From: Nitrospira japonica
GTDB lineage: Bacteria; Nitrospirota; Thermodesulfovibrionia; Thermodesulfovibrionales; SM23-35
Direction: 5' to 3'
Assembly: GCA_020725385.1 (NCBI GenBank)
Contig: DYFC01000034.1
Span: 8,339 to 72,338 of the forward strand
DNA: 64,000 bases
Part shown: positions 1-64,000 of the stretch, piece after piece
How the letters are laid out: each line of letters starts with the position of its first letter
Position numbering within the stretch: the stretch's first letter is position 1
Notes under the pieces: generated by a model
The model's input: the letters and a program-made list of their open reading frames with translations, nothing else
The model's database searches: none
What the model was told of the DNA's origin: nothing
Made by a program: the position numbers and the translations under genes

Positions 1-666
1 TTCGAACTGGCTGACAATGGAAGCATATTCCTTGATGAAATCGGGGAGATGCCTTTGAATCTTCAGGTCAAATTATTAAGGGTACTTGAAAATGGTACTT
101 TCAGGCGTCTTGGCGGTACTACGGACATCAAAGTTGATGTAAGAATAATTTCAGCCACGAATAAAGATTTAAAAGAAGAAGTAAAAGCAGGGAAATTCAG
201 GGAAGATCTTTATTATAGACTTAATGTTTTCCCGGTAAAAATACCTCCTTTGAGGGAAAGAAAAGAGGACATTCCGCTTTTAATTGATCACTTCTTAAGA
301 AAACTATCCTGTTCTCAAAAGAAAATTTCTCCGGATGCAATGAAATTATTGCTGGATTACGAGTGGAAGGGAAATGTAAGAGAGCTTGAAAATACTATAG
401 AACGGATTGCGCTACTTACCGAAGAAAATGAGATAACTGTTAGGGATCTTCCTGCGGAAGTAACCGGTTATATTTCAAAAATAGAAGGGGTGCCTGTATT
501 TGAAGATAAAGGTGTAAATCTTGATTTAATAATTGAGGATATTGAAAAAAAATATATACTTAAGGCTCTGGAAAAAGCAAATGGAGTTAAGACAGAAGCT
601 GCGAAACTTTTGAATCTTTCCTTCCGTTCATTCCGCCACAGACTCAAAAAATACGGGATAACTTAG
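1..666 (+). CDS. sigma-54-dependent transcriptional activator (NtrC family), C-terminal part; 5' end outside window
   Basis: Reading frame is open from nt 1 (FELADNGSIFLDEIGEM...). AAA+ sigma-54 activator motifs are present (GTFRRLGG, RIISATN, EDLYYRLNV), with a C-terminal Fis-type HTH (TEAAKLLNLSFRSFRHRLKKYGI). Confidence 0.85.
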   Translation, partial: FELADNGSIFLDEIGEMPLNLQVKLLRVLENGTFRRLGGTTDIKVDVRIISATNKDLKEEVKAGKFREDLYYRLNVFPVKIPPLRERKEDIPLLIDHFLRKLSCSQKKISPDAMKLLLDYEWKGNVRELENTIERIALLTEENEITVRDLPAEVTGYISKIEGVPVFEDKGVNLDLIIEDIEKKYILKALEKANGVKTEAAKLLNLSFRSFRHRLKKYGIT

Positions 667-711
667 GGTTTACAAATAAGACTTTCAATTGTTAGTATAA
701 TATTCTTGAGC

Positions 712-804
712 GGAGAGGTGGCCGAGCCGGTCGAAGGCAGCCGCCTGCTAAGCGGTTGTGGGGGTAAAACCTCACCCAGGGTTCGAATCCCTGCCTCTCC
801 GCCA
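712..804 (+). tRNA. tRNA-Ser (anticodon GCU), long variable arm, encoded CCA
   Basis: Cloverleaf read by eye: acceptor GGAGAGG/CCTCTCC, anticodon loop CUGCUAA, long variable arm, T-arm CAGGGTTCGAATCCCTG, 3' GCCA. Confidence 0.9.
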
Positions 805-885
805 GAAAAACGGCGGATAGGCGAGTTGAGGAATTACAGAAAACTTTAATAATACTAAATGAATTCAACTTACAGGAGGAATAAA

Positions 886-1551
886 ATGAAGAAAGCTTTT
901 ATTATTGTGATAGGCTTATTATTAATATTTTCAATCTCTGCGTGCAAAAAAAAGGAAGAACAGCCACCATTACCTCAAACACAGGTTCCGATGATGCCGG
1001 GTGGAAATATGCCTCAAGGTCAGATGCCTCCTTCTCAAATGCCGCCTTCTCAGATGCCTCCAGCCCAGATGCCTCCTTCTCAAATGCCTCCAGCCCAGAT
1101 GCCTCCGGCCCAAATGCCGCCAGCTCAAATGCCTCCAGCAGGCCAGCCGGGCATGATGGGAAAAGTAAAAACTCAGGTTGTTGTTCCGCCTTCGGTAAAA
1201 GGGCAATGGAGTGGAGCAAAATTGATTATTGAAGATAAGACCGCTAAAACAAAACAGGAATATACAGTTAAGCTTAATAGTGATTTTACTATTCCTAATA
1301 CAAATTTAAAAATACATGTTGGTGATTTTCTACCTGAGATAAAATTTGAAGGAACAACTATTACATCGAGTTCAAATCAGCCGAATAATCCTGCTCTTAG
1401 TGTGCGTATTTACGAAAACAATAAACAGATTTTCCCTGACCCTAAAACCGGCAAACAATGGGCATGGCTTTTCTCAAAAGTGCCAACTATGCATGCTTTT
1501 GTGCACCCAAAATACGGAATTATTCTCAAGGAAGGCGTAAAAAAAGGATAA
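886..1551 (+). CDS. hypothetical lipoprotein with proline-rich QMPP(S/A) tandem repeat
   Basis: AGGAGGA RBS lies 6 nt upstream of the ATG at 886, so the track start at 859 is less likely. Signal peptide plus lipobox (LIFSISAC). Eight QMPPS/A pentapeptide repeats. No family recognised with confidence. Confidence 0.7.
   Translation: MKKAFIIVIGLLLIFSISACKKKEEQPPLPQTQVPMMPGGNMPQGQMPPSQMPPSQMPPAQMPPSQMPPAQMPPAQMPPAQMPPAGQPGMMGKVKTQVVVPPSVKGQWSGAKLIIEDKTAKTKQEYTVKLNSDFTIPNTNLKIHVGDFLPEIKFEGTTITSSSNQPNNPALSVRIYENNKQIFPDPKTGKQWAWLFSKVPTMHAFVHPKYGIILKEGVKKG
1021..1140 (+). repeat. 15-bp coding tandem repeat x8 (QMPPS/QMPPA)
   Basis: cagatgcctcc(t/a)(t/g)c(t/c) units read directly, in phase with the CDS. 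Confidence 0.9.
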
Positions 1552-1560
1552 TTTTATCTT

Positions 1561-1637
1561 GCGCCCATAGCTCAGCTGGATAGAGCGACGGACTACGAAT
1601 CCGCAGGTCGGGGGTTCAAATCCTCCTGGGCGCGCCA
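1561..1637 (+). tRNA. tRNA-Arg (anticodon ACG), encoded CCA
   Basis: Acceptor GCGCCCA/TGGGCGC, D-arm GCTC..GAGC, anticodon loop CTACGAA, T-loop GGTTCAAATCC. Confidence 0.9.
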
Positions 1638-1763
1638 GCTTAGGTTACACGGTTTAAATAGTTTACATGGTTGGCAGAGTTAAAAGATTGACAAGGCGGC
1701 AGGCATAAATACGTGAAATGTAACGTGTAAAATGTTTTTCAGTTACTTCTAAACCTTTTCTAT

Positions 1764-1789
1764 GTCATTCCGAACGAATGTGAGGAATC
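1764..1789 (+). repeat. solitary degenerate copy of the GTCATTC...GGAATC hairpin repeat family
   Basis: gtcattccgaacgaatgtgaggaatc shares the conserved flanks of the family seen at 7804-8009, 12363-12620 and elsewhere. Confidence 0.5.
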
Positions 1790-1854
1790 TTATTATTTCG
1801 AGAGTTCCTTTGACTATTTAACCGATAACTATTAACCTATTTTACAATATAAAA

Positions 1855-2724
1855 ATGCAAAATATAATTATTAACCTTAACAAACCTGTTAATATGTCCT
1901 CACAACAGGCTGTTACAAAAATAAAAAAGCTTTTTAATGCAAGAAAAGCCGGCCATTCCGGAACTCTCGACCCTATTGCGTCGGGTATTCTTCTTGTGTG
2001 TCTTGATGAAGCAACAAAAGTAACAAGATTTCTTTCTGATATTGAAAAAGAATATGTTGTAAAAATGAAATTCGGGGAAAGAACCGATTCTTATGATTCA
2101 ACCGGTAAGGTCATTGAAAAAAGACCATTTGATTTTCTTACCGAAAGAATGATTTTTGATACATTGAAAAAATTTACCGGTGCTATAAAACAAAAACCAC
2201 CTTTGTATTCTGCCATAAAAGTAAAAGGTCAAAGATTATACAAACTTGCAAGAAAAGGGATAAATATTGATGTTCCTGAAAGAACAATAAATATTATGGA
2301 AATACAAGCATTAGCTTTTAATCCACCTTTTTTTGAATTTAAAGTTGTCTGTTCAAAAGGAACATATATTAGAACATTATGCGATGATATTGGTATATCT
2401 CTTGGCACTGCCGCGCATGTGATTTCATTAATCAGGACGCGTATTGGAAGTTTTAATATACAGGATGCTTTTTCTTTTGGTGAGCCTGAAAATAAGTTAA
2501 TTAACGCAATTTATTCAATTGATTCGGCTATTTCCCACCTTGAAGAAATAATTCTAAATCCAGAAGATTTCAAAAAGCTCAGAAATGGTTTTCCTTATGA
2601 AATAACAGACAAAAAAATGACTTTTAAGACTCATTATATCAGGTTAAAAACTCCTGAAAATAATCTTCTTGGAATAGGCAAATTAGAGAATAATCTTGTC
2701 AAAATTGAGAGATTGTTAAACTAA
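1855..2724 (+). CDS. truB: tRNA pseudouridine(55) synthase
   Basis: TruB motifs GHSGTLDPIASGILLVCL..ATK, KPPLYSAIKVKGQRLY, KGTYIRTLCDDIG. Confidence 0.9.
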   Translation: MQNIIINLNKPVNMSSQQAVTKIKKLFNARKAGHSGTLDPIASGILLVCLDEATKVTRFLSDIEKEYVVKMKFGERTDSYDSTGKVIEKRPFDFLTERMIFDTLKKFTGAIKQKPPLYSAIKVKGQRLYKLARKGINIDVPERTINIMEIQALAFNPPFFEFKVVCSKGTYIRTLCDDIGISLGTAAHVISLIRTRIGSFNIQDAFSFGEPENKLINAIYSIDSAISHLEEIILNPEDFKKLRNGFPYEITDKKMTFKTHYIRLKTPENNLLGIGKLENNLVKIERLLN

Positions 2725-2772
2725 TTTATTAAGGTTTTTGGTGGATGTCCTTGTATTAAATAAAAAAAATAC

Positions 2773-2801
2773 TTGACAAGAATATTTTTTTTTGTAATTA
2801 T
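2773..2801 (+). promoter_or_regulatory. sigma-70-type promoter of the pil operon (TTGACA, about 17 nt, AATTAT/TAATTA); predicted start essentially at the pilM ATG
   Basis: Consensus -35 TTGACA at 2773-2778 and an AT-rich -10 at about 2795-2801. ATG at 2808 with no Shine-Dalgarno sequence between. Confidence 0.45.
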
Positions 2802-2807
2802 TAAGCT

Positions 2808-3845
2808 ATGTTATTTGGTGCAAAGAGCATTATCGGATTAGATATTGGCTCTGCGTATCTTAAGGTGGTTCAGCTTAAAGATACAAAAGCAGGCTATGAG
2901 CTTGAGCTACTTGATATGTTACAATTACCTCCTGAATTGATTGTAGATGGCTCTATTATTGACTCTATCCGTCTTGTTGAGGCCCTCAGAGAACTCGCAT
3001 CTAAAGCAAAAATCAAAGGCAAAGATGTTGTCATAAGCATGGCAGGACATTCAACTGTCATAATCAAAAGAGTTTCTTTGCCTGATATGTCAGAAGAAGA
3101 ATTATATGAATCAATTAAATTCGAGGCCGAGCAATACATACCTTTCGATATTGAAGATGTTAATCTTGATTTTCAGATATTAGGGCCAAAAGAAGAACCC
3201 GGTCAAATGGATGTTATGCTTGTTGCGGTTAAGAAAGATATTATTAACGAATATCTATCGGTCGTTAAAGAAGCCGGTTTTAATTGCCAGATTGTTGATG
3301 TGAATTCATTTGCGCTCGAGAATATATATGAAATAAATTATGAGATCGAACCCAACAAAAATATTGCGCTCATAAATATTGGCGCCAGTACAATAAATAT
3401 GAATATCCTTAAAGGTGGCATTTCAATTTTTACACGTGACAGTGCGGTTGGCAGCAATTTGCATACCGAAGTGCTCCAAAGGGAATTTAATTTAACCTAT
3501 GAAGTTGCCGAAAGACTTAAACGTGGAGAAGCGGTTGAAAACGTGCCGCCACAGGATGCATTTTCGGTTATGGAATTGGCATCCGAAGAAATAATCGGAG
3601 AAGTAAATCGCTCTCTTGAATATTTTCATGAAGATGTAAACGAGATTATTCTTAGCGGTGGTTGCGCTATTGTCAAAGACTTTCCTAAATTGCTTGCAGA
3701 GAAAACAGGTGTTGAAACAAAAGTAATACAGCCTTTTAAAAACATAAAAATACCTAAAAAATTCGATACTGCATATATAGAAGAGATCGCTCCTATTTAT
3801 GCGGTGGCTGCCGGACTTGCAATCAGGAGGCCAGGAGACAGATGA
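2808..3845 (+). CDS. pilM: type IV pilus assembly protein PilM (actin-like ATPase fold)
   Basis: N-terminal IGLDIGSAYLKVVQL, size and position ahead of pilNOPQ. Stop overlaps the pilN start (ATGA). Confidence 0.9.
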   Translation: MLFGAKSIIGLDIGSAYLKVVQLKDTKAGYELELLDMLQLPPELIVDGSIIDSIRLVEALRELASKAKIKGKDVVISMAGHSTVIIKRVSLPDMSEEELYESIKFEAEQYIPFDIEDVNLDFQILGPKEEPGQMDVMLVAVKKDIINEYLSVVKEAGFNCQIVDVNSFALENIYEINYEIEPNKNIALINIGASTINMNILKGGISIFTRDSAVGSNLHTEVLQREFNLTYEVAERLKRGEAVENVPPQDAFSVMELASEEIIGEVNRSLEYFHEDVNEIILSGGCAIVKDFPKLLAEKTGVETKVIQPFKNIKIPKKFDTAYIEEIAPIYAVAAGLAIRRPGDR

Positions 3846-4381
3846 TAAAAGTTAACCTGCTTCCGGTAAAGAGAAAGAAAAAAGCAAAGCCTTTGCCGAA
3901 GTTTATAATAATCTCCGTTCTATCGACCGTAATTGTTTGTATTATTATGGCTTATCTCGCATTTTTCTTTAGCTCTAAACTTTCACAGAAAAGAATTCAA
4001 TTCAAAGAAAATGAAAGAAAGATTGCACAACTCAAAGAACAGATAAAAGCTGTCGATGATTTCGAAAAGAAGAATAAGATGTTCAAGGAAAGAAACGAAG
4101 TGATAGAGCAACTCAGCAAGAACAGGAGCGTTCCTGTAAAAGTATTGACTGAAATAAGTTCACTTCTGCCGAAAGGTGTATGGCTGCAAGGCATGTCTGT
4201 CAACAACCAGAATATAAGCATAAACGGTTTTGGTTATACAAATTCAGAGATTGTTGCTTTTGTTGACAATCTCAAAGCTTCACAATTACTGACAGATGTA
4301 TATCTCGAAGAATCAAAGAGCGCGGAGAAAGAAAAAATATCGGTTTATACTTTCAAATTATCATGCAAGATAAAGGTATAA
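3842..4381 (+). CDS. pilN: type IV pilus assembly protein PilN
   Basis: IKVNLLP N-terminus, single TM segment, coiled coil, operon context. Confidence 0.85.
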   Translation: MIKVNLLPVKRKKKAKPLPKFIIISVLSTVIVCIIMAYLAFFFSSKLSQKRIQFKENERKIAQLKEQIKAVDDFEKKNKMFKERNEVIEQLSKNRSVPVKVLTEISSLLPKGVWLQGMSVNNQNISINGFGYTNSEIVAFVDNLKASQLLTDVYLEESKSAEKEKISVYTFKLSCKIKV

Positions 4382-4382
4382 T

Positions 4383-5009
4383 ATGGCATTAAAATTGAAC
4401 ATAAATCTTAAAAACATTCCAACATATTTAAAGGTTATTCTTTCTTTTCTCCCTGCTGTAATAATCATTATTCTCGTCGTATTTTTAATTATCCTTCCAA
4501 AACATAAAGAGATACAGGAACTTGAAACAAAAATAGCGTCGCAGGAAAATGAGATAGCAAAGAATCAGGCCAAAGCATCCAAACTTCCTGCATTGAAATT
4601 CGAAAATGAAAAACTCATGAAAAGACTCGAGGAACTTAAGCAGCAATTGCCCGAAGAAAAAGAAGTCAGCACCCTTTTAAAGCAGGTCTCTGATTTATGC
4701 ATACGTTCGGGATTAAAAGTCAATTTGTGGAAGCCGGAAGCAAGAAGAAATCACCCGAGCGGTATTGTTTATGAAATACCTGTAAAAGTTGAGCTTTCCG
4801 GAAGCTATCACAGTCTCGGATATTTCTTTAGTAGTCTAACAAAATTAAACAGGATAGTTAATGTGGCTGATTTCAAGCTTTCTGACCCAAAACCCGACAA
4901 AGGCTTTGCTGTAGTAAAGATAGCTTTTACAGCAACGACTTTCTCGTCTGTTCCGGAACAGGAAATATCCAAAGCAGGAGAAGCAAAAAAAGGTGAAAAG
5001 AAAAAATAA
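4383..5009 (+). CDS. pilO: type IV pilus assembly protein PilO
   Basis: Single TM segment, coiled coil, conserved C-terminal domain (VELSGSYHSLGYFFSSL), operon context. Confidence 0.85.
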   Translation: MALKLNINLKNIPTYLKVILSFLPAVIIIILVVFLIILPKHKEIQELETKIASQENEIAKNQAKASKLPALKFENEKLMKRLEELKQQLPEEKEVSTLLKQVSDLCIRSGLKVNLWKPEARRNHPSGIVYEIPVKVELSGSYHSLGYFFSSLTKLNRIVNVADFKLSDPKPDKGFAVVKIAFTATTFSSVPEQEISKAGEAKKGEKKK

Positions 5010-5514
5010 AATAGGTTTTGCTATCGCACTTTGTTTTTTAATTGCTTTTATTGCAGGCTGTAAGAAAGAACAGCCGGTAAAAAAACCTGCTGCTGAAAAA
5101 GTAAAACCTCCTGCAGTTGAGGTTCAGAAGCCTGCTGAAGAGGTTAAAAAGGAAGAACAACAGGAAGTTGTTTATGATGCAAAAGGTAAAAGGGATCCAT
5201 TCCTTTCTCTTGTGGAAATAACAAAACAAAAACCTGTAAAGAAAAGAGGAGCAAGTCCTTTTGAAAGTTATGACATAGATGAAATAAAACTTCTTGCAAT
5301 AGCATCGAGCAAGGAAAAATATTACGCCTTGATACGTCTTCCTGATAAGAAAAATTATACGATTACCGAAGGTATGACACTCGGTCTTCAGGGAGGCAAA
5401 GTAGAAAAAATAACAAAAGATTCTGTAATCATAAGGGAATATGTAAAAGATTACAGGGGTGAAATAAAACCAAGAGATGCAATTTTGAAACTCCATAAGG
5501 GGGATGAAGAATGA
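4993..5514 (+). CDS. pilP: type IV pilus assembly lipoprotein PilP
   Basis: Lipobox (FIAGCKK), Pro/Lys-rich linker, C-terminal beta domain, position before pilQ. Confidence 0.75.
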   Translation: MKRKNKIGFAIALCFLIAFIAGCKKEQPVKKPAAEKVKPPAVEVQKPAEEVKKEEQQEVVYDAKGKRDPFLSLVEITKQKPVKKRGASPFESYDIDEIKLLAIASSKEKYYALIRLPDKKNYTITEGMTLGLQGGKVEKITKDSVIIREYVKDYRGEIKPRDAILKLHKGDEE

Positions 5515-7787
5515 AGAAGATTTTTATAGATAAGAGAAGACATTTAATAAGACAGAGTTTCTCTCTTTTCAAGTTTAAACAATTTTATATCCTCAAAATG
5601 ATTTCGGTCATGTTCATGCTCGGAGCTTTGTTTAATTTCCTGGGTTGTGCTTCATCTGGAAACAAATCAGGAGAGACTTTAAAACCTGTTGAGCCAGCGG
5701 TTATAACGTCTATAGATATTCAGGATCATGCAATGATAATTACTGCCAGCAAACCTTTTATTTATACAATATATAAGCCCGGTGATCCTTACAAACTAAT
5801 AATCGACCTTCCCGATGTATCTGCCGGAACATTTACGAAAAAGATTGTAGCAAGAAAAAGCGGGATTACCGAAGTAAGCCCTTCACAGATCACCACACCT
5901 TCACCTCTCACAAGAATAGAGATGCTTATGCAAAGCCCTTATTCTTATGAGCAGGAATATAAAAATAATGTTCTCACTGTGAAAATAAAAGAAGAAACGC
6001 CGGCTGTAAAGGCAGAACCATTAAGCGATGTCAAAGTCACAGAACTTATTCAGGAGCAAAAGAAACCTGTTCCTGTTGTAGAGAAAGTTCCGGATATGCC
6101 TTCTGTTCCATCTGTGCCTTTGCCGGATGCAACAGAAATAAATAATATTTCTTTTGATCAATACGGCAGGGTTGTAAGAGTAAAGATTAAAGGTAATGGC
6201 TCGATGGTCCCGAATGTTTTTCCGCTTGAAAACAGAATTGTTATAGATATTCCGAATGTTAAGTTAAATGCAGCTATTCCTTCGGAAGTAATGTCGCCTG
6301 TAAAAGGGATTCGTTCAGGAAGATATGATGACAAAGTAAGGCTTGTTCTTGATTTACAGGAAGATACAAACTTCGATGTTGCATCGATAAGCGATTCTAT
6401 AATAATCAGTCTCCGGGGACGCGGTGAAGAAATACCAACTGCCCAGATGACAAGAAACATACTTGCCGAAACAGAGAGCGCAGAACCTGTTTCAGCGCCT
6501 GTAAAAGTGCCCGAAGCTCTTGCAGGAAGTAAATGTCAATCATATCTTGAAGGAAAAGAAAATGTAAACTTTGATTTTCAGGATCAGGACATAGTCCCTA
6601 TTCTCAGGCTTTTTGCAGACATCAGTAATTGCAATTTGTTTCTGCATCCGGAAGTTAAAGGCAAAGCCACAATGAAGTTCCGTGATGTGCCATGGAATCA
6701 GGCTCTCGATACGATACTAAAAACCTTCAGCCTTGATAAATCTGTTGAAGGAAATGTAATAAGAATAGCTCCGAATACTGTATTTACAAGAGAGAAAGAG
6801 GAGAAAGTCAAACTTCAGGAAGCTCAGGTAAAAGCCGAGCCATTGGAACAGAGAATTTATCCTGTAAGCTACGCAGATGTCGGAATAGTTGAAAGTGCTA
6901 TTAAGAAAGTATTGACACCAAGAGGCAGTATCAATGTTGACAAAAGAACAAGCACAATGGTTGTAAAAGATGTTGCTACTGTTTTCCCGGAAGTCGAAAA
7001 TCTTCTAAAAACACTCGACAAACCAACACCGCAGGTTTTAATAGAGGCAAGGATTGTCGAAGTTAATACAAACAGCGAACGAGAACTTGGAATCCAGTGG
7101 GGCGTTAATCTCAAGACAACAAATACACTTGCATCTATCGGCGGATTAAGCGGGGTACCTTTGCTTTCAACAGGACCTTTTACGGGTGGAAACTATCTTG
7201 TTGATTTCCCGGCAAAAGGAGTTGGTCCGTTGTCAGGTTCGGGGTTTACATTTGGGATAATAGACCCGGCGCGTTCAATAGGTCTTGATTTACAGCTCTC
7301 TGCAATTGAGACAATGGGACATCTCAAGGTTATATCAAATCCTAAGGTATTAACGATAGACAACGGCAAAGCAAAAATACTTCAGGGCAAAAGCATTCCT
7401 GTTAGAAAACTTACAACCGAAGGCACGGTATCAACAGAATTTAAAGATGTAACTCTTGAGCTTAATGTAACTCCTCATATAACACCTGATAGATCTATTA
7501 GCATGAGTGTAGAGATTAAAAAAGAAGAACTTGACCCAACAGTTCCATCTGTTGAAGGAGTGCCCGGTACCGATAAAAAAGAAGCTAATACAAATGTAAT
7601 TATAAAAGATGGCGAAACAATTGTTATTGGTGGAATGTATAAAGTTACAACAAATGATTCTGAATCAGGTGTGCCGGGGTTAATGAAAATTCCGATACTC
7701 GGATGGCTTTTTAAATCTAATAAGGTTTCATCAAATACCAGTGAATTATTGATTTTCATAACTCCGAGAATTTTAGATAAGCAATAA
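5511..7787 (+). CDS. pilQ: type IV pilus secretin PilQ with two N-terminal AMIN-like domains
   Basis: C-terminal secretin domain (VLIEARIVEV..., GVPGLMKIPILGWLFK..., ELLIFITPRIL). Two AMIN-like repeats (YKLIIDLPDV..., RIVIDIPNV...). The true start may be the internal M at about 5598, followed by FLGCASS. Confidence 0.9.
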   Translation: MKKIFIDKRRHLIRQSFSLFKFKQFYILKMISVMFMLGALFNFLGCASSGNKSGETLKPVEPAVITSIDIQDHAMIITASKPFIYTIYKPGDPYKLIIDLPDVSAGTFTKKIVARKSGITEVSPSQITTPSPLTRIEMLMQSPYSYEQEYKNNVLTVKIKEETPAVKAEPLSDVKVTELIQEQKKPVPVVEKVPDMPSVPSVPLPDATEINNISFDQYGRVVRVKIKGNGSMVPNVFPLENRIVIDIPNVKLNAAIPSEVMSPVKGIRSGRYDDKVRLVLDLQEDTNFDVASISDSIIISLRGRGEEIPTAQMTRNILAETESAEPVSAPVKVPEALAGSKCQSYLEGKENVNFDFQDQDIVPILRLFADISNCNLFLHPEVKGKATMKFRDVPWNQALDTILKTFSLDKSVEGNVIRIAPNTVFTREKEEKVKLQEAQVKAEPLEQRIYPVSYADVGIVESAIKKVLTPRGSINVDKRTSTMVVKDVATVFPEVENLLKTLDKPTPQVLIEARIVEVNTNSERELGIQWGVNLKTTNTLASIGGLSGVPLLSTGPFTGGNYLVDFPAKGVGPLSGSGFTFGIIDPARSIGLDLQLSAIETMGHLKVISNPKVLTIDNGKAKILQGKSIPVRKLTTEGTVSTEFKDVTLELNVTPHITPDRSISMSVEIKKEELDPTVPSVEGVPGTDKKEANTNVIIKDGETIVIGGMYKVTTNDSESGVPGLMKIPILGWLFKSNKVSSNTSELLIFITPRILDKQ

Positions 7788-7803
7788 AATATTTAAAAAT
7801 TTT

Positions 7804-8009
7804 GTCATTCCCGGGCTTGACCAGAGAATCCAGAAAGCACGGGACTGGATTCCCCGATTAAATCGGGGAATGACATTATTCTTGACTGTCATACCATGAC
7901 GTGATCGTGGTATCCAGTGATAAAGCTTAAAAACTGGATTCTTCAATCCCGCCATGAAAACGGCGGGCAGGTAAATCGGGGAATGACGTAAGGAAGATGT
8001 GACATCCAC
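7804..8009. repeat. repeat cluster A: four GTCATTC-hairpin-GAATCCAG units in both orientations, one with a nested hairpin, plus a GGATGTGACATCC palindrome
   Basis: Units at 7804-7833 (+), 7845-7874 (inverted), 7888-7917 (GTCATACC variant) and 7934-7987 (inverted, with cccgcc..ggcggg nested). Confidence 0.85.
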
Positions 8010-8015
8010 GATAAA

Positions 8016-8225
8016 TTGTGGAATTTAGAGGTAATCTTGAAATTCAATGAACTTATAAGATTACTCGAAGAAAATGGTTTTAGAATTATAAAAGAAAAAG
8101 GCGCAATAAGGTATTACGGAAAACCCGGATGGAAAAACTTGATCAGAGTTGATTATCATGGCTCAAAGGAAGTACCGAAAGGGACGTGTCATGCTATACT
8201 TAAAGCAGCAGGTATTAAATTATAA
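8016..8225 (+). CDS. hicA: HicA-family mRNA interferase toxin
   Basis: LIRLLEENGFRIIKEKGAIRYYGKPG...HGSKEVPKGTCHAILKAAGI matches the HicA/YcfA fold signature. TTG start at 8016, or an in-frame TTG at 8037. Confidence 0.8.
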   Translation: MWNLEVILKFNELIRLLEENGFRIIKEKGAIRYYGKPGWKNLIRVDYHGSKEVPKGTCHAILKAAGIKL

Positions 8226-8244
8226 CTATGGATGGAAAAAATAG

Positions 8245-8490
8245 ATGTTAGAATTAGAATATTCTCTAATAATAGAAGCGACGGAAGATCCGGATTTTTT
8301 TGGTTTTTATTCTCCTGAACTTGAAGGTTTCTCAGGGATAGGGCATTCTATTGAGGATTGTATATATAGGGCAAAATGGGGAATGATAGAGCATGTGAAT
8401 TTATTGAAAGAAAAAGGATTGCCTGTTCCACCTAAAAATCCTGAACCAAGAATAATAATACAGAATGAACAGGCGATGGCAACTGCTTGA
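8245..8490 (+). CDS. hicB: HicB-family antitoxin (short form, no obvious C-terminal DNA-binding domain)
   Basis: UPF0150/HicB-like N-terminal domain (YSLIIEATEDPDFFGFYSPELEGFSGIGHSIEDCIYRAKWGMIEHV), immediately downstream of hicA. Confidence 0.75.
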   Translation: MLELEYSLIIEATEDPDFFGFYSPELEGFSGIGHSIEDCIYRAKWGMIEHVNLLKEKGLPVPPKNPEPRIIIQNEQAMATA

Positions 8491-8533
8491 ATAAAATTAG
8501 GAGAAGATAAATATAAATAACATTTTTTAGTTT

Positions 8534-8748
8534 GTCATTCTCGGGCTTGAATGGATGAGAAAGGTAATAAACAACCCCCTGACCCCCTTAACAAAGGGGG
8601 AATAAGGTGTGGACAAAGGGATTGCCTTATAAATTCCCCCTTATAAAAGGGGTTTACCTTATTATATTCCCCCTTAGAAAAGGGGGATGAAGGGGGTTGT
8701 AAAAGGCTTTAAATTTTTGTCATTCTCGGTCTTGACCCGAGAATTATA
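8534..8748. repeat. repeat cluster B: composite G5/C5 module bracketed by two GTCATTCTCGG hairpin units
   Basis: aaccccctgacccccttaacaaaggggga ... gccttataaattccccctt ... ttaccttattatattcccccttagaaaagggggatgaagggggttgt. The element order is the same as at 12625-12877 and 15497-15797. Confidence 0.85.
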
Positions 8749-8795
8749 GTATTTTAAAAATAATGACTAATAATTTATAAATAAAAGGGGGTAAA

Positions 8796-9413
8796 ATGAA
8801 AAGGAGTCTATTGGAAGTTTTTCTTTTCTATACTTTTATAAGCCTTATTCTAACAGGCTGCGGCGGAGGTGGTTCTGGCTCTCCCGGTTCTTCAGGAAGC
8901 GAAAGCACAGGCATACAGATAAGCGCTGTCTCGATAACAAGCGAAAAAGGACCGGATTTTGATGTTTTTTCTGCTCCTTTAGCCTGTCCTCCGGATAATC
9001 CTACAAAATCCGAAGCCCTTTTGACAAGAGAAGATGCAACGATAACAATAGACGCAACAGTTCTTAATCCGAGCAGCACATTTGACCCTTTTCCTGCAAG
9101 CGTTGAAGAATGCACCATAACATATTTAAAAGCCCGTGAAGACCCTTCAGCCCCTGTAATAGAATCATGGAAGATATATCCAAATTGTCCAATTTATGAT
9201 TCGCCTTCCAACATATGCAATGTATCATTAATCGATATTACACGTAAAAATAAATTCTGGACGGATATAAATGATGGTATCCATGTGCCCGCAGAATACC
9301 CAACACATTATGTAGCAAAATATCACTGCAAATATATGAATAGAGTAGGAAAGTATGGTTATTTCGATGTTGAATATGATATGTGGCTTGCAGATTTCTT
9401 AATTTGTGATTAG
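8796..9413 (+). CDS. hypothetical lipoprotein (Gly/Ser-rich linker, Cys-containing globular part)
   Basis: GGGGG RBS, signal peptide plus lipobox LTGCGGGGSGSPGSSGS. No family recognised. Confidence 0.6.
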   Translation: MKRSLLEVFLFYTFISLILTGCGGGGSGSPGSSGSESTGIQISAVSITSEKGPDFDVFSAPLACPPDNPTKSEALLTREDATITIDATVLNPSSTFDPFPASVEECTITYLKAREDPSAPVIESWKIYPNCPIYDSPSNICNVSLIDITRKNKFWTDINDGIHVPAEYPTHYVAKYHCKYMNRVGKYGYFDVEYDMWLADFLICD

Positions 9414-9421
9414 GAGGAGCG

Positions 9422-12316
9422 ATGAATAAAAAAACAATAATTGCAATTTTACTTCTTTCAATATTTTTATTTAATTGTGGAGGAGGAGGCTCGGGCGGGT
9501 CAAGTTCACCGGCTGGCGAGAAACCCGGAGTTCCCGAGATTGTTCAGGTTTTACCATCACATTATATCGCTCTGACAAATTCTGCAATAATCATAAGGGC
9601 AAAGATATTGAACGGAAACGGCGGTCCTGTTAGAAATTATCCAGTCACTTTTACTAATCTGTCCCCTATTGGAACTCTTATAAATGAAAATGATGTTCCT
9701 GTAGGAAATAAAACAGTTGTAAAAACAAACAATAGCGGTCTTGCCACAATAAAAGTAAAGTCAACCATAACAGGTTTTGCGACAATAATGGCTGAGGTTG
9801 CAAAGGGTGTGGGAATCGTAAGGGATAAAAAGACAGTATATTTCAGTTCAACTCTCGCATCACAGCCTTTCATGTATCTTGATGCAGATGCTGACAGCGA
9901 TGGAACTTATAACGAGCCCTCTGATTACACATTGTTTGAAGGCGGGAATGCTTCAGACAATCAGGTCTTAATGAGAGCAACTGTTTTCAATAAATTCGGA
10001 CAGCGTGTATATGGAGCTACCGTTAAGTTCGGATCAGACTATCCATATAAAGAAGGTTCATCAACAACATGTAGTGATGGAACAACTACATGCTATGTAA
10101 CTTTCCCCAATGGCACTACAGCTACAACCGATTCGAACGGACAGGCTTATGTTTTGGTGCAGGTTGACCCTGTATTGAGAAATCTGATAACTGTCTTAAA
10201 CATTACAGCAGTGGCAGACACAAACGGTGACGGATACGCTGATGCAGGCGGAGTTTATTCATTATATCTTTTGCCAATAACCTTGAATTCAATCACAGTT
10301 ACAGCAAGTCCGGATATAGTTGCTCCTAATGCTAAATCAACTATATCAGCGGCAGTAAAATTAAACACAGGAGGTCCTGCGCCTGATGGAACAGCTGTTG
10401 GTTTTGTAGCTGACTGTGGTTCGGTAGAGCCATTTGCTCTCACATCAACAGGGCTTGCAAAAGCAGAATTTGTTGCGCCATCAGCACCACCTTCATCAGG
10501 AACCTGCCGTGTAACAGCAACAGTTGATGGCTTAAGCAATTTTGTTGATATTACAATTTCATCCGATCTTGTTGTTGTGCCTGATGCGCAGGTAATAAGC
10601 GGGGCATCAGGCGGAACAGTTTCATATGTAATATCAGGAGGAGTAAGACCATATACTGTAACCTCATCAAATCGCTTTGTCGCGTGTAATAGCGAGGATA
10701 CTGATTGCTCCGATGCAGAGGATTCTGGCACATGGAATATATCAACTCCTGATGGAAGCGGAAACTATATATTTACAGCAACTGTACCGCCAAACACACC
10801 TTCACAATCTGTTACATTTACAGTTATGGATGCAGTAGGCAAGACAAAAACCGCAACACTTACAATCAATGTTGCTGCATTAACAGTTCAACCCGGAACA
10901 GTAACAATTGATGGCACAGCAGGTGGAATTGTAACCTTTACAATCTATGGCGGAGTTCCGCCATATGATATATTTGCAAACATTGCAGACCCTGTCTTTG
11001 CTCCTAACCCTGCGCAGGTTACATCAAGCGGAAGTGCCTTCACTGTTACAGTTCCTGCAAATACAACTGCTAAAACGATTATATATACTGTTAGGGATGC
11101 AAATGGCGCAACAACAACAGGAACTTTGACAATATCAGCAGTAGCGCCTCCGGGATTGTTAATAATCCCTGCAAGTCAGAGTGTTGTAGCTCCAAATACT
11201 GCAAGCTTCTCTGTTTCAGGCGGGACTGCGCCATATGTTATAACCTCTACAGATCCATCGAGTGCCTGTAATTCAACAGATGCAGACTGTTCTGATGCAG
11301 GTGATACAGGTATCTGGAATCTTGCATCAGCAGGCTCATTCACTGTTACTGTACCTACAAATGCTGTTGCAGGAAATGTAACATTGAATGTATTCGATTC
11401 TGTAGGTGCTACAAAGAGCGCAACGTTAACTATTATTTCTGGTGGTGCTGCGTCTGCTTTAACAATTAATCCAGCAAGTATTTCTGTAACAGGGTTAGGT
11501 CCAGATGATCCTTCTGATACTGATAAAGATGATGTTACATTTATAATTTCAGGCGGTAGCGGTTCTTATACAGTTTTCTCGTCAAATACAGCAATAGCTA
11601 AAATTAAAACTACAGGAACAAGTTCATTTACAGTTGACCCACAGCCAGTTGCCGCTACAACAGCAGCTACTTTAACAGTTGTTGATTCACTTGGTGCAAG
11701 TAAGACAGCAACAATTACTGTGACTCCATTGTCTTCGTCAATGGCTATTAACCCGAGCACACTTGCAGTTACATCGGGTACTAATAATATTGGCTTTAAC
11801 ATTATAGGTGGGGTGGCTCCTTATACTGTATATTCAAGCAATACATCAGTTATTGTTTTAGATGGCGGAGGTGGCACAGGACCATGGACAATATCTGGTA
11901 ATTCTTTTACTGCTGATGCTGCGGGTGCTGGTAATGCAGTAATAACTGTTGTTGATAGTGATGGAAAAACAGTTACTTCAAATATAACAGTGACACCTTC
12001 TGCTCAAGATTTTACACTAACGTGTGTTCCTAATGCACTTAGTATTGCTATTGGAAGTAGTGATGTTAGTACTTGTACTGTGACTTCTTTAAATGGATTT
12101 ATAAACAATGTTAATTTGAGTTGTGATGGATTACCTACTGGTGTTAGTTGTAGTTTTAGTCCTGCAATTATTGCACCTCCTCCTGCTGGTTCTTCTGATA
12201 GTAGTCTAACGATTACTATTGGTTTAGCTGCCTCTTCTGGTGTATATAATTTCAATGTTGTTGGAACAAGTGGTAGTCTTTCACATGTACAAACAATTAA
12301 CTTGACAATCCCTTAA
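9422..12316 (+). CDS. large surface lipoprotein with bacterial Ig-like (Big_1-type) domains and five repeated modules of about 90 aa
   Basis: Lipobox LFNCGGGGSGGSS. Invasin/intimin-like Ig domains (ATIKVKSTITGFATIMAEV). Repeated modules carry the x(I/V)SGGxxPY(T/V)V motif. Thr/Ser/Ala/Gly-rich. Confidence 0.75.
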   Translation: MNKKTIIAILLLSIFLFNCGGGGSGGSSSPAGEKPGVPEIVQVLPSHYIALTNSAIIIRAKILNGNGGPVRNYPVTFTNLSPIGTLINENDVPVGNKTVVKTNNSGLATIKVKSTITGFATIMAEVAKGVGIVRDKKTVYFSSTLASQPFMYLDADADSDGTYNEPSDYTLFEGGNASDNQVLMRATVFNKFGQRVYGATVKFGSDYPYKEGSSTTCSDGTTTCYVTFPNGTTATTDSNGQAYVLVQVDPVLRNLITVLNITAVADTNGDGYADAGGVYSLYLLPITLNSITVTASPDIVAPNAKSTISAAVKLNTGGPAPDGTAVGFVADCGSVEPFALTSTGLAKAEFVAPSAPPSSGTCRVTATVDGLSNFVDITISSDLVVVPDAQVISGASGGTVSYVISGGVRPYTVTSSNRFVACNSEDTDCSDAEDSGTWNISTPDGSGNYIFTATVPPNTPSQSVTFTVMDAVGKTKTATLTINVAALTVQPGTVTIDGTAGGIVTFTIYGGVPPYDIFANIADPVFAPNPAQVTSSGSAFTVTVPANTTAKTIIYTVRDANGATTTGTLTISAVAPPGLLIIPASQSVVAPNTASFSVSGGTAPYVITSTDPSSACNSTDADCSDAGDTGIWNLASAGSFTVTVPTNAVAGNVTLNVFDSVGATKSATLTIISGGAASALTINPASISVTGLGPDDPSDTDKDDVTFIISGGSGSYTVFSSNTAIAKIKTTGTSSFTVDPQPVAATTAATLTVVDSLGASKTATITVTPLSSSMAINPSTLAVTSGTNNIGFNIIGGVAPYTVYSSNTSVIVLDGGGGTGPWTISGNSFTADAAGAGNAVITVVDSDGKTVTSNITVTPSAQDFTLTCVPNALSIAIGSSDVSTCTVTSLNGFINNVNLSCDGLPTGVSCSFSPAIIAPPPAGSSDSSLTITIGLAASSGVYNFNVVGTSGSLSHVQTINLTIP

Positions 12317-12321
12317 TGAAT

Positions 12322-12347
12322 AAGGGCGGGGAAGCCCGCCCTTTGTA
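12322..12347 (+). terminator. rho-independent terminator after the Ig-like gene
   Basis: aagggcggg-gaag-cccgccctt hairpin followed by a T-rich stretch, 6 nt after the stop codon. Confidence 0.7.
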
Positions 12348-12362
12348 TAAAACATTTGTTTT

Positions 12363-12877
12363 GTCATTCTCTGGCTTGACCAGAGAATCCAGAAGGCACG
12401 GAACTGGATTCCCGCTTTCGCGGGAATGACAAAATATAGGTGTGGATTCCTCAATCAAGTTGAGGAATGACGAATTGGATGTGACATCCATAAAAAATGG
12501 AATGACGTTTAAATGACTTGTCATTCCCGGGCTTGACCCGGGAATCCAGAATTTTCTGTCATACCACAATTCTCTGGTCAAGCCAGAGGGCATGCTTGAT
12601 TGTGGTATCCAGAGGGAAGAAAGGCACAACCCCCTAACCCCCTTGACAAAGGGGGAATAGGTGTAGGGAATAACAAAGGGGGAAAGGCACAACCCCCTGA
12701 CCCCCTTAACAAAGGGGGAAAGGCACAACCCCCTAACCCCCTTGACAAAGGGGGAAAAGGGTAGTGGTTAACAAAGGGGGAATAGGTTGTGGAGAAGGGG
12801 TTACCTTATAAATTCCCCCTTAAAAAAAAGGAGGTTACCTTATTATATTCCCCCTTAGAAAAGGGGGATGAAGGGGG
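12363..12877. repeat. repeat cluster C: six GTCATTC/GTCATACC hairpin units (one nested inside another) followed by a composite G5/C5 module that runs into the DUF559 start
   Basis: Hairpin units at about 12363-12392, 12404-12430 (inverted), 12444-12473 (inverted), 12519-12548 and 12558-12614 (nested). 36-bp units from about 12625. The cluster ends ...ttaccttattatattcccccttagaaaagggggatgaagggggttgt. Confidence 0.9.
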
Positions 12878-12883
12878 TTGTTT

Positions 12884-13354
12884 ATGAAGCTTTATTACAA
12901 CCCAAAACTAAAATCTCTTTCAAGAGAACTAAGAAAAAAAGGGGTTCTTTCAGAAGCATTATTATGGAACTACTTAAAAGGCAGAAAATTGAGAGGCTAT
13001 TTATTTACAAGACAAAAACCTATTGGAAATTATATAGTAGATTTTTTTTGTAGCAAACTCAAATTAGTTATAGAGATTGACGGGGTAAGTCATGACGGTA
13101 GATACGACTATGATGAAGAAAGAGAAAAGTATCTCAAATCATTGGGATTAAAAATATTAAGGTTTAACGATACTGATGTTAAAAAAGATATAAGAAATGT
13201 ATTAATAGGTATTGAAGGTTGGATTGAAAGAAAGGAAAAGGGAGTAAACAACCCCCTGACCCCCTTAACAAAGGGGGAAAGGCACAACCCCCTGACCCCC
13301 TTAACAAAGGGGGAAAGGCACAACCCCCTGACCCCCTTAACAAAGGGGGAATAG
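12884..13354 (+). CDS. DUF559 (Vsr/restriction-endonuclease-like) domain protein with repeat-encoded C-terminal tail
   Basis: DUF559 signature LSRELRKKGVLSEALLWNYLKGRKLRGYLFTRQKPIGNYIVDFFCSKLKLVIEIDGVSH...ILRFNDTDV. ATG at 12884 lies 6 nt after the GGGGG of the repeat (track start is TTG at 12878). The last 35 aa, (NPLTPLTKGERH)x3, and the TAG stop come from 36-bp repeat units. Confidence 0.8.
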   Translation: MKLYYNPKLKSLSRELRKKGVLSEALLWNYLKGRKLRGYLFTRQKPIGNYIVDFFCSKLKLVIEIDGVSHDGRYDYDEEREKYLKSLGLKILRFNDTDVKKDIRNVLIGIEGWIERKEKGVNNPLTPLTKGERHNPLTPLTKGERHNPLTPLTKGE

Positions 13355-13427
13355 GGTAGTGGTTAACAAAGGGGGAATAGGTGTTGACAAAGGGTATGCC
13401 ATTATGAATTCCCCCTTTGTTAAGGTG
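13250..13427. repeat. repeat cluster D: 36-bp tandem unit x3 (13250-13357) plus the distal part of the composite G5/C5 module
   Basis: aaccccctgacccccttaacaaagggggaaaggcac repeated three times, then aatagggtagtggttaacaaagggggaataggtgttgacaaagggtatgccattatgaattccccctt. This is nearly identical to 12688-12835. Confidence 0.9.
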
Positions 13428-13472
13428 AAATAGCAACATATGAATTTACTTTACTTATAAAGGAGTGGAGCC

Positions 13473-15449
13473 ATGAAAAAATATTTCTGCGTTTTTATAT
13501 GCCTATTCATCGTATTATCAGGCATTCAAGCCTTTGCAGGCAATTCTTCAGAAAATGTAACCATAACCAAACCTAAAATAACTGTGGATTCAATTCTTGG
13601 AGAATTAAACAAAGGCAAATATGTTCAGGGTGAACTCCTTGTTAAATTCAAATCAGGCGCTTCGAAACAAACGTCTCAGGCAATTCATCAGTCATTAGGC
13701 GCAAAACTAATTAAAAAGTCAGCTATACTTGAAAATGTTGAACGTGTAAAGCTTCCCTCTGGTTTATCTATAAAAGATGCAATTATTCAATATATGTCAA
13801 ATCCAGATGTTGAGTATGCATCTCCTATTTTCATCAGAAAAGCTTCTGGAATCAGCAAACTCATGCCCGATGATCAGTTCTTCAGGGACCAATGGGCTTT
13901 AAGGAATACCGGGAAATATGCATATGGAACAAAAGGTGCTGATATTGATGCAACATATGCATGGCGTGTTTCAACCGGAAATTATGGAATAGTAGTAGCT
14001 GTTATCGACACCGGTATTGATTATACCCATCCTGACCTTGCTTCTAATTTATGGAGAAATAATGCAGAATGTAATGGTACAGCAGGTGTTGATGATGATG
14101 GCAATGGTTTTATTGATGACTGCACAGGATGGAATTTTGTAACATGCGAGGAATGGGGTGATTCGGGGTGTCTTTATCCAACGACCGGAAATAATGACCC
14201 TATGGATTATTACGGTCATGGAACACATGTGGCAGGAATTATTGGAGCAATCGGAAACAATGGTGTAGGCGTGACAGGGGTGATGTGGAGAGCCCGAATA
14301 ATGCCTGTAAGGGTCTTAAATCAATATGGTGAAGGTGATGATTCAGATATAGCAGAAGGTATTAAATATGCTGTTGACAATGGAGCAAAAGTTATAAATG
14401 CGAGTCTTGGCGGCTACGGGACAAGTCCTGTTCTGGAAGATGCAATGAATTATGCGTATTCACACGGCGTTCTTTTTGTTGCAGCAGCGGGGAACGAGTC
14501 AAATAATAATGATATAAATCCTTTCTATCCGGCAAGCTATTCATATGCAAATATAATTTCAGTGGCTGCAACAGATCAGGATGACCTTAGGGTTCAATTT
14601 AGCAATTTTGGTTATAGCTCTGTTGATGTTGGAGCTCCGGGTGTTTATATCATAAGCACCGTGCCAACATGGTGGGCTGATTATTATGGTTATGGTTATC
14701 TTGAGCATTTTGCAGGAACTTCAATGGCAGCGCCTCATGTTAGCGGTCTTGCAGGGCTTTTATATTCATACTACGTTAATTTTGACTATAGTCAAATAAA
14801 GAATATGATTATGAGTTATGTAGATGTACTTCCATCGTTGGATGGCTGGGTTTTTTCAAGAGGAAGAATAAATGCATTCAGCTCAATGTCTGCCTTATGG
14901 GAGCCTTTTGATCTTAAATTGAAAATAAAAGGTTCATATGTTGAGCTTAAATGGACTGATGTTGCGCATGCCGAGCAATATACGCTTGTTGAACGTAAGA
15001 CAGAAGGCGGAACATATGTTACACTTGCGACATTAGGCGCAAATGTAAATTCATATACAGACACTTATGGAATATCTGAAGGTGTTAAATATACATATCG
15101 CATTAGACTTAAAAATCAGATCGGCGAAACACCGGGACATCCTGATAATGAACGCTCTATTTCAACCGGTTTGATTGCGCCATCAGGGCTTAGAGCAACT
15201 GCACTGTCTAAATCAAAAGTAAAACTAACGTGGTTTGATGGTTCGGGTTCTGAAAAAGGCTTTAAAATATACAGGCACAATGGAACAGGTTCTTATATAC
15301 ATATAAAAACAGTTGGCAAAAATGTAACTTCATATACTGATAAGAAACTTGCCACAGGAACAAAGTACTGGTATCAGGTAAAAGCGTATAATGACTCGGG
15401 AGATTCTGATCCGTCAAATGAGGCAGAAGTTACAACCTCAGCCAAGTAA
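13473..15449 (+). CDS. secreted subtilisin-like serine protease (peptidase S8) with two C-terminal fibronectin type III domains
   Basis: Signal peptide. Catalytic triad motifs VAVIDTGID (Asp), HGTHVAGIIGA (His), GTSMAAPHVSGLAGLL (Ser). Two FN3-like repeats (YTLVERK...YTYRI, FKIYRHN...YWYQVKAYN). Confidence 0.9.
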   Translation: MKKYFCVFICLFIVLSGIQAFAGNSSENVTITKPKITVDSILGELNKGKYVQGELLVKFKSGASKQTSQAIHQSLGAKLIKKSAILENVERVKLPSGLSIKDAIIQYMSNPDVEYASPIFIRKASGISKLMPDDQFFRDQWALRNTGKYAYGTKGADIDATYAWRVSTGNYGIVVAVIDTGIDYTHPDLASNLWRNNAECNGTAGVDDDGNGFIDDCTGWNFVTCEEWGDSGCLYPTTGNNDPMDYYGHGTHVAGIIGAIGNNGVGVTGVMWRARIMPVRVLNQYGEGDDSDIAEGIKYAVDNGAKVINASLGGYGTSPVLEDAMNYAYSHGVLFVAAAGNESNNNDINPFYPASYSYANIISVAATDQDDLRVQFSNFGYSSVDVGAPGVYIISTVPTWWADYYGYGYLEHFAGTSMAAPHVSGLAGLLYSYYVNFDYSQIKNMIMSYVDVLPSLDGWVFSRGRINAFSSMSALWEPFDLKLKIKGSYVELKWTDVAHAEQYTLVERKTEGGTYVTLATLGANVNSYTDTYGISEGVKYTYRIRLKNQIGETPGHPDNERSISTGLIAPSGLRATALSKSKVKLTWFDGSGSEKGFKIYRHNGTGSYIHIKTVGKNVTSYTDKKLATGTKYWYQVKAYNDSGDSDPSNEAEVTTSAK

Positions 15450-15469
15450 CGTAATTTACTTATTAGTTT

Positions 15470-15932
15470 GTCATTCTCTGGCTCGACCAGAAGAGAAGGG
15501 TGTGACAACCCCCTAGCCCCCTTGACAAAGGGGGAAAGGCACAACCCCCTAACCCCCTTAACAAAGGGGGAAAAGCACAACCCCCTAACCCCCTTGACAA
15601 AGGGGGAATAGGGTAGTGGTTAACAAAGAGGGAATAGGTGTAGGGAATAACAAAGGGGGAATAGGGTGCATGAAAAGGGAATGCCATTATAAATTCCCCC
15701 TTAAAAAAAAGGGGGTTACCTTATTATATTCCCCCTTAAAAAAAAGGGGGTTACCTTATTATATTCCCCCTTAGAAAAGGGGGATGAAGGGGGTTGTAAA
15801 AGCCTTTAAAATTTTGTTGTTCTCGGGTCCTCTGGTTCCACCAAACAAATGGCGGACAAGCAAGTCAAAGGGCGTGCTTGATTGTGGTATCCAGAAACCT
15901 TGAAACTGGATTCCCGCTTTCGCGGGAATGAC
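15470..15932. repeat. repeat cluster E: hairpin unit, 36-bp units x3, composite module with 35-bp tandem unit (15703-15772), degenerate nested unit and a terminal inverted hairpin unit
   Basis: Same element order as cluster C but without a DUF559 gene. aaaaaaaagggggttaccttattatattccccctt occurs twice, followed by agaaaagggggatgaagggggttgt. Confidence 0.9.
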
Positions 15933-15967
15933 AGAAAAAATTTCGAATAACAAAAATGGTTTTAAGT

Positions 15968-16486
15968 CTATTTTTTAAGTTTTGCTATCAAATCCCTTAC
16001 CTTTGAAGCATCCGGCGCATTAGGTGAAATTGCAAGATATTGCTCGAATTCTTTTACTGCTTCGGATTTTTGTTTGAGATCAAAAGCCAGAACTACTCCA
16101 AGATTTCTATGGGCATTTGCATGATTGGGATTGATTGAAATGGCTTTTCTATATTCTTCAGCAGCTTTATCCGGTTTTCCGATGCTTCTGTAACATGTTC
16201 CCATATCAACCCTTACATCAACATTATTGGGGTCTATTTCAAGGGCTCTGCTATAGGCATCAATAGCATCGGCAAAACGATGTGTATCCATATAAATATT
16301 TCCAAGTTCAATTTGTGCATTTACATCTTTGGGATTCTGTCTTATTGATTCTTTAAGTTGAAAAATCTTATTTTCCAGGACCGGAGAGGTTGAAGGAACT
16401 TGAGAATAGGTTTTTGTATCTTCTTTTTTCTTACAGCCAGTCACTATTAGAAATGAAATAAAAAATATTATTAAAAATTTTTTCAT
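15968..16486 (-). CDS. TPR-repeat lipoprotein
   Basis: Lipobox LIVTGCKK. Three to four TPR motifs (AIDAYSRALEIDPNN, AAEEYRKAISINPNH, ...). Confidence 0.8.
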   Translation of the reverse strand: MKKFLIIFFISFLIVTGCKKKEDTKTYSQVPSTSPVLENKIFQLKESIRQNPKDVNAQIELGNIYMDTHRFADAIDAYSRALEIDPNNVDVRVDMGTCYRSIGKPDKAAEEYRKAISINPNHANAHRNLGVVLAFDLKQKSEAVKEFEQYLAISPNAPDASKVRDLIAKLKK

Positions 16487-16591
16487 AGCACTCTCCTCAC
16501 TTGTTAAAAATTTTATTATTTTACCTCAAATAATAAGATTATTGCATAACATCCTATATCCGCAGAACCTTAACCCGATTGAGATTTGGTC

Positions 16592-16620
16592 TTGACAAAT
16601 AGATTTAGATTTGATATTAA
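16592..16620 (+). promoter_or_regulatory. sigma-70-type promoter upstream of the PilZ gene
   Basis: TTGACA, 17 nt, TATTAA, followed by AGGAAAGGGG RBS and ATG at 16639. Confidence 0.5.
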
Positions 16621-16638
16621 AAAGGAAAGGGGCGGGAG

Positions 16639-16956
16639 ATGTTTAAGTATGAGGAGACGACCTATTTGGAAAAGAGGTTTATCGAACAGAGAAAGCATCT
16701 GCGTTATCCCTTTAACTATGCAATAAAATATACTATTGCACCGATATTGGATGAAAATTATTCAACAGGAATAATATCAAATATCAGTAGTTCCGGAATG
16801 TGTCTTTATACTTCCTGTGCCCTTGTTAAGGGTCAGGAAATAATTTTCAGGACGATCCTGCCAACTTTTTACAAAAAGGCAATAGTGCGTTGGTGTGAAA
16901 ACACAGATAGAAATTTCTGGAAATCCGGCCTGGAATTTATCCATAGTAATAATTAA
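16639..16956 (+). CDS. PilZ domain protein (putative c-di-GMP receptor)
   Basis: RxxxR (RKHLR) and (D/N)xSxxG (NISSSG) PilZ signature motifs at the correct spacing. Confidence 0.75.
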   Translation: MFKYEETTYLEKRFIEQRKHLRYPFNYAIKYTIAPILDENYSTGIISNISSSGMCLYTSCALVKGQEIIFRTILPTFYKKAIVRWCENTDRNFWKSGLEFIHSNN

Positions 16957-16968
16957 CCCAAATTTAAT

Positions 16969-16997
16969 TTGACAGCCGGCTAATAAATTACTATAAT
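16969..16997 (+). promoter_or_regulatory. consensus sigma-70 promoter for the OmpA-family gene
   Basis: Perfect TTGACA, 17 nt, TATAAT. About 85-nt leader, AGGAGG RBS before ATG at 17083. Confidence 0.65.
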
Positions 16998-17082
16998 TCT
17001 TACATCAGATAAAATATTTTCTAATTTTCCATTTCAAATTATTAATAAAGACAATATTATTTTTTCAAGAAAGGAGGATTTT

Positions 17083-18942
17083 ATGATTTCGGATTTATCA
17101 AAAAAATTAACCGTTGTTCTTGTGGTAGTTTCATTTCTGCTTTTGTCCGGATGTGCTGGATTCGAATATGCTCCGAAGAAAGATTATTTATTCTACCATA
17201 AGGAACTTCCGCAGGCTGAACGTGCAGTGGAGGATGCTGTGCTTTCAGGCAAGGACAAGCAATGTCCTGAGGAATTCAATGAAGCAAAAACATTAATGGA
17301 AAAAGCCTATGAGACTTACTGGGCTTGCAGAACAAAGGAAGCAAGAGAAATGGCGAGGGATGCTCTTATAAAAGCAAAGCATCTCTGTCCGCCACCGCCA
17401 ACATGTGAACTTACAGCATCTCCAAAAGAGATAGAAATAGAGCAATCATCTACGCTAACTTTGAAGACCTCCGGAAAAGTGAAATCAGCTTTAATTGATG
17501 GAACACCTGTAACTGTTACAGGCGGAACAAAAGTAGTAACACCCAGGAATTCGATGCCTTATCTTGCACACGTTCTTGGCCCGGGTGGTTCCGGCACCTG
17601 CAGTGCTTCTGTAATTGTCAATATCCCTCCTGCACCGAATTGTGAATTGACAGTTTCTCCTTCAGAGATAGAACGCGGTCAGTCAGCGACACTCACTCTT
17701 AAAACTTCAGGCAAGATCAAATCTGCAATAATCGATAATACAATAGTTTCACCTAACGGAGGCACAAAGACCGTTACACCTTTAGACAGTACGACATATA
17801 TAGCTCAATGTAGCGGCCCGGGTGGCTTATCTATTGGAAGCGCAACTGTTGCTGTTGTTCCTCCACCACCTCCAGGGTGTGACCTAACAGCTTCACCTGC
17901 AGAAATCGAAGAAGGTCAATCCACGACATTAACTCTTAAAACAACAGGACAGGTTACATCTGCAATCCTTGATGGCTCGGAAGTCCCTGTTACAGGTGGA
18001 ACAAAGACTGTAGCGCCGAAGAATACTATGCCTTATCTTGCAAAATGTTCGGGTCCCGGTGGTTCATCTATTGCGTCAACAACAGTCTCTGTAATTCCTC
18101 CTGCACCACCAAAAGCCGAGCTAACCGCATCTCCTAATGAGATAGAAAAAGGACAGTCTTCGACCCTGACATTAAAAACATCGGGCAAGGTTACAAGTGC
18201 TATCCTTGATGGAACCGAAGTTGCGCCTGAAGGCGGAACAAAAGTAGTTACTCCTTCGACGAGTTCCTCATATCTTGCCCATGCAACAGGACCGGGTGGC
18301 ACAGCTGTAAGCACAACTACAGTTTCTGTAACACTGCCACCGCCGCCGAAATGCGAACTGACAGCATCGCCAAAAGAAATTGAACAGGGAGCTTCATCAA
18401 CAATAACCCTTAAAACATCAGGCAAAGTAACAACAGCAATTCTTGATGGAACAGAAGCTGACCCATCTGGTTGTTCCAGAACAGTTTCTCCAAAAAGTAC
18501 CACACCTTACATTGCAAGCGTGATAGGCCCGGGTGGAACCGAAATCTGTACGACAACTGTTTCGGTTATACCGCCACCTCTACCTATACCAAAAGTAATA
18601 GATAGATTTACAACACATGTGAATTTTGATTTTAATAAATATGATATTAGACCGTCTGAAAGGCCTGAATTACAAAAGGTTATCAATTTTGTAAAACAAA
18701 AACCCGGTGCAAAGATTTATATTGATGGACATACCGACGCTATCGGAACCGACAATTACAATCAGGCTCTGTCCGAAAAAAGAGCGGAAGCGGTTAGACA
18801 GTACTTAATAAAAGAGGGCGGCATCAATGAGTCGGGTATAATAACTGTTGGATTGGGTGAATCGAGACCTATTGCTCCAAATACTACGGATGAAGGAAGA
18901 GCCGGAAATAGAAGAGCTGAAATAGTGATAATAGCAGAATAA
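17083..18942 (+). CDS. OmpA-family lipoprotein with five tandem modules of about 79 aa and a C-terminal OmpA/peptidoglycan-binding domain
   Basis: Lipobox LLLSGCAG. Five C(E/D)LTASPxEIExGQSxTLTLKTSGKV...GPGG repeats. C-terminal OmpA_C motifs (NFDFNKYDIR, GHTDAIGTDNYNQALSEKRA, GNRRAEIVI). Confidence 0.85.
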   Translation: MISDLSKKLTVVLVVVSFLLLSGCAGFEYAPKKDYLFYHKELPQAERAVEDAVLSGKDKQCPEEFNEAKTLMEKAYETYWACRTKEAREMARDALIKAKHLCPPPPTCELTASPKEIEIEQSSTLTLKTSGKVKSALIDGTPVTVTGGTKVVTPRNSMPYLAHVLGPGGSGTCSASVIVNIPPAPNCELTVSPSEIERGQSATLTLKTSGKIKSAIIDNTIVSPNGGTKTVTPLDSTTYIAQCSGPGGLSIGSATVAVVPPPPPGCDLTASPAEIEEGQSTTLTLKTTGQVTSAILDGSEVPVTGGTKTVAPKNTMPYLAKCSGPGGSSIASTTVSVIPPAPPKAELTASPNEIEKGQSSTLTLKTSGKVTSAILDGTEVAPEGGTKVVTPSTSSSYLAHATGPGGTAVSTTTVSVTLPPPPKCELTASPKEIEQGASSTITLKTSGKVTTAILDGTEADPSGCSRTVSPKSTTPYIASVIGPGGTEICTTTVSVIPPPLPIPKVIDRFTTHVNFDFNKYDIRPSERPELQKVINFVKQKPGAKIYIDGHTDAIGTDNYNQALSEKRAEAVRQYLIKEGGINESGIITVGLGESRPIAPNTTDEGRAGNRRAEIVIIAE

Positions 18943-18956
18943 GAATTTTACTAAAA

Positions 18957-18990
18957 GGGAGAGACATCGCGTCTCTCCCTTTTTATTTGG
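18957..18990 (+). terminator. rho-independent terminator
   Basis: gggagagac-atcgc-gtctctccc 9-bp stem followed by TTTTTATTT. Confidence 0.75.
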
Positions 18991-19031
18991 GTCTTCGCGT
19001 AATCGAGTAGGTAATACCGATAATAAATTAT

Positions 19032-19156
19032 GTCATTCCCCGACTTGATCGGGGAATCCAGAAATTTTCTTGTCAGTTTTACTTGTTACACATGCGACGT
19101 TGAGAAAGATTCACATTTTCTTTATACTGGATTATCCGGTCAAGCCGGATAATGAC
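19032..19156. repeat. repeat cluster F: two hairpin units in inverted orientation about 65 bp apart
   Basis: gtcattccccgacttgatcggggaatccag (19032-19061) and ctggattatccggtcaagccggataatgac (19127-19156), between convergent genes. Confidence 0.8.
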
Positions 19157-19281
19157 AAACAGAAGATTAACTCTTTGGATATTTTCACCTTATAGCATGT
19201 TCTTTTATCCTTATTATGATCCAGTTTGGAGTCTGTTTCCATCATTTTTTACCCACTCACTTTCACGATGAGAATTTAATT

Positions 19282-20940
19282 TTATGGCAACGGTCCAAAT
19301 ATTATAGTATTATTGTTTTCATCTGCTTCTACCAAAACATTCTCAAAGTCAATTACAGCAATAATATATTTTCCTGACAAAGATGTTCCATAACTAAAAT
19401 TATATTGAATTGTAATGTCTTTGCTTTTGCCCGCCTTTATTTTACCTGTTGAAATTTTCTTTAAAGGCATATCTTCAGTTTCATATAGATTGTTTTCAGA
19501 CAGAAAGAATTTCACAGAAGATGAAGGAGCATCCTGTTGCCCTGAATTTCTTACATTCAGTTTGCCTGATATTTTGCATTTAATTCCCTTGCGTGTCTCA
19601 ATACATTTTATAGTCAGAAATTTCCACGAGCCTGTAAGATCAGGACCAACGGATGAAGAAGGAGTTGCAGATGCTGTTACTCCTGATGAAATATTTCCTT
19701 TATTATCTATGGCGCAAACACGATAATAATATGTTGTATCATTTGTTAGACCTTTATGAACGTATGATTTATTAATACCCGAGTATAATTGAGTTCCTTC
19801 TGAACAGTTTGCAGGAAATGTTCCGGTACTGTAAACAAGTTTATACCTGTTTATACCGCTTTCTGTATCTGAAAATCCGCTCCAGCTCAAAGATACCTGA
19901 TTGCTTCCAGGAGTTGCGGTTAATGTTCCGTCAACAGGTGGAGTGGTATCTTTTTTAAATTCAAACCAGAAATATGGTCCTTTAATATCTCCTGAAGAAG
20001 AATGAGCTATGACCTGCCAGTAATAGATACTTCCACTTTCAAGTTCAGGGAAGTCCATTTCAGGATAAGACAAATTGTTTCCGATTTTTTTCAAAGGTTC
20101 GGTTACGTTTTTACCAAAGTAAAGGTCATATCCTGTGACGCCTGTCAGAGGATACCATGAGAAAGCCCCTTCTTCAGCATTAACAAGTGCGCCTTCTTCG
20201 GGTTCCGGAAAATATATGCCGGGACGGAAAGTTGCAGGATTTTTCGTAAATACAAGTTCATATTTTCCTGTGCCGCTATGATTATATGCTTCTGCAATTA
20301 TTGTATAAAGACCTGTTTTTTTGAGCTGATAGTTTATTCCATATGCTCCAAGATTTTGTGATTCTGCTTGCTCTCCGCTATCAGGATAAAGCCTAAGATA
20401 AATACCGCCACTCATGTTGCCTGATTTTTTCATTGCATAAATGGAAACAATATCTCCAGCAAGTCCATAGAATTGATAAGCATCTATATCCGATTTTTCA
20501 TGGATATATCCAATCGTTTTTGTGCCAGGGAAAATTGTTCCACCATCCATATCTTCAGGAGAAGTAACCGGTCCCGGAATTTTCTGGAATGTAAGGGTAT
20601 AATTACCGGTATTGCCGTGAGGATTAGCTTCAACAGCGATTTTATATAATCCGGTTTTTTTCAATTGATGGTCAATGCCAGCATTACCATTATTCTGAGT
20701 TTCAAGAATCGAATCTTTATCATAGAGTTTTAAATAAACTCCTGACATAGAGCCCGATGTCTTTATAGCGGATACAAGAACCCTTTGATTAGTCTCACCA
20801 TAAAATAACCACTCCTCTGTTGAGGATGCGGATTCAATGGTTCCGGAAACAGTTTCAGCAGACCTTATTGATTTAATTTCTGTAGCCCAGGAATATGATG
20901 CTATGATGAAGCTTATTAAAACCATGATAATTAATCTCAT
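19282..20940 (-). CDS. secreted multidomain protein (two PPC/pre-peptidase-C-terminal-like domains, FN3 domain, CARDB-like C-terminal domain)
   Basis: Signal peptide. Duplicated module ending GNTGNYTLTFQK / GTGKYELVFTK. FN3 (LSWSGFSDTESGINRYKLVY...TTYYYRVCAIDNKGN). C-terminus resembles CARDB (VRNSGQQDAPSSSVKFFLS). Confidence 0.6.
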   Translation of the reverse strand: MRLIIMVLISFIIASYSWATEIKSIRSAETVSGTIESASSTEEWLFYGETNQRVLVSAIKTSGSMSGVYLKLYDKDSILETQNNGNAGIDHQLKKTGLYKIAVEANPHGNTGNYTLTFQKIPGPVTSPEDMDGGTIFPGTKTIGYIHEKSDIDAYQFYGLAGDIVSIYAMKKSGNMSGGIYLRLYPDSGEQAESQNLGAYGINYQLKKTGLYTIIAEAYNHSGTGKYELVFTKNPATFRPGIYFPEPEEGALVNAEEGAFSWYPLTGVTGYDLYFGKNVTEPLKKIGNNLSYPEMDFPELESGSIYYWQVIAHSSSGDIKGPYFWFEFKKDTTPPVDGTLTATPGSNQVSLSWSGFSDTESGINRYKLVYSTGTFPANCSEGTQLYSGINKSYVHKGLTNDTTYYYRVCAIDNKGNISSGVTASATPSSSVGPDLTGSWKFLTIKCIETRKGIKCKISGKLNVRNSGQQDAPSSSVKFFLSENNLYETEDMPLKKISTGKIKAGKSKDITIQYNFSYGTSLSGKYIIAVIDFENVLVEADENNNTIIFGPLP

Positions 20941-21039
20941 TTTTAGTCCCCTTAAAATTATTATTTTAAATATTCTACAACAAAATAATTATTAATGTAC
21001 TGATATAAACCGGTTTGTTTATAATGTATAATTAAACTA

Positions 21040-21636
21040 ATGGAAGACATTATAAAAATATTGCCCAACACTTTTATACCTTTATTTGTAGCAACCAATA
21101 TCTTTATGCTACTTCCTGTTTTTATTTCATTAACAAAGGAAATGTCAAAAGCAAAGCGCAAAATAGTCGTGAGGGACTCGATATTAACTGCCATAATTGT
21201 AAGCTTCTTATTCATAGGTCTCGGTGAATTTATCTTCAGAACACTGGGAATTACATCCGATGACTTTAAGATTGCCGGTGGAATAGTGCTTCTTATTTTT
21301 GCGGTTAGGGACCTTGTGCATAGCGGCGAAGAAAGGATAAAACCTGATATAAAAGTAGGTGTAGTTCCAATAGGAGTGCCTTTAATTATCGGACCTGCGG
21401 TCCTTACAAATATACTTCTACTCGTAGATCATTATGGGATTATGCCTACAGTTATTTCATTGGTCTTGAATCTTTTTATTGTATGGATAACACTTATTAA
21501 TGCAGAGAGGCTTACTAATATAATCGGCAGAGGCGGGATAACCGGAATTGCAAAAGTAATGGCATTGCTCCTTGCCGCTATTGCAATTATGATGATAAGG
21601 ATTGGTATTCAAAACACCTTCAAATTCGGTGTTTAA
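21040..21636 (+). CDS. MarC-family (UPF0056) integral membrane protein
   Basis: Six predicted TM segments of MarC-like size and an N-terminal pattern (IPLFVATNIFMLLPVFISLT). Recognised by eye only. Confidence 0.55.
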   Translation: MEDIIKILPNTFIPLFVATNIFMLLPVFISLTKEMSKAKRKIVVRDSILTAIIVSFLFIGLGEFIFRTLGITSDDFKIAGGIVLLIFAVRDLVHSGEERIKPDIKVGVVPIGVPLIIGPAVLTNILLLVDHYGIMPTVISLVLNLFIVWITLINAERLTNIIGRGGITGIAKVMALLLAAIAIMMIRIGIQNTFKFGV

Positions 21637-21725
21637 GCGCAAGTTATTAACTTTACTTTTGATTCGCTAAGTCCCGTAAGAGCTATTTTTTTATTTCAAT
21701 ATACATAAAAATTACTTTTTTCGGT

Positions 21726-21755
21726 TTGACATGAAAACTTTCTCAATGGTAGTAT
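21726..21755 (+). promoter_or_regulatory. sigma-70-type promoter of the RHH/PIN toxin-antitoxin operon
   Basis: TTGACA, 18 nt, TAGTAT. AAAGGAGA RBS before ATG at 21786. Confidence 0.5.
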
Positions 21756-21785
21756 TTATTCATACCAGTAGAAAGGAGAAAAACT

Positions 21786-22022
21786 ATGGGAATAGCTGTG
21801 AAAAAAACTATTTCACTTCCTCCTGACCTTGCGAATGAAGCTGAGACTATTGCAAGGGAAGAAGGTAAGACTTTAAGTTCTGTAATACAGGATGCCCTTA
21901 GAATTGCAAGACAGGATAGACTAAAGAGAGAATTTCGTGAAATGCAAGGATATTGGAGCAGGAAGGCAAAAGAAAAAGGGATACTTACAGAAAAAGATCT
22001 AAAAAAATATCTTAATAAATGA
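21786..22022 (+). CDS. ribbon-helix-helix (CopG-like) antitoxin
   Basis: N-terminal RHH pattern (KKTISLPPDLANEAETIAREEGKTLSSVIQDALR). Four-nt overlap (ATGA) with the PIN gene. Confidence 0.75.
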   Translation: MGIAVKKTISLPPDLANEAETIAREEGKTLSSVIQDALRIARQDRLKREFREMQGYWSRKAKEKGILTEKDLKKYLNK

Positions 22023-22414
22023 AAGTCGTTTTCGATACCAATATTTTTATATCTGCATTAATTTTCCCCGGCAGCAAAGCAGAAGAAGCTATCATGAGGG
22101 TTATAAATGGTGGGGATACCCTTATTGTTTCTCGTTATATTATTGATGAAATTCTTACGGTACTCGCTAGGAAATTTAGTAAAGAAGCCGAGGCTTTAAG
22201 TAGGGTTGCGGTGAATATTGGAGAGATAAGTGTGATGGTTAATCCTACGCAAAAACTAAAGGTTTTTGACGATGAATCAGATAACCGAATCCTTGAATGC
22301 GCTATTACAGGAGGTGCTGATGTTATAGTTACTGGTGACAAGGCCATGCTTGTACAAAAAAAGTATCAAACTGTGAGAATCATTAGTCTTAATGATTATT
22401 TAAGAGGATTTTAA
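22019..22414 (+). CDS. PIN-domain toxin (VapC-like)
   Basis: MKVVFDTNIFISAL... and the distal acidic motifs (DDESDNRILECAI, IVTGDK) typical of PIN-family toxin components. Confidence 0.8.
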   Translation: MKVVFDTNIFISALIFPGSKAEEAIMRVINGGDTLIVSRYIIDEILTVLARKFSKEAEALSRVAVNIGEISVMVNPTQKLKVFDDESDNRILECAITGGADVIVTGDKAMLVQKKYQTVRIISLNDYLRGF

Positions 22415-22431
22415 AGGATAACACTAAAAAT

Positions 22432-23547
22432 CTATCCTTTTATCACCCTTCTTTCATACAGAAAATATCCTGTTATTATAAATATTATTCCAAGAATCAG
22501 CAGCTTTAACATATTAAGGGTCAATTGTTCGGGGGATGCTCCTCTGATAAGCAGGCTTATGCCCGAGTCCATATAGTGCTTTAGCGGAGAAATTACTGTC
22601 ATTTTTCTTAGCCAGACAGGTAAAGACTCCGGTGGTACCCATCCGCCTGATAGCAAAATCATAGGAGCAAATACTGCCATAGTAAGGAGCCCTATCTGAC
22701 TTAGTCTTTTTGCGATTGAAGCTATTATAAACGCAAGGCCTGAAGTGGCAAGACTGTAAATTAAGCTTATAAAAAGAAACTCTAAAAGAGTGCCTTTTAA
22801 GTCGAACCCGAGCCATAAAGAAAGGATTATTTCATAGCTGAAAGCAATTAAAAATAGAAGGAATATTGTTGATGCGGTTATTTTCATTAAAAGAAGTTTC
22901 TTTATATTTAAAGGAGAAATCATTATCTGTTCGATTGTTCCATATTCTTTCTCACGTATCAGAATAGCAGCGGGTAATATCATACCTATAAGTGTAATTA
23001 TCATGAAAAATTCATTTATTCCTTCGAACAATTTATCATTTGCATTTGGGTTGAACAATATTCTGCTTCTTGCTTCGATAAAATTTAGGCCGGTAATATT
23101 GCTTGCTTTAAGCCTTTCTTTTAAAAAATCCAATGTATATTTCTGGATGATTATATTTAGATATGCTGAGCTAAGATAAGCTGTCGAACTCTGCGTGCCA
23201 TCAACAAGTACCTGCAGAGAAGCATTTAATCTATATAAATCTTTCTCAAAACCATAAGGTATTGCGAGTGCGATAACTGTTTTTGATTCATTCAAAAGTT
23301 TGTCAATATCCTTATAGCCATCTATAAAAACCGGATTCTTAAAAGCAGGTGGATTTATATGCTCAATAAGTTCTCTACTTTTAAATGATTTGTCTTCATC
23401 ATAAACACTTATAGAAACCATTTCAGGTATAAGGTTAAATCCTTCGGCAGCAAGATAAATATCAAAAGTAAAAGCATATATTATAAATATCATTAAGCCT
23501 TTATCACGCAAGATGTGTAAAAGTTCTTTTCTTATTAATTGGAGCAT
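22432..23547 (-). CDS. ABC-2 type transporter permease (YbhR-like)
   Basis: N-terminal TM segment, large periplasmic loop, five C-terminal TM segments. Context with a paralogous permease, a double ATPase and an HlyD protein. Confidence 0.8.
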   Translation of the reverse strand: MLQLIRKELLHILRDKGLMIFIIYAFTFDIYLAAEGFNLIPEMVSISVYDEDKSFKSRELIEHINPPAFKNPVFIDGYKDIDKLLNESKTVIALAIPYGFEKDLYRLNASLQVLVDGTQSSTAYLSSAYLNIIIQKYTLDFLKERLKASNITGLNFIEARSRILFNPNANDKLFEGINEFFMIITLIGMILPAAILIREKEYGTIEQIMISPLNIKKLLLMKITASTIFLLFLIAFSYEIILSLWLGFDLKGTLLEFLFISLIYSLATSGLAFIIASIAKRLSQIGLLTMAVFAPMILLSGGWVPPESLPVWLRKMTVISPLKHYMDSGISLLIRGASPEQLTLNMLKLLILGIIFIITGYFLYERRVIKG

Positions 23548-23552
23548 ATGTT

Positions 23553-24692
23553 TTAACCTTCTCTCTTTCTAAAGACCATAACCCCTATTGTGAATAAAAT
23601 TACAAAATAAAGAATCATAAGAAGTATATGAGGAAGCAAATCAATCATGTTAAGGTTCTTCAAATAAACACCATGAATTATTCTCATAAAGTGCATCGTT
23701 GGATAAAGACGGGCTATTATTTTTGCTTCACCCTCAAGATTCGCAACAGGCACTAATAGTCCTGAATAAAGAAATGCAGGTATTACTGTTACAATAACAG
23801 TAACAATCTGTGCTGCAACCATAGTCCTTGTTACCGAAGAAACAAGCAGCCCTATTGAAACATTAATAAGCACATATACAATTGCACCGGGCACCAGATC
23901 AATAAAATTACCTTTCATTGGTATCTTAAAAAGAAGGCTTACGGTAATTATCAATATATTAAAATTTATCGCTGAAATGATTAGGTAAGGTATTATCTTT
24001 CCTGTAAGAAATTCCCACTTTTTTATTGGTGTTGAGTAAATGTTATAAATTGTTCCAGTTTCCTTTTCTCTGGATATTGCAAGGGCTGTTAATACAGCGG
24101 GATTCATAAGTAATATAACAGCAATCATGCTTGGTACCAAAGCATAGCTACTTTTTAAGGATTCGTTGTAGAAATAACGGGTTTCGACTTTTAGAGGAGA
24201 AATTGTTTGAAGTTTTCCTTTATATTTTTTCATTGCCATTTCTGTATTAAAAGCAGTAAGAATAGATTCACAATATCCTCTTATAGTAATTGCTCTGAAA
24301 GGATAGCCTCCGTCGATTAAAAATTGAACCTGTGCATTATTCCCCCTATAAATATTTTTGGAGAAATCAGAAGGGATAATCATAACAGCTCTAAGTTTAC
24401 CCGAGGATAAAAGCATTTCTGCATGTTTAAGTTCTGTTAATTCGTACTTCAAATCAAAATATCTGTTTTTGAATTTCTCTACAAGATTAGCACTCAACTG
24501 ACTTTTATCATGGTCAATATACGCAAAAGGCATATTTTCGTTATCGAGACTAATTCCAAAACTAAATACATTAAACATTATGAAAGGCACAATAAATGCA
24601 AGCATAAGAAAAAGCCTGACCCTGACTATTTCCTTAATTTCTTTGGTTGTAACTGCAAATATTCTCTTTAGACTTTCTTTTAAAAATATCAT
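23553..24692 (-). CDS. ABC-2 type transporter permease (YbhS-like)
   Basis: Same architecture as the neighbouring permease (REKETGTIYNIYSTPI motif). Confidence 0.8.
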   Translation of the reverse strand: MIFLKESLKRIFAVTTKEIKEIVRVRLFLMLAFIVPFIMFNVFSFGISLDNENMPFAYIDHDKSQLSANLVEKFKNRYFDLKYELTELKHAEMLLSSGKLRAVMIIPSDFSKNIYRGNNAQVQFLIDGGYPFRAITIRGYCESILTAFNTEMAMKKYKGKLQTISPLKVETRYFYNESLKSSYALVPSMIAVILLMNPAVLTALAISREKETGTIYNIYSTPIKKWEFLTGKIIPYLIISAINFNILIITVSLLFKIPMKGNFIDLVPGAIVYVLINVSIGLLVSSVTRTMVAAQIVTVIVTVIPAFLYSGLLVPVANLEGEAKIIARLYPTMHFMRIIHGVYLKNLNMIDLLPHILLMILYFVILFTIGVMVFRKREG

Positions 24693-24695
24693 ACC

Positions 24696-24765
24696 GTGCT
24701 CTTCGCTCTATGTTATATACTCTTTGCTCTATGCTCTTTGCTCTATGCTCTTCGCTCATTGCTTT
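24696..24765. repeat. heptanucleotide tandem repeat, about 10 units of NNGCTCT
   Basis: gtgctct tcgctct atgttat atactct ttgctct atgctct ttgctct atgctct tcgctca ttgcttt. It fills the 63-bp gap between the ATPase and permease genes. Confidence 0.8.
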
Positions 24766-26444
24766 TCAATGAAATAAATAAAAACATCTTCCATTAATGG
24801 TTTTATCCTTTTTATGTATCTGTTGCTGATATTTGAAGATGAAAGTATGTCTTGAATTTGATTTTCTGTAAGGTCTTTACTCCACAAATGAAATCTTCTC
24901 CCAAATGGGGCAATTGATATATTTTTTGAAATGAAAATCGTTTTATCCAGTTCTATATCGGGATAAATTTCAAATACTTCCCCGGAAGATTCTGAAAATT
25001 GTTGTCTTAAATTTTCAGGAGTGTCAATTGCAATAACTTTTCCTTCATTCATAATAGCTATTCTGTCACAGAAGTCTGCTTCAACAAGATTATGTGTTGT
25101 AACAAGAACAGTCATACCGAGTTTCTGGGATAAAGCTCTTATCAATTGCCAGAAAGATTTTCTTGCGACAGGATCAACACCTGATGTGGGCTCATCAAGG
25201 ATAAGCACATCTGGCAAATGTAAAGCAGAACATCCGAGCGCAAGCCTCTGCTTGATTCCCAGCGGGAGTCTTGATACTATCGTATCACCTTTTCCTTTAA
25301 GCCCTGCAACATTTACAACCCAATCTTTTCTAATTTTAAAATTTGCTTTATCAATGCTGTAAAGACTCGCATATAGTTCAAGATTTTCATCAACAGTCAA
25401 ATCTCCATAAAGGGAAAATATCTGTGACATATATCCTATCCTGTGTTTTATTTCTTTTTCCCGTGAATCTATTCCAAGAACTTTAATTGTGCCTGAATCG
25501 GATTTTAAGATTGATAATATGCACTTAAGCAATGTTGTTTTCCCTGCACCATTTGGGCCAAGAAAACCAAAAATCTCACCTGTGTTTATTGTTAAGCTTA
25601 TATTGTCGAGTGCTTTAAAAGAACCAAAAAACTTGCTAACACCCTGTATATCTATAGCAATATCATTGAGACCAATTTTACTTTTTTCAAAAGGAACTTC
25701 ATAGTAAGGAATATCCTTGTCTTTCAGAAGCAAATTAAAAAAAGCATTTTCAAGGTCATTATATCCGGATACAAGCATTTCAGGATCGCCTGAAAATAAT
25801 ATTTCACCATCGTGAAGAAATCTTACTGAATAACATCTCTCAGCTTCATCCATATAAGAAGTGGCAAGTATTAGAGTTGTTCCTGTTTCTGTAATGAAAT
25901 TATTAAGAATCTCCCATAATTGTCTTCTTGATAAAGGATCAACACCTGTTGATGGTTCATCGAGTAAAACAACTTCTGGATTGGATATAAGGGAGCAACA
26001 TATTCCAAGTTTTTGTTTCATGCCGCCAGAAAGATTTCGTGCATGCCGTGTTCTAAATGGAATTAGTCCTGTCGCAAATAATAATTTTTCTTTAAGTTCA
26101 TTTCGCTTGTTAATTGGAACATCTTTTATTGCTGCAAAAAAATCAATATTTTCTTCTACAGACAAATCCATGTATAAATTTAATCCAAGCCCCTGTGGCA
26201 TAAAACTCAACCATTTTTTTATTGCTTCAGGTTGTTTTTTTATATCTATGTTTTTGAATTTTGCCTGACCTTCAAATGATAAGACTCCTGCACATATTTT
26301 CATCAAAGTGCTTTTACCTGCGCCATCAGGCCCGATTATGCCTGTAATTTCAGAGGATGCTATATCAATGTCAATATTTTTTAGAGCCAGAGTTTTTCTA
26401 TACTTTTTTGAGACATTCTTAAGCGATATTAGAGGATTATTCAT
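24756..26444 (-). CDS. ABC transporter ATP-binding protein with two fused ATPase domains (YbhF-like)
   Basis: Two sets of Walker A (GPDGAGKST, GPNGAGKTT), signature (LSGGMKQKL, LPLGIKQRL) and Walker B (VVLLDEP, VLILDEP) motifs. Confidence 0.9.
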   Translation of the reverse strand: MNNPLISLKNVSKKYRKTLALKNIDIDIASSEITGIIGPDGAGKSTLMKICAGVLSFEGQAKFKNIDIKKQPEAIKKWLSFMPQGLGLNLYMDLSVEENIDFFAAIKDVPINKRNELKEKLLFATGLIPFRTRHARNLSGGMKQKLGICCSLISNPEVVLLDEPSTGVDPLSRRQLWEILNNFITETGTTLILATSYMDEAERCYSVRFLHDGEILFSGDPEMLVSGYNDLENAFFNLLLKDKDIPYYEVPFEKSKIGLNDIAIDIQGVSKFFGSFKALDNISLTINTGEIFGFLGPNGAGKTTLLKCILSILKSDSGTIKVLGIDSREKEIKHRIGYMSQIFSLYGDLTVDENLELYASLYSIDKANFKIRKDWVVNVAGLKGKGDTIVSRLPLGIKQRLALGCSALHLPDVLILDEPTSGVDPVARKSFWQLIRALSQKLGMTVLVTTHNLVEADFCDRIAIMNEGKVIAIDTPENLRQQFSESSGEVFEIYPDIELDKTIFISKNISIAPFGRRFHLWSKDLTENQIQDILSSSNISNRYIKRIKPLMEDVFIYFIEKQ

Positions 26445-26469
26445 ATTAATTATGAAGATGCTGGAAATT

Positions 26470-27558
26470 TTATTTTGTTTTGATATTAAATCTTACATCA
26501 ACAGGCATACCTTTTTTCAAAGTCGAAATCCCTTTGTCAGTCTCATCAATTTTTGAAGATTTGACGCAAACTTTAACAGCAAATACCTGCTTAACTCTTT
26601 CTTCGTATGACTGTACTTCTTTTGGTGTGAATTCAGCCTTATCAGAAATATAACAAACATAGCCTTTGATTGGTTTATCCGGATATGCATCGGTAAATAT
26701 TTCTGCTTCAATATTATTATTAAGATTGCCAATGTATTTTTCAGGCACAAAAGTTCTTATATGTATGCTTTCAGGATTAATCATTGTTCCGATTACGCTT
26801 CCACTTGAAATAACCTCCCCGGACTCTGCAATTTTTCTCAGAATTATTCCATCAACGGGTGCTGTAATTTTTGTATAGCCAAGATTTATATCAGCCTGCT
26901 GTAATAATTCTTTTAATTGCCCGAGAGATTTTTTCATTGAGAGGATTTCCTGTTCCTTTGCGTTTATTAAAATTCTTGAATCTTCCGCTTTTTTCAATGC
27001 AACTTTTGCTTTCTCAACATCGCTCAATGCAACTTTATTCTCTTCGGATGAAAGATCAAATGCAAGTTTTACAGAATCAAATCTCTCTTTTGATATTACA
27101 TCTTTCTCAAGAAGCGCTGAATATCTCATAAGTTCTTTCCTTGCATTCTCAAGTTTTGTATTTGATTGTTTTAGTCTTGCTTCTGATGCTTCGAGCACTC
27201 TTTTTGCTTCTTCAATAGAATGTGATATGTTGTTTCTTGTGAATTCAAGATTTAATTCTGCTGCTTTGATGCTTTCTGTTATTTCAGCGATTTTGTTTAA
27301 TATTTCCCTTCGTTTCGATTGAATTTCATCATCTTCAAGGAAGGCTATTAAATCACCTTTTTTTACATTAGAGCCGTCATTTATTAGAACTTTTGCAAGT
27401 CTTCCGGAAATTCTTGAAGATAATTCTATTTCATCGGCTTCAACCCTTCCACTTACTTTAAGAAGATTTTCTTTTGGTTTCAGATAGGGCAGCAAGATAA
27501 ATATTAACAATATAATAGCGGTTATAATTAAACCTGAAATCAAAATTTTCTTTCTCAT
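26470..27558 (-). CDS. HlyD-family membrane fusion protein (YbhG-like)
   Basis: N-terminal TM segment, long coiled coil, lipoyl-like and beta-barrel segments (ITAPVDGIILRK). First gene of the ABC exporter operon. Confidence 0.85.
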   Translation of the reverse strand: MRKKILISGLIITAIILLIFILLPYLKPKENLLKVSGRVEADEIELSSRISGRLAKVLINDGSNVKKGDLIAFLEDDEIQSKRREILNKIAEITESIKAAELNLEFTRNNISHSIEEAKRVLEASEARLKQSNTKLENARKELMRYSALLEKDVISKERFDSVKLAFDLSSEENKVALSDVEKAKVALKKAEDSRILINAKEQEILSMKKSLGQLKELLQQADINLGYTKITAPVDGIILRKIAESGEVISSGSVIGTMINPESIHIRTFVPEKYIGNLNNNIEAEIFTDAYPDKPIKGYVCYISDKAEFTPKEVQSYEERVKQVFAVKVCVKSSKIDETDKGISTLKKGMPVDVRFNIKTK

Positions 27559-27561
27559 ATT

Positions 27562-29334
27562 TTACCAGCTACCTCCACCGCCTCCGCCAAAACCTCCACC
27601 GGATGAGCCGCCACCAAACCCTCTGCCGGAACTAACCCCGCTTCCTCTTGGTGCGGAAAACATTGCCGAAGCCATGCTTGAAGTTGCCGAACTTATTGAG
27701 CGCGAAAAACTATGGGGGTGGAATGTTCCGATGCCTGTGTGAGAAACATACCAGTTAGGCATCTCCTGAAATATTCCCTCAAAAGCTTTTGCCCAGTTAT
27801 CAACAACATCAAGTGCAATAGCATAAGGCAGAAATTTTGAAAAAAGATCCTTATCACCCATTCTTAAAAGTCTATCTTTCTCCGCACGGTTTAAAAATTC
27901 CCTGAAACCAAGAATTTCCATATAAGCCTTAGTACCTATTTTTGTTTTCACAGGCATTGCTTTGGCAAATAAGATAACAGGGATACCTGTCAACAATCCA
28001 GCTATCAGACCTGCCGGAGAATTTGATGCAACAGGGAGAATAAAACTACAAATAATTAAAATTATTATGCCTATAATAATATAGGTTTGTCTAACCTTTT
28101 CGGGGCTTACAAGAAAATATTTCTTTGAGACAAGTTCTTCATATAAAGTCTTTTTTAGAAGATTAAGATTTTTATAAAATTCATTCTTCATTTCAGAAAC
28201 CATTCTTCCGGATACAGGCAAATCCGTAGTGAATATTTTATTCAAAAGCATCTTTTCAAATATACTTAAATTATCATCTGGCTCTTTTATTCTTTTTAAA
28301 TAATAATCTGTTGAATCAAACAAAATACCTTCTTTTTTTATTTCTTCAATCTGAATATATCCTTTTACTGCAAGACCCACAATTGTTGAAGTTATGTCTC
28401 TTGGATCAAGTTTTTCATCAATCAATGTGCCTGCTTCTCCAGGTGTTATATAATTGTTATTAAACTTTGGTGGCTCATACATAACTGTAATTGATTCTCT
28501 CACTTCAGGATCTCTACCTTTTTTTCTCCATAGGTTAAACATGATAATTAATGATATTAAAGGAACTATAAATACCCAGTTCTGCCTTAGATTCAAAAAC
28601 CAGATTAATCTTTTTAATCTTGATGGCTGAACGACAAGCCCTTTATCCCAGCCAAAAGCTACTGTGAATCCTTCACGTACTCCGAGATTTCTGACTGTTA
28701 GAAAATTTCCACTGTTGTTTGATGTCTCGAAACGACAGGCAGTTTCTTTTGATCCTGTAGCGCCAGTATAGCAAGCTGCCCACAAGTTATGGCTCTGTTT
28801 TGTTGTAGAAAGATTAATATTGGCTGAAGCTTCTTTTATTGGAGCCCACCAATAATTGCCTGTGACATTCCAATAAAGCTCATCATGATCTTCAAAAAAT
28901 AAGATAGCGTTTTCAACATTGTAAGAAATTATATACGTTTGCAAACCATCAATATATTTTTGGGGATCGCCTATACGGATATTTATTACATTTCCTTTTC
29001 TACTAACATTGTATTTCCATTTGTTTCCGTTTCTATCGGTAACGGATAATATATCCACCGGTGTAATTATTGTTCCTCCTCTATCATCCGAATATCTGTA
29101 AGGTATTTCTCTATATATACCATGTTTTTGTCTATGAAATTCTACAGTAATATTTTCGGTAACAGTAATTGAGGAATCCTCTTTAATTAAAATATCAGAA
29201 TGAAATTTATTTATTGTAAAATCCTGGGCAAGTGCAGGGGTAATAATATTAATTGATAAAAAAATTATCAATAAGGCAAAAATTTTTAATAAAAAATAAA
29301 ATTCATGAAAATAATTATTGTATTTGCTTTTCAT
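27562..29334 (-). CDS. DUF2207 domain membrane protein with Gly-rich C-terminus
   Basis: N-terminal signal/TM segment, extracytoplasmic domain, several TM segments, terminal GRGFGGGSSGGGFGGGGGGSW tail. Classic partner of LemA. Confidence 0.8.
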   Translation of the reverse strand: MKSKYNNYFHEFYFLLKIFALLIIFLSINIITPALAQDFTINKFHSDILIKEDSSITVTENITVEFHRQKHGIYREIPYRYSDDRGGTIITPVDILSVTDRNGNKWKYNVSRKGNVINIRIGDPQKYIDGLQTYIISYNVENAILFFEDHDELYWNVTGNYWWAPIKEASANINLSTTKQSHNLWAACYTGATGSKETACRFETSNNSGNFLTVRNLGVREGFTVAFGWDKGLVVQPSRLKRLIWFLNLRQNWVFIVPLISLIIMFNLWRKKGRDPEVRESITVMYEPPKFNNNYITPGEAGTLIDEKLDPRDITSTIVGLAVKGYIQIEEIKKEGILFDSTDYYLKRIKEPDDNLSIFEKMLLNKIFTTDLPVSGRMVSEMKNEFYKNLNLLKKTLYEELVSKKYFLVSPEKVRQTYIIIGIIILIICSFILPVASNSPAGLIAGLLTGIPVILFAKAMPVKTKIGTKAYMEILGFREFLNRAEKDRLLRMGDKDLFSKFLPYAIALDVVDNWAKAFEGIFQEMPNWYVSHTGIGTFHPHSFSRSISSATSSMASAMFSAPRGSGVSSGRGFGGGSSGGGFGGGGGGSW

Positions 29335-29350
29335 TATTTTGACTGTAGCA

Positions 29351-29911
29351 TTATGAAAAGCTAACCTTTACAGGCTTTCTTTCGACCTCAGGAGACTCAA
29401 GTTCAAAGAATTCTTCCTGCTTGAAATTAAATGTGCCAGCAATTATATTCGAAGGAAATGACTCTATAGTTATATTGAAATCCCTTACAACAGCATTATA
29501 ATATCTTCTTGCATATTCAATATTGTCTTCAAGTTCTTTGAGCTGGGACTGCAATTGTAAAAAATTTGTATTAGCTTTCAAATCAGGATAGGCCTCAGCG
29601 AGAGCAAAAAGACTTTTTAAAGTAGATGTAAGCATATTTTCAGCTTTTGCCTTATCTGCTGGAGATGAAGCATTCATTGCCATGTTTCTTGCTTTTGTTA
29701 CATTCTCAAAAGTTGTTTTTTCATGAGAAGCATATCCTTTAACTGTTTCTACAAGGTTCGGAACAAGATCATATCTCTTTTTTAATTGAACATCTATATC
29801 AGACCATGAAGATTTAACAGTATTACGGAGTTTTATCAATTTGTTATATATTGCTACACCATAAAACAAAACAAGTAAAACTACACCAGAAATAATAAGT
29901 AAAGCAATCAT
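29351..29911 (-). CDS. lemA: LemA family protein
   Basis: [43 protein letters not shown] LemA signature. ATG at 29911 is preceded by a GGGGGA RBS. The track start at 29941 (TTG) is less likely. Confidence 0.85.
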
Positions 29912-29924
29912 CTTTCCCCCTAAG

Positions 29925-30056
29925 TTATTGTATATAAGCAAATCTATAAATTAATTGGTCATTATGACCGAGCCCGGTTATAGCTATATCAATATGGATT
30001 ATAAACCTTCTAGGAATATTCTCGAGCTCGTTAACTTTTTCTTCTATTTCAGGCAT
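29925..30056 (-). CDS. possible small ORF (43 aa) upstream of lemA
   Basis: GAGGAG RBS 8 nt before the ATG. Translation: [43 protein letters not shown]. The stop overlaps the lemA RBS. It is below the ORF-track length cutoff and has no recognisable family. Confidence 0.3.
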
Positions 30057-30263
30057 ATTGATAACTCCTCATTAATTTCATATTCTACCATAAAAAAACA
30101 ACTTATCTTACAAATAAGCTGTTTGAACAAAAATACAAATAAACATGTAATAGGGTATAGGAAGAGCAGAGACCAAAGAACTGTAAAGCGTAAGGCATGA
30201 ACACGCAAACAGCTAAAGAGTTAACGTGGGCAAGTAATACTTGAATCTGGATACTTGATTTTT

Positions 30264-32444
30264 TTAGTGCGTCTTACGATTTCCTTTGACTTCGAATTTA
30301 ACCGAGTCAAGAATGTTTTCATGTTTATCAATTAATTGAACTGTGTGTTTTCCTGAAACAGGTTTTATTATCAGCGGCATTTTTGTATTCATATTTGTGT
30401 TATGTCCATCAAATACCCATGATATTTCATCGCTTAATGGATTTGCTTCAATAATGATTTTCTGTATTTCATCTGGAATGTCAGGATCAAGAGTTATTAT
30501 AGTGCCATCAGGAGGATAAACAATTTGCGGGATAAAGTGTTTTTCATTTAAAGAAATTATGTGTCTTGAACTTTCTTTAAATGACGGTTCTGTGCCTTTA
30601 ATAAACCATTCCTCTATTTCTAAAAGATTGGTTGAATCGATGAATACAGGCTTCTTTACTATGCCATCAGGAGGTTTAATTTCTTCATCAATATTATCCT
30701 TATAGAGATAATTCATTATAGAAAGCCAAATAGGAGCAGCTCCTGTTATTCCTGTTACATTCCACATTGCCTCACCTGAAAAATTACCAACCCATACGCC
30801 TACTGTATATTTATTTGTATAACCAATGCACCAGTTGTCTCTCATATCTTTGCTTGTGCCTGTTTTTACCGAACTCCGGAATTTTGTATTCAAAGGGTTT
30901 TCTAAACTAAATGTATAAACTCTTGCCTCTCTGTCAGAAAGTATATCAGATATTATAAAAGCAGCCTCTGGTGAGAATACCCGAAATTTAGTATGTAAAA
31001 CATCTTTATTTTGCAACCTTAAATTACTATATATGCCTCCATTTGCGAGCATTCGGTAAGCATTAACAAGTTCATATAATGTAACATCAGCCGAGCCAAG
31101 AGCTAAAGAATGGCCGTAATAATCTGCATTTCTCAGATTTTTAAACCCCGATTCTTTAAGTTTCAGGACAAAATTTTCTATTCCAATCAGCGATAATGTT
31201 CTTACAGCAGGAACGTTTAATGATGAGGCAAGAGCAGTTCTTAAAGTAACCAGACCTTTAAAATCATTTTCATAATTTTGTGGTTTATATATCCCATATT
31301 CTGTTGAAATATCAACAGGACTATCCGGGATAATTGATGCGGCAGTCAGCAAATGTTTATCTATGCTTAGTGCGTATAGAAACGGTTTCAGGGTTGAACC
31401 TGCCTGTCTTTTTGCTCTTACACCGTCAACATATGGAGCAACCGAGCCTTTCCCGATGCTTCCAACATAAGCCAGTATATCGCCAGATTTATTTTCAACA
31501 ACAATAGCTGCTCCATCATTCACATTCCTTGATTTAAGAGAAGAAATATGTTCTTCTAAAGTTTCGGAAACAAAACGCTGAATATCATAATCCAGAGTGG
31601 TAGAAATGGACTCTGTTCCAAAATAGGTAGGATTAATATTATTGTCATTCCTGTTTAAGAGAATATGTGCTACATGCGGAGCAAGATTTTCTTTTTGTCT
31701 TACATAATATTTTCTATTGAATGTTTCTTTTATCTTTTCTTCAATTTTTTCTGGTTCAACGACAGGCGTAAGGGATTGATTTAATAAATTAGCTCTATTA
31801 ATAATTTTATCTATTTCCGCATTTGGTGAACGAATAAGTACAGCAAGAATAATTGATTCAACGCTATTCAAACCCGATGGTTCTTTATTAAAAAGACATC
31901 TTGATGCAGCGGCAATTCCCTGCAACTCTCCTCTATATGTAACAAGATTTAGATAGGCTTCAAGTATTTCATCTTTTGACCAGATTTTCTCAATTTCAAG
32001 TGCTTCTTTCATCTGTCTCCATTTCTGTAAAACTGATCTGCCATTCTGCGCCGGTTTTAATTCTTCATTAAGAAGAGAAACAAGTTGCATTGTAATAGTG
32101 CTTGCCCCTCTTTTTGTTTTACCAGTAATATTTTTGATTAAGGTAGAAATAACAGAAAGCCAGTCAACACCGTAATGGCTGTAGAACCTTTTGTCTTCTG
32201 AATAAATAACAGCTTCTATCAGAGCTGGAGAGATGTCTTTTAAAGAAATCCATTCAAGTTTTCTTATATCGGGATTAAACCGCAATTCATGAATGATTTT
32301 CCCATTTCTGTCAAAAAGAAGTGCATCGGATGTAACATAAGAGTTTTTTACCTCCTGAAAAGAAGGCAAGGCATAAACATCAGAAACTACTAAAAGTATA
32401 AATAAGATAAGAAATTTATTTAAAATGAAAAATTTTTTTTTCAT
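30264..32444 (-). CDS. pbpC: bifunctional penicillin-binding protein 1C (glycosyltransferase 51 + transpeptidase + C-terminal domain)
   Basis: GT51 motifs (EDKRFYSHYGVDW, GASTITMQL). Transpeptidase motifs SxxK (STLK), SxN (SLN), KTG (KTGTS). Length and C-terminal extension are typical of PBP1C. Confidence 0.85.
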   Translation of the reverse strand: MKKKFFILNKFLILFILLVVSDVYALPSFQEVKNSYVTSDALLFDRNGKIIHELRFNPDIRKLEWISLKDISPALIEAVIYSEDKRFYSHYGVDWLSVISTLIKNITGKTKRGASTITMQLVSLLNEELKPAQNGRSVLQKWRQMKEALEIEKIWSKDEILEAYLNLVTYRGELQGIAAASRCLFNKEPSGLNSVESIILAVLIRSPNAEIDKIINRANLLNQSLTPVVEPEKIEEKIKETFNRKYYVRQKENLAPHVAHILLNRNDNNINPTYFGTESISTTLDYDIQRFVSETLEEHISSLKSRNVNDGAAIVVENKSGDILAYVGSIGKGSVAPYVDGVRAKRQAGSTLKPFLYALSIDKHLLTAASIIPDSPVDISTEYGIYKPQNYENDFKGLVTLRTALASSLNVPAVRTLSLIGIENFVLKLKESGFKNLRNADYYGHSLALGSADVTLYELVNAYRMLANGGIYSNLRLQNKDVLHTKFRVFSPEAAFIISDILSDREARVYTFSLENPLNTKFRSSVKTGTSKDMRDNWCIGYTNKYTVGVWVGNFSGEAMWNVTGITGAAPIWLSIMNYLYKDNIDEEIKPPDGIVKKPVFIDSTNLLEIEEWFIKGTEPSFKESSRHIISLNEKHFIPQIVYPPDGTIITLDPDIPDEIQKIIIEANPLSDEISWVFDGHNTNMNTKMPLIIKPVSGKHTVQLIDKHENILDSVKFEVKGNRKTH

Positions 32445-32465
32445 TTCACGACTATAAAAATAATT

Positions 32466-33893
32466 TTAAGTTATTAATTTTCTCGTGTCCCAGAATTTCC
32501 ATTTTAGGTAGTCATTAATGCCTTTAGCTGCTTTTCTGCCTGCACCCATCGCAAGAATTACTGTTGCAGCGCCTGTAACAATATCACCTCCTGCAAATAT
32601 GCCGGGTTTTGAAGTCATTCCTGTTTCATGGTCAGCGATTATATAATTTTTCTTGTTAAGAGCAAGATCTGGTATTGTGCTGGTTAGCAATGTATTCGAC
32701 CTTGTTCCTATAGCAGGTATTGCAACATCTATATCAAGCTTAAACTCGCTTCCTTTTATTGGTACAGGTTTCCTCCTTCCAGAAGCATCAGGCTCGCCAA
32801 GTTCCATTTTTATACATTCAACAGCACAAACATTTCCTTTGCCATCATCAATGAATTTTAATGGAGCAGTGAGAAACATGAATTCAATTCCTTCTTCTTT
32901 TGCGTGATGTATTTCTGCTTTCCTTGCAGGCATTTCTTCTTCAGAGCGACGGTAAATGAGATATACTTTTTCCGAGCCAAGCCTTAAAGCAACTCTTGCA
33001 GCATCCATTGCAACATTGCCGCCTCCAAATACAGCTACATTTTTTCCTTTTTTAATAGGTGTATCATATTCGGGAAAAAGATAAGCTTTCATAAGATTTG
33101 CTCTTGTAAGAAATTCATTCGCAGAATAAATTCCATTTAAGTTTTCACCCGGAATTCCAAGAAAAACAGGCAGTCCCGCGCCTGCCCCAATATAACATGC
33201 ATCATAACCCTGTTTATTCATGAGGTCATCTATAGTAAAAAGTTTCCCTATTACCGAATTAAGTCTTATCTCAACTCCGAGCTTTTTTATATATTCAACT
33301 TCTTTTTCAACTATAACCTTTGGCAATCTGAATTCCGGTATCCCGTAAATAAGGACTCCCCCGGGTTTGTGGAGTGCTTCAAACAATGTAACCCGATGTC
33401 CTTCTTTTATAAGATCTGCTGCGCATGAAAGTCCTCCGGGTCCGGAGCCGATTACAGCAACTTTTCTTCCTGTTGATTTAGGTTTTTCCGGTATTTGTAT
33501 TTCACCGCTTTCACGTTCAAAATCAGCGACAAATCTTTCAAGATTACCAATTGCAACTGGCTCTCCTTTTTTTCCAAGAATACATCTTGATTCGCACTGT
33601 ATTTCTTGAGGACAAACTCTTCCACATACAGCAGGCATTGCATTTTCTTCTTTTATTTTCCATGCTGCTTCTATAAATTTTCCTTGTTTAATTAATTTAA
33701 TAAATGCAGGTATATCAATCGATACAGGGCATCCTTCCCTGCATGTAGGTTTTGCACAATTTAAACAACGGGAAGCTTCTTCAACAGCTTCTTTAGGAGA
33801 ATAACCAAAAGGCACTTCATCAAAATTTCTTGCTCTTATTATAGGGTCCTGTTCTCTCATCCTGATTCTGCTTTTTTGTTTCTTTTCTTCCAT
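32466..33893 (-). CDS. nfnB: NADH-dependent reduced ferredoxin:NADP+ oxidoreductase large subunit (GltD/SudA-like)
   Basis: N-terminal Fe-S Cys motifs (CLNCAKPTCREGCP, CGRVCPQEIQCESRC) and two Rossmann GxGxxG motifs (VIGSGPGGL, VFGGGNVAMD). Translationally coupled to the NfnA-like gene. Confidence 0.85.
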   Translation of the reverse strand: MEEKKQKSRIRMREQDPIIRARNFDEVPFGYSPKEAVEEASRCLNCAKPTCREGCPVSIDIPAFIKLIKQGKFIEAAWKIKEENAMPAVCGRVCPQEIQCESRCILGKKGEPVAIGNLERFVADFERESGEIQIPEKPKSTGRKVAVIGSGPGGLSCAADLIKEGHRVTLFEALHKPGGVLIYGIPEFRLPKVIVEKEVEYIKKLGVEIRLNSVIGKLFTIDDLMNKQGYDACYIGAGAGLPVFLGIPGENLNGIYSANEFLTRANLMKAYLFPEYDTPIKKGKNVAVFGGGNVAMDAARVALRLGSEKVYLIYRRSEEEMPARKAEIHHAKEEGIEFMFLTAPLKFIDDGKGNVCAVECIKMELGEPDASGRRKPVPIKGSEFKLDIDVAIPAIGTRSNTLLTSTIPDLALNKKNYIIADHETGMTSKPGIFAGGDIVTGAATVILAMGAGRKAAKGINDYLKWKFWDTRKLIT

Positions 33894-34723
33894 TATTTCA
33901 CCCCTGCTTTATAGTGTTCCATGGCAATTTTTTCTTCATCAATATACATTCTTTGCCTTGACATTAAGAGATTGAAATCAACCTTATGTCCATCGAATTC
34001 AGGTCCATCAACACATGCAAATTTTGTTTCACCGCCGACTTCAACCCTGCATGCTCCACACATTCCTGTTGCATCAACCATTATGGAATTCAGACTGACA
34101 ATAGTTTTAACATTATGTTTTTGAGTAGTAATGCATACAAATTTCATCATTATCGCAGGTCCAATTGCATAAACGAGTTTTACACTTTTATCTTCATGCA
34201 AAATTTCATCAACAGGCACGGTAACAACAGCTTTTCTTCCGTAAGAACCATCATCGGTTACAACTATCAATTCATCCGATACACTTCTCATTTTGTCTTC
34301 CCAGAAAATGAGTTCTTTCATTCTTGCTCCAATTATAGATATTACAGTATTGCCTGCTTCTTTTAATGCACGTGCAATAGGATAAACAGGTGCGATTCCA
34401 ACACCGCCTCCAACACAAATAACTTTGCCAAAATTTTCAATATGCGAAGGAATTCCGAGAGGACCTATAACATCTGTAATATAGTCACCTTCGTTTAATG
34501 TAGAAAGCTCATGGGTAGTTTTACCGATTTTTTGGAAAACAGTTGTAATAGTTCCTTTTTCTCTGTCAAAGTCTGCTATTGTAAGGGGAATTCTTTCTCC
34601 TTTTTCATGAATGCGAAGCACAAAAAAATTGCCTGCCTTTGCTTTTTGTGCTATTTCTTTTGCATCAATTACAAATAGAACTACAGCATCAGACAAGATC
34701 TGTTTTTCGAGGATTTTGAACAT
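33893..34723 (-). CDS. nfnA: NADH-dependent reduced ferredoxin:NADP+ oxidoreductase small subunit (SudB/PyrK-like)
   Basis: MFKILEKQ...GERIPLTIADFD...VGGGVGIAP...GMCGACRV...FACVDGPEFDGHKVDF: FAD/NAD-binding fold plus C-terminal 2Fe-2S Cys cluster. Confidence 0.85.
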   Translation of the reverse strand: MFKILEKQILSDAVVLFVIDAKEIAQKAKAGNFFVLRIHEKGERIPLTIADFDREKGTITTVFQKIGKTTHELSTLNEGDYITDVIGPLGIPSHIENFGKVICVGGGVGIAPVYPIARALKEAGNTVISIIGARMKELIFWEDKMRSVSDELIVVTDDGSYGRKAVVTVPVDEILHEDKSVKLVYAIGPAIMMKFVCITTQKHNVKTIVSLNSIMVDATGMCGACRVEVGGETKFACVDGPEFDGHKVDFNLLMSRQRMYIDEEKIAMEHYKAGVK

Positions 34724-34770
34724 TAAAAACTCCTTTCTAATACGGCGGTGCCGGGATGAACTTAAGATCT

Positions 34771-34819
34771 AAAACTCAAAATTCAAGATTCAAAACTCAA
34801 AACTCAAAATTCAAGAATG
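34771..34819. repeat. heptanucleotide tandem repeat, 7 units of AA(A/G)A(C/T/A)T(C/G), upstream of nfnA
   Basis: aaaactc aaaattc aagattc aaaactc aaaactc aaaattc aagaatg. Lies about 50-95 nt upstream of the nfnA start, in the nfnA/nuoA divergent region. Confidence 0.8.
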
Positions 34820-34983
34820 GGTTTCTATAGCTAATGCTTTCATAGTATAAACTCTCAATAAATTTTTTGGAATAATTTTTTATACAAATTAAAAATAACC
34901 TCTATTTATGATGATTTTATAATTGAAAATAATAAGCTTATCAAGCTATTAAAAAAATTATTTTACATTAATCAATTTTTTAC

Positions 34984-35013
34984 TTGACAAGACCGAGCAC
35001 TTTCAAGTATAAC
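34984..35013 (+). promoter_or_regulatory. sigma-70-type promoter of the nuo operon
   Basis: TTGACA, 17-18 nt, (G)TATAAC. The ATG of nuoA follows only about 10 nt after the -10 element, with no Shine-Dalgarno sequence. Confidence 0.55.
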
Positions 35014-35023
35014 ATACTCGCTT

Positions 35024-35395
35024 ATGCCTGGAACGTATTTGCCAACAGAATATTTACCGGTTTTGATTTTTATACTCGTTGCAGAGGCGTTTGGTTTTGG
35101 CGCACTGTTAATAGGAGTAGTATTCAGACCTAAAAAGCCTTACCTTGAAAAATTACTGCCTTATGAATCAGGTATTGATCCCAAAGGAGAACCTCGCACA
35201 AGATTTGCAATTCGTTTTTATATAATAGCAATGCTTTTTGTGGTTTTTGATGTTGAAGCAATTTTTATTTATCCATGGGCAATTGTATTTGATAAGATCG
35301 GCATATTTGCATTTATTGAAATGGTTATCTTTATTCTGATACTTTTAGTCGGATACATCTATGCCTGGAAAAAAGAAGCTTTTGTCTGGGATTAA
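35024..35395 (+). CDS. nuoA: NADH-quinone oxidoreductase subunit A
   Basis: Three TM segments. YESGIDP and FDVE(A)IFIYPWA motifs. Confidence 0.9.
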   Translation: MPGTYLPTEYLPVLIFILVAEAFGFGALLIGVVFRPKKPYLEKLLPYESGIDPKGEPRTRFAIRFYIIAMLFVVFDVEAIFIYPWAIVFDKIGIFAFIEMVIFILILLVGYIYAWKKEAFVWD

Positions 35396-35420
35396 AATAC
35401 CTAACAGGGGGTTATTGTAG

Positions 35421-35939
35421 ATGCTGGATACATCGAGTTTAGGCCTGATTCAAGTGCAGCAGGATGTTAAGATACTGCCTCCAAATGCTATTATTACGAC
35501 TTTTGACAAAATTATTAACTGGGGCAGGCTTTCATCTATATGGCCTATGACATTCGGACTTGCTTGATGTGCTATTGAGATGATGGCCGTGGGCGCATCA
35601 CATTATGATTTTGACAGGTTCGGTGTTATTTTTAGAGCTTCACCCCGACAGGCAGATTGCATTATAATCGCAGGCACAGTTACTAAGAAAATGGCTCCAA
35701 TTGTAAGAAGAGTTTATGATCAAATGCCTGAGCCGAGATATGTTATCTCTGTTGGAAGTTGTGCATGCACCGGAGGGATTTTCAAAACATACAGCACAGT
35801 ACAGGGTTGCGATACTTTCCTGCCGGTTGATGTTTTTATCCCTGGTTGCCCTCCAAGACCCGAGACATTTCTTGAAGGTGTAATGTTGCTTCAGGAAAAA
35901 ATAAGAAAAGAACAGGCGAGGTGGAGTCCATGGCGGTAA
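35421..35939 (+). CDS. nuoB: NADH-quinone oxidoreductase subunit B with an in-frame UGA (35565-35567) at the first Cys of the conserved CCxxE motif; candidate selenoprotein (alternatively an error or pseudogene)
   Basis: ATG at 35421 is in frame with the track ORF at 35580. Translation ...[39 protein letters not shown]...SPRQAD...GSCACTGG...IPGCPPRPE matches the full-length NuoB/Nqo6 pattern. Confidence 0.75.
35576..35605 (+). promoter_or_regulatory. candidate SECIS-like hairpin downstream of the nuoB UGA (weak)
   Basis: UGAUG-GCC-[GUG]-GGC-G-CAUCA, with an additional 3-bp lower stem. Apical loop lies about 22 nt after the UGA. The region also encodes a highly conserved peptide, so the pairing could be coincidental. 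Confidence 0.3.
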
Positions 35940-36511
35940 CCGAAGTTGTAGCAGGTTTGTATCCTGCCGGAATAGAGCAGGAAAAAATAGCTGAAATGAT
36001 AAAAGAAAAATTTCCCGAGCAGGTAATTGATGTTACCAATTTCAGGGATCAGGTTGCTGTTATTATAAAGAAAAATCAGAGTTTTTCAATCCTTAAATAT
36101 CTCCATGATGAACCAACTCTTAGTTTTGACCATCTTAGAGATCTAACTGCTGTTGACTGGTCTAATAAAAAAGAAGTAAGATTTGAAGTCGTTTATAATC
36201 TTTTATCAACAAAATACCGTCATATACTAAGAATAAAAGTACAGGTTCCGGAAAATGACGTGAAAATTGCTTCGGTTGTGCCGATATGGGCAGGAGCAAA
36301 TTGGCATGAACGTGAATGTTTTGATATGTTCGGAATTCAATTTACAGGTCATCCCGATTTAAGAAGAATTTTAATGCCAGAGGACTGGGAAGGTTATCCA
36401 TTGAGAAAAGATTATCCTTTAAAAGGATATGAAGGAGATAAAGACTGGCCTGGATTTATTCAAGTTATTAAAAGATCTCAAGAACTGAAGGAGTTTGAGT
36501 GGCATGATTAA
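35921..36511 (+). CDS. nuoC: NADH-quinone oxidoreductase subunit C
   Basis: [32 protein letters not shown] motifs. The start could instead be the ATG at 35930. Confidence 0.9.
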
Positions 36512-37973
36512 GATGCAGGAGCCTGAAAAGATTTTTGAGACGAGAGAACTGAATGTTAATATGGGGCCACAGCATCCGGCTACCCATGGGGTATTAAGAG
36601 TTGTATTGGACCTTGATGGTGAAACTATTGTCAGACTTACTCCATACGTTGGTTATCTGCATCGTGGTATAGAAAAGCTCGGTGAAAGTCTGAGTTATTT
36701 TCAGGCATTGCCTTTAACAGACAGGATGGACTATGTCTCAGCAATGTCCAATAATATAGGTTATTGCGTAGCTGTTGAAAAACTTTATGGAATAGAACCT
36801 CCGCCAAGAGCAAAATTCATAAGAACAATTGTTGGAGAGTTGTCAAGAATTTCAAATCATCTCTTATGGCTTGCAACACACGCTCTTGACATCGGCGCAA
36901 TGACAGTCTTTCTTTATTGTTTCAGGGAAAGAGAATGGATACTTGAATTATTTGAGATGATATGCGGTGCAAGACTTACCGTTACATATCCAAGAGTTGG
37001 TGGAGTAAGAAACGATATATCCAAAGAATTTATAGATCATCTCGTAAAATTCCTTGCAGAATTTCCTTCAAGAATACTTGAATATGAAACATTAATTGAT
37101 CAGAATAGAATCTGGCTTCAAAGGACTGTAGGTATTGGTGTTATCTCTGCTGAAGAAGCCATTAACTGGGGAATGACAGGACCTACATTAAGAGGTTCTG
37201 GAATTCCGTATGATATTAGAAAATTTATGCCTTATGATGCCTATGATCAGGTTGAATTTGAAATTCCTATAGGTACCGCAGGCGATACATATGATAGATA
37301 CCGTTGCAGAATGCTTGAAATGAGGCAGTCTGTAAAAATAATCATACAATGTCTCGAGAAACTTCCTGCCGGTCCTGTAATGGCTGATGCTCCAAAGTTT
37401 GTACTTCCTCCAAAAGACAAAATGTTAATAATCACACATCCTGTAAATGAAATTGCATATTTCATAGATGAAAAAGCATGTAAAGGATGTGGAATGTGTT
37501 TAAGAGCATGTCCTGCAAAAGCAATAACAGGTGAGAAAAAGAAACCGCATAAAATTGATCAGGCTTTATGTCTGCAATGTGCCACCTGTTTTGTTACATG
37601 TAAGTTCAAGGCTTTAAAAATAGTTCCGGGAGGAAAAGGACAGACAGAGGAGAAACTTGTAGAGCTTGCAGCGCAGCCTGTTTCGGATGAACTAAAACAG
37701 GCTCAAGAAGCACTCGTTGCTCATTTTGATTTCATAAAGAAAGGACCCAAGGTTCCTGAAGGTGAAGTATATGTAGCAACAGAAGTCCCGAAAGGAGAGC
37801 TTGGATTCTATTTTGTCAGTGATGGTACGCATAAACCATATAGAATGCGTGTTAGGTCGCCATCCTTTATTCATGCAGGATGTCTTGAAAGACTCTGTAA
37901 AGGGCATTTGGTTGCGGATGTTATAGCTAATATTGGAACGATTGATATCGTTCTTGGAGAGTGTGACAGGTAG
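36495..37973 (+). CDS. nuoD: NADH-quinone oxidoreductase subunit D carrying an internal 2x[4Fe-4S] ferredoxin-like domain insertion of about 94 aa
   Basis: NuoD motifs ([48 protein letters not shown]). At 492 aa it exceeds the usual length of about 400. The insert at aa 311-404 has [12 protein letters not shown] and [11 protein letters not shown]. Confidence 0.9.
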
Positions 37974-37976
37974 AAT

Positions 37977-39035
37977 ATGAATATGGCAAATGTAATAAGT
38001 CCTACAACTGTTGATGCTTTAATTAAATTTGGCATTGATGTAGCTATTATTCTTCTTAAAATAGTAATAGTTCTTGCGGTTGGCTTACTTCATGTAGCAT
38101 ATGCAACATATTTCGAACGTAAAGTAATAGGTCATATGCAGGTAAGACTTGGACCAATGAGGGTTGGACCTCACGGTCTTCTTCAGCCTTTTGCTGATGG
38201 TATAAAACTTTTCTTTAAAGAAGACATAATCCCTGCTCAGGCTGATAAAGTAGTCTTTTATATTGCTCCTATTATTTTTATGGCTGCTGCAATGGTTAAT
38301 TTGTCCGTAATTCCATTTGATGCAAATTTTGTAATTGCTGATATTAATGTTGGATTGCTTTTCATCTTTGCGATGGCTGGAGTTGGTGTTTATGGAATAT
38401 TTATATCAGGATGGGCATCAAATTCAAAATATGCATTCATGGGAGGACTTAGATCATCTGCACAGGTTATAAGTTATGAAATTGCGATGGGTCTCAGCCT
38501 TGTTGGTGTTATGATGATGGCGGGTTCTTTAAATCTCTCGGATATAATCAGGGCACAAGGTGAATCAATATTTGGCATGTACGCTATCCCCCAGTTTATA
38601 GGATTTATAGTATTTGTAATTGCTGCAGTTGCAGAAACAAACAGAACACCGTTTGATTTGCCCGAAGCCGAAAGCGAATTAGTAGCAGGTTATTTTACAG
38701 AATATAGTAGTTTCAGATTTGCTCTATTCTTTCTTGGCGAATATATAGCAATGATTCTTATGGCGTCATTATGCACAATATGTTTCCTCGGTGGATGGAC
38801 ATTGCCATGGTATGTTTTGAAAATTTTCCCGTTCCTTAGTTATGTGCCGGGAGTTGTATGGTTTGTGTTGAAAGTTTATGCATTTTTCTTCTTCTATTAC
38901 TGGATAAGAGCAACAGTACCAAGATACAGATACGACCAGTTTATGGCTATAGGCTGGAAGATTTTAATTCCGGTTGCGATAGGAAATATATTATTAACAG
39001 GTCTTGTGAAAATTATTTTGAAAGAGGTATTGTAG
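37977..39035 (+). CDS. nuoH: NADH-quinone oxidoreductase subunit H
   Basis: ERKVIGHMQVRLGPMRVGP..GLLQPFADGIKL, ETNRTPFDLPEAESELVAGY motifs. Confidence 0.9.
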   Translation: MNMANVISPTTVDALIKFGIDVAIILLKIVIVLAVGLLHVAYATYFERKVIGHMQVRLGPMRVGPHGLLQPFADGIKLFFKEDIIPAQADKVVFYIAPIIFMAAAMVNLSVIPFDANFVIADINVGLLFIFAMAGVGVYGIFISGWASNSKYAFMGGLRSSAQVISYEIAMGLSLVGVMMMAGSLNLSDIIRAQGESIFGMYAIPQFIGFIVFVIAAVAETNRTPFDLPEAESELVAGYFTEYSSFRFALFFLGEYIAMILMASLCTICFLGGWTLPWYVLKIFPFLSYVPGVVWFVLKVYAFFFFYYWIRATVPRYRYDQFMAIGWKILIPVAIGNILLTGLVKIILKEVL

Positions 39036-39036
39036 C

Positions 39037-39561
39037 GTGACATTCAAACATTTCATTAAAACAATTACCTTTATAGAAATATTGAAAGGTATGGCTTTAA
39101 CATTAAGAAGGATGTTTTCTAAGGCAGTTACAATACAATATCCCGATGAAAGAAGAAAGATTGCGCCTGGTTTTAGAGGGCAACATGCTCTTTCAAAACG
39201 TGGCGGGAAAGCAAAATGTGTTGGTTGCGGATTATGCGCTACAATATGCCCTTCGCAATGTATAAGCATAACGAGAGAAAAAGGTCAGGTTACAAAATAT
39301 CAAATAGAGCTTCTAAGATGTATATATTGTGGATTTTGTGTTGAAGCTTGCCCGTATGGAGCTATCTCTCTAACTGAGAATTATGAATATTCTTCTTACA
39401 ACAAACAGGATTTAATGATGACAAAGGAAAAATTATTATCAAACTGGGATAAATATATGCCCGGTACAAAAGGCGAAGAATATTACAAAAAATTCTGGAG
39501 GCCTATGTCAGAGGATTTCGGTACACCTCCCGGACAGGCAATGTATGGAGGTAAAAGATAA
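39037..39561 (+). CDS. nuoI: NADH-quinone oxidoreductase subunit I (2x[4Fe-4S])
   Basis: CVGCGLCATICP and CIYCGFCVEACP motifs. GTG start. Confidence 0.9.
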   Translation: MTFKHFIKTITFIEILKGMALTLRRMFSKAVTIQYPDERRKIAPGFRGQHALSKRGGKAKCVGCGLCATICPSQCISITREKGQVTKYQIELLRCIYCGFCVEACPYGAISLTENYEYSSYNKQDLMMTKEKLLSNWDKYMPGTKGEEYYKKFWRPMSEDFGTPPGQAMYGGKR

Positions 39562-40073
39562 TGGTATCCATAGGCTTTTTTATATATTTTGCTTTTGCAA
39601 TTGTAGTTCTTTCATTGCTTGTAGTAACAAGAAGGAATCCTGTTCACAGTGTTTTATGGATGCTTCTTTTGTTTTTCCATATAGCAGGAGTATATTTGTT
39701 CCTTAACGCTGAATTTATGGCTGCAATACAGGTCATTGTATATGCAGGAGGTATCCTTGTTTTATTCTTATTTGTTGTTCTTTTAATGAACTTACGAGAA
39801 GAGTTATCAATAGGTAAATACACCACATTTGGCCCGACAGGTTTTACTTTCGCTTTAGGACTTTTTGTAGCTGTTTCTATGGCACTGAGTTCTTTTATAG
39901 CTGCGCCTCCCGGCAAATATTCAATAGATTTAATCAAGCAGGAGACACATGTAAAAGCACTCGGTAAATTGTTATATACAGAGTTTATTTATCCTTTTGA
40001 AATTGCTTCTTTGATTCTTTTAGTTGCAATGATTGGAGCAATAGTCCTTGCGAAAAGGAGGCTTAAGAGTTAA
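39561..40073 (+). CDS. nuoJ: NADH-quinone oxidoreductase subunit J
   Basis: Five TM segments, NPVHSVLWML and QVIVYAGGILVLFLFVV motifs. Confidence 0.85.
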   Translation: MVSIGFFIYFAFAIVVLSLLVVTRRNPVHSVLWMLLLFFHIAGVYLFLNAEFMAAIQVIVYAGGILVLFLFVVLLMNLREELSIGKYTTFGPTGFTFALGLFVAVSMALSSFIAAPPGKYSIDLIKQETHVKALGKLLYTEFIYPFEIASLILLVAMIGAIVLAKRRLKS

Positions 40074-40074
40074 G

Positions 40075-40380
40075 ATGGCGGTTCCATTAAGCTGGTACAT
40101 GTTATTGAGTCTTGCTGTATTTTCAATCGGTGTGTTTGGTTTTCTTTCAAGAAGAAACATTATTATTATGTTAATGTCTATAGAATTAATGTTAAACGGA
40201 GTAAATATTAATTTAATCGCTCTCAGTCATTATATTCAGGATTTAAGGGGCCAGATACTTGCGTTTTTTGTGATAGCGGTTGCAGCAGCCGAGGCGGCGA
40301 TTGGACTTGCGATTGTGATTGCGATGTTCAGGAACAGGGCAACTGCGCATGTTGATGAAATCAAAGAGATGCAGGGTTGA
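40075..40380 (+). CDS. nuoK: NADH-quinone oxidoreductase subunit K
   Basis: ATG at 40075 is preceded by an AAAAGGAGG RBS (the track ORF begins upstream at 40048). SIELMLNGVN and AAAEAAIGLAI motifs. Confidence 0.85.
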   Translation: MAVPLSWYMLLSLAVFSIGVFGFLSRRNIIIMLMSIELMLNGVNINLIALSHYIQDLRGQILAFFVIAVAAAEAAIGLAIVIAMFRNRATAHVDEIKEMQG

Positions 40381-40409
40381 TTAACAAATGAGTATAGAGG
40401 AATAAGAAT

Positions 40410-42494
40410 ATGGCAAATATGGAATTACAATGGTATCATGTTTTAATACCTTTTCTTCCGCTAACCGGTTTTATAATTAATATTCTACTTGGCAAAGAAG
40501 TAACCAGATATAAAGCTCACTGGTTTGCTGTTTCTTCTGTTTTTGGTTCATGGCTATGTTCGCTCGCTACATTACAGGATGTTCTTGGAGGCAAGATAAT
40601 CGATGCCGATCTTTATACATGGATACTTTCAGGCACATTTAAGGTAGGGGTGGGATTTTTAATTGATCCTTTAACTGCAGTTATGCTCATTGTTGTTACA
40701 ACCTGTGCAACTTTGATTCATATTTATGCAATAGGTTATATGCATGGTGACACAGGTTATTACAGATTTTTCTCATATCTGAATCTTTTCACATTCTGTA
40801 TGCTTATGCTTGTAATGGGCAATAACTTCCTCCAGCTTTATTTCGGATGGGAAGGTGTAGGACTTTGCTCTTATTTCTTGATTGGATATTATTTCAATAA
40901 AAAATCTGCTGCAGATGCTGGAAAGAAAGCCTTCATAGTCAATAGATTCGGCGACTTTGGTTTTGGAATCGGTGTTTTTATGGTCTTTTTAACATTTGGA
41001 ACTTTACACTATGCTGATGTTTTTGCGAATGTTAGCAGTATTGCCGGTAAAACAGTCAATTTTCTTGGTTTAAATGTTGACCTTCCAACATTGATTGCAC
41101 TATTACTTTTTTGCGGTGCGGTTGGAAAATCAGCCCAGATTCCATTACATGTCTGGCTTCCAGATGCAATGGAAGGTCCCACACCTGTCAGCGCATTAAT
41201 CCATGCTGCCACAATGGTTACAGCGGGTGTATTTCTCGTTGCAAGATGCAATCCTATTTTCAACCTTTCTGAAATTGCAATGAATACAGTCGCAATTATC
41301 GGGGCGTTGACAATGTTCTTTGCAGCAACAATCGCTATAACGCAAAATGATATAAAAAGAATTATAGCTTTTTCTACATGTAGTCACTTAGGTTATATGT
41401 TTCTTGCCTGTGGAGTTGGAGCTTATGCAGCAGGAATATTCCATCTTTACACCCATGCATTTTTCAAAGCACTTCTATTTCTTGCAGCAGGTAGTGTAAT
41501 TCATGCAGTTCATACAAATAATATTCAGTTTATGGGTGGATTGAAAAAATATATGCCTATTACATACGCGGTTTTCGTTATTGCTGGGTTAAGTGCCGGC
41601 GGATTTCCCGGTCTTTCCGGATTCTTCAGCAAGGATGAGATTATATGGTCTGCATATGCTTCCCATTCAAGCGTAGGTAAATTTGTATGGATACTCGCAC
41701 TTGCCGGAGCATTCTTTACACCTTTCTATACATTTAGATTAATATTCAGGACTTTCTTCGGAGAATATCGTGGTGGACTCGAGGCAGAAGAAGCAGCGAC
41801 TCATGCACATAGCAGTTCACATGGTTCGGGGCATAGTTCACATGGTGCCGGTCATGATTCTCACGGTTCAGGACACGACCCGCACGGACATGATTCATCT
41901 CATGGTTCCGGACATGATTCACACGGAGGACATGGACATGGTCCCCATGAATCACCTTATATTATGACAGTGCCCTTGATGTTTCTTGCTGTTGGAGCAA
42001 TAGCTGCCGGCTGGGTTGGCATTCCGCCTTTACTCGGGGGAGGAAATCATTTTGCTCATTTCTTACAGCCTGTTGTAGGCCACCCGGAATTTCATGGCAC
42101 TCATGCTGAAGAATGGGGTGTAATGATATTATCAACCACAATTGCACTAATTGGCCTGGGACTTGCAGCATTTATGTATTTAAGAAAAACCGATTTACCC
42201 GAGAGAATTTCAAAACAATTCTCATTGTTATATAAAATTTTATATAACAAATATTATGTGGATGAATTTTATAATCTTACTATTGTGCAGCCGACTCTTA
42301 AACTTGCAAATAAAGTGCTTGTAGGATTTACAGATGCCAAGATAATTGAAGGTATAGTTAATGGTGTGCCTAACTTAATAGGAATATTCAGCCAGAAACT
42401 TAGAAGGCTTCAAACAGGAATAGCGCATCATTATGCAATATTTATGGCAGCAGGTGCAGTTTTTATAGTTGCACTGGTAATTTTATTGAGTTAA
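40410..42494 (+). CDS. nuoL: NADH-quinone oxidoreductase subunit L with His-rich insert
   Basis: Antiporter-like subunit motifs (GWEGVGLCSY, KSAQIPLHVWLPDAMEGPTPVSALIHAATMV). 16 His occur within 49 aa at nt 41802-41948. Confidence 0.9.
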   Translation: MANMELQWYHVLIPFLPLTGFIINILLGKEVTRYKAHWFAVSSVFGSWLCSLATLQDVLGGKIIDADLYTWILSGTFKVGVGFLIDPLTAVMLIVVTTCATLIHIYAIGYMHGDTGYYRFFSYLNLFTFCMLMLVMGNNFLQLYFGWEGVGLCSYFLIGYYFNKKSAADAGKKAFIVNRFGDFGFGIGVFMVFLTFGTLHYADVFANVSSIAGKTVNFLGLNVDLPTLIALLLFCGAVGKSAQIPLHVWLPDAMEGPTPVSALIHAATMVTAGVFLVARCNPIFNLSEIAMNTVAIIGALTMFFAATIAITQNDIKRIIAFSTCSHLGYMFLACGVGAYAAGIFHLYTHAFFKALLFLAAGSVIHAVHTNNIQFMGGLKKYMPITYAVFVIAGLSAGGFPGLSGFFSKDEIIWSAYASHSSVGKFVWILALAGAFFTPFYTFRLIFRTFFGEYRGGLEAEEAATHAHSSSHGSGHSSHGAGHDSHGSGHDPHGHDSSHGSGHDSHGGHGHGPHESPYIMTVPLMFLAVGAIAAGWVGIPPLLGGGNHFAHFLQPVVGHPEFHGTHAEEWGVMILSTTIALIGLGLAAFMYLRKTDLPERISKQFSLLYKILYNKYYVDEFYNLTIVQPTLKLANKVLVGFTDAKIIEGIVNGVPNLIGIFSQKLRRLQTGIAHHYAIFMAAGAVFIVALVILLS

Positions 42495-42521
42495 AAAGGA
42501 TAAAACTCTTAGAGGAGAACA

Positions 42522-44063
42522 ATGGAACAGGTAATAATGAATAATCTGAATTACCCCATACTTAGCACCGTTATATTTCTACCAGTTTTGGGCGCGCTTC
42601 TAATTCTCATTAACAGAAGATCATGGGAGACCCTGACAAAATGGATAGCATTGGGAACGAGCATTTTAACTTTTATAGCTTCAATTCCTTTATTTACTCA
42701 TTTTGACAAGACCACCCATAAGATGCAATTTGTAGAGAGATTTTCATGGATTCCCAACTGGAATATTTATTATTTTCTCGGAGTTGATGGCATAAGCGTT
42801 CTATTTGTTCTTCTTTCGACACTATGCGCTATTCTTTGTGTATTAATATCATGGACAGCAGTTACTAATAAAATTAAAGAGTTTTATATAGCTATTTTAT
42901 TAACAACATCTTTTATGATCGGTGTCTTCTGCTCCCTGGATTTTTTCCTTTTTTATCTTTTCTGGGAAGCGATGCTTATACCTATGTTCCTGATCATCGG
43001 TGTCTGGGGCGGACCAAATCGTATATATGCTGCAATTAAGTTCTTCCTTTATACATTAGTAGGAAGTGTCCTGATGCTTGTTGGAATAATCGTTCTTTAT
43101 CTTTATTCAGGTAAAACATTTGATATTCTTACAATGATGACAAAGAATTATCCTTATACAATGCAAATATGGCTTTTCTGGGCATTTTTTGCAGCTTTTG
43201 CTGTTAAGGTGCCAATGTGGCCAGTGCATACATGGTTGCCCGATGCACATACCGAAGCTCCAACAGCAGGTTCGGTTATTCTTGCTGCTGTCCTTATTAA
43301 AATGGGTGCTTATGGTTTCCTGAGATTTTCATTGCCCCTGCTTCCCGAAGCATCAAAAGCAATGACACCTGTTATGTTAACGTTATCAGTTATTGCAATT
43401 ATTTATGGAGCTATCATATGTTTAGGCCAGACAGACCTGAAAAGACTTATTGCATACAGTTCGGTAAGTCACATGGGATTTGTAACACTCGGTATTTTTG
43501 CACTAAATACACAGGGAGTTGAAGGCGGAATACTACAAATGCTCAATCATGGTGTAGTAACAGGAGCTCTCTTTTTATCTGTAGGTATTGTTTATGAAAG
43601 AACACATACAAGATTAATTGCTGATTATGGTGGTCTTGCTACCGAGATGCCAATATATTCATCATTTTTTATGGTGTTTACCTTAGCAGCAATTGGGCTT
43701 CCTGCAACAAATGGTTTTATAGGTGAATTCCTGATCCTTTTGGGTGGATTCGCTGCAAATAAATGGGCTGGAGTCCTTGCTTGCACTGGAATAATCATAG
43801 GTGCAGGTTATATGCTCTGGCTATATCAAAGAGTATTTTTTATGGAAGTAAATCCCAAGCTTCATGGACTGGTTGATATGAATGTAAGGGAAACTATAGC
43901 ATTATTGCCCATGTTAATACTCGTATTCTGGATAGGTGTTTATCCTAATTCATTCCTTAGCTTTATGCATACTTCTGTGCAACATCTTTTAGAGAGAGTT
44001 AATAGTGGCGGGATTGCCCAGGAAGCACAGATAGCTAAAAATATTATGGAGGTAATCAGATGA
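42522..44063 (+). CDS. nuoM: NADH-quinone oxidoreductase subunit M
   Basis: FWEAMLIPMF, VKVPMWPVHTWLPDAHTEAPTAGSVILA motifs. Confidence 0.9.
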   Translation: MEQVIMNNLNYPILSTVIFLPVLGALLILINRRSWETLTKWIALGTSILTFIASIPLFTHFDKTTHKMQFVERFSWIPNWNIYYFLGVDGISVLFVLLSTLCAILCVLISWTAVTNKIKEFYIAILLTTSFMIGVFCSLDFFLFYLFWEAMLIPMFLIIGVWGGPNRIYAAIKFFLYTLVGSVLMLVGIIVLYLYSGKTFDILTMMTKNYPYTMQIWLFWAFFAAFAVKVPMWPVHTWLPDAHTEAPTAGSVILAAVLIKMGAYGFLRFSLPLLPEASKAMTPVMLTLSVIAIIYGAIICLGQTDLKRLIAYSSVSHMGFVTLGIFALNTQGVEGGILQMLNHGVVTGALFLSVGIVYERTHTRLIADYGGLATEMPIYSSFFMVFTLAAIGLPATNGFIGEFLILLGGFAANKWAGVLACTGIIIGAGYMLWLYQRVFFMEVNPKLHGLVDMNVRETIALLPMLILVFWIGVYPNSFLSFMHTSVQHLLERVNSGGIAQEAQIAKNIMEVIR

Positions 44064-45487
44064 ATTTCCCCCTTCCTGATCTTAATCCTGTAATGCCTGA
44101 AATACTGATGACTGCATTTGCATTAATTGTGCTTTTACTTGATTTGATTGTGAAAAAGAAAGAAGCTGTAGCTGTAATTAGCATTGCAGGCACAGCAATA
44201 GTATCACTAAGTCTTCTAAATACATCAGGCTCTACATTCGGGGGAATGTATATAGCTGACGGATATAGCACATTCTTTAAAATCATATTCTTTATAAATG
44301 TCATATTAACGATATTGATTTCAATTAAATATATTGCTGTAGAAAGAGTTAATTATGGTGAATATTATAGTTTAATACTTTTTTCGACAGTTGGTATGAT
44401 GATAATGGCCTCAGCTTCTGACCTGATAACGCTTTACTTAGGTCTTGAATTAATGGCATTAAGCACTTATGTATTAGCCGGATTTATAAGACATAATCTT
44501 AAATCGACTGAATCTGCACTTAAATATTTTCTTCTGGGAGCTTTTTCATCAGGATTCTTGCTCTATGGTATTTCTATTGTATATGGACTTACAGGTACAA
44601 CGGATATAAAGGCAATAGCAACATTCATAACAGAAAGAGGATTAAGCGGAAATTTATCGCTTCTTCTTGCGATTGGAATGCTTACTGTTGCGTTTGGATT
44701 TAAGATTGCTGCGGCTCCATTTCATATGTGGGCTCCCGATGTATATGAAGGAGCTCCAACTTCAATAACAGCATTCATGTCAGTTGGCCCAAAAGCAGCT
44801 GGTTTTGCTGTTATTGGAAGAGTTTTTATGATAGCTTTTGCAGCTGTAAAAGCAGACTGGGCAACTATCTTGATCCCGATATCAATTCTTACAATGGCAG
44901 TTGGTAACATTGTAGCATTATCACAGACGAACATAAAGAGAATGCTCGCATATTCTTCTATAGCCCATGCTGGATATGCATTGCTTGGTATAATTACAGC
45001 CAACTCAGAGGGTATATCAAGCATGATGAATTATCTCTTTATCTATGCTTTCATGAATATCGGAGCATTTGCAGTTATCATAATGCTTAGAAGCGAAGGC
45101 ATAAAAGGTGAAGATTTAAGCGACTATGAAGGGCTTTCAAAAACACATCCTATGGCAGCGGCTTTAATGCTGATTTTTATGTTTTCATTGACCGGAATCC
45201 CACCAACAGCAGGTTTTATTGGTAAATTATATATTTTCATGGCTGCAATTAATGCAGGATATACATGGCTTGTTATTATAGCTGTCATATTTAGCGCTAT
45301 TTCAGCATACTTTTATTTACGAGTTGTAATGTATATGTATATGAGGGATCCAAAAACTGAACTACCTTTAACTACATCCTTTACAAATGGATTAGCCCTT
45401 GCAGTTACAACAGCAGCAGTATTGATCATAGGTGTTTTCCCGACAATGCTTGTGGAATTTGCCCGTGCTGCATTGAAGAGTTTTTAG
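44060..45487 (+). CDS. nuoN: NADH-quinone oxidoreductase subunit N
   Basis: LGLELMALSTY, KIAAAPFHMWAPDVYEGAPT motifs. Four-nt overlap with nuoM. Confidence 0.9.
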   Translation: MNFPLPDLNPVMPEILMTAFALIVLLLDLIVKKKEAVAVISIAGTAIVSLSLLNTSGSTFGGMYIADGYSTFFKIIFFINVILTILISIKYIAVERVNYGEYYSLILFSTVGMMIMASASDLITLYLGLELMALSTYVLAGFIRHNLKSTESALKYFLLGAFSSGFLLYGISIVYGLTGTTDIKAIATFITERGLSGNLSLLLAIGMLTVAFGFKIAAAPFHMWAPDVYEGAPTSITAFMSVGPKAAGFAVIGRVFMIAFAAVKADWATILIPISILTMAVGNIVALSQTNIKRMLAYSSIAHAGYALLGIITANSEGISSMMNYLFIYAFMNIGAFAVIIMLRSEGIKGEDLSDYEGLSKTHPMAAALMLIFMFSLTGIPPTAGFIGKLYIFMAAINAGYTWLVIIAVIFSAISAYFYLRVVMYMYMRDPKTELPLTTSFTNGLALAVTTAAVLIIGVFPTMLVEFARAALKSF

Positions 45488-45540
45488 AACTTCTGAGATT
45501 TTCCACAAAATAAAAATAACAAGAGTAAATTCTTTCCGAT

Positions 45541-46365
45541 ATGAAAATCCATGATGACATTTTTTGTTTATCAAATAATGACTGTTATATAACTGATCCA
45601 AAAAGGAAACGTTCATTTCTTTCAAAATTATTTCTGTCCGGCAAATTATCATTTTATCCACAAATATTATCATGTATCTTAACTAATGGTATTAAAGCAG
45701 CTTTTAGTCATTACAGTAATGAAGACTGGGTAAAAGCAAGTTACTGGATTCTTAAAATACTTGAAAATGTTGGAATTATTGTTAATATAAGCGGCCTGAA
45801 AAATATTTCGAGTTTTGACGGGCCTTGTGTTTTTATAGGGAATCATATGAGTGTTCTTGAAACATTTGTGTTACCATGCATTATACAGCCCATTAAGCCA
45901 GTTACATTTGTAGTAAAAAAAGAGCTTCTTCATGTGCCTGTTTTTAAACATGTAATGCGGTCACGTGACCCGATTGCAGTTGGAAGAGTTAATCCGCGTG
46001 AGGATTTCAGAACAGTGATGGAAGAAGGAGTAAAAAAAATCAAGAATGGTATATCGATCATAATTTTTCCACAAAGCACACGCTCGGTTGAATTCAAACC
46101 CGTGGAATTCAATTCTCTCGGGGTAAAGCTTGCATTAAGAGCTAATGTGCCTGTAATTCCATTAGCTTTAAAAACAGATGCATGGGGTATTGGCAAAATT
46201 ATAAAAGATTTCGGGAAAATAAATACTAATAAAAAGGTATGGTTTAGATTCGGTGAACCTATGAGAGTTCAGGGTAGGGGTGCAGAAGAACATGAGAAAA
46301 TAATCAAATTTATACAGGATTGCCTTGCGGAATGGAATAAGGAAGAAAAAGCACCTGTAACATAA
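45541..46365 (+). CDS. lysophospholipid (PlsC-family) acyltransferase-like protein
   Basis: Block I NHMSVLE (HX4E rather than HX4D) and block III FPQSTRS (similar to FPEGTRS), with PVIPLAL. Family assignment made by eye. Confidence 0.65.
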   Translation: MKIHDDIFCLSNNDCYITDPKRKRSFLSKLFLSGKLSFYPQILSCILTNGIKAAFSHYSNEDWVKASYWILKILENVGIIVNISGLKNISSFDGPCVFIGNHMSVLETFVLPCIIQPIKPVTFVVKKELLHVPVFKHVMRSRDPIAVGRVNPREDFRTVMEEGVKKIKNGISIIIFPQSTRSVEFKPVEFNSLGVKLALRANVPVIPLALKTDAWGIGKIIKDFGKINTNKKVWFRFGEPMRVQGRGAEEHEKIIKFIQDCLAEWNKEEKAPVT

Positions 46366-46385
46366 CAATCATGTTCTTCATCAGG

Positions 46386-46937
46386 TCATTTGATTCTTGC
46401 AGCTATTGTTTTAAATTCTTGCGTTCCTGCGATTTTTAGCAACTGGAAAAGCACTGTTTCGGTGCAAGTGATTACAGCTCCGGCATCTCTCATAAATTCA
46501 ATACCTGTTTTCCAGTTATCTTTCGACCTTGAGCAGATTGCATCTTTAACAATATGAACATTATATCCTTCGGATATAAGCCCGATGCATGTTTGAAGAA
46601 GACATACATGTGTTTCCATGCCGGAAAGAATTAGCGTCTTTTTATTTATCTTTTTGATTTCGTCAAGAAAAGAAGGTTCATCGCAACAACTAAAAGTTAG
46701 CTTCTCAATAGGTTTATATTCAGGCAGGGCATTTTTAATTTCTTCAACAGTTGGACCGAGACCCTTCGGATATTGTTCGGTTAATATTATGGGTATGTTT
46801 AATAAACGGGATAATTCAATAAGATGCAAACAATTATTTATGACTTTGTCTTTTTCTTTCATAACAGCAGCAAGTCTTTCCTGAATATCAATAATTACAA
46901 GAGCTACATTGTCCCTATCAAGATAAAACTTTTTCAT
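46386..46937 (-). CDS. isochorismatase-family cysteine hydrolase
   Basis: ALVIIDIQERL N-terminus and the catalytic Cys context LSGMETHVCLLQT. Confidence 0.8.
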   Translation of the reverse strand: MKKFYLDRDNVALVIIDIQERLAAVMKEKDKVINNCLHLIELSRLLNIPIILTEQYPKGLGPTVEEIKNALPEYKPIEKLTFSCCDEPSFLDEIKKINKKTLILSGMETHVCLLQTCIGLISEGYNVHIVKDAICSRSKDNWKTGIEFMRDAGAVITCTETVLFQLLKIAGTQEFKTIAARIK

Positions 46938-47105
46938 AAAAACACCTCTAATTTATTAGAATAAAATTTATTATACTAATTTATTTGTGTCAAAGTATAA
47001 AATAATTTTTTGTAATATCTTCAGTATCTCCATACAAATAATGCAGACATTGCTCAAAAATTTATGGTTCTTCTCCAAAAAAGTTGCTGAATAAATAGAC
47101 AAACT

Positions 47106-47242
47106 GTCATTCTACGACTTGCCTGCCCACCGATTTTGTGGTGGGATTGAGAATCCAGTTTGAATAGTCTCTGGATTCTCGGGTCAAGTCCGAGAATGAC
47201 AAGTAATCAAAGGTCATTCCCCGACTCGATCGGGGAATCCAG
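47106..47242. repeat. repeat cluster G: three hairpin units (one with a nested cccacc..ggtggg hairpin, one inverted)
   Basis: Units at 47106-47158, 47171-47200 (inverted) and 47213-47242 (gtcattccccgactcgatcggggaatccag). Confidence 0.85.
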
Positions 47243-47298
47243 AAAAATATGAAAAATTATTATGTTTATATCCTTATTTCAGGGTAAAATATTTAATC

Positions 47299-48030
47299 AT
47301 GAATTTTTGGAAGGACAATATACATTTTATTCTTATTGAACCCCGGGAACCCGGAAATATAGGCGCTGCTGCAAGAGCTATGAAAAATATGGGATTCAGC
47401 AAACTTGAACTTGTAAATCCTGTGCCTTTTCATACTAAAGAAGCAAAGTGGATGTCATGCCAGGCTTATGACATGGTAAAAAGAGCTAAAGTTTATCAAA
47501 CATTTGAAGAGGCAATTAATGGTAAAAGTTTAATTATCGGAACTACAAGAAGAATTGGAAAAAGGAGAGGAATAATCCTACCTCTTAAAGATAGTGTAAA
47601 AAGAATCGTTGTTGCTGCGAAAAAGAATAAAATAGCAATACTGTTTGGAAGGGAGAAAAACGGTCTTTTAAATAGAGAAGTTGAATCATGTGGTTTTATG
47701 ATAACGATTCCATCATCACCCGAAGCAGCATCACTGAATCTATCACAAACTGTTATGCTTGTAGCATATGAACTTGCCCAAAAAACGTATAAAGTGGAAA
47801 CGCCTGAATTTGTTAAACATGAAAGGCTTAATACTCTATATGAAAGAATTGAATATCTGTTAAAACTTCTCGATTATATTCCCAGAGGTGACAGACAGAT
47901 TGAAAAAAAGATAATGAAAAACCTCAAACATTTCATTGGAAGGGCAGGATTAACAGAATGGGAATTAAATATGCTACAGGGGCTATGTACACAAATAGAG
48001 GAGAAAATAAATTTTTATCAACATCTTTGA
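47299..48030 (+). CDS. SpoU/TrmH-family RNA 2'-O-methyltransferase (TrmJ-like)
   Basis: ILIEPREPGNIGAAARAMKNMG, FGREKNGL, IPSSPEAASLNLSQTV SPOUT motifs, plus the C-terminal extension typical of TrmJ. Confidence 0.75.
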   Translation: MNFWKDNIHFILIEPREPGNIGAAARAMKNMGFSKLELVNPVPFHTKEAKWMSCQAYDMVKRAKVYQTFEEAINGKSLIIGTTRRIGKRRGIILPLKDSVKRIVVAAKKNKIAILFGREKNGLLNREVESCGFMITIPSSPEAASLNLSQTVMLVAYELAQKTYKVETPEFVKHERLNTLYERIEYLLKLLDYIPRGDRQIEKKIMKNLKHFIGRAGLTEWELNMLQGLCTQIEEKINFYQHL

Positions 48031-48050
48031 TTTTTTAACCCCATTTTTAT

Positions 48051-48509
48051 TTAAAAATAATCATCCCATTTGAATATTAAAGGTTCGGCATCTTTTTTTA
48101 GTATTTTTGCATCTGTTACTGTGCCGGTAAAGATTGAATGGTCTCCGGCTTTGAAATCATCGATCAGTTTGCATTCAAAGTATGCAACTGCATCCATTAA
48201 AACCGGTGAGCCATTTGAAGCATCAAAATAAGGAATATTCTGAAATTTATCATGCTTTCTTCCACTTTTAAAGCCAAATAGCTTTGCAATCTCTATTTGA
48301 TTTTTTGAAAGAGTATTAACGGCAAAATAGCCTGATTCTTTAATAAGACCGTGTGTAAATCTTGCCGGAGCAATTGCAACCATAAGCATTGTTGGCTTCA
48401 AGGATACCTGTGATACCCATGCTGCTGTCATTCCATTTATTTTTTCTTTTGTTCTTGTAGTTATTATATATACCCCATGAACTATTGCTTTTGAGACAAT
48501 ATCCTGCAT
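48051..48509 (-). CDS. flavin reductase-like FMN-binding domain protein
   Basis: NGMTAAWVSQVSLKPTMLMVAI and DHSIFTGTV patterns of the flavin reductase family. Confidence 0.75.
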   Translation of the reverse strand: MQDIVSKAIVHGVYIITTRTKEKINGMTAAWVSQVSLKPTMLMVAIAPARFTHGLIKESGYFAVNTLSKNQIEIAKLFGFKSGRKHDKFQNIPYFDASNGSPVLMDAVAYFECKLIDDFKAGDHSIFTGTVTDAKILKKDAEPLIFKWDDYF

Positions 48510-48524
48510 TTTTAACCTCCTGAT

Positions 48525-49076
48525 TTAGTTATTAGTGTGTAAAGTTTTAATCAATCTGCCTGTGTCATAATTTTGTTGTTTTAATTTTTCAATTATATTC
48601 ATATAGAGTTCTTCATCCATTGAAGGCCTGCGGCTTAATATCCAGAGATATTTTCTATCAGGGTGACCGACTACAGCATATTCATAATCTTTACCGAGAT
48701 CAATAATCCAATAATGACCCGAGAAAGGCCAGAAAAATGTTACCTTTAACTTTGAATTAGTTTTGTTATCAACAATTCGCGCAACACCATGAGCTGTTTT
48801 GAATTTTCCATCTGGAGAACCTATTTGACATTTGTTCAACACGTCAATTTTACCATCTCCGCGAATTGTATAGGTGGCAGAAGTATTTATACATCCTTCC
48901 TGGAAACGATGAGGGAAACGGGCAATCTCATACCATGTGCCTGTATATTTTGTTAAGTCAACATAGGGAACAGTTTGAAGTGGGACTTCTGATTTCTTAA
49001 GGTTCGAAGTGCAGGAAGTTGAATATAAAAGAACAAATGATAAGATTAAAGATATTTTGAATCTAAGATATATCAT
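48525..49076 (-). CDS. blc: bacterial lipocalin (Blc-like outer membrane lipoprotein)
   Basis: Lipobox-like YSTSC and lipocalin motifs YTGTWYEIARFP, YWIIDLGKDYEYAVVG, LWILSR. Confidence 0.8.
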   Translation of the reverse strand: MIYLRFKISLILSFVLLYSTSCTSNLKKSEVPLQTVPYVDLTKYTGTWYEIARFPHRFQEGCINTSATYTIRGDGKIDVLNKCQIGSPDGKFKTAHGVARIVDNKTNSKLKVTFFWPFSGHYWIIDLGKDYEYAVVGHPDRKYLWILSRRPSMDEELYMNIIEKLKQQNYDTGRLIKTLHTNN

Positions 49077-49235
49077 TTTTTGCCTTTTTATAATTTTCCC
49101 ACAATAACTGCATTATTTCAACAAATTTTTTTAATATCGTATCAGTAGAAAAATGTTCTTCTCTAAAAGAAATATTTAATATGATAATAAATAAGTTATA
49201 ATTCATTAATGTATCAATTAGGATAATATATTCGT

Positions 49236-49442
49236 ATGAAGTATTTTTTTATAGAATCTACTTTAAGATATAGTGATGAAAAAGGTTTTGGTGAAGCATA
49301 TTATATTCTTTGTCCTGTTTGCTGGAATTCGAGCATAATGTATATTAAATGGGAGGATGGGACAGAGGAAACAAGTGAATGTAGAGTGTGTGAAAGAATG
49401 CTCAGGATATTAAACAATGAAGATGATTATTCTAATACCTGA
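49236..49442 (+). CDS. hypothetical small protein with CxxC...CxxC zinc-ribbon-like pattern
   Basis: ORF-track ORF with CPVCW and CRVCE pairs. No clear RBS or family was recognised. Confidence 0.35.
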   Translation: MKYFFIESTLRYSDEKGFGEAYYILCPVCWNSSIMYIKWEDGTEETSECRVCERMLRILNNEDDYSNT

Positions 49443-49463
49443 TACGAAAAATCTTATTAACCT

Positions 49464-50387
49464 ATGAATCAAGAATTTATTGTAACATCCTCTGAAGCCG
49501 GGCAAAGGATAGATGTCTTTCTCTCTTTAAAGACAGGCATTACCCGTTCACAGATACAAAAAGCTATCGATAGAGGCGATGTGTTTGTTAGTGGAAAAAT
49601 TATTGAGAATAAATACAGGATACGACAGGGTGATGTTATTCTGATTAATTTAAAAGAGAAGAAAGACGAAGGACTTATTCCTCAGAATATACCAATCGAA
49701 ATTCTTTTTAAAGATGAATATGTCATTGTAGTAAACAAGCCAGCAGGTATTGTTGTCTATCCAGCAGCAGGGCATGAGGATGGAACATTGATGAATGCAA
49801 TTACGTATCATTGCGGCACAATTGTAGCGCCAGGTGCTCCATTGAGACCGGGTGTAGTACATAGACTTGATAAGGATACTTCAGGCGTTATGGTAATCGC
49901 TTTGAACGATATTTCCTATTACAATCTAATTGAACAATTTCGCAAAAGAACAATTAACAGAAAGTATATAGCTTTGGTTTATGGGATAATGAATGAAGAC
50001 AGTGGAGAAATAATCAGGAAGATAGGCCGTTCAGAGTCTGATCGAAAAAAAATGTCCACCCATGTTAAAAAAGGTAAAGAAGCATTAACACGATGGAGGG
50101 TTATCAAAAAATTACCGTTTGCTACAATAATAGAAGCAAAACTCGGAACCGGAAGAACACACCAGATAAGGGTACATTTTGCATCTATAGGCCATCCTGT
50201 ACTTGGAGATAGGGTTTATGGGAAAAAATGTGAGATTCAACTGAAGACAGGCAAGAAGATAGTTTTCCCGAGACAGATGCTTCATGCAGAGATGCTTGGT
50301 TTTATTCATCCCGCAACCAATGAATATCTTGAATTTTCAAGTCCTTTACCCGATGATATGGAAAAAACAATTAGAGAAATGGAATAA
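49464..50387 (+). CDS. rluD: RluA-family 23S rRNA pseudouridine synthase (RluD-like)
   Basis: N-terminal S4 domain, catalytic HRLDKDTSGVMV, GRTHQIRVH motif. Confidence 0.85.
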   Translation: MNQEFIVTSSEAGQRIDVFLSLKTGITRSQIQKAIDRGDVFVSGKIIENKYRIRQGDVILINLKEKKDEGLIPQNIPIEILFKDEYVIVVNKPAGIVVYPAAGHEDGTLMNAITYHCGTIVAPGAPLRPGVVHRLDKDTSGVMVIALNDISYYNLIEQFRKRTINRKYIALVYGIMNEDSGEIIRKIGRSESDRKKMSTHVKKGKEALTRWRVIKKLPFATIIEAKLGTGRTHQIRVHFASIGHPVLGDRVYGKKCEIQLKTGKKIVFPRQMLHAEMLGFIHPATNEYLEFSSPLPDDMEKTIREME

Positions 50388-50415
50388 AATAAATTCCAGG
50401 AAAATAATCTGCATG

Positions 50416-50727
50416 TCAAAAAGTAATAATTTTATCTGCTTCTTTTACTGATTCATAAAGGTCATTCATATAGCCTATTGGACACATTTTTGAGCTCACA
50501 AGTCCGTGAGCTTTCATACAAACTCCTCAGACAAACATGTTGCCTTTAAATTTATCTATTTGTTCTTTTACATTGAATTTTTCATCATTAATTTGCTCAA
50601 ATAAAACTGCTTTCCCGAGCATAAAAACATTTACTTCATCACCCTTTTCTACAGCTATATTTGCTAATCTCATAGCATTATAGATTTTTTCTGCATCATC
50701 GGTACTTAAAATAAATAGGATATTCAT
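50416..50727 (-). CDS. DsrE/DsrF-like protein with in-frame UGA (50527-50529) at a UxxC position; probable selenoprotein, 103 aa
   Basis: The track ORF (66 aa) ends at a TGA. Reading through gives ...KGNMFV-U-GVCMKAHGLVSSKMCPIGYMNDLYESVKEADKIITF, restoring the C-terminal third of the DsrE fold with U aligned to the first Cys of CGxC. A strong hairpin follows the UGA. Confidence 0.8.
50493..50512 (-). promoter_or_regulatory. SECIS-like hairpin downstream of the DsrE-like UGA
   Basis: On the minus strand, AGCUCAC-GGACUU-GUGAGCU forms a perfect 7-bp stem starting 14 nt after the UGA. The 6-nt loop begins GG. Confidence 0.7.
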
Positions 50728-50748
50728 TTTATATCCCCCTAAATTTTA

Positions 50749-51831
50749 TTAATCTCCAAAACTAATACCCATTGATCTTGCTGTAAGAACTATATCAGAG
50801 TCCAGAGGCACTGATTTCATCTGTCCAATTGCTTCTTCAATAGGAACTGCGATTATTTCGGTAGAACGTACAGCAGCCATCATACCAAATTTACCTGCTT
50901 CAACAAGACGAACAGCAGCTGTGCCAAATCTTAAAGAAAGTAATCTATCGAAAGTCGTAGGCGCGCCTCCTCTTTGTAAATGACCGAGAACTATATCCCT
51001 TGTTTCTTTGCCGGTTTTTTTCCCGATTTCTTCTCTTACTTTTCTTCCTATACCACCTAATCTTACTTCAGAACCTCCTGGCTGTTTGCCTTCAGCAATT
51101 GTAATTTCTCCTCCAACAGGTTTGGCTCCTTCAGCAACAACGACAATTGCATAATCTCTTCCCATCAAAGCAAGCTGTCTGATTTTGTTGCAAACTTTAT
51201 CAATATCAAAAGGTATTTCAGGAATTAGAATAACATCCGCAGAACCCGAGATTCCTGAATGAAGGGCTATCCAGCCAACATAACGACCCATTACTTCAAC
51301 AACCATAACTCTGTCGTGAGATCGTGCTGTAGTGTGAAGACGATCAATTGCTTCAGTAGCAATGTTAACAGCAGTATCAAAACCAAAAGTTGCGTCAGTA
51401 CAGCTAATATCATTATCAATTGTTTTAGGAACACCAATAATTGGCATTCCTTTTTTTAGAAATTTATTTGCAATTCTGAGGCTTCCGTCACCTCCGATAG
51501 CGATTAATGCGTCAAACCCGAGCGCCTTGAAATTTGAGACAATAATATCCGAAATGTCTGTTTCAACAACACTTCCATCAGGCTGGTTTACTGCATATTT
51601 AAACGGGTCGCCTTTGATTGCTGTGCCAAGAATTGTTCCTCCAATATCTGTAATATCCCAAACTGATTCCGGTGTAAGACGAACAATCTGCTTTGTGTCA
51701 ATCAGTCCTCTATATCCATATTTAATGCCATAAACTTCCCAGCCTTTCTGGTGAGCTGCAAGAACAATGCCTCTTATTACGGCATTAAGTCCGGGTGCAT
51801 CCCCCCCGCCAGTATTAACAGCTATTTTCAT
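50749..51831 (-). CDS. pfkA: 6-phosphofructokinase (GGDGS motif suggests ATP-dependent type)
   Basis: TGGGDAPGLNAVIRG, IGGDGS, PKTIDNDI, MGR and HLQRGG motifs. Confidence 0.85.
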   Translation of the reverse strand: MKIAVNTGGGDAPGLNAVIRGIVLAAHQKGWEVYGIKYGYRGLIDTKQIVRLTPESVWDITDIGGTILGTAIKGDPFKYAVNQPDGSVVETDISDIIVSNFKALGFDALIAIGGDGSLRIANKFLKKGMPIIGVPKTIDNDISCTDATFGFDTAVNIATEAIDRLHTTARSHDRVMVVEVMGRYVGWIALHSGISGSADVILIPEIPFDIDKVCNKIRQLALMGRDYAIVVVAEGAKPVGGEITIAEGKQPGGSEVRLGGIGRKVREEIGKKTGKETRDIVLGHLQRGGAPTTFDRLLSLRFGTAAVRLVEAGKFGMMAAVRSTEIIAVPIEEAIGQMKSVPLDSDIVLTARSMGISFGD

Positions 51832-52343
51832 TTTATAACCTCCACTGCATCTTTTTTAGAGACCCTCGGAGGAGGGCTTGGAATTTTTGATGGATAACCA
51901 ACAGGTACAATTGCAACGGGTCTTAAATAATCCGGCATCTTCAATATCTTATGTACATCATTTTCATTGAAAGCACCAACCCAGCATGTGCCAAGACTGT
52001 TTTCATGAGCAACAAGCATCATGCCCATTATGCTTAATGCAACATCCTGAATTGAATAAAGATATACACCCCTTTCCCTGTATTTATATGATATACGGCT
52101 GTCTGTACATCCAATGATTACCAGTGGTGCTTCTGCGATAAAATTCTGGTTTAAAGCAGCAATAGCAATTTTTTTCTTTATATCACCATTCATAACAAAA
52201 TAGAATTTTCTCGCCTGTAAATTTCCAGCACTTGGAGCCCAGATTAAAGCTTCTGCAAGTTTGTCAAGCAAAAAATCGGGGATTTCCTTTTTTTGAAAAT
52301 CCCTTATGCTTCTTCTTTCTTTAACAGCTTTTAAAATATCCAT
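51828..52343 (-). CDS. nitroreductase family protein
   Basis: RRSIRDF N-terminal motif and PSAGNLQ typical of the family. Four-nt overlap with pfkA. Confidence 0.8.
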   Translation of the reverse strand: MDILKAVKERRSIRDFQKKEIPDFLLDKLAEALIWAPSAGNLQARKFYFVMNGDIKKKIAIAALNQNFIAEAPLVIIGCTDSRISYKYRERGVYLYSIQDVALSIMGMMLVAHENSLGTCWVGAFNENDVHKILKMPDYLRPVAIVPVGYPSKIPSPPPRVSKKDAVEVIK

Positions 52344-52350
52344 TTTTTAA

Positions 52351-53460
52351 TTACGGTTTCCAGAATTCCTCAAATTTTCCGTTTTTAGTAATCCATACAA
52401 CGTACGGAGAAACAGTTACATCTCCTTTTGAGTCAAATTTTATTTTTCCGAGAGCAACATTAAATTCCATTGAATGTAGTTTTTCGGAAATTGCTGCTCC
52501 ATCTGTTGAATTTGCAGCATTTATTGCTGTTAATAAAATATTTGCTGCATCATAGGCATAAATTGAATATGGTCCTATTTCGCCAAATTTTGATTGGTAA
52601 TTTTTTATGAAATCTTTTGCAGACGGAATATTTTTTGGATCAGGACTAAAAGTAAGATAAGTACCTTCGGCAGCAGATGCGCCTGCAATTTCTATGAATT
52701 TCGGGTCAATTGTTCCATCACCGCTTAGAAACGGCACATTCAAACCCAGTTCTCTTGATTGTTTCACAAGAAGACCTGCTTCAGGATATATTCCTCCAAA
52801 AAAAACAATTTCAGGTTTCTTTGATTTTACAGTGGTTAATACCATTTTGAAATCTTTATCACCTTGAACTATTCCACCATAATATACGACCTTAGCTTTA
52901 TCACCAATGTGTTTTTTGAATTCGTCAGCCAGTCCCTGTCCATATGTAGTTTTATCGTGTAAAATTGCTACATTCTTTAATTTAAGCTGTTCGGTGACAA
53001 AAACAGCTCCTACTTTACCCTGCTGGTCATCTCTACCGCATACCCTGAAAACATTTTTATATCCTTTGTCCGTGAGTTGTGGATTTGTAGAACCCGGTGT
53101 AATCATAGGGATTCCACTTCTATTGTAAACATCGGATGCAGGGATAGAACAACTTGAATTAAAATGTCCGACAACTCCGACCACACCATCATTTATCATC
53201 TTATTTGCTATTGAAACAGCTTGTTTAGGGTCATGCTGATCATCTCCTACTATAAGTTCAATCTTTTTGCCCAATACCCCGCCTTTTTGATTCCATTCTT
53301 CAACCGCAAGTGTAGCTCCGTTTTTAAAATCCATTCCCATTTTTGCCTGATCACCTGTCATCGGTCCTGCAATTCCAATTTTAATAGTATCTTGTTGCTT
53401 CGATTGACATCCGGTGGATATGAAGAATGCAAAAAAAATTAAAATAAAAAATTTTTTCAT
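52351..53460 (-). CDS. branched-chain amino acid ABC transporter substrate-binding lipoprotein (LivJ/K-like), orphan (no permease genes adjacent)
   Basis: Lipobox ISTGCQS. IKIGIAGPMTGDQA, GHFNSS, LSGDG patterns of periplasmic binding protein type I. Confidence 0.8.
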   Translation of the reverse strand: MKKFFILIFFAFFISTGCQSKQQDTIKIGIAGPMTGDQAKMGMDFKNGATLAVEEWNQKGGVLGKKIELIVGDDQHDPKQAVSIANKMINDGVVGVVGHFNSSCSIPASDVYNRSGIPMITPGSTNPQLTDKGYKNVFRVCGRDDQQGKVGAVFVTEQLKLKNVAILHDKTTYGQGLADEFKKHIGDKAKVVYYGGIVQGDKDFKMVLTTVKSKKPEIVFFGGIYPEAGLLVKQSRELGLNVPFLSGDGTIDPKFIEIAGASAAEGTYLTFSPDPKNIPSAKDFIKNYQSKFGEIGPYSIYAYDAANILLTAINAANSTDGAAISEKLHSMEFNVALGKIKFDSKGDVTVSPYVVWITKNGKFEEFWKP

Positions 53461-54077
53461 GATCTAACCCTCCCTATTGAGTCAAGAAAATATTTAATAT
53501 TAGTTTTTATATCACCTTTCAATATTCCTGAAGAGACAGCAATACCATCTGCACCGGCATCAAGAACTGATGCCAGATTTTCCGTGTTAATCCCGCCAAT
53601 GGCAATTACAGGAATATTCACTATTTTTTTTACTTCCTTTAAAGCTCCTATTCCTTTTGGTTCACCCGCATCTTTTGTGTTTGTGTGAAAAATTGGACCA
53701 AATCCTAAATAATCAGCTCCTGTATCCTGAGCTTCAAGCGCCTCTTCAATTGAGTGTGTTGATATACCAATAGTAAATTTTTGTCCAGTGATTTTTCGAG
53801 CCTCTTTTAAAGGTAAGTCATCCTGTCCAAGATGAACTCCTTCAGCATCAGAAGCAAGTGCAATATCTGTGTGATCATTTATAATTAAAGTCGCATCATA
53901 TTCAGAAGTTATTTGTCTCAAGTCAACAGCATTTTCGTAAATTGCTCTTCTTGTGTTTTTTTTGTCCCTGTATTGAATCCATTTAATGCCGCAATCGAGA
54001 ACAATACGTGTCATCTCTATAAAAGACAGATTGCAAATATTCTGATCGGTAATGAAACAGATGCCAGCCAGATACAT
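53457..54077 (-). CDS. thiE: thiamine-phosphate synthase
   Basis: IQYRDK, LIINDHTDIALASDAEGVHLGQDD, GFGPIFHTNTK, IPVIAIGGI motifs. Confidence 0.85.
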   Translation of the reverse strand: MYLAGICFITDQNICNLSFIEMTRIVLDCGIKWIQYRDKKNTRRAIYENAVDLRQITSEYDATLIINDHTDIALASDAEGVHLGQDDLPLKEARKITGQKFTIGISTHSIEEALEAQDTGADYLGFGPIFHTNTKDAGEPKGIGALKEVKKIVNIPVIAIGGINTENLASVLDAGADGIAVSSGILKGDIKTNIKYFLDSIGRVRS

Positions 54078-54081
54078 TGTA

Positions 54082-55443
54082 TTAACCTTCTTTAGTGTTA
54101 TTGTTATTCTTTTCGATAAAACCTGTATTGAAATTACCGCTAATAAAATCAGGATGGCTCATTACTTTTTTATGGAAAGGAATTGTAGTCTTGACCCCTT
54201 CTATGATGAATTCATCAAGCGCTCTTTTCATTCTTGCTATAGCCTCATTTCTGTCTTTGCCATAGACAATAAGTTTTGCGATCAAAGAATCATATTGTGA
54301 GGGGATAACATATCCCTGATAGATTGCTGTGTCTACCCTTACACCCGGTCCACCCGGTAAAGACAAGAATGTAATTTTGCCGGGTGAAGGAATAAAACGT
54401 TCCGGGTCTTCAGCATTAATTCTGCATTCGATAGAATGACCTGAAAGTTTAATTTGATTCTGTTTATATCCGAGAGGAAGTCCGGCTGCGAGTTTTATCT
54501 GTTCTTTAATAATGTCAATTCCGGTAACAGCCTCTGTAACGGGGTGTTCGACCTGTACACGAGTATTGACTTCAATAAAATAAATATTTCCTTTATTGTC
54601 AACAATGAACTCAATTGTACCTAAGTTACGATACTTTAAAGCTTTTGCAGCTTTTACCCCAAGCTCTCCAATTCTTTTTCTGAATTTTTCAGTTGTTATA
54701 AATGGTGAAGGAGATTCTTCAATAAGTTTTTGATGCCTTCTTTGTATGGTACAGTCTCTTTCATGAAGATGAATTATATTCCCTTTATTGTCAGCCATAA
54801 TCTGGACTTCAATATGTCGTAATTCAGGTATATATTCTTCTATATATACTTCGCTGTTACCAAAAGCTGTGAGAGCCTCCCTTTGAGCTATAAAGAAAGC
54901 CTGCTCAAGAGCCTTTTCTTCTTTTATGATTTTCATTCCATGTCCGCCACCACCTGCTGATGCTTTCAAGACAATAGGAAACCCGATCTTTTTTGCGACC
55001 TTCATGGCAGTTTCTTCATCAGGAATAGGGCCATCGCTACCTGATACTATAGGAACACCTTTTCTTTTCATTGTCTGTCTTGCCTTGGCCTTGTCTCCAC
55101 CGAGACGTATATTTTCAGGTGAAGGACCTATAAAAATAATTCCGGATGTCTGGCAGGCTTCTGCAAAATGATAATTCTCTGCGAGGAACCCGTATCCAGG
55201 ATGTATTGCGTCGGCGTCAGTAATTTCAGCAGCACTCAAAATTGCAGGAATGTTAAGATAACTCTGGCTTGCCTGAGCAGGACCAATGCAGACAGATTCA
55301 TCTGCAAGACGCACATGTAATGACTCCCTATCGATATCAGAATAAACAGCAACAGTTTTTATTCCCATTTCACGACAGGCTCGTATTATGCGTACTGCTA
55401 TTTCACCTCTATTTGCGATCAAAACTTTCTTAAAAATTTTCAT
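54082..55443 (-). CDS. accC: acetyl-CoA carboxylase biotin carboxylase subunit
   Basis: [40 protein letters not shown] motifs. Downstream of accB. Confidence 0.95.
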
Positions 55444-55498
55444 ACTCTTAACATTACTGGATTTTTATAAAAAGAGATTAATCAAGTTTGTCGAATAT

Positions 55499-55936
55499 CT
55501 ATAAAGGTTCTATTAAGAACAAAGGTTCACCATATTCGACTGGCTGTCCATTTTCCACAAGAATTTTTACGATTATTCCATCTGTTTCGCTCTCAATTTC
55601 ATTCATGAGTTTCATTGCTTCAACAATACATAGAACCTGACCTTTTGATACCTTTGAGCCAATTTCTACAAAAGGATTTGCATCGGGCGAGGGTGCTCTA
55701 TAGAAAGTGCCTACAATTGGAGAAGTAATTGTAATAAGCCTTTGGGTTTCTTCTTCTTCCGGGATGTCTGTAGTTTTAGTATGAATAACAGAAGGTTTTT
55801 GTAAAGGCATTTCTATAGATGTCAAGATTTTTTCTCTTTTAATTTTTACTCTGGTACCTTCTTTTTCAACCTGAAGTTCTGTAATGTCTGTATCCTTGAG
55901 AAGTTCAATTAAAGCTTTTAAATCCTCAAGTTCCAT
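55499..55936 (-). CDS. accB: acetyl-CoA carboxylase biotin carboxyl carrier protein
   Basis: Biotinylation motif [13 protein letters not shown]. Confidence 0.9.
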
Positions 55937-56499
55937 TATTTTACCCTTTCTATATACTCTGAAGTTCGAGTGTCTATTTTAATTACGTCTCCTTCATTTA
56001 TATGAAAAGGAACTTTTACTACAGCGCCTGTCTCAAGTGTTGCTGGTTTGCCTCCGCCTGAAGCTGTATCACCTTTAAAGCCTGCAGGGTCTGTTTTTAT
56101 TACAGTTAGTTCAACAAAAGTCGGGATGTCAACACTTATTGGTATTTCTTTATGATATAGTATTTTGACTGTCATGTTTTCTTTAAGAAAGTTTTTTGCA
56201 TCTCCAAGTTGCTCCACTGTTAATGGAATTTGTTCATATGTTTCGGTATCCATAAAGAAATACTGGTCTGCCTGGTTGTAAAGATATTGCATTGATTTTT
56301 CTTCAAGACCTGGCTTTTCGAGTTTTTCCCCTGATCTAAAGGTTTCCTCGATAATCGCACCTGTTTTCAAATTCCTGAGTTTTGTTCTTACAATAGCACC
56401 ACCCCTGCCCATCTTGACATGCTGAAAATCTACTATTTCGCAAGGTTCACCTTTAAATTCAACTTTTAAACCCCTTTTAAAATCACTTGTTGAAATCAA
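55936..56499 (-). CDS. efp: translation elongation factor P
   Basis: [14 protein letters not shown]...VKMGRGGA...[32 protein letters not shown]. Confidence 0.95.
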
Positions 56500-56687
56500 A
56501 TCTAATACCTCCTGATAAGATGAGTATTATTTTAGCATTTTCTGCAAATTTTTCCACTATCTTAACGGAGTTAACTAGTTATTCATTTGCTAACATAAAA
56601 AGAAAAAATAAAAAAATTTACTTGACATTAATTTTTAAGATATGTAACTCTACGTAGCATATATTTTTTATTAAAGGAGGGAATTGG

Positions 56688-58019
56688 ATGAAAAAGGGGT
56701 CTGTAGTAATGTTTAGCAGTATTTTTCTTGCAGTATTTACCATTTTATTCTTTTCTTGGGGTTCTGCTTTCGGAGCTGGATTCGCACTTATTGAGCAAAG
56801 CATGAGCGGTCTTGGAAATGCATATTCAGGAGGTTCAGCAATTGCTGAAGATTCATCAACAATATTTTATAATCCTGCTGGAATGACAAGACTCAGCGGT
56901 AATCAAATTGTAGCCGGTACCCATGTAATTATGCCTTCCGTTGAATTTAATAATGAAGGCTCAAAACACGTAACAGGAGCGCCTTTAAGCGGTGGAAATG
57001 GAGGAGATGGTGGTGTAACGAAACTTGTACCCAATCTTTATTACAGCAGAAAAGTTACCGATAAATTTGCTGTCGGTATTGGAATAAACGCTCCATTTGG
57101 ACTTGCAACAGAATACGATAAAAATTGGGTCGGTCGCTATCATGCGGTTGAATCAGATGTTCTTACTGTAAATATTAATCCATCGGTAGCTTATAAAGTA
57201 AATGATAATCTTAGTATTGGAGCGGGTTTTAGCGCAATGTATTTAAAAGCCCTTCTTTCCAATGCAATAGATTTTGGAACTGTTGGATATATGCTTAAAA
57301 TTCCTGGCTTACTTCCTCAAAAAAATGATGGTTTTGTTGAACTCGAAGGAGATAGCTGGGCCTTTGGTTTTAATGCAGGTATCCTTTATGAATTCAATAA
57401 AAATACAAGAGCAGGTATAGCATATCGTTCAAGAGTAGAACATACTCTAAAGGGTGAAGCTGATTTTTCAAAAGTTCCGGCACTATTAAAGTCTGCATTT
57501 AAGGATGGAGATGTTGAAGCAGATATTACTTTACCCGATAGTCTGTCAATAAGTTTATACCATCAGTATAATCCTAAATGGGCTGTTATGGCTGATTTCA
57601 CATGGACTAACTGGAGTGTATTTGACAAGCTTGTTGTAGAATTCGATAATCCTGCACAGAAAGACGCTGTTACAACTGAAAAATGGCAGGACAATTACCG
57701 TTATTCATTGGGCGTAACATATACTCCGGATGATAAGTGGAAATTCAGGGCTGGAACTGCGTATGATACATCGGCAGTCGCAAGCTCAAAATATCGTACT
57801 CCAAGAATTCCTGATGGAGACAGAATATGGATAGCTTTGGGATTCGGTTATAAATTTACAGACATGTTTGCGGTTGATTTCGGTTATGCACATCTTTTTG
57901 TGAATGACCCTGAAATAAACAAATCAGCAACAGGTGAAGATCAGCTTAAAGGTGCGTTGAAGGGCACATTTGATGCAGCTATTGATATACTTAGCGCCCA
58001 GTTGACATTAAGGTTTTAA
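56688..58019 (+). CDS. fadL: FadL/OmpP1/TodX-family outer membrane long-chain fatty acid or hydrophobic compound transporter
   Basis: Signal peptide, N-terminal hatch motif GAGFALIEQSMSGLGNAYSGG...IFYNPAGM, terminal aromatic residue (RF). Confidence 0.85.
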   Translation: MKKGSVVMFSSIFLAVFTILFFSWGSAFGAGFALIEQSMSGLGNAYSGGSAIAEDSSTIFYNPAGMTRLSGNQIVAGTHVIMPSVEFNNEGSKHVTGAPLSGGNGGDGGVTKLVPNLYYSRKVTDKFAVGIGINAPFGLATEYDKNWVGRYHAVESDVLTVNINPSVAYKVNDNLSIGAGFSAMYLKALLSNAIDFGTVGYMLKIPGLLPQKNDGFVELEGDSWAFGFNAGILYEFNKNTRAGIAYRSRVEHTLKGEADFSKVPALLKSAFKDGDVEADITLPDSLSISLYHQYNPKWAVMADFTWTNWSVFDKLVVEFDNPAQKDAVTTEKWQDNYRYSLGVTYTPDDKWKFRAGTAYDTSAVASSKYRTPRIPDGDRIWIALGFGYKFTDMFAVDFGYAHLFVNDPEINKSATGEDQLKGALKGTFDAAIDILSAQLTLRF

Positions 58020-59542
58020 TGCTTCTTCACCAGCATTTCATAAAAATAGCGAAAAGGTGCGGTGATAAATTTGCTTTTATTGACCGCACCTCTGATAAAC
58101 GCATTACCTATTCAAAGGCTTTGATTGCCTCATTAATTCTTTCCGACAAGATAAAAAAATATCATGAAGGATTTATTGGCATTATGATTCCAACATCAGC
58201 AGGTTGTGCTCTTTCGATACTCGGGACTTTGATGAGCGGAAAGATACCTGTAATGATTAATTATTCAACAGGCGCTGCAACAAATGCTTTATACGCACAA
58301 AATAAATGCAGTTTCAAGACAATTATTACATCCAAAGCTTTGCTCGAAAAAATTAATTGCCCTGTAATTGATGGCATGGTATTTATCGAAGATATCATGG
58401 AAAGTGTTACGGCAGGCGATAAGCTGAAAGCTGCTTTCATATCTAAATTACCCGTTGCTGTAATCCAAAGGCTCGTTTATAGCGGTAATGAGGATGACAA
58501 TATTGTGATACTTTTTACGAGTGGAAGCGAGAAAGATCCAAAAGCTGTACAACTGACGCACAAAAATATATCATCCAATATAAGAGATTTCAGTCAGGTT
58601 ATGAAAATGTTTGAAAATGATATTATGCTTGCAAATCTTCCATATTTCCATGTATTCGGCCTGACTGTAAATCTCTGGACACCGCTTTATTTTGGAATGA
58701 CCATTGTATCATATGCAAATCCTCTGGATTATAAAATGATCTGCACCATCCTTAGAGAAGAGAGACCAACTGTAATGGTTGGCACCCCGAGCTTCTTGTG
58801 GGGGTATCTTCGCAAATCAGAATCCGGGGATTTCAGCAGCATTCGCCTTATTGTAAGTGGTGCTGATAAGTGTCCTGATGTACTTAGAAAAGAATTCAAG
58901 GAAAAGCACGGCATTACACTTTATGAAGGTTATGGTACTACCGAAACATCACCTGTTATTTCAGTAAATACACCCGAGTATAATAAACCTGGAAGTGTTG
59001 GCAGGGTATTGCCCAATGTTAAAGTTCGGATCGAAAATTATGAAACAGGAAATGAATGCAAACCCGGCGAAGTTGGACGAATTCTTGTTAAAGGTGATCT
59101 TGTAATGAAGGGTTATCTTGATGATTTTGAAGAGACTTCTATGCGTATTAGACACGGATGGTATGACACCGGCGATATGGGTTATATTGACAAGGATGGT
59201 TTTTTATGGCATTCCGGAAGATTAAAAAGATTTGTTAAGATAGGCGGGGAGATGGTATCGCTCGTAAAAGTTGAAGATGTATTGCAAAAACTTTTACCAG
59301 AAGATATTGCATGTTGTGTAGTTGAAGTGCCTGATGCATTGAAAGGTGTAAAGATTGTTGCTGCTGTAACCAAAAAGATTGATGAAAGAAAAATCCTCAA
59401 ACAAATGTCAGCACATCTTCCTAATATAGCCCTGCCCAAACAATTTGTTGTTATAGAAGAACTTCCTAAAATGGGAAGCGGCAAGATAGATTTCCGTACA
59501 GTAGCAAATATGCTGCATGAAATATTGAGGGAAAAGGGATAG
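58019..59542 (+). CDS. AMP-dependent acyl-activating enzyme (acyl-ACP synthetase Aas-like or long-chain fatty acid CoA ligase)
   Basis: AMP-binding motifs ILFTSGSEKDPKAV, YEGYGTTETSP, TGDMGYIDKDGFLWHSGRLKRFVKIGGEMV, GSGKID. Start overlaps the fadL stop (TAATG). Confidence 0.8.
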   Translation: MLLHQHFIKIAKRCGDKFAFIDRTSDKRITYSKALIASLILSDKIKKYHEGFIGIMIPTSAGCALSILGTLMSGKIPVMINYSTGAATNALYAQNKCSFKTIITSKALLEKINCPVIDGMVFIEDIMESVTAGDKLKAAFISKLPVAVIQRLVYSGNEDDNIVILFTSGSEKDPKAVQLTHKNISSNIRDFSQVMKMFENDIMLANLPYFHVFGLTVNLWTPLYFGMTIVSYANPLDYKMICTILREERPTVMVGTPSFLWGYLRKSESGDFSSIRLIVSGADKCPDVLRKEFKEKHGITLYEGYGTTETSPVISVNTPEYNKPGSVGRVLPNVKVRIENYETGNECKPGEVGRILVKGDLVMKGYLDDFEETSMRIRHGWYDTGDMGYIDKDGFLWHSGRLKRFVKIGGEMVSLVKVEDVLQKLLPEDIACCVVEVPDALKGVKIVAAVTKKIDERKILKQMSAHLPNIALPKQFVVIEELPKMGSGKIDFRTVANMLHEILREKG

Positions 59543-59584
59543 TAATTTCGGAATTTTTTGCTTAATTTAGAAAATTTTTTGGGG

Positions 59585-60664
59585 TTAAATGATTTCAAGT
59601 TTTTTGGGCAATTGAGTAAGAACTTCGCAGCCTGCTTCTTTTACAATAACCATATCCTCAATCCTTACACCTCCGAGTTCAGGTATGTATATCCCCGGTT
59701 CTATGGTAAATATCATATTATGTTTAAGAATTGTGTTCTGATTCCATGTGATTCTCGGAGCTTCGTGCACCTCAAGTCCTACCCCGTGTCCTGTTCCATG
59801 TCCAAAATAATTGCCGAAACCTTTTGCCTTTATATATTCTCTTGCAATTGAGTCAATTTTTTTGGATTTGATTCCGGGTTTAACAGATGAAATAGATTTT
59901 TGATTAGCCCTTAAAACAATATTATAAATAGCGGTTTTTTTTCTGTAGTCCTTACCACCATTTAATAGAAAAGTACGGGTCATATCCGAAAAATAACCAT
60001 CCGCCTCTCCGCCCCAATCAATAATTATCATATCACCTTTCTGAAATCTTCTATCCGTGGGTTTTGCATGAGGCATTGCGGAATTAGGACCTGATGCTAC
60101 AATAATATCAAATGGTAAACAGCGACATCCCTGTTTTTTTAACCTCTCTTCAAGTAGATTTGATAGTTTTAATTCAGTTTGACCTTCTTTTATTAAAGGT
60201 TTTGTTTCAAGAAAAGCATTTTCAGCTCTTTTTATAGCCAGTTTTATTTTTTCGATTTCTTCTTCTTGTTTTATCAGACGTATCTGTTCAACAACACCAT
60301 CAACATCTCTTAGGGTGGTCTTTGATTTTGTCAGCTTTCGATAGAAATTATATGATATACTCGATTCAAATCCTGTTATTTTTGAAAAAGTTTTTTTAAT
60401 TAGTTTATCTATAATTTGAATACGATTCCCTGCTTCAATAATTATGTCCCAACCATTTATTTCTTTATGTGCCTGTTCTTTGTATCTAAAATCGGTTACA
60501 AATACATTATGTTTATGCGTTATAAATAAAAAACCCGATGAGCCTGTAAAACCTGTAAGATACCTTATGTTAATAATATTAAATATGAGTAATGAATCTA
60601 CCCCTATTTTTTTGATTGCTCTTTTAACAGCATCGAGTCTTGCCTGAAATGAAGATGTAAGCAT
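59585..60664 (-). CDS. Xaa-Pro aminopeptidase/dipeptidase (peptidase M24B)
   Basis: Metal-ligand motifs DWGGEADGYFSDMTRT, HGTGHGVGLEVHE, FTIEPGIY, VRIEDMV. Confidence 0.85.
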   Translation of the reverse strand: MLTSSFQARLDAVKRAIKKIGVDSLLIFNIINIRYLTGFTGSSGFLFITHKHNVFVTDFRYKEQAHKEINGWDIIIEAGNRIQIIDKLIKKTFSKITGFESSISYNFYRKLTKSKTTLRDVDGVVEQIRLIKQEEEIEKIKLAIKRAENAFLETKPLIKEGQTELKLSNLLEERLKKQGCRCLPFDIIVASGPNSAMPHAKPTDRRFQKGDMIIIDWGGEADGYFSDMTRTFLLNGGKDYRKKTAIYNIVLRANQKSISSVKPGIKSKKIDSIAREYIKAKGFGNYFGHGTGHGVGLEVHEAPRITWNQNTILKHNMIFTIEPGIYIPELGGVRIEDMVIVKEAGCEVLTQLPKKLEII

Positions 60665-60724
60665 AATGATGTAGATACAATAACAAAAAATATCCTTAAA
60701 TGTCTAAAGTGAAAATCTGTTATT

Positions 60725-60768
60725 AAAATTCTCAAATTCTCATTCTTATTTATCAAATTGAGAATTTT
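60725..60768. promoter_or_regulatory. perfect 11-bp inverted repeat (aaaattctcaa, 22 nt, ttgagaatttt) in the divergent pepP-like/rpoD intergenic region
   Basis: Read directly from the sequence. Function unknown (operator or RNA hairpin). AT-rich context. Confidence 0.4.
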
Positions 60769-60906
60769 TAGATATTTCAAAAATATATTAAGTCCGCATT
60801 TTTATATAACTATAGGAAAAATAAGTAAAAATTACATTGTAAGAATATGGCATTTAATTTGCTGCTATATTTTCAGATTGAAGTACAAATTAGTTTTAAG
60901 TAGCAG

Positions 60907-62217
60907 GTGATGTTTATGGAAGAAAACAATTTATTTGAGGATATTATACAACTGGGGTTAGATAAAGGAAGTTTGACCTTCAATGACATAGATGAAGTAA
61001 TACCGCCTGAATTTATGGTAAATAAAGATTTTGAATCATTTGTATATCAGATACAAGATGCAGGAATTAGATTAGAAGATGAAATTGAATCGGATTTGAA
61101 AAATAAGGAAAATAATGGAGACGATTTATTTGATGATATTGAAAATGACAATCTTGTCCGGACTTATCTCCATTCAATGGGAAATATCAATATTTTTACA
61201 AAAAACGAGACTATCGAAATTGCAAGAAAAATCAAAGAAGGTAACAGGATTTTAATAAAAAGCATTTCACAGTTTCCGGTATATAAAAGAATTAAGAAGG
61301 AGAATCGGGAGAACGGTGGGCATAACAATAATATTACAAATAACAACAATGACCAGGAAATTTTAAAGAGGTGTATGGAGGTTTTAAAATCTCTTCTTGG
61401 AAAAAATAAAATTAAGGATATAATTGCTGAAACAGGTGTTAATTCAAAAGAGTTTAAAAAGAAATATGAAAAAATATTAGAAGTTCAGAAATTTATCGAT
61501 GATGCAAAAAATGAATTTGTAATACACAATTTAAGGCTTGTTGTTAATATAGCAAAACAATATATAGGAAGGGGGCTACCTCTGCTAGATTTAATACAGG
61601 AAGGAAATATAGGGCTCATGAAAGCTGTTGAAAGGTTTGATTATAGAAGAGGCTTCAAATTCAGTACTTATGCGGTCTGGTGGATTAGGCAGGCAATTTT
61701 AAGAGCTTTAATCGAGCAAACAAGAACTGTTAGATTGCCTGTTCATGTGATCGAGATGTATAACAAAATGAATCAATCGGAGAAAGAGATAACTAATATG
61801 CTCGGAAGAAAACCCGGGATTGCTGAAATTGCCGATAAAACAGGTGTATCTTTTGAAAAAGTTGAAAATGTATATAATGCATTGCAGGATACTGTTTCAA
61901 TGAACGAACCAATTGGAGATGACAAAACTTCTCTCGGCGAATATATCCCTGACACAAGAAGCTTGTCACCTTATGAAAGTACAGAACAGAAAAAAATGAG
62001 GGAATATCTGCTGAAAATACTTCATACACTTACACCTAAAGAAGAAAAAGTTATCAAAATGAGGTATGGAATAGGCTGTGACAGGGATTATACACTCGAA
62101 GAAATAGGCAAGCATTTATCTATTACAAGAGAACGTGTGAGACAGATTGAAGAGAAAGCAATTAAAAAGCTCAGGCATCCAAAACGGCTTAAGGCAATAA
62201 GGGAAATGCTTCATTAA
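60907..62217 (+). CDS. rpoD: RNA polymerase sigma-70 family primary-like sigma factor
   Basis: Region 2 (HNLRLVVNIAKQYIGRGLPLLDLIQEGNIGLMKAVERFDYRRGFKFSTYAVWWIRQAI), region 3 and region 4 (YTLEEIGKHLSITRERVRQIEEKAIKKLR). Asn-rich linker (NGGHNNNITNNNND). Confidence 0.85.
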   Translation: MMFMEENNLFEDIIQLGLDKGSLTFNDIDEVIPPEFMVNKDFESFVYQIQDAGIRLEDEIESDLKNKENNGDDLFDDIENDNLVRTYLHSMGNINIFTKNETIEIARKIKEGNRILIKSISQFPVYKRIKKENRENGGHNNNITNNNNDQEILKRCMEVLKSLLGKNKIKDIIAETGVNSKEFKKKYEKILEVQKFIDDAKNEFVIHNLRLVVNIAKQYIGRGLPLLDLIQEGNIGLMKAVERFDYRRGFKFSTYAVWWIRQAILRALIEQTRTVRLPVHVIEMYNKMNQSEKEITNMLGRKPGIAEIADKTGVSFEKVENVYNALQDTVSMNEPIGDDKTSLGEYIPDTRSLSPYESTEQKKMREYLLKILHTLTPKEEKVIKMRYGIGCDRDYTLEEIGKHLSITRERVRQIEEKAIKKLRHPKRLKAIREMLH

Positions 62218-62599
62218 ATAATAAAAAGAAAAGGGACAGAGACTATGTGGGAGTCAATCCACAGTGTAATATCGCCTCTGCCCCAACCTGAAATCTGTTT
62301 TTGAAGGTTCCTGAATACAGTTTCAGAAATCAAAGAGGCAGTGTTAATTTTTCAATTCTGAAATTTTACCATAATTTTAAAATAATTTGTCAATCAAATT
62401 GCTCAAAATAAATTGATTTATAAAAATTTTTGATGAAATAAAATTTACTATAATTCGAAGCAACAGCCGGATATTCTGAAATTTGTGCTATACTTACTTA
62501 TAATCCGTCTTCTCTATTCTTAGCTTTGAGCAATTGGTCCGGTTATTCTGGTTAACAATTGTAAATATTAAAGTAGCAAAGAATTATTTCATTATTAAA

Positions 62600-63262
62600 A
62601 TGAGTTCGAGATCAGAAGAAAAACTATATAAAACCAGTGAAGAAATAGTCCACGGGATTACACATGGCATTGGTATTTTGTTTGCTCTTGCAGGTATGAT
62701 AATTCTTTTGTACTTTGCTATAATGCACGGAACCTTCCGTCATATTATAAGCTGTACAATTTATGGAGTATCACTGATTTTACTCTATACTACTTCAACC
62801 CTCTATCATAGCATTCAACGTCCTAAAACAAAAAAAATCTTAAGACAATTAGACCATACATCAATTTATATTTTAATTGCAGGCTCATATACACCCTTTA
62901 CACTTGTTAATCTTCGTGGCATATGGGGATGGACATTATTCAGTATAGTGTGGGGGCTTGCATTTGCCGGAATAATTATGCAATTATCTCCATTAAGAAA
63001 ATGGAAAATAATAAGAATGCTCATTTATATAGTAATGGGTTGGATTGCAATAACTGCAATTAAACCCTTACTATTTTCTCTTCCTCTTAATGCTTTTATT
63101 CTTATAGTAGCAGGAGGGATAATTTATACCTCCGGAATAGTGTTTTATCTCTGGAGGCGCATCCCTTTTAATCATGCTATATGGCATGTATTCGTTCTCG
63201 CAGGCAGTATAATGCATTATTTTGCAGTTCTTCTATCTTTAAACCGTTCATGGTCTTTATAA
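62600..63262 (+). CDS. hemolysin III / PAQR-family membrane protein
   Basis: Seven TM segments with HGITHGIG, STLYHS, LDHTSIY, HAIWHVFVLAGS motifs. The ATG at 62600 is preferred over the upstream track start at 62534. Confidence 0.8.
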   Translation: MSSRSEEKLYKTSEEIVHGITHGIGILFALAGMIILLYFAIMHGTFRHIISCTIYGVSLILLYTTSTLYHSIQRPKTKKILRQLDHTSIYILIAGSYTPFTLVNLRGIWGWTLFSIVWGLAFAGIIMQLSPLRKWKIIRMLIYIVMGWIAITAIKPLLFSLPLNAFILIVAGGIIYTSGIVFYLWRRIPFNHAIWHVFVLAGSIMHYFAVLLSLNRSWSL

Positions 63263-63428
63263 TCGAGACAATTCTATATTTTTTGACCATCAAGAATAAA
63301 AGCTTTATAGCATCTTTTGCATTTCGCAAATGCCTATGTGAAAACATAAAGCAAAAAGAAACAATACCCGAACCCTCTTCAGGGCACCTCTCTCGGTAAA
63401 AATAAAAACAGATAATAATTCGTGATTT

Positions 63429-63770
63429 TTATAACCCGAGTGCTTCGGCTATTCTTTTCTTTTGTTTTTCTATTGTCCTCTGTCCGTGTTCAAGATTTTT
63501 TAAGAGTTCTTTTTTTGCATTATCCGAAATATCCTTGCCACTGTCAATAAGATCGGAGATTTTTTCTTTTACATCATCTGCAAAATCATTAATGGTATCA
63601 ATTGCATCTTCAACGATATTTACAGTTTCTCTCTTGATTTTACGCGCTGTTCGTGCAATATCTTTTCTTGTATCTTTACCCGACTGCGGTGCGTAAAGTA
63701 ACGCAATTCCGGCTCCTACTGCACCTCCAATTAAAAATGCAAGCGCTATTTTCTTATAATCTTCGTCCAT
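63429..63770 (-). CDS. YtxH domain protein
   Basis: GGAVGAGIALLYAPQSGKDTRKDI YtxH signature. ATG at 63770 is preceded by a GGAGG RBS. Confidence 0.7.
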   Translation of the reverse strand: MDEDYKKIALAFLIGGAVGAGIALLYAPQSGKDTRKDIARTARKIKRETVNIVEDAIDTINDFADDVKEKISDLIDSGKDISDNAKKELLKNLEHGQRTIEKQKKRIAEALGL

Positions 63771-64000
63771 TAATACCTCCTTCTTAGTAATTACTAAATT
63801 GCTAAGCTTAAACAAAGAATTTGCTATGTTTCACAATAAAATCTTAAATCAATACAGGTAAAATGTGCCAACCGTAGAAACTATTTTCAAAATATTTTTG
63901 GTATTACCTAAATTATAATAGTTTGATTTTATTAATTCCAGCAAAATGTTGCAGAGCTTTTTAATATTTTAATAAATCCGATAGACGCGCAAATTCTTCG

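Follow-up and report, generated by a model that had tools for sequence, protein, structure and literature searches.

The window analysed here, a stretch of 64,000 nucleotides from a Nitrospira japonica contig, carries a gene for a DUF559 endonuclease (Vsr/EDxHD-type PD-(D/E)XK), which starts 2 nt after a composite G5/C5 repeat module and ends within three in-frame 36-bp units. The module has three occurrences in the window, all inside 8.5-15.8 kb, and the features of this region are as follows.

8571 to 8719, forward strand: module 1, gene-less, in which a single R-type unit (ACAACCCCC-tga-CCCCCTT-aaca-AAGGGGG) is followed by a middle segment, by two units of 33 nt, by an L-type unit that extends to 8700 (CCCCCTT-agaa-AAGGGGG-atgaa-GGGGGTTGT) and by a conserved 19-nt trailer (AAAAGGCTTTAAATTTTTG)
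12626 to 12881, forward strand: module 2, directly 5' of the DUF559 gene, with an R-type 36-bp array (12626-12757), a middle segment, 35-bp units and an L-type unit
12820 to 12849, forward strand: putative promoter-like match TTAAAA-18-TATATT inside a 35-bp unit, about 35 nt 5' of the ATG and agreeing with the consensus at only 9 of 12 positions
12850 to 12881, forward strand: L-type unit of module 2, whose gene-proximal arm GGGGGTTGT stops 2 nt before the ATG
12884 to 13354, forward strand: DUF559 endonuclease gene, 156 aa, ATG start, with an upstream TTG at 12878
13248 to 13351, forward strand: R-end of the gene unit, consisting of the 36-bp R-type unit in three identical copies read in frame (ACAACCCCC-tga-CCCCCTT-aaca-AAGGGGG-aaaggc)
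13352 to 13427, forward strand: truncated second module, comprising the TAG stop, a middle segment (aatagggtagtggttaacaaaggggga...) and a degenerate hairpin (ATTCCCCCTTTGTTAAGGTGA), and lacking the terminal GGGGGTTGT
15505 to 15816, forward strand: module 3, gene-less, in which three R-type units and a middle segment precede 2.5 copies of the 35-bp unit, an L-type unit to 15797 and a trailer (AAAAGCCTTTAAAATTTTG)

A recurring module at three sites had been proposed in a first-pass annotation of this DNA, and its termini could be placed exactly, since the copies start with ACAACCCCC at 8571, 12626 and 15505 and end with GGGGGTTGT at 8692-8700, 12873-12881 and 15789-15797. The partial copy claimed 3' of the gene is likewise real, being the truncated module, which aligns with the others up to column ~240. 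The direct repeats flanking the gene, described as near-identical, turned out to share only 85% identity over 137 nt (12653-12789 and 13248-13384). Tandem units of 36 bp were delimited by TRF at 12671-12757 (2.4 copies, 96%), 13248-13351 (2.9 copies, 100%) and 15505-15608 (2.9 copies, 94%), and units of 33-35 bp at 8618-8685, 12795-12862 and 15693-15778. Allowing one mismatch, CCCCCTTNNNNAAGGGGG occurs 14 times in the window, every time inside the module clusters; the chance expectation is about 0.01, and none of 100 shuffles reached 14. Three further C4/G4 hairpins were returned by a strict scan of the window (at 7851, 19037 and 47218), and because these belong to a different repeat family the G5/C5 module is restricted to the 7.3 kb surrounding the gene. 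The intergenic gaps of the window that contain the modules also contain a second family of hairpins, unrelated to them.

When folded as single-stranded DNA, module 1 is predicted to form a single structure closed by ACAACCCCC and GGGGGTTGT (-35.7 kcal/mol, z=-5.6), and a folding energy of -9 kcal/mol was obtained for the hairpin of the R-end units. Scanned against Rfam at E<=1, positions 7700-16100 yielded nothing beyond chance matches below threshold. The 19-nt trailer of the gene-less modules was considered as a remnant of the gene and rejected as such, its best local match (to the KGRKL codons) being not significant, with 18 to 288 of 300 shuffles scoring as well.

The identity of the gene, already proposed from the sequence, is well established by its match to Pfam PF04480 (DUF559; E=1.1e-32, residues 8-110 against profile positions 2-104 of 109). 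DUF559 and MTES_1575 were the only matches of the protein in the Pfam search, with no transposase domain and no HUH Y1 domain (TnpA_REP). The catalytic core comprises residues 1 to about 120 (12884-13243), in which E64, D66 and H70, within an E-x-D-G-x-x-H-D motif, are invariant in 60 homologues and align with PDB entries 3hrl and 3r3p. These same entries were the relatives detected by sequence profile (3hrl, E=4e-26; I-Bth0305I, 3r3p, E=5.9e-4). The AlphaFold model (pLDDT 85-96 in the core, below 50 in the tail) predicts a Vsr-like alpha/beta fold of the PD-(D/E)XK type; its best Foldseek match was 3hrl (TM 0.92, rmsd 1.4), which is NGO0050 of N. gonorrhoeae, while 3r3p was matched with a probability of 1.0 and a TMt of 0.71, and 1vsr was matched as well.

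The repeat-encoded tail occupies residues 123-156 and reads (NPLTPLTKGERH) twice, then NPLTPLTKGE. As the first-pass annotation had it, this tail consists of three in-frame 36-bp units, and the TAG stop (13352-13354) is the first non-unit triplet. Moreover, the G-run of GGGGGTTGT lies at Shine-Dalgarno distance from the ATG. The proposal that the module supplies the ribosome-binding site, the tail and the stop holds as far as the overlap itself is concerned, but not in the sense of selected features: the tail is predicted to be disordered and is not conserved as protein, and the overlap between gene and repeat yields all three, the G-run resembling a Shine-Dalgarno sequence, the (NPLTPLTKGERH)n tail and the stop codon, as by-products.

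The DUF559 genes of many phyla have been found to be bracketed at both ends by inverted units in a fixed geometry, in which the L unit (hairpin plus GGGGGTTGT in the window) stops just before the ATG and the R unit (ACAACCCCC plus hairpin) overlaps the gene at its 3' end. A set of 80 DUF559 loci from many phyla was compared, and hairpin density was determined on 79 of them, with flanks of up to 10 kb, by counting strict C4+ hairpins over the 80 nt that precede the genes and the 120 nt that follow them. The density reached 5.7-5.9 per kb at the gene ends and was about 90-fold lower (0.063 per kb) in flanks more than 500 nt away from the gene; under a perfect-stem criterion, at least one end carried a hairpin in 55 of the 79 loci and both ends did in 29. 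Between unrelated hosts, DNA similarity runs from about -35 to -66 before the ATG to +45 to +90 past the core and then stops, so that the conserved entity is the whole unit of about 0.45-0.5 kb. The end of the coding sequence overlaps the unit in the same way in Nitrospirota, Planctomycetota, Bacteroidota and Enterobacteriaceae. Tails of the PLTKGE kind, whose frequency among DUF559 proteins the first-pass annotation had left to be established, are indeed common, a C-run signature being present in 104 of 120 homologues and read in at least three frames (for instance NPLTPFSKGE, QPPSSPFVKGE, QPPDPLC* and NTTP*). Since the tails are read in at least three frames, and that of the window protein is predicted to be disordered, the gene-end repeats are conserved at the DNA level and not at the protein level.

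The two ends also match each other, and their sequences covary in at least 7 types. At the locus, ACAACCCCC of the R-end is the reverse complement of the upstream GGGGGTTGT, and in general each L unit is the reverse complement of its R unit, the outer (A)ATT/AAT(T) included, so that the two constitute terminal inverted repeats. In 25 of 29 loci the gene-proximal 4-nt tags, which are of the ACAA/TTGT type and vary between loci, are reverse complements without a mismatch, spread over 7 tag pairs, the mean L/R match being 3.76 of 4 positions, compared with 2.10 +/- 0.21 when loci were permuted. In addition, the third block mirrors the purine arm by triplex rules at 176 of 184 informative positions (96%; 80 loci), against 72 +/- 2.6% with permuted loci. 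Each repeat type spans many phyla, and the type goes with the protein clade and not with the host; thus, Jettenia ecosi (L003/L035) and a further genome (L013) each hold two clades, every clade with its own repeat type. Protein identity is 59.5% for pairs with the same type versus 53.8% for pairs with different types.

Furthermore, close relatives differ in whether they have the gene and the modules, a comparison that the first-pass annotation had suggested for the gene. At the site orthologous to the gene and module 2, one relative (L106) has a reduced gene-less module and two others (L107 and L108) have nothing; module 1 is missing at the orthologous PilQ|205-aa junction of L108, and module 3 is missing from L106, in which a gap of 6 nt separates the two sides of the orthologous S8|TPR junction. 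The gene-less sites of these relatives are too diverged or rearranged to delimit a clean empty site, and the flanking AATT can be read either as an extension of the inverted repeat or as a duplication. One MAG (L025) contains at least 8 miniature copies in addition to 2 full genes, each miniature being composed of the L end, about 75 nt of the gene 5' end, about 30 nt of the gene 3' end and the R end. In several lineages, the DUF559 gene is single-copy, syntenic and apparently vertically inherited.

Judged by its sequence, the repeat unit of the window is not new and belongs to the BoxC/PIT/TM ("intrastrand triplex") class of motif. Bergler (1992) and Hoyne and Maher (2000, 2002) are said to have described repeats of this class. 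Known since 1992, such repeats have been recorded from hundreds of genomes; they adopt a triplex form in vitro and are markers of unstable loci (Holder et al. 2015, PMC4666352). The TM definition comprises a pyrimidine block, a complementary purine block and a third block mirroring the purine block (G*G:C, A/T*A:T), the stems being 6 nt or longer and the loops short (PMC4666352), and the window unit CCCCCTT-n4-AAGGGGG-n3-5-GGGGGTT has these three blocks. It departs from the TMECO consensus (CCCTCNCCC N3-6 GGGNGAGGG N3 GGGNGAGGG), and on sequence the window repeats are best classed as the same architecture in a different sequence family; among these motifs, CD/NMR evidence of triplexes exists for TMECO only (PMC4666352). 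The origin and mode of spread of the class have been left unexplained, no associated enzyme, and specifically no transposase or integrase, having been found with these repeats (PMC4666352).

E. coli offers a counterpart of the locus. Its DUF559 gene, ycjD, has a degenerate unit at the gene end and BoxC/TMECO #9 about 170 nt downstream, and the C-terminus of enterobacterial YcjD homologues reads ...PSPRPSP*, the reverse complement of TMECO type B. The gene is present in 3378 of 5426 E. coli genomes. In an evenly spaced genome sample, the median number of BoxC places was 16 in ycjD-positive and 3.5 in ycjD-negative genomes (p=1e-9, by a statistic that ignores kinship). No clean empty ycjD site was found in E. 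coli, the ycjD-negative genomes having a TetR and RND efflux island at that position. E. coli K-12 has 23 BoxC copies.

The preferred reading, to which we give a probability of roughly 0.55 on sequence grounds, is that the locus is one case of a widespread partnership between DUF559 nucleases and three-block repeats, resembling that of RAYT with REP elements. Such a link had been proposed in the first-pass annotation; the association has stood up to the refuting tests suggested there, whereas the composite module has been replaced as the conserved entity by the inverted pair of three-block units. In this partnership, the nuclease would recognise its cognate repeat, either folded (as hairpin or triplex) or as duplex, and nick or cut there. 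Repair of the break by recombination or copying among repeat copies would then maintain and disperse the repeats, generate arrays and miniature derivatives, and allow the gene cassette to pass from one repeat-bearing site, or one genome, to another. The partnership would work like that of RAYT with REP/REPINs, or as a homing-like variant of it, with an unrelated enzyme and an unrelated repeat; as a lone nuclease of about 120 aa is devoid of strand-transfer activity, any mobility would have to rely on host repair. More tentatively, and at somewhat below even odds, the DUF559 proteins, including YcjD of E. coli and NGO0050 (PDB 3hrl), might be the cognate structure- and sequence-specific nucleases of BoxC/PIT/TM repeats in general, recognising the three-block fold and driving the spread, maintenance and local instability of the repeats, in which case gene and repeats together would represent a novel kind of mobile or domesticated element, based on a nuclease and shared by many bacterial phyla and their phages. 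The open-access literature searched on DUF559, PF04480/COG2852 and Vsr together with REP/RAYT revealed no link of DUF559 to repeats, and the partnership appears new.

Most units have no DUF559 gene at their side. Of 120 metagenome loci with an R-type unit, a single one (2 of 157 units) has a DUF559 gene beside it, and of 25 such viral loci none has, so that units can persist, and perhaps spread, without the gene in cis; gene-less modules and solo units far outnumber the gene, about 99% of units elsewhere being solo. Phages and plasmids were considered as carriers of the gene and discarded, with just 3 distant phage matches and 41 plasmid/chromid records. The abundance of solo units, some of them in phage contigs that lack the gene, is what would be expected if the repeats spread independently of DUF559 and a selfish, homing-like cassette used them as cleavage and insertion sites, the cassette therefore being always flanked by repeats. 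Such an account would also fit the relationship of the protein to the EDxHD homing endonuclease I-Bth0305I, the L..R pairs 19-60 nt apart, which are possible uninterrupted targets, and the O157 strains of E. coli, which are without ycjD yet keep about 12 BoxC copies. We nevertheless consider it unlikely: neither the relatives nor E. coli provided a clean pair of occupied and empty alleles, the much higher BoxC copy number of ycjD-positive E. coli would not be expected of repeats that do not depend on the gene, and the amplified, internally deleted copies of L025, as well as the single-copy, syntenic genes of several lineages, do not favour pure homing. That the repeats are passive colonisers, mobilised by some other system into permissive intergenic regions with DUF559 as a bystander, would be in keeping with the rarity of DUF559 neighbours, with the position of modules 1 and 3 beside unrelated genes and with the second hairpin family sharing the intergenic gaps of the window. 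This simple colonisation of the gene flanks, offered as the alternative in the first-pass annotation, is strongly disfavoured, because the L/R covariation in 7 types and the clade-specific repeat types within one genome would be unexplained; it also accounts neither for the arrangement of units at the two gene ends, which is fixed from phylum to phylum, nor for their ~90-fold enrichment over flanks more than 500 nt away, nor for the overlap of coding end and unit shared by four such different groups.

The perfectly complementary, covarying arms could also be explained by a cis-acting role, in which they would pair in the mRNA (GGGGGUUGU...ACAACCCCC) to affect stability or translation, or would mediate a programmed on/off inversion, the dispersed units being unrelated. 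The G-run at Shine-Dalgarno distance is consistent with the former, and the 14-fold enrichment of 'DUF559 domain-containing protein' among predicted inversion targets (PMC9881135, Table 1) with the latter. However, an mRNA stem would not need the mirror rule of the third block, and nor would inversion sites; the DUF559 gene of the window has no recombinase gene next to it, and PIT/BoxC elements were without promoter or terminator activity in earlier work (summarised in PMC4666352). Identical units, moreover, stand alone in both orientations to neighbouring ORFs (19 sense, 27 antisense), with no orientation bias. We regard a cis-acting role as quite improbable. An RNA-level element or terminator was rejected for the repeats on account of these same orientations of the solo units, together with the absence of a T-tract after the hairpin.

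To our knowledge, DUF559 is among the most widespread uncharacterised nuclease families, with a structure solved and a function not known. A specific, covarying association of gene and repeat would supply a candidate function for DUF559 and for the BoxC/PIT/TM repeats together, and would add a second REP/RAYT-like system, built on an unrelated enzyme. The partnership is directly testable in E. coli K-12, which has ycjD and its BoxC copies, alongside natural ycjD-negative strains.

Several known systems share part of this organisation. With MITEs and their autonomous parents, and with IS200/IS605 elements and their subterminal hairpins, the DUF559 units have in common terminal inverted repeats with hairpins, internally deleted miniatures amplified near full copies (L025) and presence/absence polymorphism between relatives; they differ in having no DDE or HUH transposase and no definable target-site duplication, and in that many copies are tandem or composite instead of dispersed single insertions. 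The EDxHD homing endonuclease I-Bth0305I (PMC3239194, PMC3384342) and Vsr have the same catalytic fold and E-x-D-x3-H-D motif, and the selfish behaviour of EDxHD homing endonucleases is a precedent for the fold. The DUF559 gene, in contrast, is not set in an intron or intein, its nuclease of only about 120 aa lacks an N-terminal DNA-binding domain, and no defined uninterrupted target allele was found, nor a partner like the Dcm methyltransferases and T:G mismatches to which Vsr is linked.

BoxC/PIT/TM repeats are built alike, from a C-block, a loop of 3-6 nt, a G-block, a loop of about 3 nt and a mirror G-block, and the window units follow the same mirror rule. They are likewise intergenic and dispersed, without strand bias, often in inverted pairs and associated with local insertion/deletion instability, and they occur in numerous phyla, with Enterobacteria, cyanobacteria and Neisseria among their hosts. 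The window blocks, C5TT/AAG5/G5TT, are of 7 nt, unlike the 9 nt of CCCTCNCCC, and assemble into larger tandem and composite modules; no mobility or enzyme gene is reported with the class in the literature, to which the DUF559 link is now added. Finally, REP/REPIN-RAYT systems differ in their enzyme, an HUH/Y1 transposase and not a Vsr-like PD-(D/E)XK nuclease, while the DUF559 repeats are three-block and mirror-symmetric, have no GTAG/CGTC tag and overlap the coding end of the gene. The DUF559 unit is common to several phyla, which is consistent with horizontal transfer, whereas REPIN-RAYT systems are described as mostly vertically inherited (10.1101/2022.05.22.493013). Both systems nevertheless combine a usually single-copy enzyme gene with flanking inverted, short palindromic repeats that are far commoner elsewhere in the genome, that co-vary in type with the enzyme clade, that form doublets and composite mosaics, and that are fewer where the gene is absent, as here in E. 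coli.

The three composite G5/C5 modules recur in the window, tandem units included, with the sequence that the first-pass annotation described. Each holds tandem 36-bp units and 33-35-bp units, starts with ACAACCCCC and ends with GGGGGTTGT, and the second lies directly upstream of a gene of the DUF559 family of Vsr-like nucleases:

8571: start of module 1; its end at 8692-8700
12626: start of module 2; its end at 12873-12881
12884-13354 (+): DUF559 ORF (Pfam E=1.1e-32)
15505: start of module 3; its end at 15789-15797

The hairpin core CCCCCTTNNNNAAGGGGG is found in 14 copies, against about 0.01 expected, all within 8.5-15.8 kb and none in the remaining 56 kb of the window. Three extra C4/G4 hairpins returned by a strict scan of the window belong to a different family and are not G5/C5 copies. 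A second, unrelated hairpin family (GTC-ATTCYC...loop...GRGAAT-CCAG, e.g. ATTCCCGCTTTCGCGGGAAT) occupies the same intergenic gaps as the modules, as well as other sites of the window, and gives rise to spurious ORFs (e.g. ..IPAKAGIQ..); it resembles the Neisseria ATTCCC-N8-GGGAAT (dRS3-like) repeats:

7849-7871, 8722-8744, 12366-12388, 12408-12427, 12446-12468, 12523-12545, 15910-15929, 19035-19057, 47175-47197, 47216-47238: second hairpin family

Every unit is built of three blocks. The R type, downstream of the gene, reads ACAA-CCCCC / n3 / CCCCCTT / n4 / AAGGGGG, and the L type, upstream of it, CCCCCTT / n4 / AAGGGGG / n3-5 / GGGGG-TTGT. Since the L type is the exact reverse complement of the R type, the gene is bracketed by inverted repeats of about 30 nt, the gene-proximal arms GGGGGTTGT and ACAACCCCC being complementary. 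The direct repeats flanking the gene, previously called near-identical, share only 85% identity over 137 nt. The gene-less modules have the opposite order (R units ... L unit), and as single strands are predicted to form one structure closed by the GGGGGTTGT/ACAACCCCC arms (-35.7 kcal/mol, z=-5.6). In sequence, the third block is a mirror of the hairpin's purine arm: purine-motif triplex rules hold at 176 of 184 informative positions, versus 72 +/- 2.6% when permuted (AAGGGGG -> GGGGGTT, GAGGGG -> GGGGTG, AAAGGGG -> GGGGTAT, GGAGGGG -> GGGGTGG). By its architecture, the window unit belongs to the BoxC / PIT / TM class, for which Holder et al. (2015, PMC4666352) give the definition C-block, loop, G-block, loop, mirror G-block. 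Triplex formation by these motifs has been demonstrated in vitro; they mark unstable loci, abound in Enterobacteria, cyanobacteria and Neisseria and, according to the same authors, have no associated mobility gene.

The DUF559 ATG lies 2 nt downstream of GGGGGTTGT. As had been claimed, the ORF ends in three 36-bp units; they make up its final 34 codons, and the TAG stop is the first non-unit triplet. Gene and repeats overlap, and this accounts for the RBS-like G-run, the in-frame tail and the stop codon, none of which is a selected protein feature. In the structure model the Vsr-like core is predicted with confidence and the tail encoded by the repeats is disordered; E64, D66 and H70 are invariant among homologues, and the profile matches 3hrl at E=4e-26 and, at E=6e-4, the catalytic domain of I-Bth0305I, a homing endonuclease.

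The same arrangement is found in other phyla. Homologues 51-75% identical occur in Nitrospirota, anammox Planctomycetota, Proteobacteria and others, and their differing ends (NNPLTPFSKGE, QPPSSPFVKGE, QPPDPLC* or NTTP*) are one DNA in different reading frames; 104 of 120 tails bear the signature, the wider occurrence of such repeat-encoded tails having been put forward for checking. Some proteins are annotated with an N-terminus that includes the translated L unit (MKGVV..., ..SPLIKGDKG..). Among 80 genomic loci fetched with flanks of up to 10 kb, nearly all have an L unit before the ATG and an R unit after the core, and perfect-stem hairpins (strict definition) reach 5.7-5.9 per kb at the two ends of the gene, compared with 0.063 per kb in flanks more than 500 nt away. 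Between unrelated hosts, DNA similarity begins about 35-66 nt 5' of the ATG and stops about 45-90 nt past the core, which delimits a discrete unit of about 0.45-0.5 kb shared between hosts. Among other cultured organisms, three-block units lie near both gene ends in N. gonorrhoeae NGO0050 (the 3hrl protein), Picosynechococcus PCC 7002 pAQ6, a Synechocystis plasmid and Deinococcus. In three syntenic Cytophagales/Bacteroidia loci (L021, L034, L053; gene at 10001), the DUF559 frame has no stop in the R unit and continues into a downstream frame of about 370 aa, possibly an in-frame fusion or a missing stop.

The two ends covary. At least seven sequence types of unit exist among DUF559 loci, L and R matching within a locus: the gene-proximal 4-nt tags (TTGT/ACAA, TGTG/CACA, ATGT/ACAT, TGGG/CCCA, TAGT/ACTA, AGGG/CCCT, ATTT/AAAT) pair as exact reverse complements at 25 of 29 loci, with a mean match of 3.76 of 4 versus 2.10 +/- 0.21 when loci are permuted. 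Repeat type tracks protein subclade rather than host, every type being found in many phyla; the subclades MKIYYNPKLK, KIIPYNPKLK and MKLPANxSL each have their own, and proteins with the same type are more similar to each other. Two clades can share one genome, each keeping its own type (Jettenia loci L003/L035; locus L013). The nuclease gene with its L and R units forms a conserved, horizontally shared cassette with covarying ends.

Gene-less derivatives exist, as does presence/absence polymorphism. Comparison of orthologous sites through the neighbourhoods of the adjacent S8 peptidase, a check proposed earlier, revealed polymorphism at all three module sites. In one relative (L106, 83% aa identity) the corresponding intergenic site holds a gene-less module of reduced form, and no module follows the peptidase; two others (L107, 83%; L108, 65%) have neither DUF559 gene nor module, and from L108 module 1 and the HicA gene are missing too. 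In the window, a HicA toxin gene (Pfam E=3e-12) and a small downstream ORF in the HicB position (8016-8490) sit with module 1 between PilQ and a 205-aa gene. The orthologous junction spans just 10 nt in L108, which marks the toxin-antitoxin pair, like the repeats, as a lineage-specific insertion. A nest in a long-read Bacteroidales MAG (L025, CAWAHF010000004.1, 6900-15500) comprises two full DUF559 genes, at least eight miniature, internally deleted copies (L unit, about 75 nt of gene 5' end, about 30 nt of 3' end, R unit) and tandem arrays of L unit plus 5' stub. AAA_14/DUF4143 and ATPase_2 genes are interspersed in the nest, which adjoins an AbiEii-like gene.

Units also occur away from the gene. 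An R-type pattern scan of public collections yielded 25 viral and at least 120 metagenome loci, and a DUF559 gene adjoins the unit in just one locus among the matches listed; the repeat is consequently vastly more abundant than the gene. Besides solo units there are complete a-h-a' palindromes, R..L pairs and L..R pairs 19-60 nt apart, and neither orientation relative to neighbouring ORFs is preferred. Five phage contigs (L087, L091, L101, L103 and L089, IMGVR_UViG_3300009873_002201, with minus-strand units around 6015-6043) carry solo and arrayed units in short gaps between co-directional genes, and no DUF559 gene; one phage array combines two sequence types, C5TT and C4TC. In seven metagenome contigs (L109, L114, L118, L122, L148, L153, L155), many solo or paired units lie inside a further shared repeat (..TGTATAGGAATTTTCATTTTATT.. 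and its complement), which suggests larger mosaic elements assembled from several repeat families.

In E. coli, repeat copy number is associated with gene presence. The end of K-12 YcjD, a DUF559 protein (...RRSPSP*), falls inside a degenerate unit, and 3' of ycjD (L229, MG1655 1351204-1351420) a duplicate of about 60 nt of its own 3' end and a degenerate unit precede BoxC/TMECO #9 (numbered as in Holder's Table 1, PMC4666352). Homologues in Enterobacter, Klebsiella, Kluyvera and others end in ...PSPRPSP*, the reverse complement of TMECO type B. Salmonella, reported to lack TMECO, is not named among the best 120 homologues, which is weak evidence. Of 5426 complete E. coli genomes, 3378 carry the gene; in 59 evenly spaced chromosomes, the median number of BoxC places was 16 (range 8-26) in ycjD-positive versus 3.5 (range 1-14) in ycjD-negative strains (Mann-Whitney p=1e-9, not phylogenetically corrected). 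In ycjD-negative strains (e.g. O157, FDAARGOS_1303), a TetR regulator and an RND efflux operon occupy the ycjD position.

A literature search found no paper tying DUF559 to repeats; in one survey, predicted inversion targets show a 14-fold enrichment of DUF559 that was not followed up (PMC9881135), which fits a gene overlapped by inverted repeats. The functional link that the first-pass annotation had hypothesised by analogy with REP elements and their RAYT transposases gains from the covarying ends, the shared cassette and the association of repeat copy number with gene presence in E. coli. What we infer beyond this is a mechanism: the nuclease would recognise its cognate three-block repeat, probably as a folded single strand, and break repair among repeat copies would propagate both repeats and cassette. 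The main rival is a homing-like variant of this propagation. Propagation by nuclease recognition and break repair, as proposed here, would be REP/RAYT-like.

Follow-up and report, generated by a model that had tools for sequence, protein, structure and literature searches.

The gene nuoB, as found within an intact complex I-type operon, very probably encodes a full-length selenoprotein, that is, with its one in-frame UGA codon (35565-35567) read as selenocysteine (Sec). Positions here are those of the window, by which is meant the whole stretch of DNA that was analysed, 64,000 nucleotides in length. This reading is based on sequence comparison and draws upon the location of the UGA, upon a hairpin found just downstream of it, and upon the recurrence of both among other genomes.

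The nuoB reading frame and the ligands of cluster N2

The features relevant to the gene and to the coordination of its iron-sulfur cluster are the following, all on the + strand:

35024..45487, +, operon nuoA-B-C-D-H-I-J-K-L-M-N, eleven genes, with no nuoEFG
35406..35411, +, Shine-Dalgarno-like AGGGGG, 9 nt 5' of ATG 35421, read directly from the sequence
35421..35939, +, full-length nuoB, 172 residues with U at position 49, encoding the NuoB/Nqo6/PSST subunit of a complex I-type enzyme
35565..35567, +, in-frame UGA (residue 49), candidate codon for selenocysteine
35568..35570, +, Cys50, second Cys of the tandem pair, retained (codon TGT)
35760..35762, +, Cys114 in GSCA, third N2 ligand by homology
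35847..35849, +, Cys143 in PGCPP, fourth N2 ligand by homology

As read from the sequence, nuoB (35421-35939) is a single intact frame which is broken only by the one TGA. An ATG at 35421 is followed by 48 sense codons, then by TGA (35565-35567), then by TGT (35568-35570), with the frame from there remaining open to a TAA at 35937-35939. ATG 35421 is the true start codon of the gene. With nuoA ending at 35395, a start instead at ATG 35580, i.e., that of the ORF track, would separate the two genes by 185 nt within an operon whose genes are closely spaced, and inspection of the sequence 5' of that ATG revealed nothing Shine-Dalgarno-like. The neighbors nuoA, nuoC, and nuoD all are present, and the operon as a whole is intact from nuoA through nuoN, as the preliminary description had also found, with NuoA, C, D, H, and I named here via NCBIfam and J to N assigned from ORF order and size.

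Public annotation nevertheless breaks this gene into two, consisting of pieces of 119 aa (P0121, P0123/HZV46672.1) and 48 aa (P0135-P0139), with the product that is named by NCBI being the 119-aa truncated ‘NuoB’. It might be argued from this that the UGA simply terminates translation, such that NuoB would consist of a 48-residue N-terminal piece along with one of 119 residues made from a restart at ATG 35580 or 35583, or indeed of the C-terminal piece alone, leaving N2 either without its first ligand or with another one. Gene callers, NCBI's included, do annotate exactly these 48- and 119-aa pieces, and two in-frame AUG codons are found 12 nt past the UGA. Those Met-Met codons, however, belong to the EMM motif, which is universal, rather than forming a lineage-specific restart signal, and nothing Shine-Dalgarno-like is seen 5' of them. 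Further evidence bearing on such a restart comes from other genomes, as considered below.

With C substituted for U, the full-length protein scores 238.9 bits against TIGR01957 (nuoB_fam; cut-off 142.7) and 251 bits against NF005012 (cut-off 116) in NCBIfam profile searches, while a PDB search aligns it with mouse NDUFS7 (6g2j_B) without gaps across the tandem-Cys/(I/V)EMM region (E = 2e-64). The UGA codon aligns to the first Cys of the universal WPxxFGL(A/S)-C-C-xxEM motif, i.e., to the first of the tandem pair of N2 ligands. This placement had been proposed from the letters alone, as had the intactness of the remaining ligands, and the alignment to NDUFS7 agrees with the former just as the presence of Cys50, Cys114, and Cys143 agrees with the latter. 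The four-ligand N2 set thus consists of three Cys plus the UGA, and is complete only if that UGA is read as Sec or Cys. Among the top three PDB alignments, no complex I structure was seen to differ at the first tandem Cys.

It is the tandem Cys pair which ligates N2, where the chain of electron carriers in complex I ends and from which quinone receives its electrons, and this unusual tandem ligation has long been tied to the high, pH-dependent potential of N2 as well as to the onset of energy coupling (PMC8042128).

UGA elsewhere in the window

TGA ends 10 of the 58 long ORFs of the window as an ordinary stop, from which it follows that the genetic code has not been reassigned, consistent with what had been pointed out earlier based on several of these genes. 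A scan of the window for pairs of genes separated by an in-frame TGA left two that are plausible as judged by position and downstream fold energy. One is nuoB and the other is as follows:

50416..50727, −, predicted DsrE-like selenoprotein gene with U-G-V-C motif, UGA at 50527-50529, SECIS hairpin at 50493-50512

The DsrE-like protein matches PF02635 with 43.4 bits (Pfam; cut-off 22.7), and has no NCBIfam match at 1e-5. Its hairpin consists of 8 bp and is found 22 nt past the UGA, which is near to the 21-nt spacing seen with nuoB. As the DsrE family is a known selenoprotein family (PF02635, UxxC; PMC13188914), what was first described as a second UGA-interrupted gene possessing a good SECIS turns out to belong to an established family and to carry a canonical SECIS. 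This predicted gene is independent evidence for UGA-as-Sec decoding in this genome.

A candidate SECIS hairpin in nuoB

Downstream of the nuoB UGA, and within its coding sequence, is found:

35581..35600, +, proposed bacterial SECIS hairpin UGAUG-GCC-[GUG]-GGC-(G)-CAUCA, 8 bp with one bulged G (35595)

At its apex is the loop GUG (35589-35591), 21 nt past the UGA, with weak extension of the structure to 35577-35604. Folding energy is -8.0 to -8.7 kcal/mol, with the 20-mer itself at -8.0 kcal/mol (z = -2.0). The published bSECIS model specifies a loop of 3-9 nt, a stem of 4-16 bp, a G within the first two nucleotides of the loop, a spacing of 16-37 nt, and a folding energy no higher than -7.5 kcal/mol (PMC13188914), and the window hairpin falls within every one of these constraints (3-nt loop beginning GU, 8 bp, 21 nt). 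Taken alone, it is separated only modestly from shuffled sequences, that is, z = -1.38 and p = 0.11 versus synonymous shuffles and z = -1.5 to -2.0 versus dinucleotide shuffles. The preliminary description had called this hairpin weak, which is fair for the single hairpin in isolation (z = -1.4 to -2.0) but does not carry over to its geometry, which fits the bSECIS model, nor to the hairpin as a class, for which support across genomes is strong.

A fold of the 76 nt from the UGA onward was considered as well and was not significant (z = +0.69), favoring instead a stem which contains the UGA itself. This longer fold was dropped in favor of the local hairpin both because the latter is in register with the hairpins of other clades and because, by my own reasoning, a ribosome decoding the UGA covers approximately the first dozen downstream nucleotides. 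At gathering thresholds, Rfam reports two tRNAs for the whole window and no SECIS-like family.

Given so small a hairpin, one which is statistically weak alone, it could be supposed that the UGA is instead merely leaky, being read through by a near-cognate tRNA (e.g., that for Trp), and that the hairpin serves in pausing or in mRNA stability. A Trp or otherwise bulky residue as Fe-S ligand, however, is unlikely to yield a functional N2, as may be inferred from the ligand's role (PMC8042128). The geometry of the hairpin, too, fits the SECIS model in loop composition as well as spacing, and fits also the spacing of the SECIS of the window's DsrE-like gene. Near-cognate readthrough is thereby considered to be highly improbable.

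Recurrence of the UGA and its exchange with Cys codons

Species-representative genomes were scanned using a degenerate pattern which demands TGA at the tandem-Cys codon of nuoB. At least 120 loci were found with TGA at the first tandem-Cys codon, with every listed match being an in-frame nuoB. By my own arithmetic the pattern corresponds to approximately 22.5 specified base-equivalents, for which roughly 0.03 chance matches are expected in 2 x 596 Gb, and this recurrence therefore is far above chance. In these at least 120 loci the frames are intact and conserved to both sides of the UGA, and the C-terminal lengths are normal. Among the matches listed, 57 are Nitrospirota-type, 48 are Deltaproteobacteria/Thermodesulfobacteriota-type, and 3 are Chloroflexota, along with one each from Bacillota, Planctomycetales, and Ca. 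Udaeobacter, plus 9 with vaguer labels. One carrier of UGA-nuoB is a cultured isolate, Thermodesulfatator autotrophicus S606 (L094, NZ_LSFI01000021.1).

The same codon is TGC or TGT in close relatives. I use here the terms ‘Sec-type’ and ‘Cys-type’ for the two forms of the gene, with the former standing for UGA at the ligand codon and thus for a predicted Sec residue. Cys-type homologues are up to 86% identical to the window NuoB, and over the whole set the nearest Cys-type relative of any Sec-type NuoB reaches up to 96% identity, with a rough parsimony count suggesting approximately 24 Sec/Cys switches. One 90%-identity cluster indeed mixes 119-aa truncated calls with 172/173-aa Cys forms. 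The alignment of orthologues which had been suggested as a check on the initial observation thus turns up both forms, and what is found, i.e., a UGA paired with a conserved Cys in homologues along with in-frame coding conservation to both sides, is what characterizes selenoprotein genes.

These same data bear on a trivial explanation, which is that the TGA arose through faulty sequencing or assembly, or that nuoB is decaying as a pseudogene. Just one substitution (TGC or TGT to TGA) would suffice, and the window apparently is metagenomic or MAG-derived. The same TGA nonetheless is present in at least 120 independent assemblies, one of them of an isolate genome; nuoB contains no further stops or frameshifts; and amino acids are strongly conserved both before and after the UGA while synonymous sites outside of the hairpin are free to vary. 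Across more than 100 species, in fact, purifying selection acts at the protein level on both halves of nuoB. The degraded flanks that relatives with the same UGA would show, were this a pseudogene, are not seen, with flanks instead perfectly conserved. Error or decay is effectively refuted.

The argument for termination and restart is affected as well, since the break would have to occur at precisely the Cys codon in each of at least 120 loci and in several phyla, and since frequent exchange of TGA with TGC/TGT is not something that termination-restart predicts.

The hairpin as a class

Nearly all of the listed Sec-type loci have a hairpin at +16 to +40, with sequences differing by clade. Stems by clade include ACGACG/UCGUCA, GCUGCU/AGCAGC (in which the Ser codon family has been switched), and GGUUGCC/GGCAACC, and loops possess a G either first or second. 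The registers of these hairpins differ (i+j of approximately 50 to 59), which ruled out a single cross-clade consensus structure on a gapless codon alignment. Employed in its place were per-sequence tests, synonymous-shuffle controls, entropy profiles, and one clade that is in register.

In terms of stability relative to synonymous-codon shuffles, the mean z is -1.41 for 112 Sec-type genes versus +0.02 for 114 Cys-type genes. The bSECIS pass rate is 42-77% for Sec-type versus 9-19% for Cys-type genes (Fisher p from 6e-9 to 1e-22), with these p-values overstating independence as both sets consist of related sequences from different taxa. When the region from +9 to +60 is folded, the local hairpin is absent from the minimum-energy structure in about one-third of Sec-type sequences, and a narrower region, from +12 to +48, was added. 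Synonymous-site entropy over codons +5 to +12 of Sec-type genes, across six clades, is 0.0-0.5 bits versus 0.9-1.3 bits elsewhere in these genes, whereas Cys-type genes lack this synonymous trough (1.51 versus 1.34 bits). Within the in-register clade, lastly, compensatory changes are seen at two pairs (GC/CG/AU/UG and CG/UA/UG), with a covariation score of 0.344 versus 0.167 for shuffles (reached by 0 of 500), and of at most 0.091 for slid controls. The nuoB hairpin is under RNA-level selection.

Some of the closest Cys-type genes (L241, L245) retain the same hairpin, and the hairpin therefore is an imperfect diagnostic of UGA state among very close relatives. These genes are read, from their sequences, as probable recent Sec-to-Cys conversions.

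A conserved, covarying hairpin with a G-first loop, found at 16-40 nt and missing from Cys-type genes, is also not predicted by termination followed by restart. That NuoB is made as two polypeptides, or as the C-terminal piece alone, consequently seems very unlikely.

Selenocysteine versus cysteine at a probably recoded UGA

A subtler possibility is that the UGA is recoded, and by a SECIS/SelB-type route, but with Cys inserted, whether at all times or under selenium shortage, and delivered by a tRNA-Cys which resembles tRNA-Sec and has the anticodon UCA (selC*), perhaps along with a SelB* of its own. The product would be an ordinary Cys-Cys NuoB. Genes for selC* tRNA-Cys, some with UCA, have been described from Thermodesulfobacteria, Thermodesulfovibrio, Syntrophobacterales, Desulfobacterales, and Smithella (Mukai et al., PMC5389517), lineages which largely are those of UGA-nuoB among the matches listed, and a selC*-type tRNA is able, in E. 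coli, to insert Cys at a UGA meant for Sec (PMC5389517). Cys at the site of the first N2 ligand also clearly is functional, being encoded directly by close relatives. On the other hand, the window contains no selC*-type tRNA, nor did one turn up in the listed 120 loci as read for tRNA-Sec labels, and every selC*-bearing genome of that study possesses complete Sec machinery as well (PMC5389517), so Sec insertion would still be available to it. Furthermore, were Cys all that is inserted, a change of a single base would encode it, and it is difficult to see why purifying selection would have maintained so costly an arrangement, UGA along with hairpin, in more than 100 species. Cys insertion accordingly is viewed as unlikely, and Sec is retained as the preferred reading of this codon.

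Of the Sec-decoding apparatus itself, ARAGORN found no tRNA-Sec in the window or in the listed 120 loci, with the scan of those loci having been read for tRNA-Sec labels only, and no sel genes are found in the window or in those same loci. Complete selA/B/C/D sets are, however, reported from genomes of Thermodesulfovibrio, Thermodesulfobacteria, and Syntrophobacterales/Desulfobacterales (PMC5389517), as are selB/selC from Nitrospirae (PMC8124441).

Proposed explanation and its significance

Translation of nuoB would begin at ATG 35421, with the ribosome then arriving at the UGA (35565-35567). There the hairpin at 35581-35600 (loop GUG), itself within coding sequence, would serve as a bacterial SECIS by drawing SelB with Sec-tRNA(Sec), a mode of decoding which is presumed here. 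Selenocysteine would be inserted at the UGA, and translation would then run on to TAA 35937-35939. In the resulting protein, Sec49 together with Cys50, Cys114, and Cys143 would ligate the terminal [4Fe-4S] cluster, N2, beside the quinone site, such that selenium would ligate an iron of N2. The functional effect of that ligation might be a shifted N2 potential or protonation, less strain in the geometry of the tandem ligands, or protection against oxidative damage.

Somewhat more broadly, and with a degree of confidence that is better than even though well short of that for nuoB itself, Sec-N2 complex I-type enzymes can be proposed to be a widespread and so far unrecognized class among anaerobic Nitrospirota, Thermodesulfobacteriota, and several other phyla, with selenium tuning N2 redox or protonation and with selC*-based switching. 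The site of tuning would be the most mobile, quinone-proximal ligand of a strained tandem pair, and in some lineages that ligand may alternate between Sec and Cys with selenium supply, by way of selC*-type tRNAs.

If true, then respiratory complex I would for the first time be seen to have a selenoprotein among its subunits, and a central respiratory enzyme thereby would join the selenoproteome. There would exist, in at least one cultured thermophile, a natural N2 variant accessible to 77Se EPR/ENDOR or to anomalous scattering, and with it a built-in means of probing the junction of N2 and quinone by 77Se/EPR. What selenium buys at an Fe-S ligand could be asked cleanly as well, by comparing the Sec and Cys forms of proteins that are otherwise nearly identical. 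A systematic annotation error also would be fixed, that of a 48-aa ORF plus a truncated 119-aa ‘NuoB’, a split as a result of which complex I can be scored as defective when the metabolism of these anaerobes is reconstructed.

Comparison with known systems

Neither NuoB, PF01058, nor TIGR01957 has an entry in the 2022 and 2026 selenoprotein review tables, in which the nearest-named protein is NqrE (PF02508). NCBIfam release 20 holds generic NuoB models only, with none that is selenoprotein-specific, and a full-text literature search found no paper describing a selenocysteine NuoB. Sec-NuoB is best read as a putative selenoprotein family which neither the 2022 and 2026 catalogues nor NCBIfam include.

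Relative to canonical, Cys-type NuoB/Nqo6/PSST (NDUFS7; PF01058, TIGR01957), the window NuoB is of the same fold family and is encoded at the same place, between nuoA and nuoC. It shares the canonical motif, WPxTFGLA-x-CAIEMM ... GSCA ... PGCPP, with three of its four N2 ligands ordinary Cys. It differs in that the codon of the first ligand is UGA rather than TGY, and in having a SECIS-type hairpin within approximately the next 35 nt of coding sequence.

That hairpin resembles the bacterial SECIS, as of E. coli fdhF and the bSECISearch consensus, in being an in-ORF stem-loop just past the UGA (16-37 nt) and in having a small apical loop with G first or second, usually then followed by G or U. 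Versus the classical fdhF SECIS, however, the nuoB hairpin is shorter and weaker, and is found within the highly conserved CAIEMMxxGxSH peptide segment. It is given this confinement that its register varies by clade and that Rfam is blind to it.

Selenoproteins with Sec in place of an Fe-S-cluster Cys have been catalogued, including a CopZ-like family with adjacent Sec-Cys dyads, and from similar anaerobes (PMC13188914). These nonetheless are of another family and involve another cluster, and none is a respiratory complex I-type subunit. With [NiFeSe] hydrogenases, Sec likewise substitutes for a metal-ligand Cys, and the Cys- and Sec-types of the enzyme occur side by side among related organisms (PMC13188914).

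The likeness of the proposed Sec-NuoB to those hydrogenases extends to both points, that is, Sec for a metal-ligand Cys and the occurrence of Cys- and Sec-types in related organisms. NuoB indeed is homologous to the hydrogenase small subunit, just as NuoD is to the large subunit, these being of the same superfamily, and the window NuoB displays a weak NCBIfam match to the NiFeSe hydrogenase small subunit. The two differ in where selenium would reside. In [NiFeSe] hydrogenases Sec is found in the large subunit and binds Ni, whereas in the window NuoB it would be found instead in the small-subunit homologue, there binding an iron of the [4Fe-4S] cluster that is equivalent to the proximal cluster.

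The nuoB frame and its in-frame UGA

Re-reading of the sequence bears out the nuoB layout of the preliminary description, i.e., an ATG, TGA, TGT and TAA sharing a single frame within a nuo operon:

35024-45487, forward strand: nuoA-B-C-D-H-I-J-K-L-M-N, eleven genes, without nuoEFG
35421, forward strand: ATG of nuoB, opening 48 sense codons
35565-35567, forward strand: in-frame TGA, after codon 48
35568-35570, forward strand: TGT (Cys50), directly 3' of the TGA
35937-35939, forward strand: TAA stop of nuoB, the frame being open up to here

Further 3' in the translation are GSCA (Cys114) and PGCPP (Cys143), and the 172-residue NuoB, with C replacing the stop, reaches 238.9 bits against TIGR01957, whose cut-off is 142.7. 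Alignment with mitochondrial NDUFS7, as found in solved complex I structures, is gapless across the TGA site into (I/V)EMM (E = 2e-64). The UGA position there corresponds to C85 of Yarrowia, that is, to one half of the C85/C86 pair, described as a tandem of cysteines that is strained and out of the ordinary, ligating the terminal [4Fe-4S] cluster, N2, with C85 having the greater mobility and being near the quinone-ligating Tyr (PMC8042128).

Judged from sequence, the true start of nuoB is 35421, since AGGGGG lies 9 nt 5' of that ATG and the end of nuoA is 25 nt 5' of it, while inspection of the sequence before ATG 35580 reveals nothing Shine-Dalgarno-like and a start there would leave 185 nt unfilled in an operon of otherwise abutting or overlapping genes. 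TGA, as had been claimed, is an ordinary stop in this window (36% G+C), closing 10 of its 58 long ORFs, and the code therefore is not reassigned.

Two further aspects of this region may be described. NuoD (36495-37973, forward strand) is 492 aa long versus a usual length of about 390-400 aa, with an insertion at about 37440-37650 (about residues 318-390) consisting of a ferredoxin-like domain that carries a pair of [4Fe-4S] motifs. Among the matches listed from the scan described below, this insertion is shared solely with the window's closest TGA-bearing relatives (L016, L018, L054), and, in an operon without nuoEFG, it could serve as an integral module for electron entry. Upstream and divergent are two genes (32466-34723, reverse strand), one GltD/NfnB-like (Fer4_20 plus Pyr_redox_2) and the other a DHODB-type Fe-S/NAD-binding subunit, together resembling NfnAB or sulfide dehydrogenase. 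That this pair also adjoins nuoA both in loci with Cys at the UGA codon (L241, L242) and in loci with TGA (L016, L017, L041, L054) suggests that it is functionally connected with the eleven-subunit complex.

Recurrence across genomes

One genome from each of 185,579 species was scanned with the degenerate pattern TGGCC-N7-TTYGG-NTN-NNN-TGA-TGY-NNN-NTN-GAR-ATG, which encodes W-P-x-x-F-G-x-x-[TGA]-C-x-x-E-M. At least 120 loci match, versus about 0.03 random matches expected by our own arithmetic. Among the matches listed, all 120 are in-frame nuoB, every one with an intact upstream part (...NWGRxxS(I/L)WPxTFGLA) and with 123-138 further codons after the TGA and then a normal stop, save where the fetched stretch ends. 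By taxon label, 57 of those listed are of Nitrospirota type and 48 of Deltaproteobacteria/Thermodesulfobacteriota type (including Syntrophaceae, Syntrophorhabdus, Desulfobacterales, Ca. Tharpella, Caldimicrobium and Thermodesulfatator), along with 3 Chloroflexota, single Bacillota, Planctomycetales and Ca. Udaeobacter loci, and 9 with vaguer labels. One belongs to an isolate in culture, Thermodesulfatator autotrophicus S606 (L094), in which a selenocysteine (Sec) reading of NuoB would be directly testable. Sequencing error or pseudogene, as an explanation, is ruled out by this codon-exact TGA in at least 120 intact nuoB loci.

The operons carrying these Sec-type genes (nuoB with TGA at this codon) are of several kinds: eleven-gene operons with nuoD and nuoH 14-85 bp apart; operons with a nuoD-nuoH gap of 4.3-5.0 kb, the size expected for a putative nuoEFG and hence a fourteen-gene operon; ones in which this gap measures about 2.3 kb; and a rearranged B-D-A-C-H type, with nuoD directly 3' of nuoB and then nuoA, nuoC and nuoH. 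The latter order is seen in Caldimicrobium, Thermodesulfobacteriota and Nitrospirae MAGs (L113, L117, L046, L114). Three MAGs among the matches listed have two such nuoB genes each, i.e., JACREW01 (L046 and L077), CAMTVO01 (L036 and L114) and CAYQJS01 (L009 and L090), so that Sec-type operons for complex I-type enzymes need not be limited to one per genome.

Sec/Cys pairs and annotation

Comparison of orthologues yields Sec/Cys pairs, with full-length Cys-Cys homologues up to 86% identical to the window's NuoB and, over the combined set, Cys-type relatives (TGC or TGT at this codon) up to 96% identical to a Sec-type sequence. On a neighbour-joining tree of 317 sequences, parsimony calls for no fewer than about 24 Sec/Cys changes; a protein this short and conserved gives a poorly resolved tree, and the number is therefore approximate.

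In the public protein collection the window's nuoB is present as two separate calls, of 119 and 48 aa, and one 90%-identity cluster contains both 119-aa and 172/173-aa members; current pipelines therefore read the UGA as a stop. A 119-aa relative, HZV46672.1 (P0123), bears the NCBI name 'NADH-quinone oxidoreductase subunit NuoB'. In public records P0121, P0123, P0125, P0128 and P0135-P0139 Sec-type nuoB is likewise broken up, into a 119-aa 'NuoB' and a 48-aa ORF that carries no name. Such systematic mis-annotation, the NCBI pipeline included, can give the impression of a defective complex I in the genomes concerned.

The hairpin following the UGA

A bacterial SECIS (bSECIS) is a hairpin 3' of a UGA which directs Sec insertion. 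Local folding and the published bSECIS model (PMC13188914) indicate the following:

35581-35600, forward strand: candidate SECIS, UGAUG-GCC-[GUG]-GGC-(G)-CAUCA

Its energy is -8.0 kcal/mol (z = -2.0); extending the stem by two pairs brings this to -8.7 kcal/mol. The preliminary description had called a hairpin here weak and SECIS-like. Taken alone it is indeed modest, and the 76 nt from the UGA, folded as a whole, give z = +0.69 with the UGA itself paired; the local hairpin nevertheless agrees with the model in all constraints.

Table. The window hairpin and the bSECIS model (PMC13188914)
Apical loop: model, 3-9 nt; window, 3 nt
G in loop positions 1-2: model, required, usually with G or U next; window, GU
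Upper stem: model, 4-16 bp; window, 8 bp with one bulge
UGA-loop spacing: model, 16-37 nt; window, 21 nt
Folding energy: model, <= -7.5 kcal/mol; window, -8.0 to -8.7 kcal/mol

Nearly every Sec-type locus among the matches listed has a hairpin at +16 to +40, differing in sequence by clade and linked each time to a different peptide.

Table. Sec-type hairpins by clade
ACGACG-GGA-UCGUCA: peptide MMTTGSSH
GGCUGCU-GGA-AGCAGCC: peptide MMAAGSSH
GGCCGCA-GGU-GCGAGCC
GGUUGCC-AGUAU-GGCAACC: peptide MMVASMATW
GGCUACU-AGUUUA-AGUAGUU
GGCUGCA-GGU-GCAGCC: Bacillota

With MMAAGSSH both Ser codons have gone from UCN to AGY, pairing with Ala GCU instead of Thr ACG. Loops across clades are CGGGA, GGA, AGGU, GUA, GUU, AGUUC and GUG, G thus invariably occupying loop position 1 or 2.

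Against synonymous recodings, i.e., shuffled versions which keep the protein sequence, Sec-type genes have a mean z of -1.41 (n = 112; p < 0.05 in 25%) versus +0.02 for Cys-type genes sharing the CCAIEMMxxGxxHxD motif (n = 114; p < 0.05 in none), the window's nuoB being at -1.38; the bSECIS model is passed, depending on energy threshold, by 42-77% versus 9-19% (Fisher p 6e-9 to 1e-22), with the p-values of all hairpin controls too strong because kin sequences are counted as independent. Local folding energy is -8.6 versus -6.4 kcal/mol, despite the lower G+C of the Sec-type set (51% vs 62%). Over codons +5 to +12, entropy at synonymous sites is 0.0-0.5 bits in Sec-type genes of six separate clades, versus 0.9-1.3 elsewhere in the gene; the Cys-type set has no such trough (1.51 vs 1.34 bits). 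Within a Syntrophia-like clade, with hairpins in register, 2 of 7 pairs vary on both sides (GC:9, CG:3, AU:1, UG:1; CG:9, UA:3, UG:2), including a Met-to-Ile replacement compensated by a synonymous switch of Thr codon; covariation scores 0.344, versus 0.167 when shuffled (0/500 reach 0.344) and at most 0.091 in slid registers. Every hairpin control points in the same direction.

Codon-exact recurrence, this hairpin evidence and the conservation pattern together contradict not just error or pseudogene but also termination at the UGA with restart at the Met-Met codons, as well as near-cognate readthrough.

Among close Cys-type relatives, L241-L243 have TGC TGT codons, with the hairpin unchanged in L241 and a one-base variant in L242 and L243, and L245 keeps the ACGACG/UCGUCA hairpin; it is gone from L244, L246, L247 and L248, which are more distant. 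The hairpins in the nuoB genes of L241 (gene at 1501-2019) and L245 (gene at 380-898), with TGC TGT/TGC, are base-for-base those of Sec-type relatives and resemble relics of SECIS elements that outlasted a recent TGA-to-TGC conversion, with SECIS decay then following, though the reverse direction may instead apply.

Decoding of the UGA

The second UGA-interrupted gene of the preliminary description is real, a DsrE-family member with a hairpin after its UGA:

50727-50416, reverse strand: DsrE-like selenoprotein gene, motif U-G-V-C (PF02635, 43.4 bits)
50527-50529, reverse strand: its UGA
50493-50512, reverse strand: its canonical SECIS, an 8-bp hairpin

This hairpin is AGCUCACG-GACU-UGUGAGCU, its loop beginning 22 nt after the UGA. 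The ORF list splits the gene, with a 66-aa piece alone entered. Since the published catalogue of selenoprotein families (PMC13188914) includes 'DsrE-like protein, PF02635, UxxC', this genome very probably decodes UGA as Sec.

Standard bacterial Sec decoding is the most likely mechanism also for nuoB. SelB carrying Sec-tRNA(Sec) would bind the hairpin while the ribosome arrives at the UGA, and Sec would be inserted there to give full-length NuoB, with N2 then ligated via Sec49, Cys50, Cys114 and Cys143. The 64-kb window yields neither a tRNA-Sec nor a sel gene, nor any SECIS family of Rfam, and SelB and tRNA-Sec presumably are encoded elsewhere; complete selABCD sets are reported from Thermodesulfovibrio, Thermodesulfobacteria and Syntrophobacterales/Desulfobacterales (PMC5389517), and selB/selC from Nitrospirae (PMC8124441). 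The layout of the gene, its recurrence, the Sec/Cys pairs, selection at the RNA level and use of Sec by another gene of the window are direct observations, whereas Fe-Se ligation at N2 is presumptive. More speculatively, selenium might lower ligand pKa and so alter the pH-dependent N2 potential, might ease the strained tandem geometry via longer bonds, or might confer oxidation tolerance.

The strongest competing explanation has the UGA/SECIS route inserting Cys via a tRNA-Sec-like tRNA-Cys(UCA), selC*. Found by Mukai et al. in much the same lineages, with UCA or GCA anticodons, selC* is able to decode a Sec UGA as Cys, and its carriers overlap strikingly with UGA-nuoB lineages, i.e., Thermodesulfobacteria, Thermodesulfovibrio-type Nitrospirota, Syntrophobacterales/Smithella and Desulfobacterales (PMC5389517). 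Given this overlap, facultative Sec/Cys decoding at the NuoB site is a possibility; were it true, the recoding itself would remain. Recurrence, Sec/Cys pairs and hairpin evidence support the Sec-containing NuoB originally proposed, and Sec-dependent recoding to full-length NuoB is, in our judgment, highly probable.

Comparison with known selenoproteins

Full-text searching, with most subscription journals outside its scope, returned no literature in which, for prokaryotes, selenocysteine or a selenoprotein is connected to NuoB, Nqo6, NDUFS7 or cluster N2; an earlier description may nevertheless exist. NuoB, PF01058 and TIGR01957 are absent from the prokaryotic selenoprotein family tables of 2022 and May 2026 reviews, whose sole 'NADH:ubiquinone oxidoreductase' entry is NqrE (PF02508), and NCBIfam release 20 holds no dedicated selenoprotein NuoB model. 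We somewhat favour the stronger view that Sec-type NuoB forms a selenium-ligated N2 class and that this class is genuinely undescribed. In kind, Sec-type NuoB is familiar, sharing with known selenoproteins both Sec/Cys pairing and a SECIS within the ORF, and [NiFeSe] hydrogenases, HdrA and CopZ-like GxUC proteins have Sec in place of a metal-ligand Cys, as is proposed for NuoB. What appears to be new is Sec in complex I, at its terminal cluster, and the breadth of its occurrence.

Follow-up and report, generated by a model that had tools for sequence, protein, structure and literature searches.

The electron donor of the widespread 11-subunit complexes related to complex I has been an acknowledged open question ever since their operons came to light (PMC11238625), and the locus described here raises it in an unusual form: where would electrons enter a complex I that is devoid of NuoE, NuoF and NuoG and whose subunit D carries an iron-sulfur domain of the ferredoxin type nested within its own chain?

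The nuo operon and its neighbours

In the window, that is, the whole stretch of 64,000 nucleotides analysed, the 11 genes nuoABCDHIJKLMN are contiguous (35024 to 45487), and the order nuoA-B-C-D-H-I-J-K-L-M-N is kept in all the related loci. The genes and the pair adjoining them are arranged as follows:

32466..34723, minus strand: pair encoding an NfnB-like and an NfnA-like protein, divergent from the nuo operon (context, possible partner)
35024..35395, plus strand: nuoA
35421..35939, plus strand: nuoB (cluster N2), with an in-frame TGA
35921..36511, plus strand: nuoC
36495..37973, plus strand: nuoD, complex I subunit D of 492 amino acids with the nested Fe-S domain
37977..39035, plus strand: nuoH, immediately 3' of nuoD
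39037..39561, plus strand: nuoI (clusters N6a and N6b)
39561..45487, plus strand: nuoJ, nuoK, nuoL, nuoM and nuoN, the membrane arm

The genes nuoE, nuoF and nuoG are absent between nuoD and nuoH and from every other part of the window, and the open reading frames of the window and of the related loci confirmed the initial annotation, made from the sequence alone, in describing an operon without them. No subunit of the NdhS, NdhV, NdhO, NdhM, NdhN or NdhL type is encoded within or beside the operon; given their distribution, these would not be anticipated beyond cyanobacteria and plastids. The divergent pair consists of an NfnB-like protein of 475 amino acids, with Fer4_20 and Pyr_redox_2 domains, and an NfnA-like protein of 276 amino acids, with a DHODB_Fe-S_bind domain, and it adjoins nuoA in most, not all, insert-bearing loci.

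A separate observation concerns nuoB, in which a conserved in-frame TGA (35565-35567) stands where the tandem CC motif has its first Cys, a cysteine of the N2 cluster. This codon likely specifies selenocysteine (peptide GLA-U-CAIEMM), with a 36-nt hairpin as candidate bSECIS. No SECIS family was found at nuoB in Rfam, at gathering scores or at a permissive E-value, and a search of open-access PMC papers and bioRxiv returned nothing relevant on selenocysteine in NuoB.

The domain nested in NuoD and its origin

The NuoD of the window is a genuine complex I subunit D. It matches the NCBIfam profile TIGR01962 (NuoD) with 554.7 bits, against a cut-off of 459.35, in two stretches, the first covering aa 18 to 311 on profile positions 2 to 295 and the second the C terminus; the match to Pfam PF00346 (Complex1_49kDa; E value of 2.2e-115) is also in two parts, and both profiles split around aa 311 to ~398. 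Moreover, the alignment to solved 49-kDa chains revealed two conserved residues of the quinone site, the His in GPQHPATHG and the Tyr in DRMDYVS, the former belonging to the beta1-beta2 loop and the latter adjoining N2 (PMC6992706). A database copy of the protein is 100% identical, with its start placed at Met4 (489 amino acids).

Between the two stretches of the NuoD match, the HMM scan detected four Fer4 families above their gathering scores at aa 322 to 385, namely, Fer4_6 (38.5 versus 25), Fer4 (36.9 versus 21.1), Fer4_7 (29.7 versus 27) and Fer4_2 (28.6 versus 24.5); the top named NCBIfam match is RnfB (E value of 1e-11). The elements of the domain are:

37425..37682, plus strand: inserted domain, aa 311-396, ~86 residues, of the 2x[4Fe-4S] ferredoxin type
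37479..37514, plus strand: cluster motif 1, C329-x2-C332-x2-C335-x3-C339-P340
37569..37601, plus strand: cluster motif 2, C359-x2-C362-x2-C365-x3-C369

The nesting of a ferredoxin in NuoD and the presence of two CxxCxxCxxxC(P) motifs at the spacing of a dicluster ferredoxin, both claimed at the outset, are thus borne out. The eight cysteines span 41 residues (C329 to C369), and their pattern, their spacing and the CP dipeptide are invariant in all 102 long NuoD sequences (102/102). The borders of the domain needed a slight refinement. The alignments to solved 49-kDa/Nqo4 chains end at aa 307 to 310 and restart at aa 394 to 399 with no target residues missing, and therefore the insert extends from about aa 311 to 396, between PPKDKM and the start of a canonical helix. 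It follows that the location first given (aa 311 to 404, ~94 amino acids) holds, whereas its C-terminal border is to be moved to ~396; the "acidic linker" described after the ferredoxin core belongs in part to the canonical helix, at its beginning, as shown by the alignment of SDELKQAQ with RAEMKTSM. The insert itself is made up of an N-terminal junction with a conserved THP motif, a core at aa ~322 to 380 whose net charge ranges from +5 to +8, a PGGKG turn and a short acidic helix (EEKLVELA).

The AlphaFold2 model of aa 299 to 423 has a mean pLDDT of 83.4, and its core matches the (beta-alpha-beta)x2 dicluster fold, the predicted structure being superposed on solved dicluster domains with an rmsd of 1.1 to 1.5 Å. 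The insert is predicted to bind two [4Fe-4S] clusters. The model of full-length NuoD, obtained from an alignment of 41 sequences that are all at least 73% identical, was too poor for geometry or for a fold search (mean pLDDT of 56.6, pTM of 0.51) and was not used.

The insert-in-NuoD architecture occurs in ~38 species-level genomes and ~70 protein clusters (90% identity). All of the carriers belong to Nitrospirota/Thermodesulfovibrionales, and their source genomes are all metagenome-assembled genomes of uncultured anaerobic organisms. The Fer4 core has a dN/dS of ~0.08, with dS near saturation, and the dN/dS blocks indicate that purifying selection acts on it with no less strength than on the C terminus of NuoD; an N-terminal control block (dN/dS of 0.36) was discarded, as it is not gap-free across the loci. 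Both insert junctions are conserved among the carriers. An assembly chimera, a frameshift artefact, an intein or a mobile insertion might be suspected from the unusual length of NuoD, which is all that points that way apart from the fragmented appearance of nuoD in some relatives. However, the fragmented cases lie on error-prone contigs where adjacent nuo genes are broken too, the open reading frame is intact in ~32 of the 38 genomes, which come from many studies and assemblers, as well as in the ~70 clusters mentioned above, the base composition across the insert is ordinary, and an exhaustive search recovered the entire segment as a single family. As for an intein, which had been excluded from the beginning, there is neither a nucleophile (Cys, Ser or Thr) at the N-terminal junction, where the insert begins with LIITHP, nor a His-Asn pair at the C-terminal one, where it ends with ...AAQPV|SDE, and the Fe-S domain explains the whole insert. 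All of these origins can be regarded as refuted in practice.

Search matches that resemble the window NuoD in length and have Fer4 at about aa 330 to 390 were evaluated as candidates for a convergent insertion in NuoD, and all of them (P0185, P0203, P0288, P0197, P0171 and P0182) were rejected, as they have no NuoD domain and are polyferredoxins or RnfB-like proteins. In open-access PMC papers and bioRxiv, we found no published description of such a NuoD, and nothing relevant either on a ferredoxin domain or insertion in NuoD or on the complex I of Thermodesulfovibrionia.

Regarding its origin, the insert is homologous, by sequence and predicted fold, to the ferredoxin domain found at the C terminus of the HydB/BfuB subunits of electron-bifurcating enzymes. 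The nearest relatives outside NuoD are the C-terminal domains of Nitrospirota proteins of ~620 amino acids, composed of a thioredoxin-like [2Fe-2S] domain, NuoF and Fer4, with an identity of 51 to 70%, flanks included. The top Foldseek matches are the C-terminal domains of HydB, NfnB, StnB and the B subunit of Bfu-AOR (rmsd of 1.1 to 1.5 Å over 56 to 59 aligned columns, 39 to 53% identity), and the sequence comparison with the PDB gave the C-terminal domains of RnfB, HoxF and HydB as best single-domain matches. The insert shares with HydB, NfnB, StnB and RnfB both the fold and the motif ACPxKAIxGEKKKPHxIxQxxCxxCxxCxxxCKFK. In these proteins it is a terminal, ferredoxin-facing dicluster domain, and for that of HydB, which aligns with NdhI, a role in binding ferredoxin has been proposed (PMC8880783). 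However, it there extends a soluble NuoF-like flavoprotein, or RnfB, at the C terminus, whereas here it is nested in NuoD, a hydrogenase-large-subunit-like protein that belongs to a membrane complex. The NuoF core families PF01512 and PF10589 have no match in NuoD, and the protein is not a BfuB. The insert is probably a captured copy of the C terminus of a NuoF-like (HydB/BfuB-type) subunit of an electron-bifurcating enzyme of the same phylum.

The insertion site and the co-variation of NuoI

The insertion site lies next to a C-terminal segment of NuoD that, together with a hairpin of NuoI, makes up a pocket:

37683..37757, plus strand: post-insert helix and basic loop of NuoD, aa 397-421
39253..39318, plus strand: NuoI hairpin between the cluster motifs, aa 73-94, SQCISITREKGQVTKYQIELLR

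In the 14-subunit complex I, the surface of this pocket is covered by NuoG. The insertion maps to residues ~296 to 302 of NdhH, one helix upstream of K315 and K321, and aa 397 to 421 of NuoD align with the part of NdhH that contains these two lysines. In the cryo-EM structure of the cyanobacterial NDH-1L-Fd complex, soluble ferredoxin docks at this pocket, where it contacts K315 and K321 of NdhH as well as K86, K89 and K91 of NdhI, which lie beside N6a in the same hairpin as that of NuoI (PMC7021789). The alignments suggest that the insert is probably located at the ferredoxin docking spot of NDH-1. As a point against this, the pocket residues and the insert are both basic; the acidic C-terminal linker may take part in the packing interface. 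Moreover, a helix of 19 residues intervenes between the C-terminal junction of the insert and K415/K419, and therefore the proximity of insert and pocket rests on co-variation and not on distance.

The co-variation emerges from the comparison with close relatives whose NuoD, outside the insert, is 93 to 94% identical to the insert-bearing one. These insert-less relatives occur both without nuoEFG (L083, L085 and L087) and with nuoEFG (L088 and L089), whereas all the insert-bearing operons are without nuoEFG. The link between insert and missing N-module, as initially put forward, consequently holds in one direction, since the insert implies the absence of nuoEFG while the lack of the insert goes with either state. 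In fact, the insert is dispensable for an 11-subunit enzyme, because L083, L085 and L087 have neither insert nor nuoEFG. According to pairwise identities, the shared regions of NuoD are intermixed between insert-bearing and insert-less forms, and it follows that the insert behaves as an exchangeable cassette; a neighbor-joining tree of the same regions, without bootstrap and mis-rooted on the frameshifted L039, was set aside in favour of these identities.

Subunits A, B, C, H, I, J, K, L and M were compared between three insert-less and ~38 insert-bearing operons (NuoN being comparable in one operon), and NuoI turned out to be the sole subunit that groups by insert state. Its identity is 82.6 to 86.7% among the insert-less forms, a sample of five sequences from three lineages, and at most 78.5% to any insert-bearing operon. 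The discriminating columns of NuoI are a deletion of 5 to 6 residues at the hairpin tip, the replacement T80R, with R80 found specifically in insert-bearing operons, and positions 53 and 59; the hairpin is shorter by these 5 to 6 residues with respect to both the insert-less relatives and the solved TYKY/NdhI chains. In NuoD, the columns that discriminate between the two forms, apart from the insert, are all found on its flanks (309-310, 399-404, 409, 412, K415 and K419), and insert-bearing forms specifically have the basic residues K415, K416 and K419. The altered hairpin of NuoI and the basic flank of NuoD correspond to the elements that bind ferredoxin above N6a in cyanobacterial NDH-1; compared with that pocket, the basic loop of NuoD is present, whereas the hairpin tip of NuoI is deleted and not lysine rich. 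The insert would lie within electron-transfer distance of N6a.

Putative role of the insert

Taken as a whole, the locus is best explained, with a probability of about 0.6, by the capture of a BfuB-type domain at the NuoD/NuoI pocket, where it would serve as the electron input of a complex without NuoEFG. More generally, the insert can be read as a built-in electron entry or exit module connected to N6a, a role that we infer, as we do the direction of electron flow and the identity of the donor. The initial suggestion, in which electrons would enter or be relayed at the insert on their way to the NuoI/NuoB clusters, gains indirect support from the HydB/BfuB homology, the insertion site and the co-variation of NuoI. 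Seated in the pocket, the insert would lengthen the Fe-S wire by two clusters, and electrons would pass from the donor to cluster 2 and then cluster 1 of the insert, and from there through N6a, N6b and N2 to the quinone. The strongly basic outer face of the insert could act as a dock for an acidic, low-potential donor, which might be a ferredoxin or a ferredoxin-reducing enzyme.

Such an arrangement combines features of different complex I types. With the 14-subunit complex I, it would share the supply of extra Fe-S clusters upstream of N6a by a protein placed on the NuoD/NuoI apex; in that enzyme, represented among the close relatives by L088 and L089, where NuoG connects to N6a, the clusters come from the separate NuoE, NuoF and NuoG and the donor is NADH via FMN, whereas here two clusters would come from a domain inside NuoD and a flavin site is absent. 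The cyanobacterial and chloroplast NDH-1, a ferredoxin:plastoquinone oxidoreductase, similarly has 11 core subunits without NuoEFG, an entry pocket to which the NuoI homologue contributes its hairpin and the NuoD homologue a C-terminal fragment whose lysines occupy equivalent positions, and electrons entering at N6a of the NuoI homologue. However, NDH-1 employs a soluble [2Fe-2S] ferredoxin and additional subunits (NdhS, NdhV, NdhO and others), has a long NdhI hairpin rich in lysine and lacks an Fe-S domain in NdhH, in contrast to the 2x[4Fe-4S] domain covalently included in NuoD and the deleted NuoI hairpin tip found here. The other 11-subunit enzymes (for example, that of Desulfitobacterium, as well as L083, L085 and L087) have the same nuoABCDHIJKLMN set without N-module, with either ferredoxin or an enzyme that docks to the complex as the presumed donor (PMC11238625), but their NuoD has the canonical length of ~400 amino acids and the close relatives examined retain a full-length NuoI hairpin.

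Other roles have to be weighed against an electron input. Complex I is reversible, which counts in favour of a flow in the opposite direction, with the insert as an exit port through which the proton motive force would drive electrons from menaquinol to ferredoxin, which could then supply CO2 fixation or further reactions at low potential. The C-terminal domain of BfuB/HydB has indeed been proposed as a site of ferredoxin reduction in the parent enzymes (PMC8880783), and the neighbouring genes encode ferredoxin- or NAD(P)H-linked enzymes, namely, the NfnAB-like pair and, in L003, L014 and L019, a Bfu-like cluster; however, no sequence feature sets a direction, and in NDH-1, the closest ferredoxin-dependent system compared, electrons move from ferredoxin to quinone. 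An exit port seems to us unlikely, though ahead of the remaining alternatives. Slightly less probable again is that the insert works mainly as a docking or assembly adaptor for a specific partner enzyme, such as the NfnAB-like proteins or a soluble NuoEFG-like/Bfu module, replacing the contact surface of NuoG, with clusters of structural or secondary importance. This would agree with the NfnAB-like pair divergent beside nuoA in most insert-bearing loci, with the cluster of a NuoE-like protein, a NuoF-GltD fusion and a NuoG-like protein beside nuoA in L003, L014 and L019, and with the proposal of the 11-subunit enzyme as a docking platform for several donors (PMC11238625). Yet, the NfnAB genes also stand beside the insert-less L085, L086 and L088 and are missing from several insert-bearing loci, and the absolute conservation of the eight cysteines speaks for an importance of the clusters as such. 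The existence of close relatives without the insert and its cassette-like behaviour could even suggest that it lies outside the main electron path, as a domain for redox sensing or regulation or as a passenger that is tolerated. We consider this very improbable, given the purifying selection on the core, which at least matches that on the NuoD C terminus, the conservation of both junctions and the specific compensatory changes in NuoI and in the flanking residues of NuoD.

Returning to the captured input domain, it is possible to hypothesize a more detailed course of events, to which we would assign roughly even odds: complex I would have gained, in the NuoD pocket, a covalent input module corresponding to the ferredoxin-binding end of a bifurcating enzyme, NuoI would then have been remodelled, and the result would be a self-contained ferredoxin:menaquinone oxidoreductase, or the reverse, with a five-cluster wire and, in part of the clade, a selenocysteine as N2 ligand. 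If this were the case, the insert-bearing and insert-less sister operons would represent a natural experiment on the loss and replacement of the N-module. The insert also provides a clean example of a probable domain capture in a surface loop, to which the neighbouring subunit has responded with compensatory changes. The enzyme described here, a NuoEFG-less complex I of anaerobes, itself carries a concrete candidate electron entry port, whose evolutionary source can be identified in the ferredoxin-binding domain of bifurcating enzymes; since a sister form without the port is available, with 93 to 94% identity in the rest of NuoD, the question is directly testable. The genome annotation designates the protein plainly as "subunit D", overlooking its two additional predicted Fe-S clusters.

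A ferredoxin-type domain nested in NuoD

The nuo genes of the window form a contiguous operon in which nuoH directly follows nuoD, and the initial annotation was right in describing it as devoid of nuoE, nuoF, and nuoG (EFG-less). The relevant features are as follows:

32466-34723, minus strand: pair of NfnB-like (Fer4_20 and Pyr_redox_2) and NfnA-like (DHODB_Fe-S_bind) genes, divergent from nuoA
35024-45487, plus strand: nuoA-B-C-D-H-I-J-K-L-M-N operon
35421-35939: nuoB, with an in-frame TGA at 35565-35567
36495-37973, plus strand: nuoD ORF, 492 aa
37425-37682, plus strand: insert in NuoD, about aa 311 to 396, delimited by alignments to solved 49-kDa/Nqo4 chains

NuoD scored 554.7 bits against the NCBIfam profile TIGR01962 (cut-off, 459), with the match split into two pieces (aa 18 to 311, corresponding to profile positions 2 to 295, and the C terminus), and the Pfam family Complex1_49kDa likewise matched in two pieces. 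Between them, at aa 322 to 385, several Fer4 families exceeded their gathering scores, which confirmed the nested 2x[4Fe-4S] domain previously proposed. Its eight cysteines fall into two motifs, C329/332/335/339 (with P340 next) and C359/362/365/369. The alignments to solved 49-kDa/Nqo4 chains end at aa 307 to 310 of the query and restart at aa 394 to 399 with zero target residues skipped, so that the insert is placed at about aa 311 to 396. The extent originally suggested, aa 311 to 404 including an acidic linker, must therefore be shortened at its end: the first half of that linker, SDELKQAQ, is the start of a canonical helix, whose ovine counterpart is RAEMKTSM. Base composition over the insert is unremarkable, and no intein junction residues were found at its borders, in agreement with the earlier exclusion of an intein. 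NuoD has kept the His and Tyr segments of its quinone site, and NuoI has kept both of its cluster motifs. In the C-terminal GECDR of NuoD, C490 (37962-37964) is invariant in insert-bearing and insert-less members of the clade, different from the GEVDR of the aligned solved complex I chains.

The closest non-NuoD relatives of the insert are the C-terminal 55 to 80 residues of Nitrospirota proteins of about 620 aa, with BLASTP identities of 51 to 70% that reach into the flanks (a stretch ending in CKFKSIKILPAG, set against its counterpart, illustrates this likeness), whereas homologues from other phyla are less alike (45 to 59%). Those proteins combine a thioredoxin-like [2Fe-2S] domain, a NuoF FMN domain, NADH_4Fe-4S, and a Fer4 dicluster, an arrangement that assigns them to the HydB/BfuB type, namely, the NuoF-like B subunits of electron-bifurcating enzymes. 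The full-length AF2 model of NuoD was poor (pLDDT, 56.6), and that of aa 299 to 423 was confident (pLDDT, 83.4). The top Foldseek matches of the latter in the PDB were the B-subunit C-terminal domains of NfnABC, HydABC, StnABC, and Bfu-AOR (rmsd, 1.1 to 1.5 A; 56 to 59 aligned columns; 39 to 53% identity), and the best single-domain PDB matches by sequence were the RnfB, HoxF, and HydB C-terminal domains. In NiFe-HydABCSL, a C-terminal domain of this B-subunit type, which aligns with NdhI, has been proposed as the ferredoxin-binding site (PMC8880783).

Distribution and history of the insert

A GTDB scan with one genome per species identified 38 loci encoding the whole insert segment, 37 of which carry the labels Thermodesulfovibrionales, Thermodesulfovibrionia, Nitrospirae, Nitrospirota, Nitrospiraceae, or Nitrospira in their record titles, the other one (L006) being labelled Nitrospinota. 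An intact stop-to-stop ORF of 491 to 500 aa is present in 32 of them; in the remaining ones, nuoD runs off the contig or is frameshifted, the latter on contigs whose neighbouring genes are also broken. The survey for long homologues recommended in the initial annotation returned about 70 clusters (486 to 505 aa; 77 to 100% identity), one of which, on a 152-kb NCBI contig, is 100% identical to the NuoD of the window, while the insert with its flanks retrieved fragments from independent metagenomes with every cysteine kept. In an exhaustive phmmer search of 1.84 billion cluster representatives, only one protein (P0079) matched the entire 163-residue query (E value, 1.7e-77), and the rest of the best 150 matches consisted of polyferredoxins, ferredoxin domains, or plain NuoD C termini; therefore, these 150 matches contain the insert-bearing NuoD as one family, limited to a single clade. 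Where named, its members are only called "NADH-quinone oxidoreductase subunit D": the sequences are already public under generic names, and searches of the open-access literature and bioRxiv turned up no account of NuoD with a ferredoxin domain. Two different insert-bearing nuo operons (L007 and L036) are assigned by their titles to a single metagenome-assembled genome, MFD09779.bin.2.135, either as paralogous operons or in a mixed bin.

All 102 long NuoDs share the CxxCxxCxxxCP...CxxCxxCxxxC pattern with identical spacing. The dN/dS ratio was about 0.08 for the 59-codon insert core versus 0.13 for the NuoD C terminus, both values being rough because dS is near saturation. Furthermore, the junctions THP (aa 314 to 316) and PGGKG (aa 378 to 382) are conserved, which argues for a fixed rather than a floppy domain.

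The closest insert-less NuoDs are 396 to 398 aa long, with a junction, PPKDYIL|KDMEHLIHQF.LITK, that we read as being of ancestral type. Outside the insert, they (P0115 to P0130) are 93 to 94.5% identical to particular insert-bearing NuoDs, compared to 89 to 91% among insert-less groups and a median of 88.7% among insert-bearing sequences. The junction and the post-insert helix sort strictly by insert state, and this helix is of the derived type in all insert-bearing genes, which favours a single origin for the insert. In that case, the intermixed remainder of NuoD suggests recombination or cassette exchange between the two forms. In every insert-bearing locus reaching past the end of nuoD, nuoH follows directly. 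Insert-less operons are found both with 11 subunits (L083, L085, and L087) and with 14, with nuoEFG between nuoD and nuoH (L088 and L089). Thus, the insert is restricted to EFG-less operons, but such operons can do without it. L089 also carries a gene for a cNMP-binding domain between nuoD and nuoE (7200-7664).

Co-variation with NuoI and the putative ferredoxin contacts

We compared three insert-less operons with about 38 insert-bearing ones (subunits A, B, C, H, I, J, K, L, and M in all three, N in L085). Only NuoI groups by insert state, with 82.6 to 86.7% identity among insert-less operons versus 73.6 to 78.5% to the best insert-bearing one; for all other subunits, including NuoH, which is encoded between nuoD and nuoI, some insert-bearing operon matches at least as well (within 1 point) as the other insert-less operons. 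Insert-bearing NuoI has a deletion at its hairpin tip (CISITREKGQ------VTKYQIELLRC versus CIHIYTAEGEEGGKKIVERYEIEVLRC in insert-less forms), and the hairpin in the window also lacks 5 residues relative to the mitochondrial TYKY chains of known structure that were compared. T80 is replaced by R in 30/30 insert-bearing and 0/5 insert-less sequences, and positions 53 and 59 discriminate as well. In NuoD, the discriminating columns outside the insert all flank it (309-310, 399-404, 409, 412, 415, and 419): K415 is K/R in 101/101 insert-bearing sequences versus T in 15/15 insert-less ones, and K419 is K/R in 100/101 versus I/V/A/T.

In NDH-1, the ferredoxin-dependent complex I of cyanobacteria, the cluster of the docked ferredoxin lies 9.6 A from N6a (PMC6992706), and ferredoxin is contacted by K86, K89, and K91 of NdhI (the NuoI counterpart) and by K315 and K321 of NdhH (the NuoD counterpart) (PMC7021789). 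Using T. elongatus sequences from the PDB, we aligned NdhH ...IGKK315LSPTFK321IPKGE... with ...FIKKGPK419VPEGE... of the window; the insertion point corresponds to about residues 296 to 302 of NdhH, one helix upstream of the K315/K321 segment, and NdhI K86-K91 is at the hairpin tip between the two cluster motifs. Hence, as judged from the alignments, the presence of the insert goes with remodelling of exactly the two elements that contact ferredoxin in NDH-1, and this mapping and the co-variation are two independent lines that probably indicate one location for the insert, at the counterpart of the ferredoxin-docking site.

It is possible to hypothesize that the insert is a built-in module for electron entry or exit feeding cluster N6a of NuoI, a reading to which, as a whole, we give a probability of about 0.6. 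The net charge of the insert core is +5 to +8, and the core shares the GEKKKPH and CKFK motifs with BfuB C-terminal domains, so that an acidic ferredoxin, or an enzyme that reduces ferredoxin, could plausibly dock on its exposed face. The acidic C-linker may pack against the pocket of NuoD and NuoI, which has become basic. A 2024 study still described the electron donor of 11-subunit complexes as unknown (PMC11238625). Most insert-bearing loci have the divergent NfnAB-like pair upstream of nuoA, but it is also near the insert-less L085, L086, and L088. In three loci (L003, at 1-7600, L014, and L019), a cluster on the strand opposite to nuoA and upstream of it encodes a NuoE-like protein (173 aa), a 1062-aa NuoF and NfnB/GltD-like ORF, and a NuoG-like protein (860 aa), followed by the NfnAB-like pair, and looks like a Bfu-type soluble enzyme. 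In the insert-less L085, a gene of the HydB/BfuB type (622 aa) precedes the nuo operon by a few kilobases.

Features of NuoB and NuoL

The in-frame TGA of nuoB falls on the first Cys position of the tandem FGLA[U/C]CAIEMM motif, which ligates cluster N2. A scan for a SECIS at nuoB gave no matching Rfam family, no tRNA-Sec was found in the 64-kb window, and a 2026 review of prokaryotic selenoproteins mentions neither "Nuo" nor "complex I" nor PF01058 in its main text. An identical TGA occurs in 12 related insert-bearing species loci (L008, L009, L015, L018, L021, L023, L028, L030, L036, L037, L039, and L040) and in the 14-subunit relative L089, and all other related loci examined have TGC or TGT at that codon. 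In the 13 TGA-bearing genes, the downstream four-fold sites of GCC, GGC, GCA, and TCA are invariant while neighbouring codons vary, an invariance restricted to these genes. Also conserved is a 9-bp stem (UGAUGYGCC/GGCGCAUCA) of which the UGA is part. Together, these features form the classic Sec/Cys signature, and NuoB is a likely selenoprotein.

In NuoL, aa 464 to 514 (41799-41951) form a 51-residue low-complexity segment rich in His, Gly, Ser, and Asp, with 16 His (THAHSSSHGSGHSSHGAGHDSHGSGHDPHGHDSSHGSGHDSHGGHGHGPHE), possibly a metal-binding loop. In many relatives, the NuoL match is split in two by a gap that precedes the last 180 residues or so, so that a variable stretch may lie around this segment.
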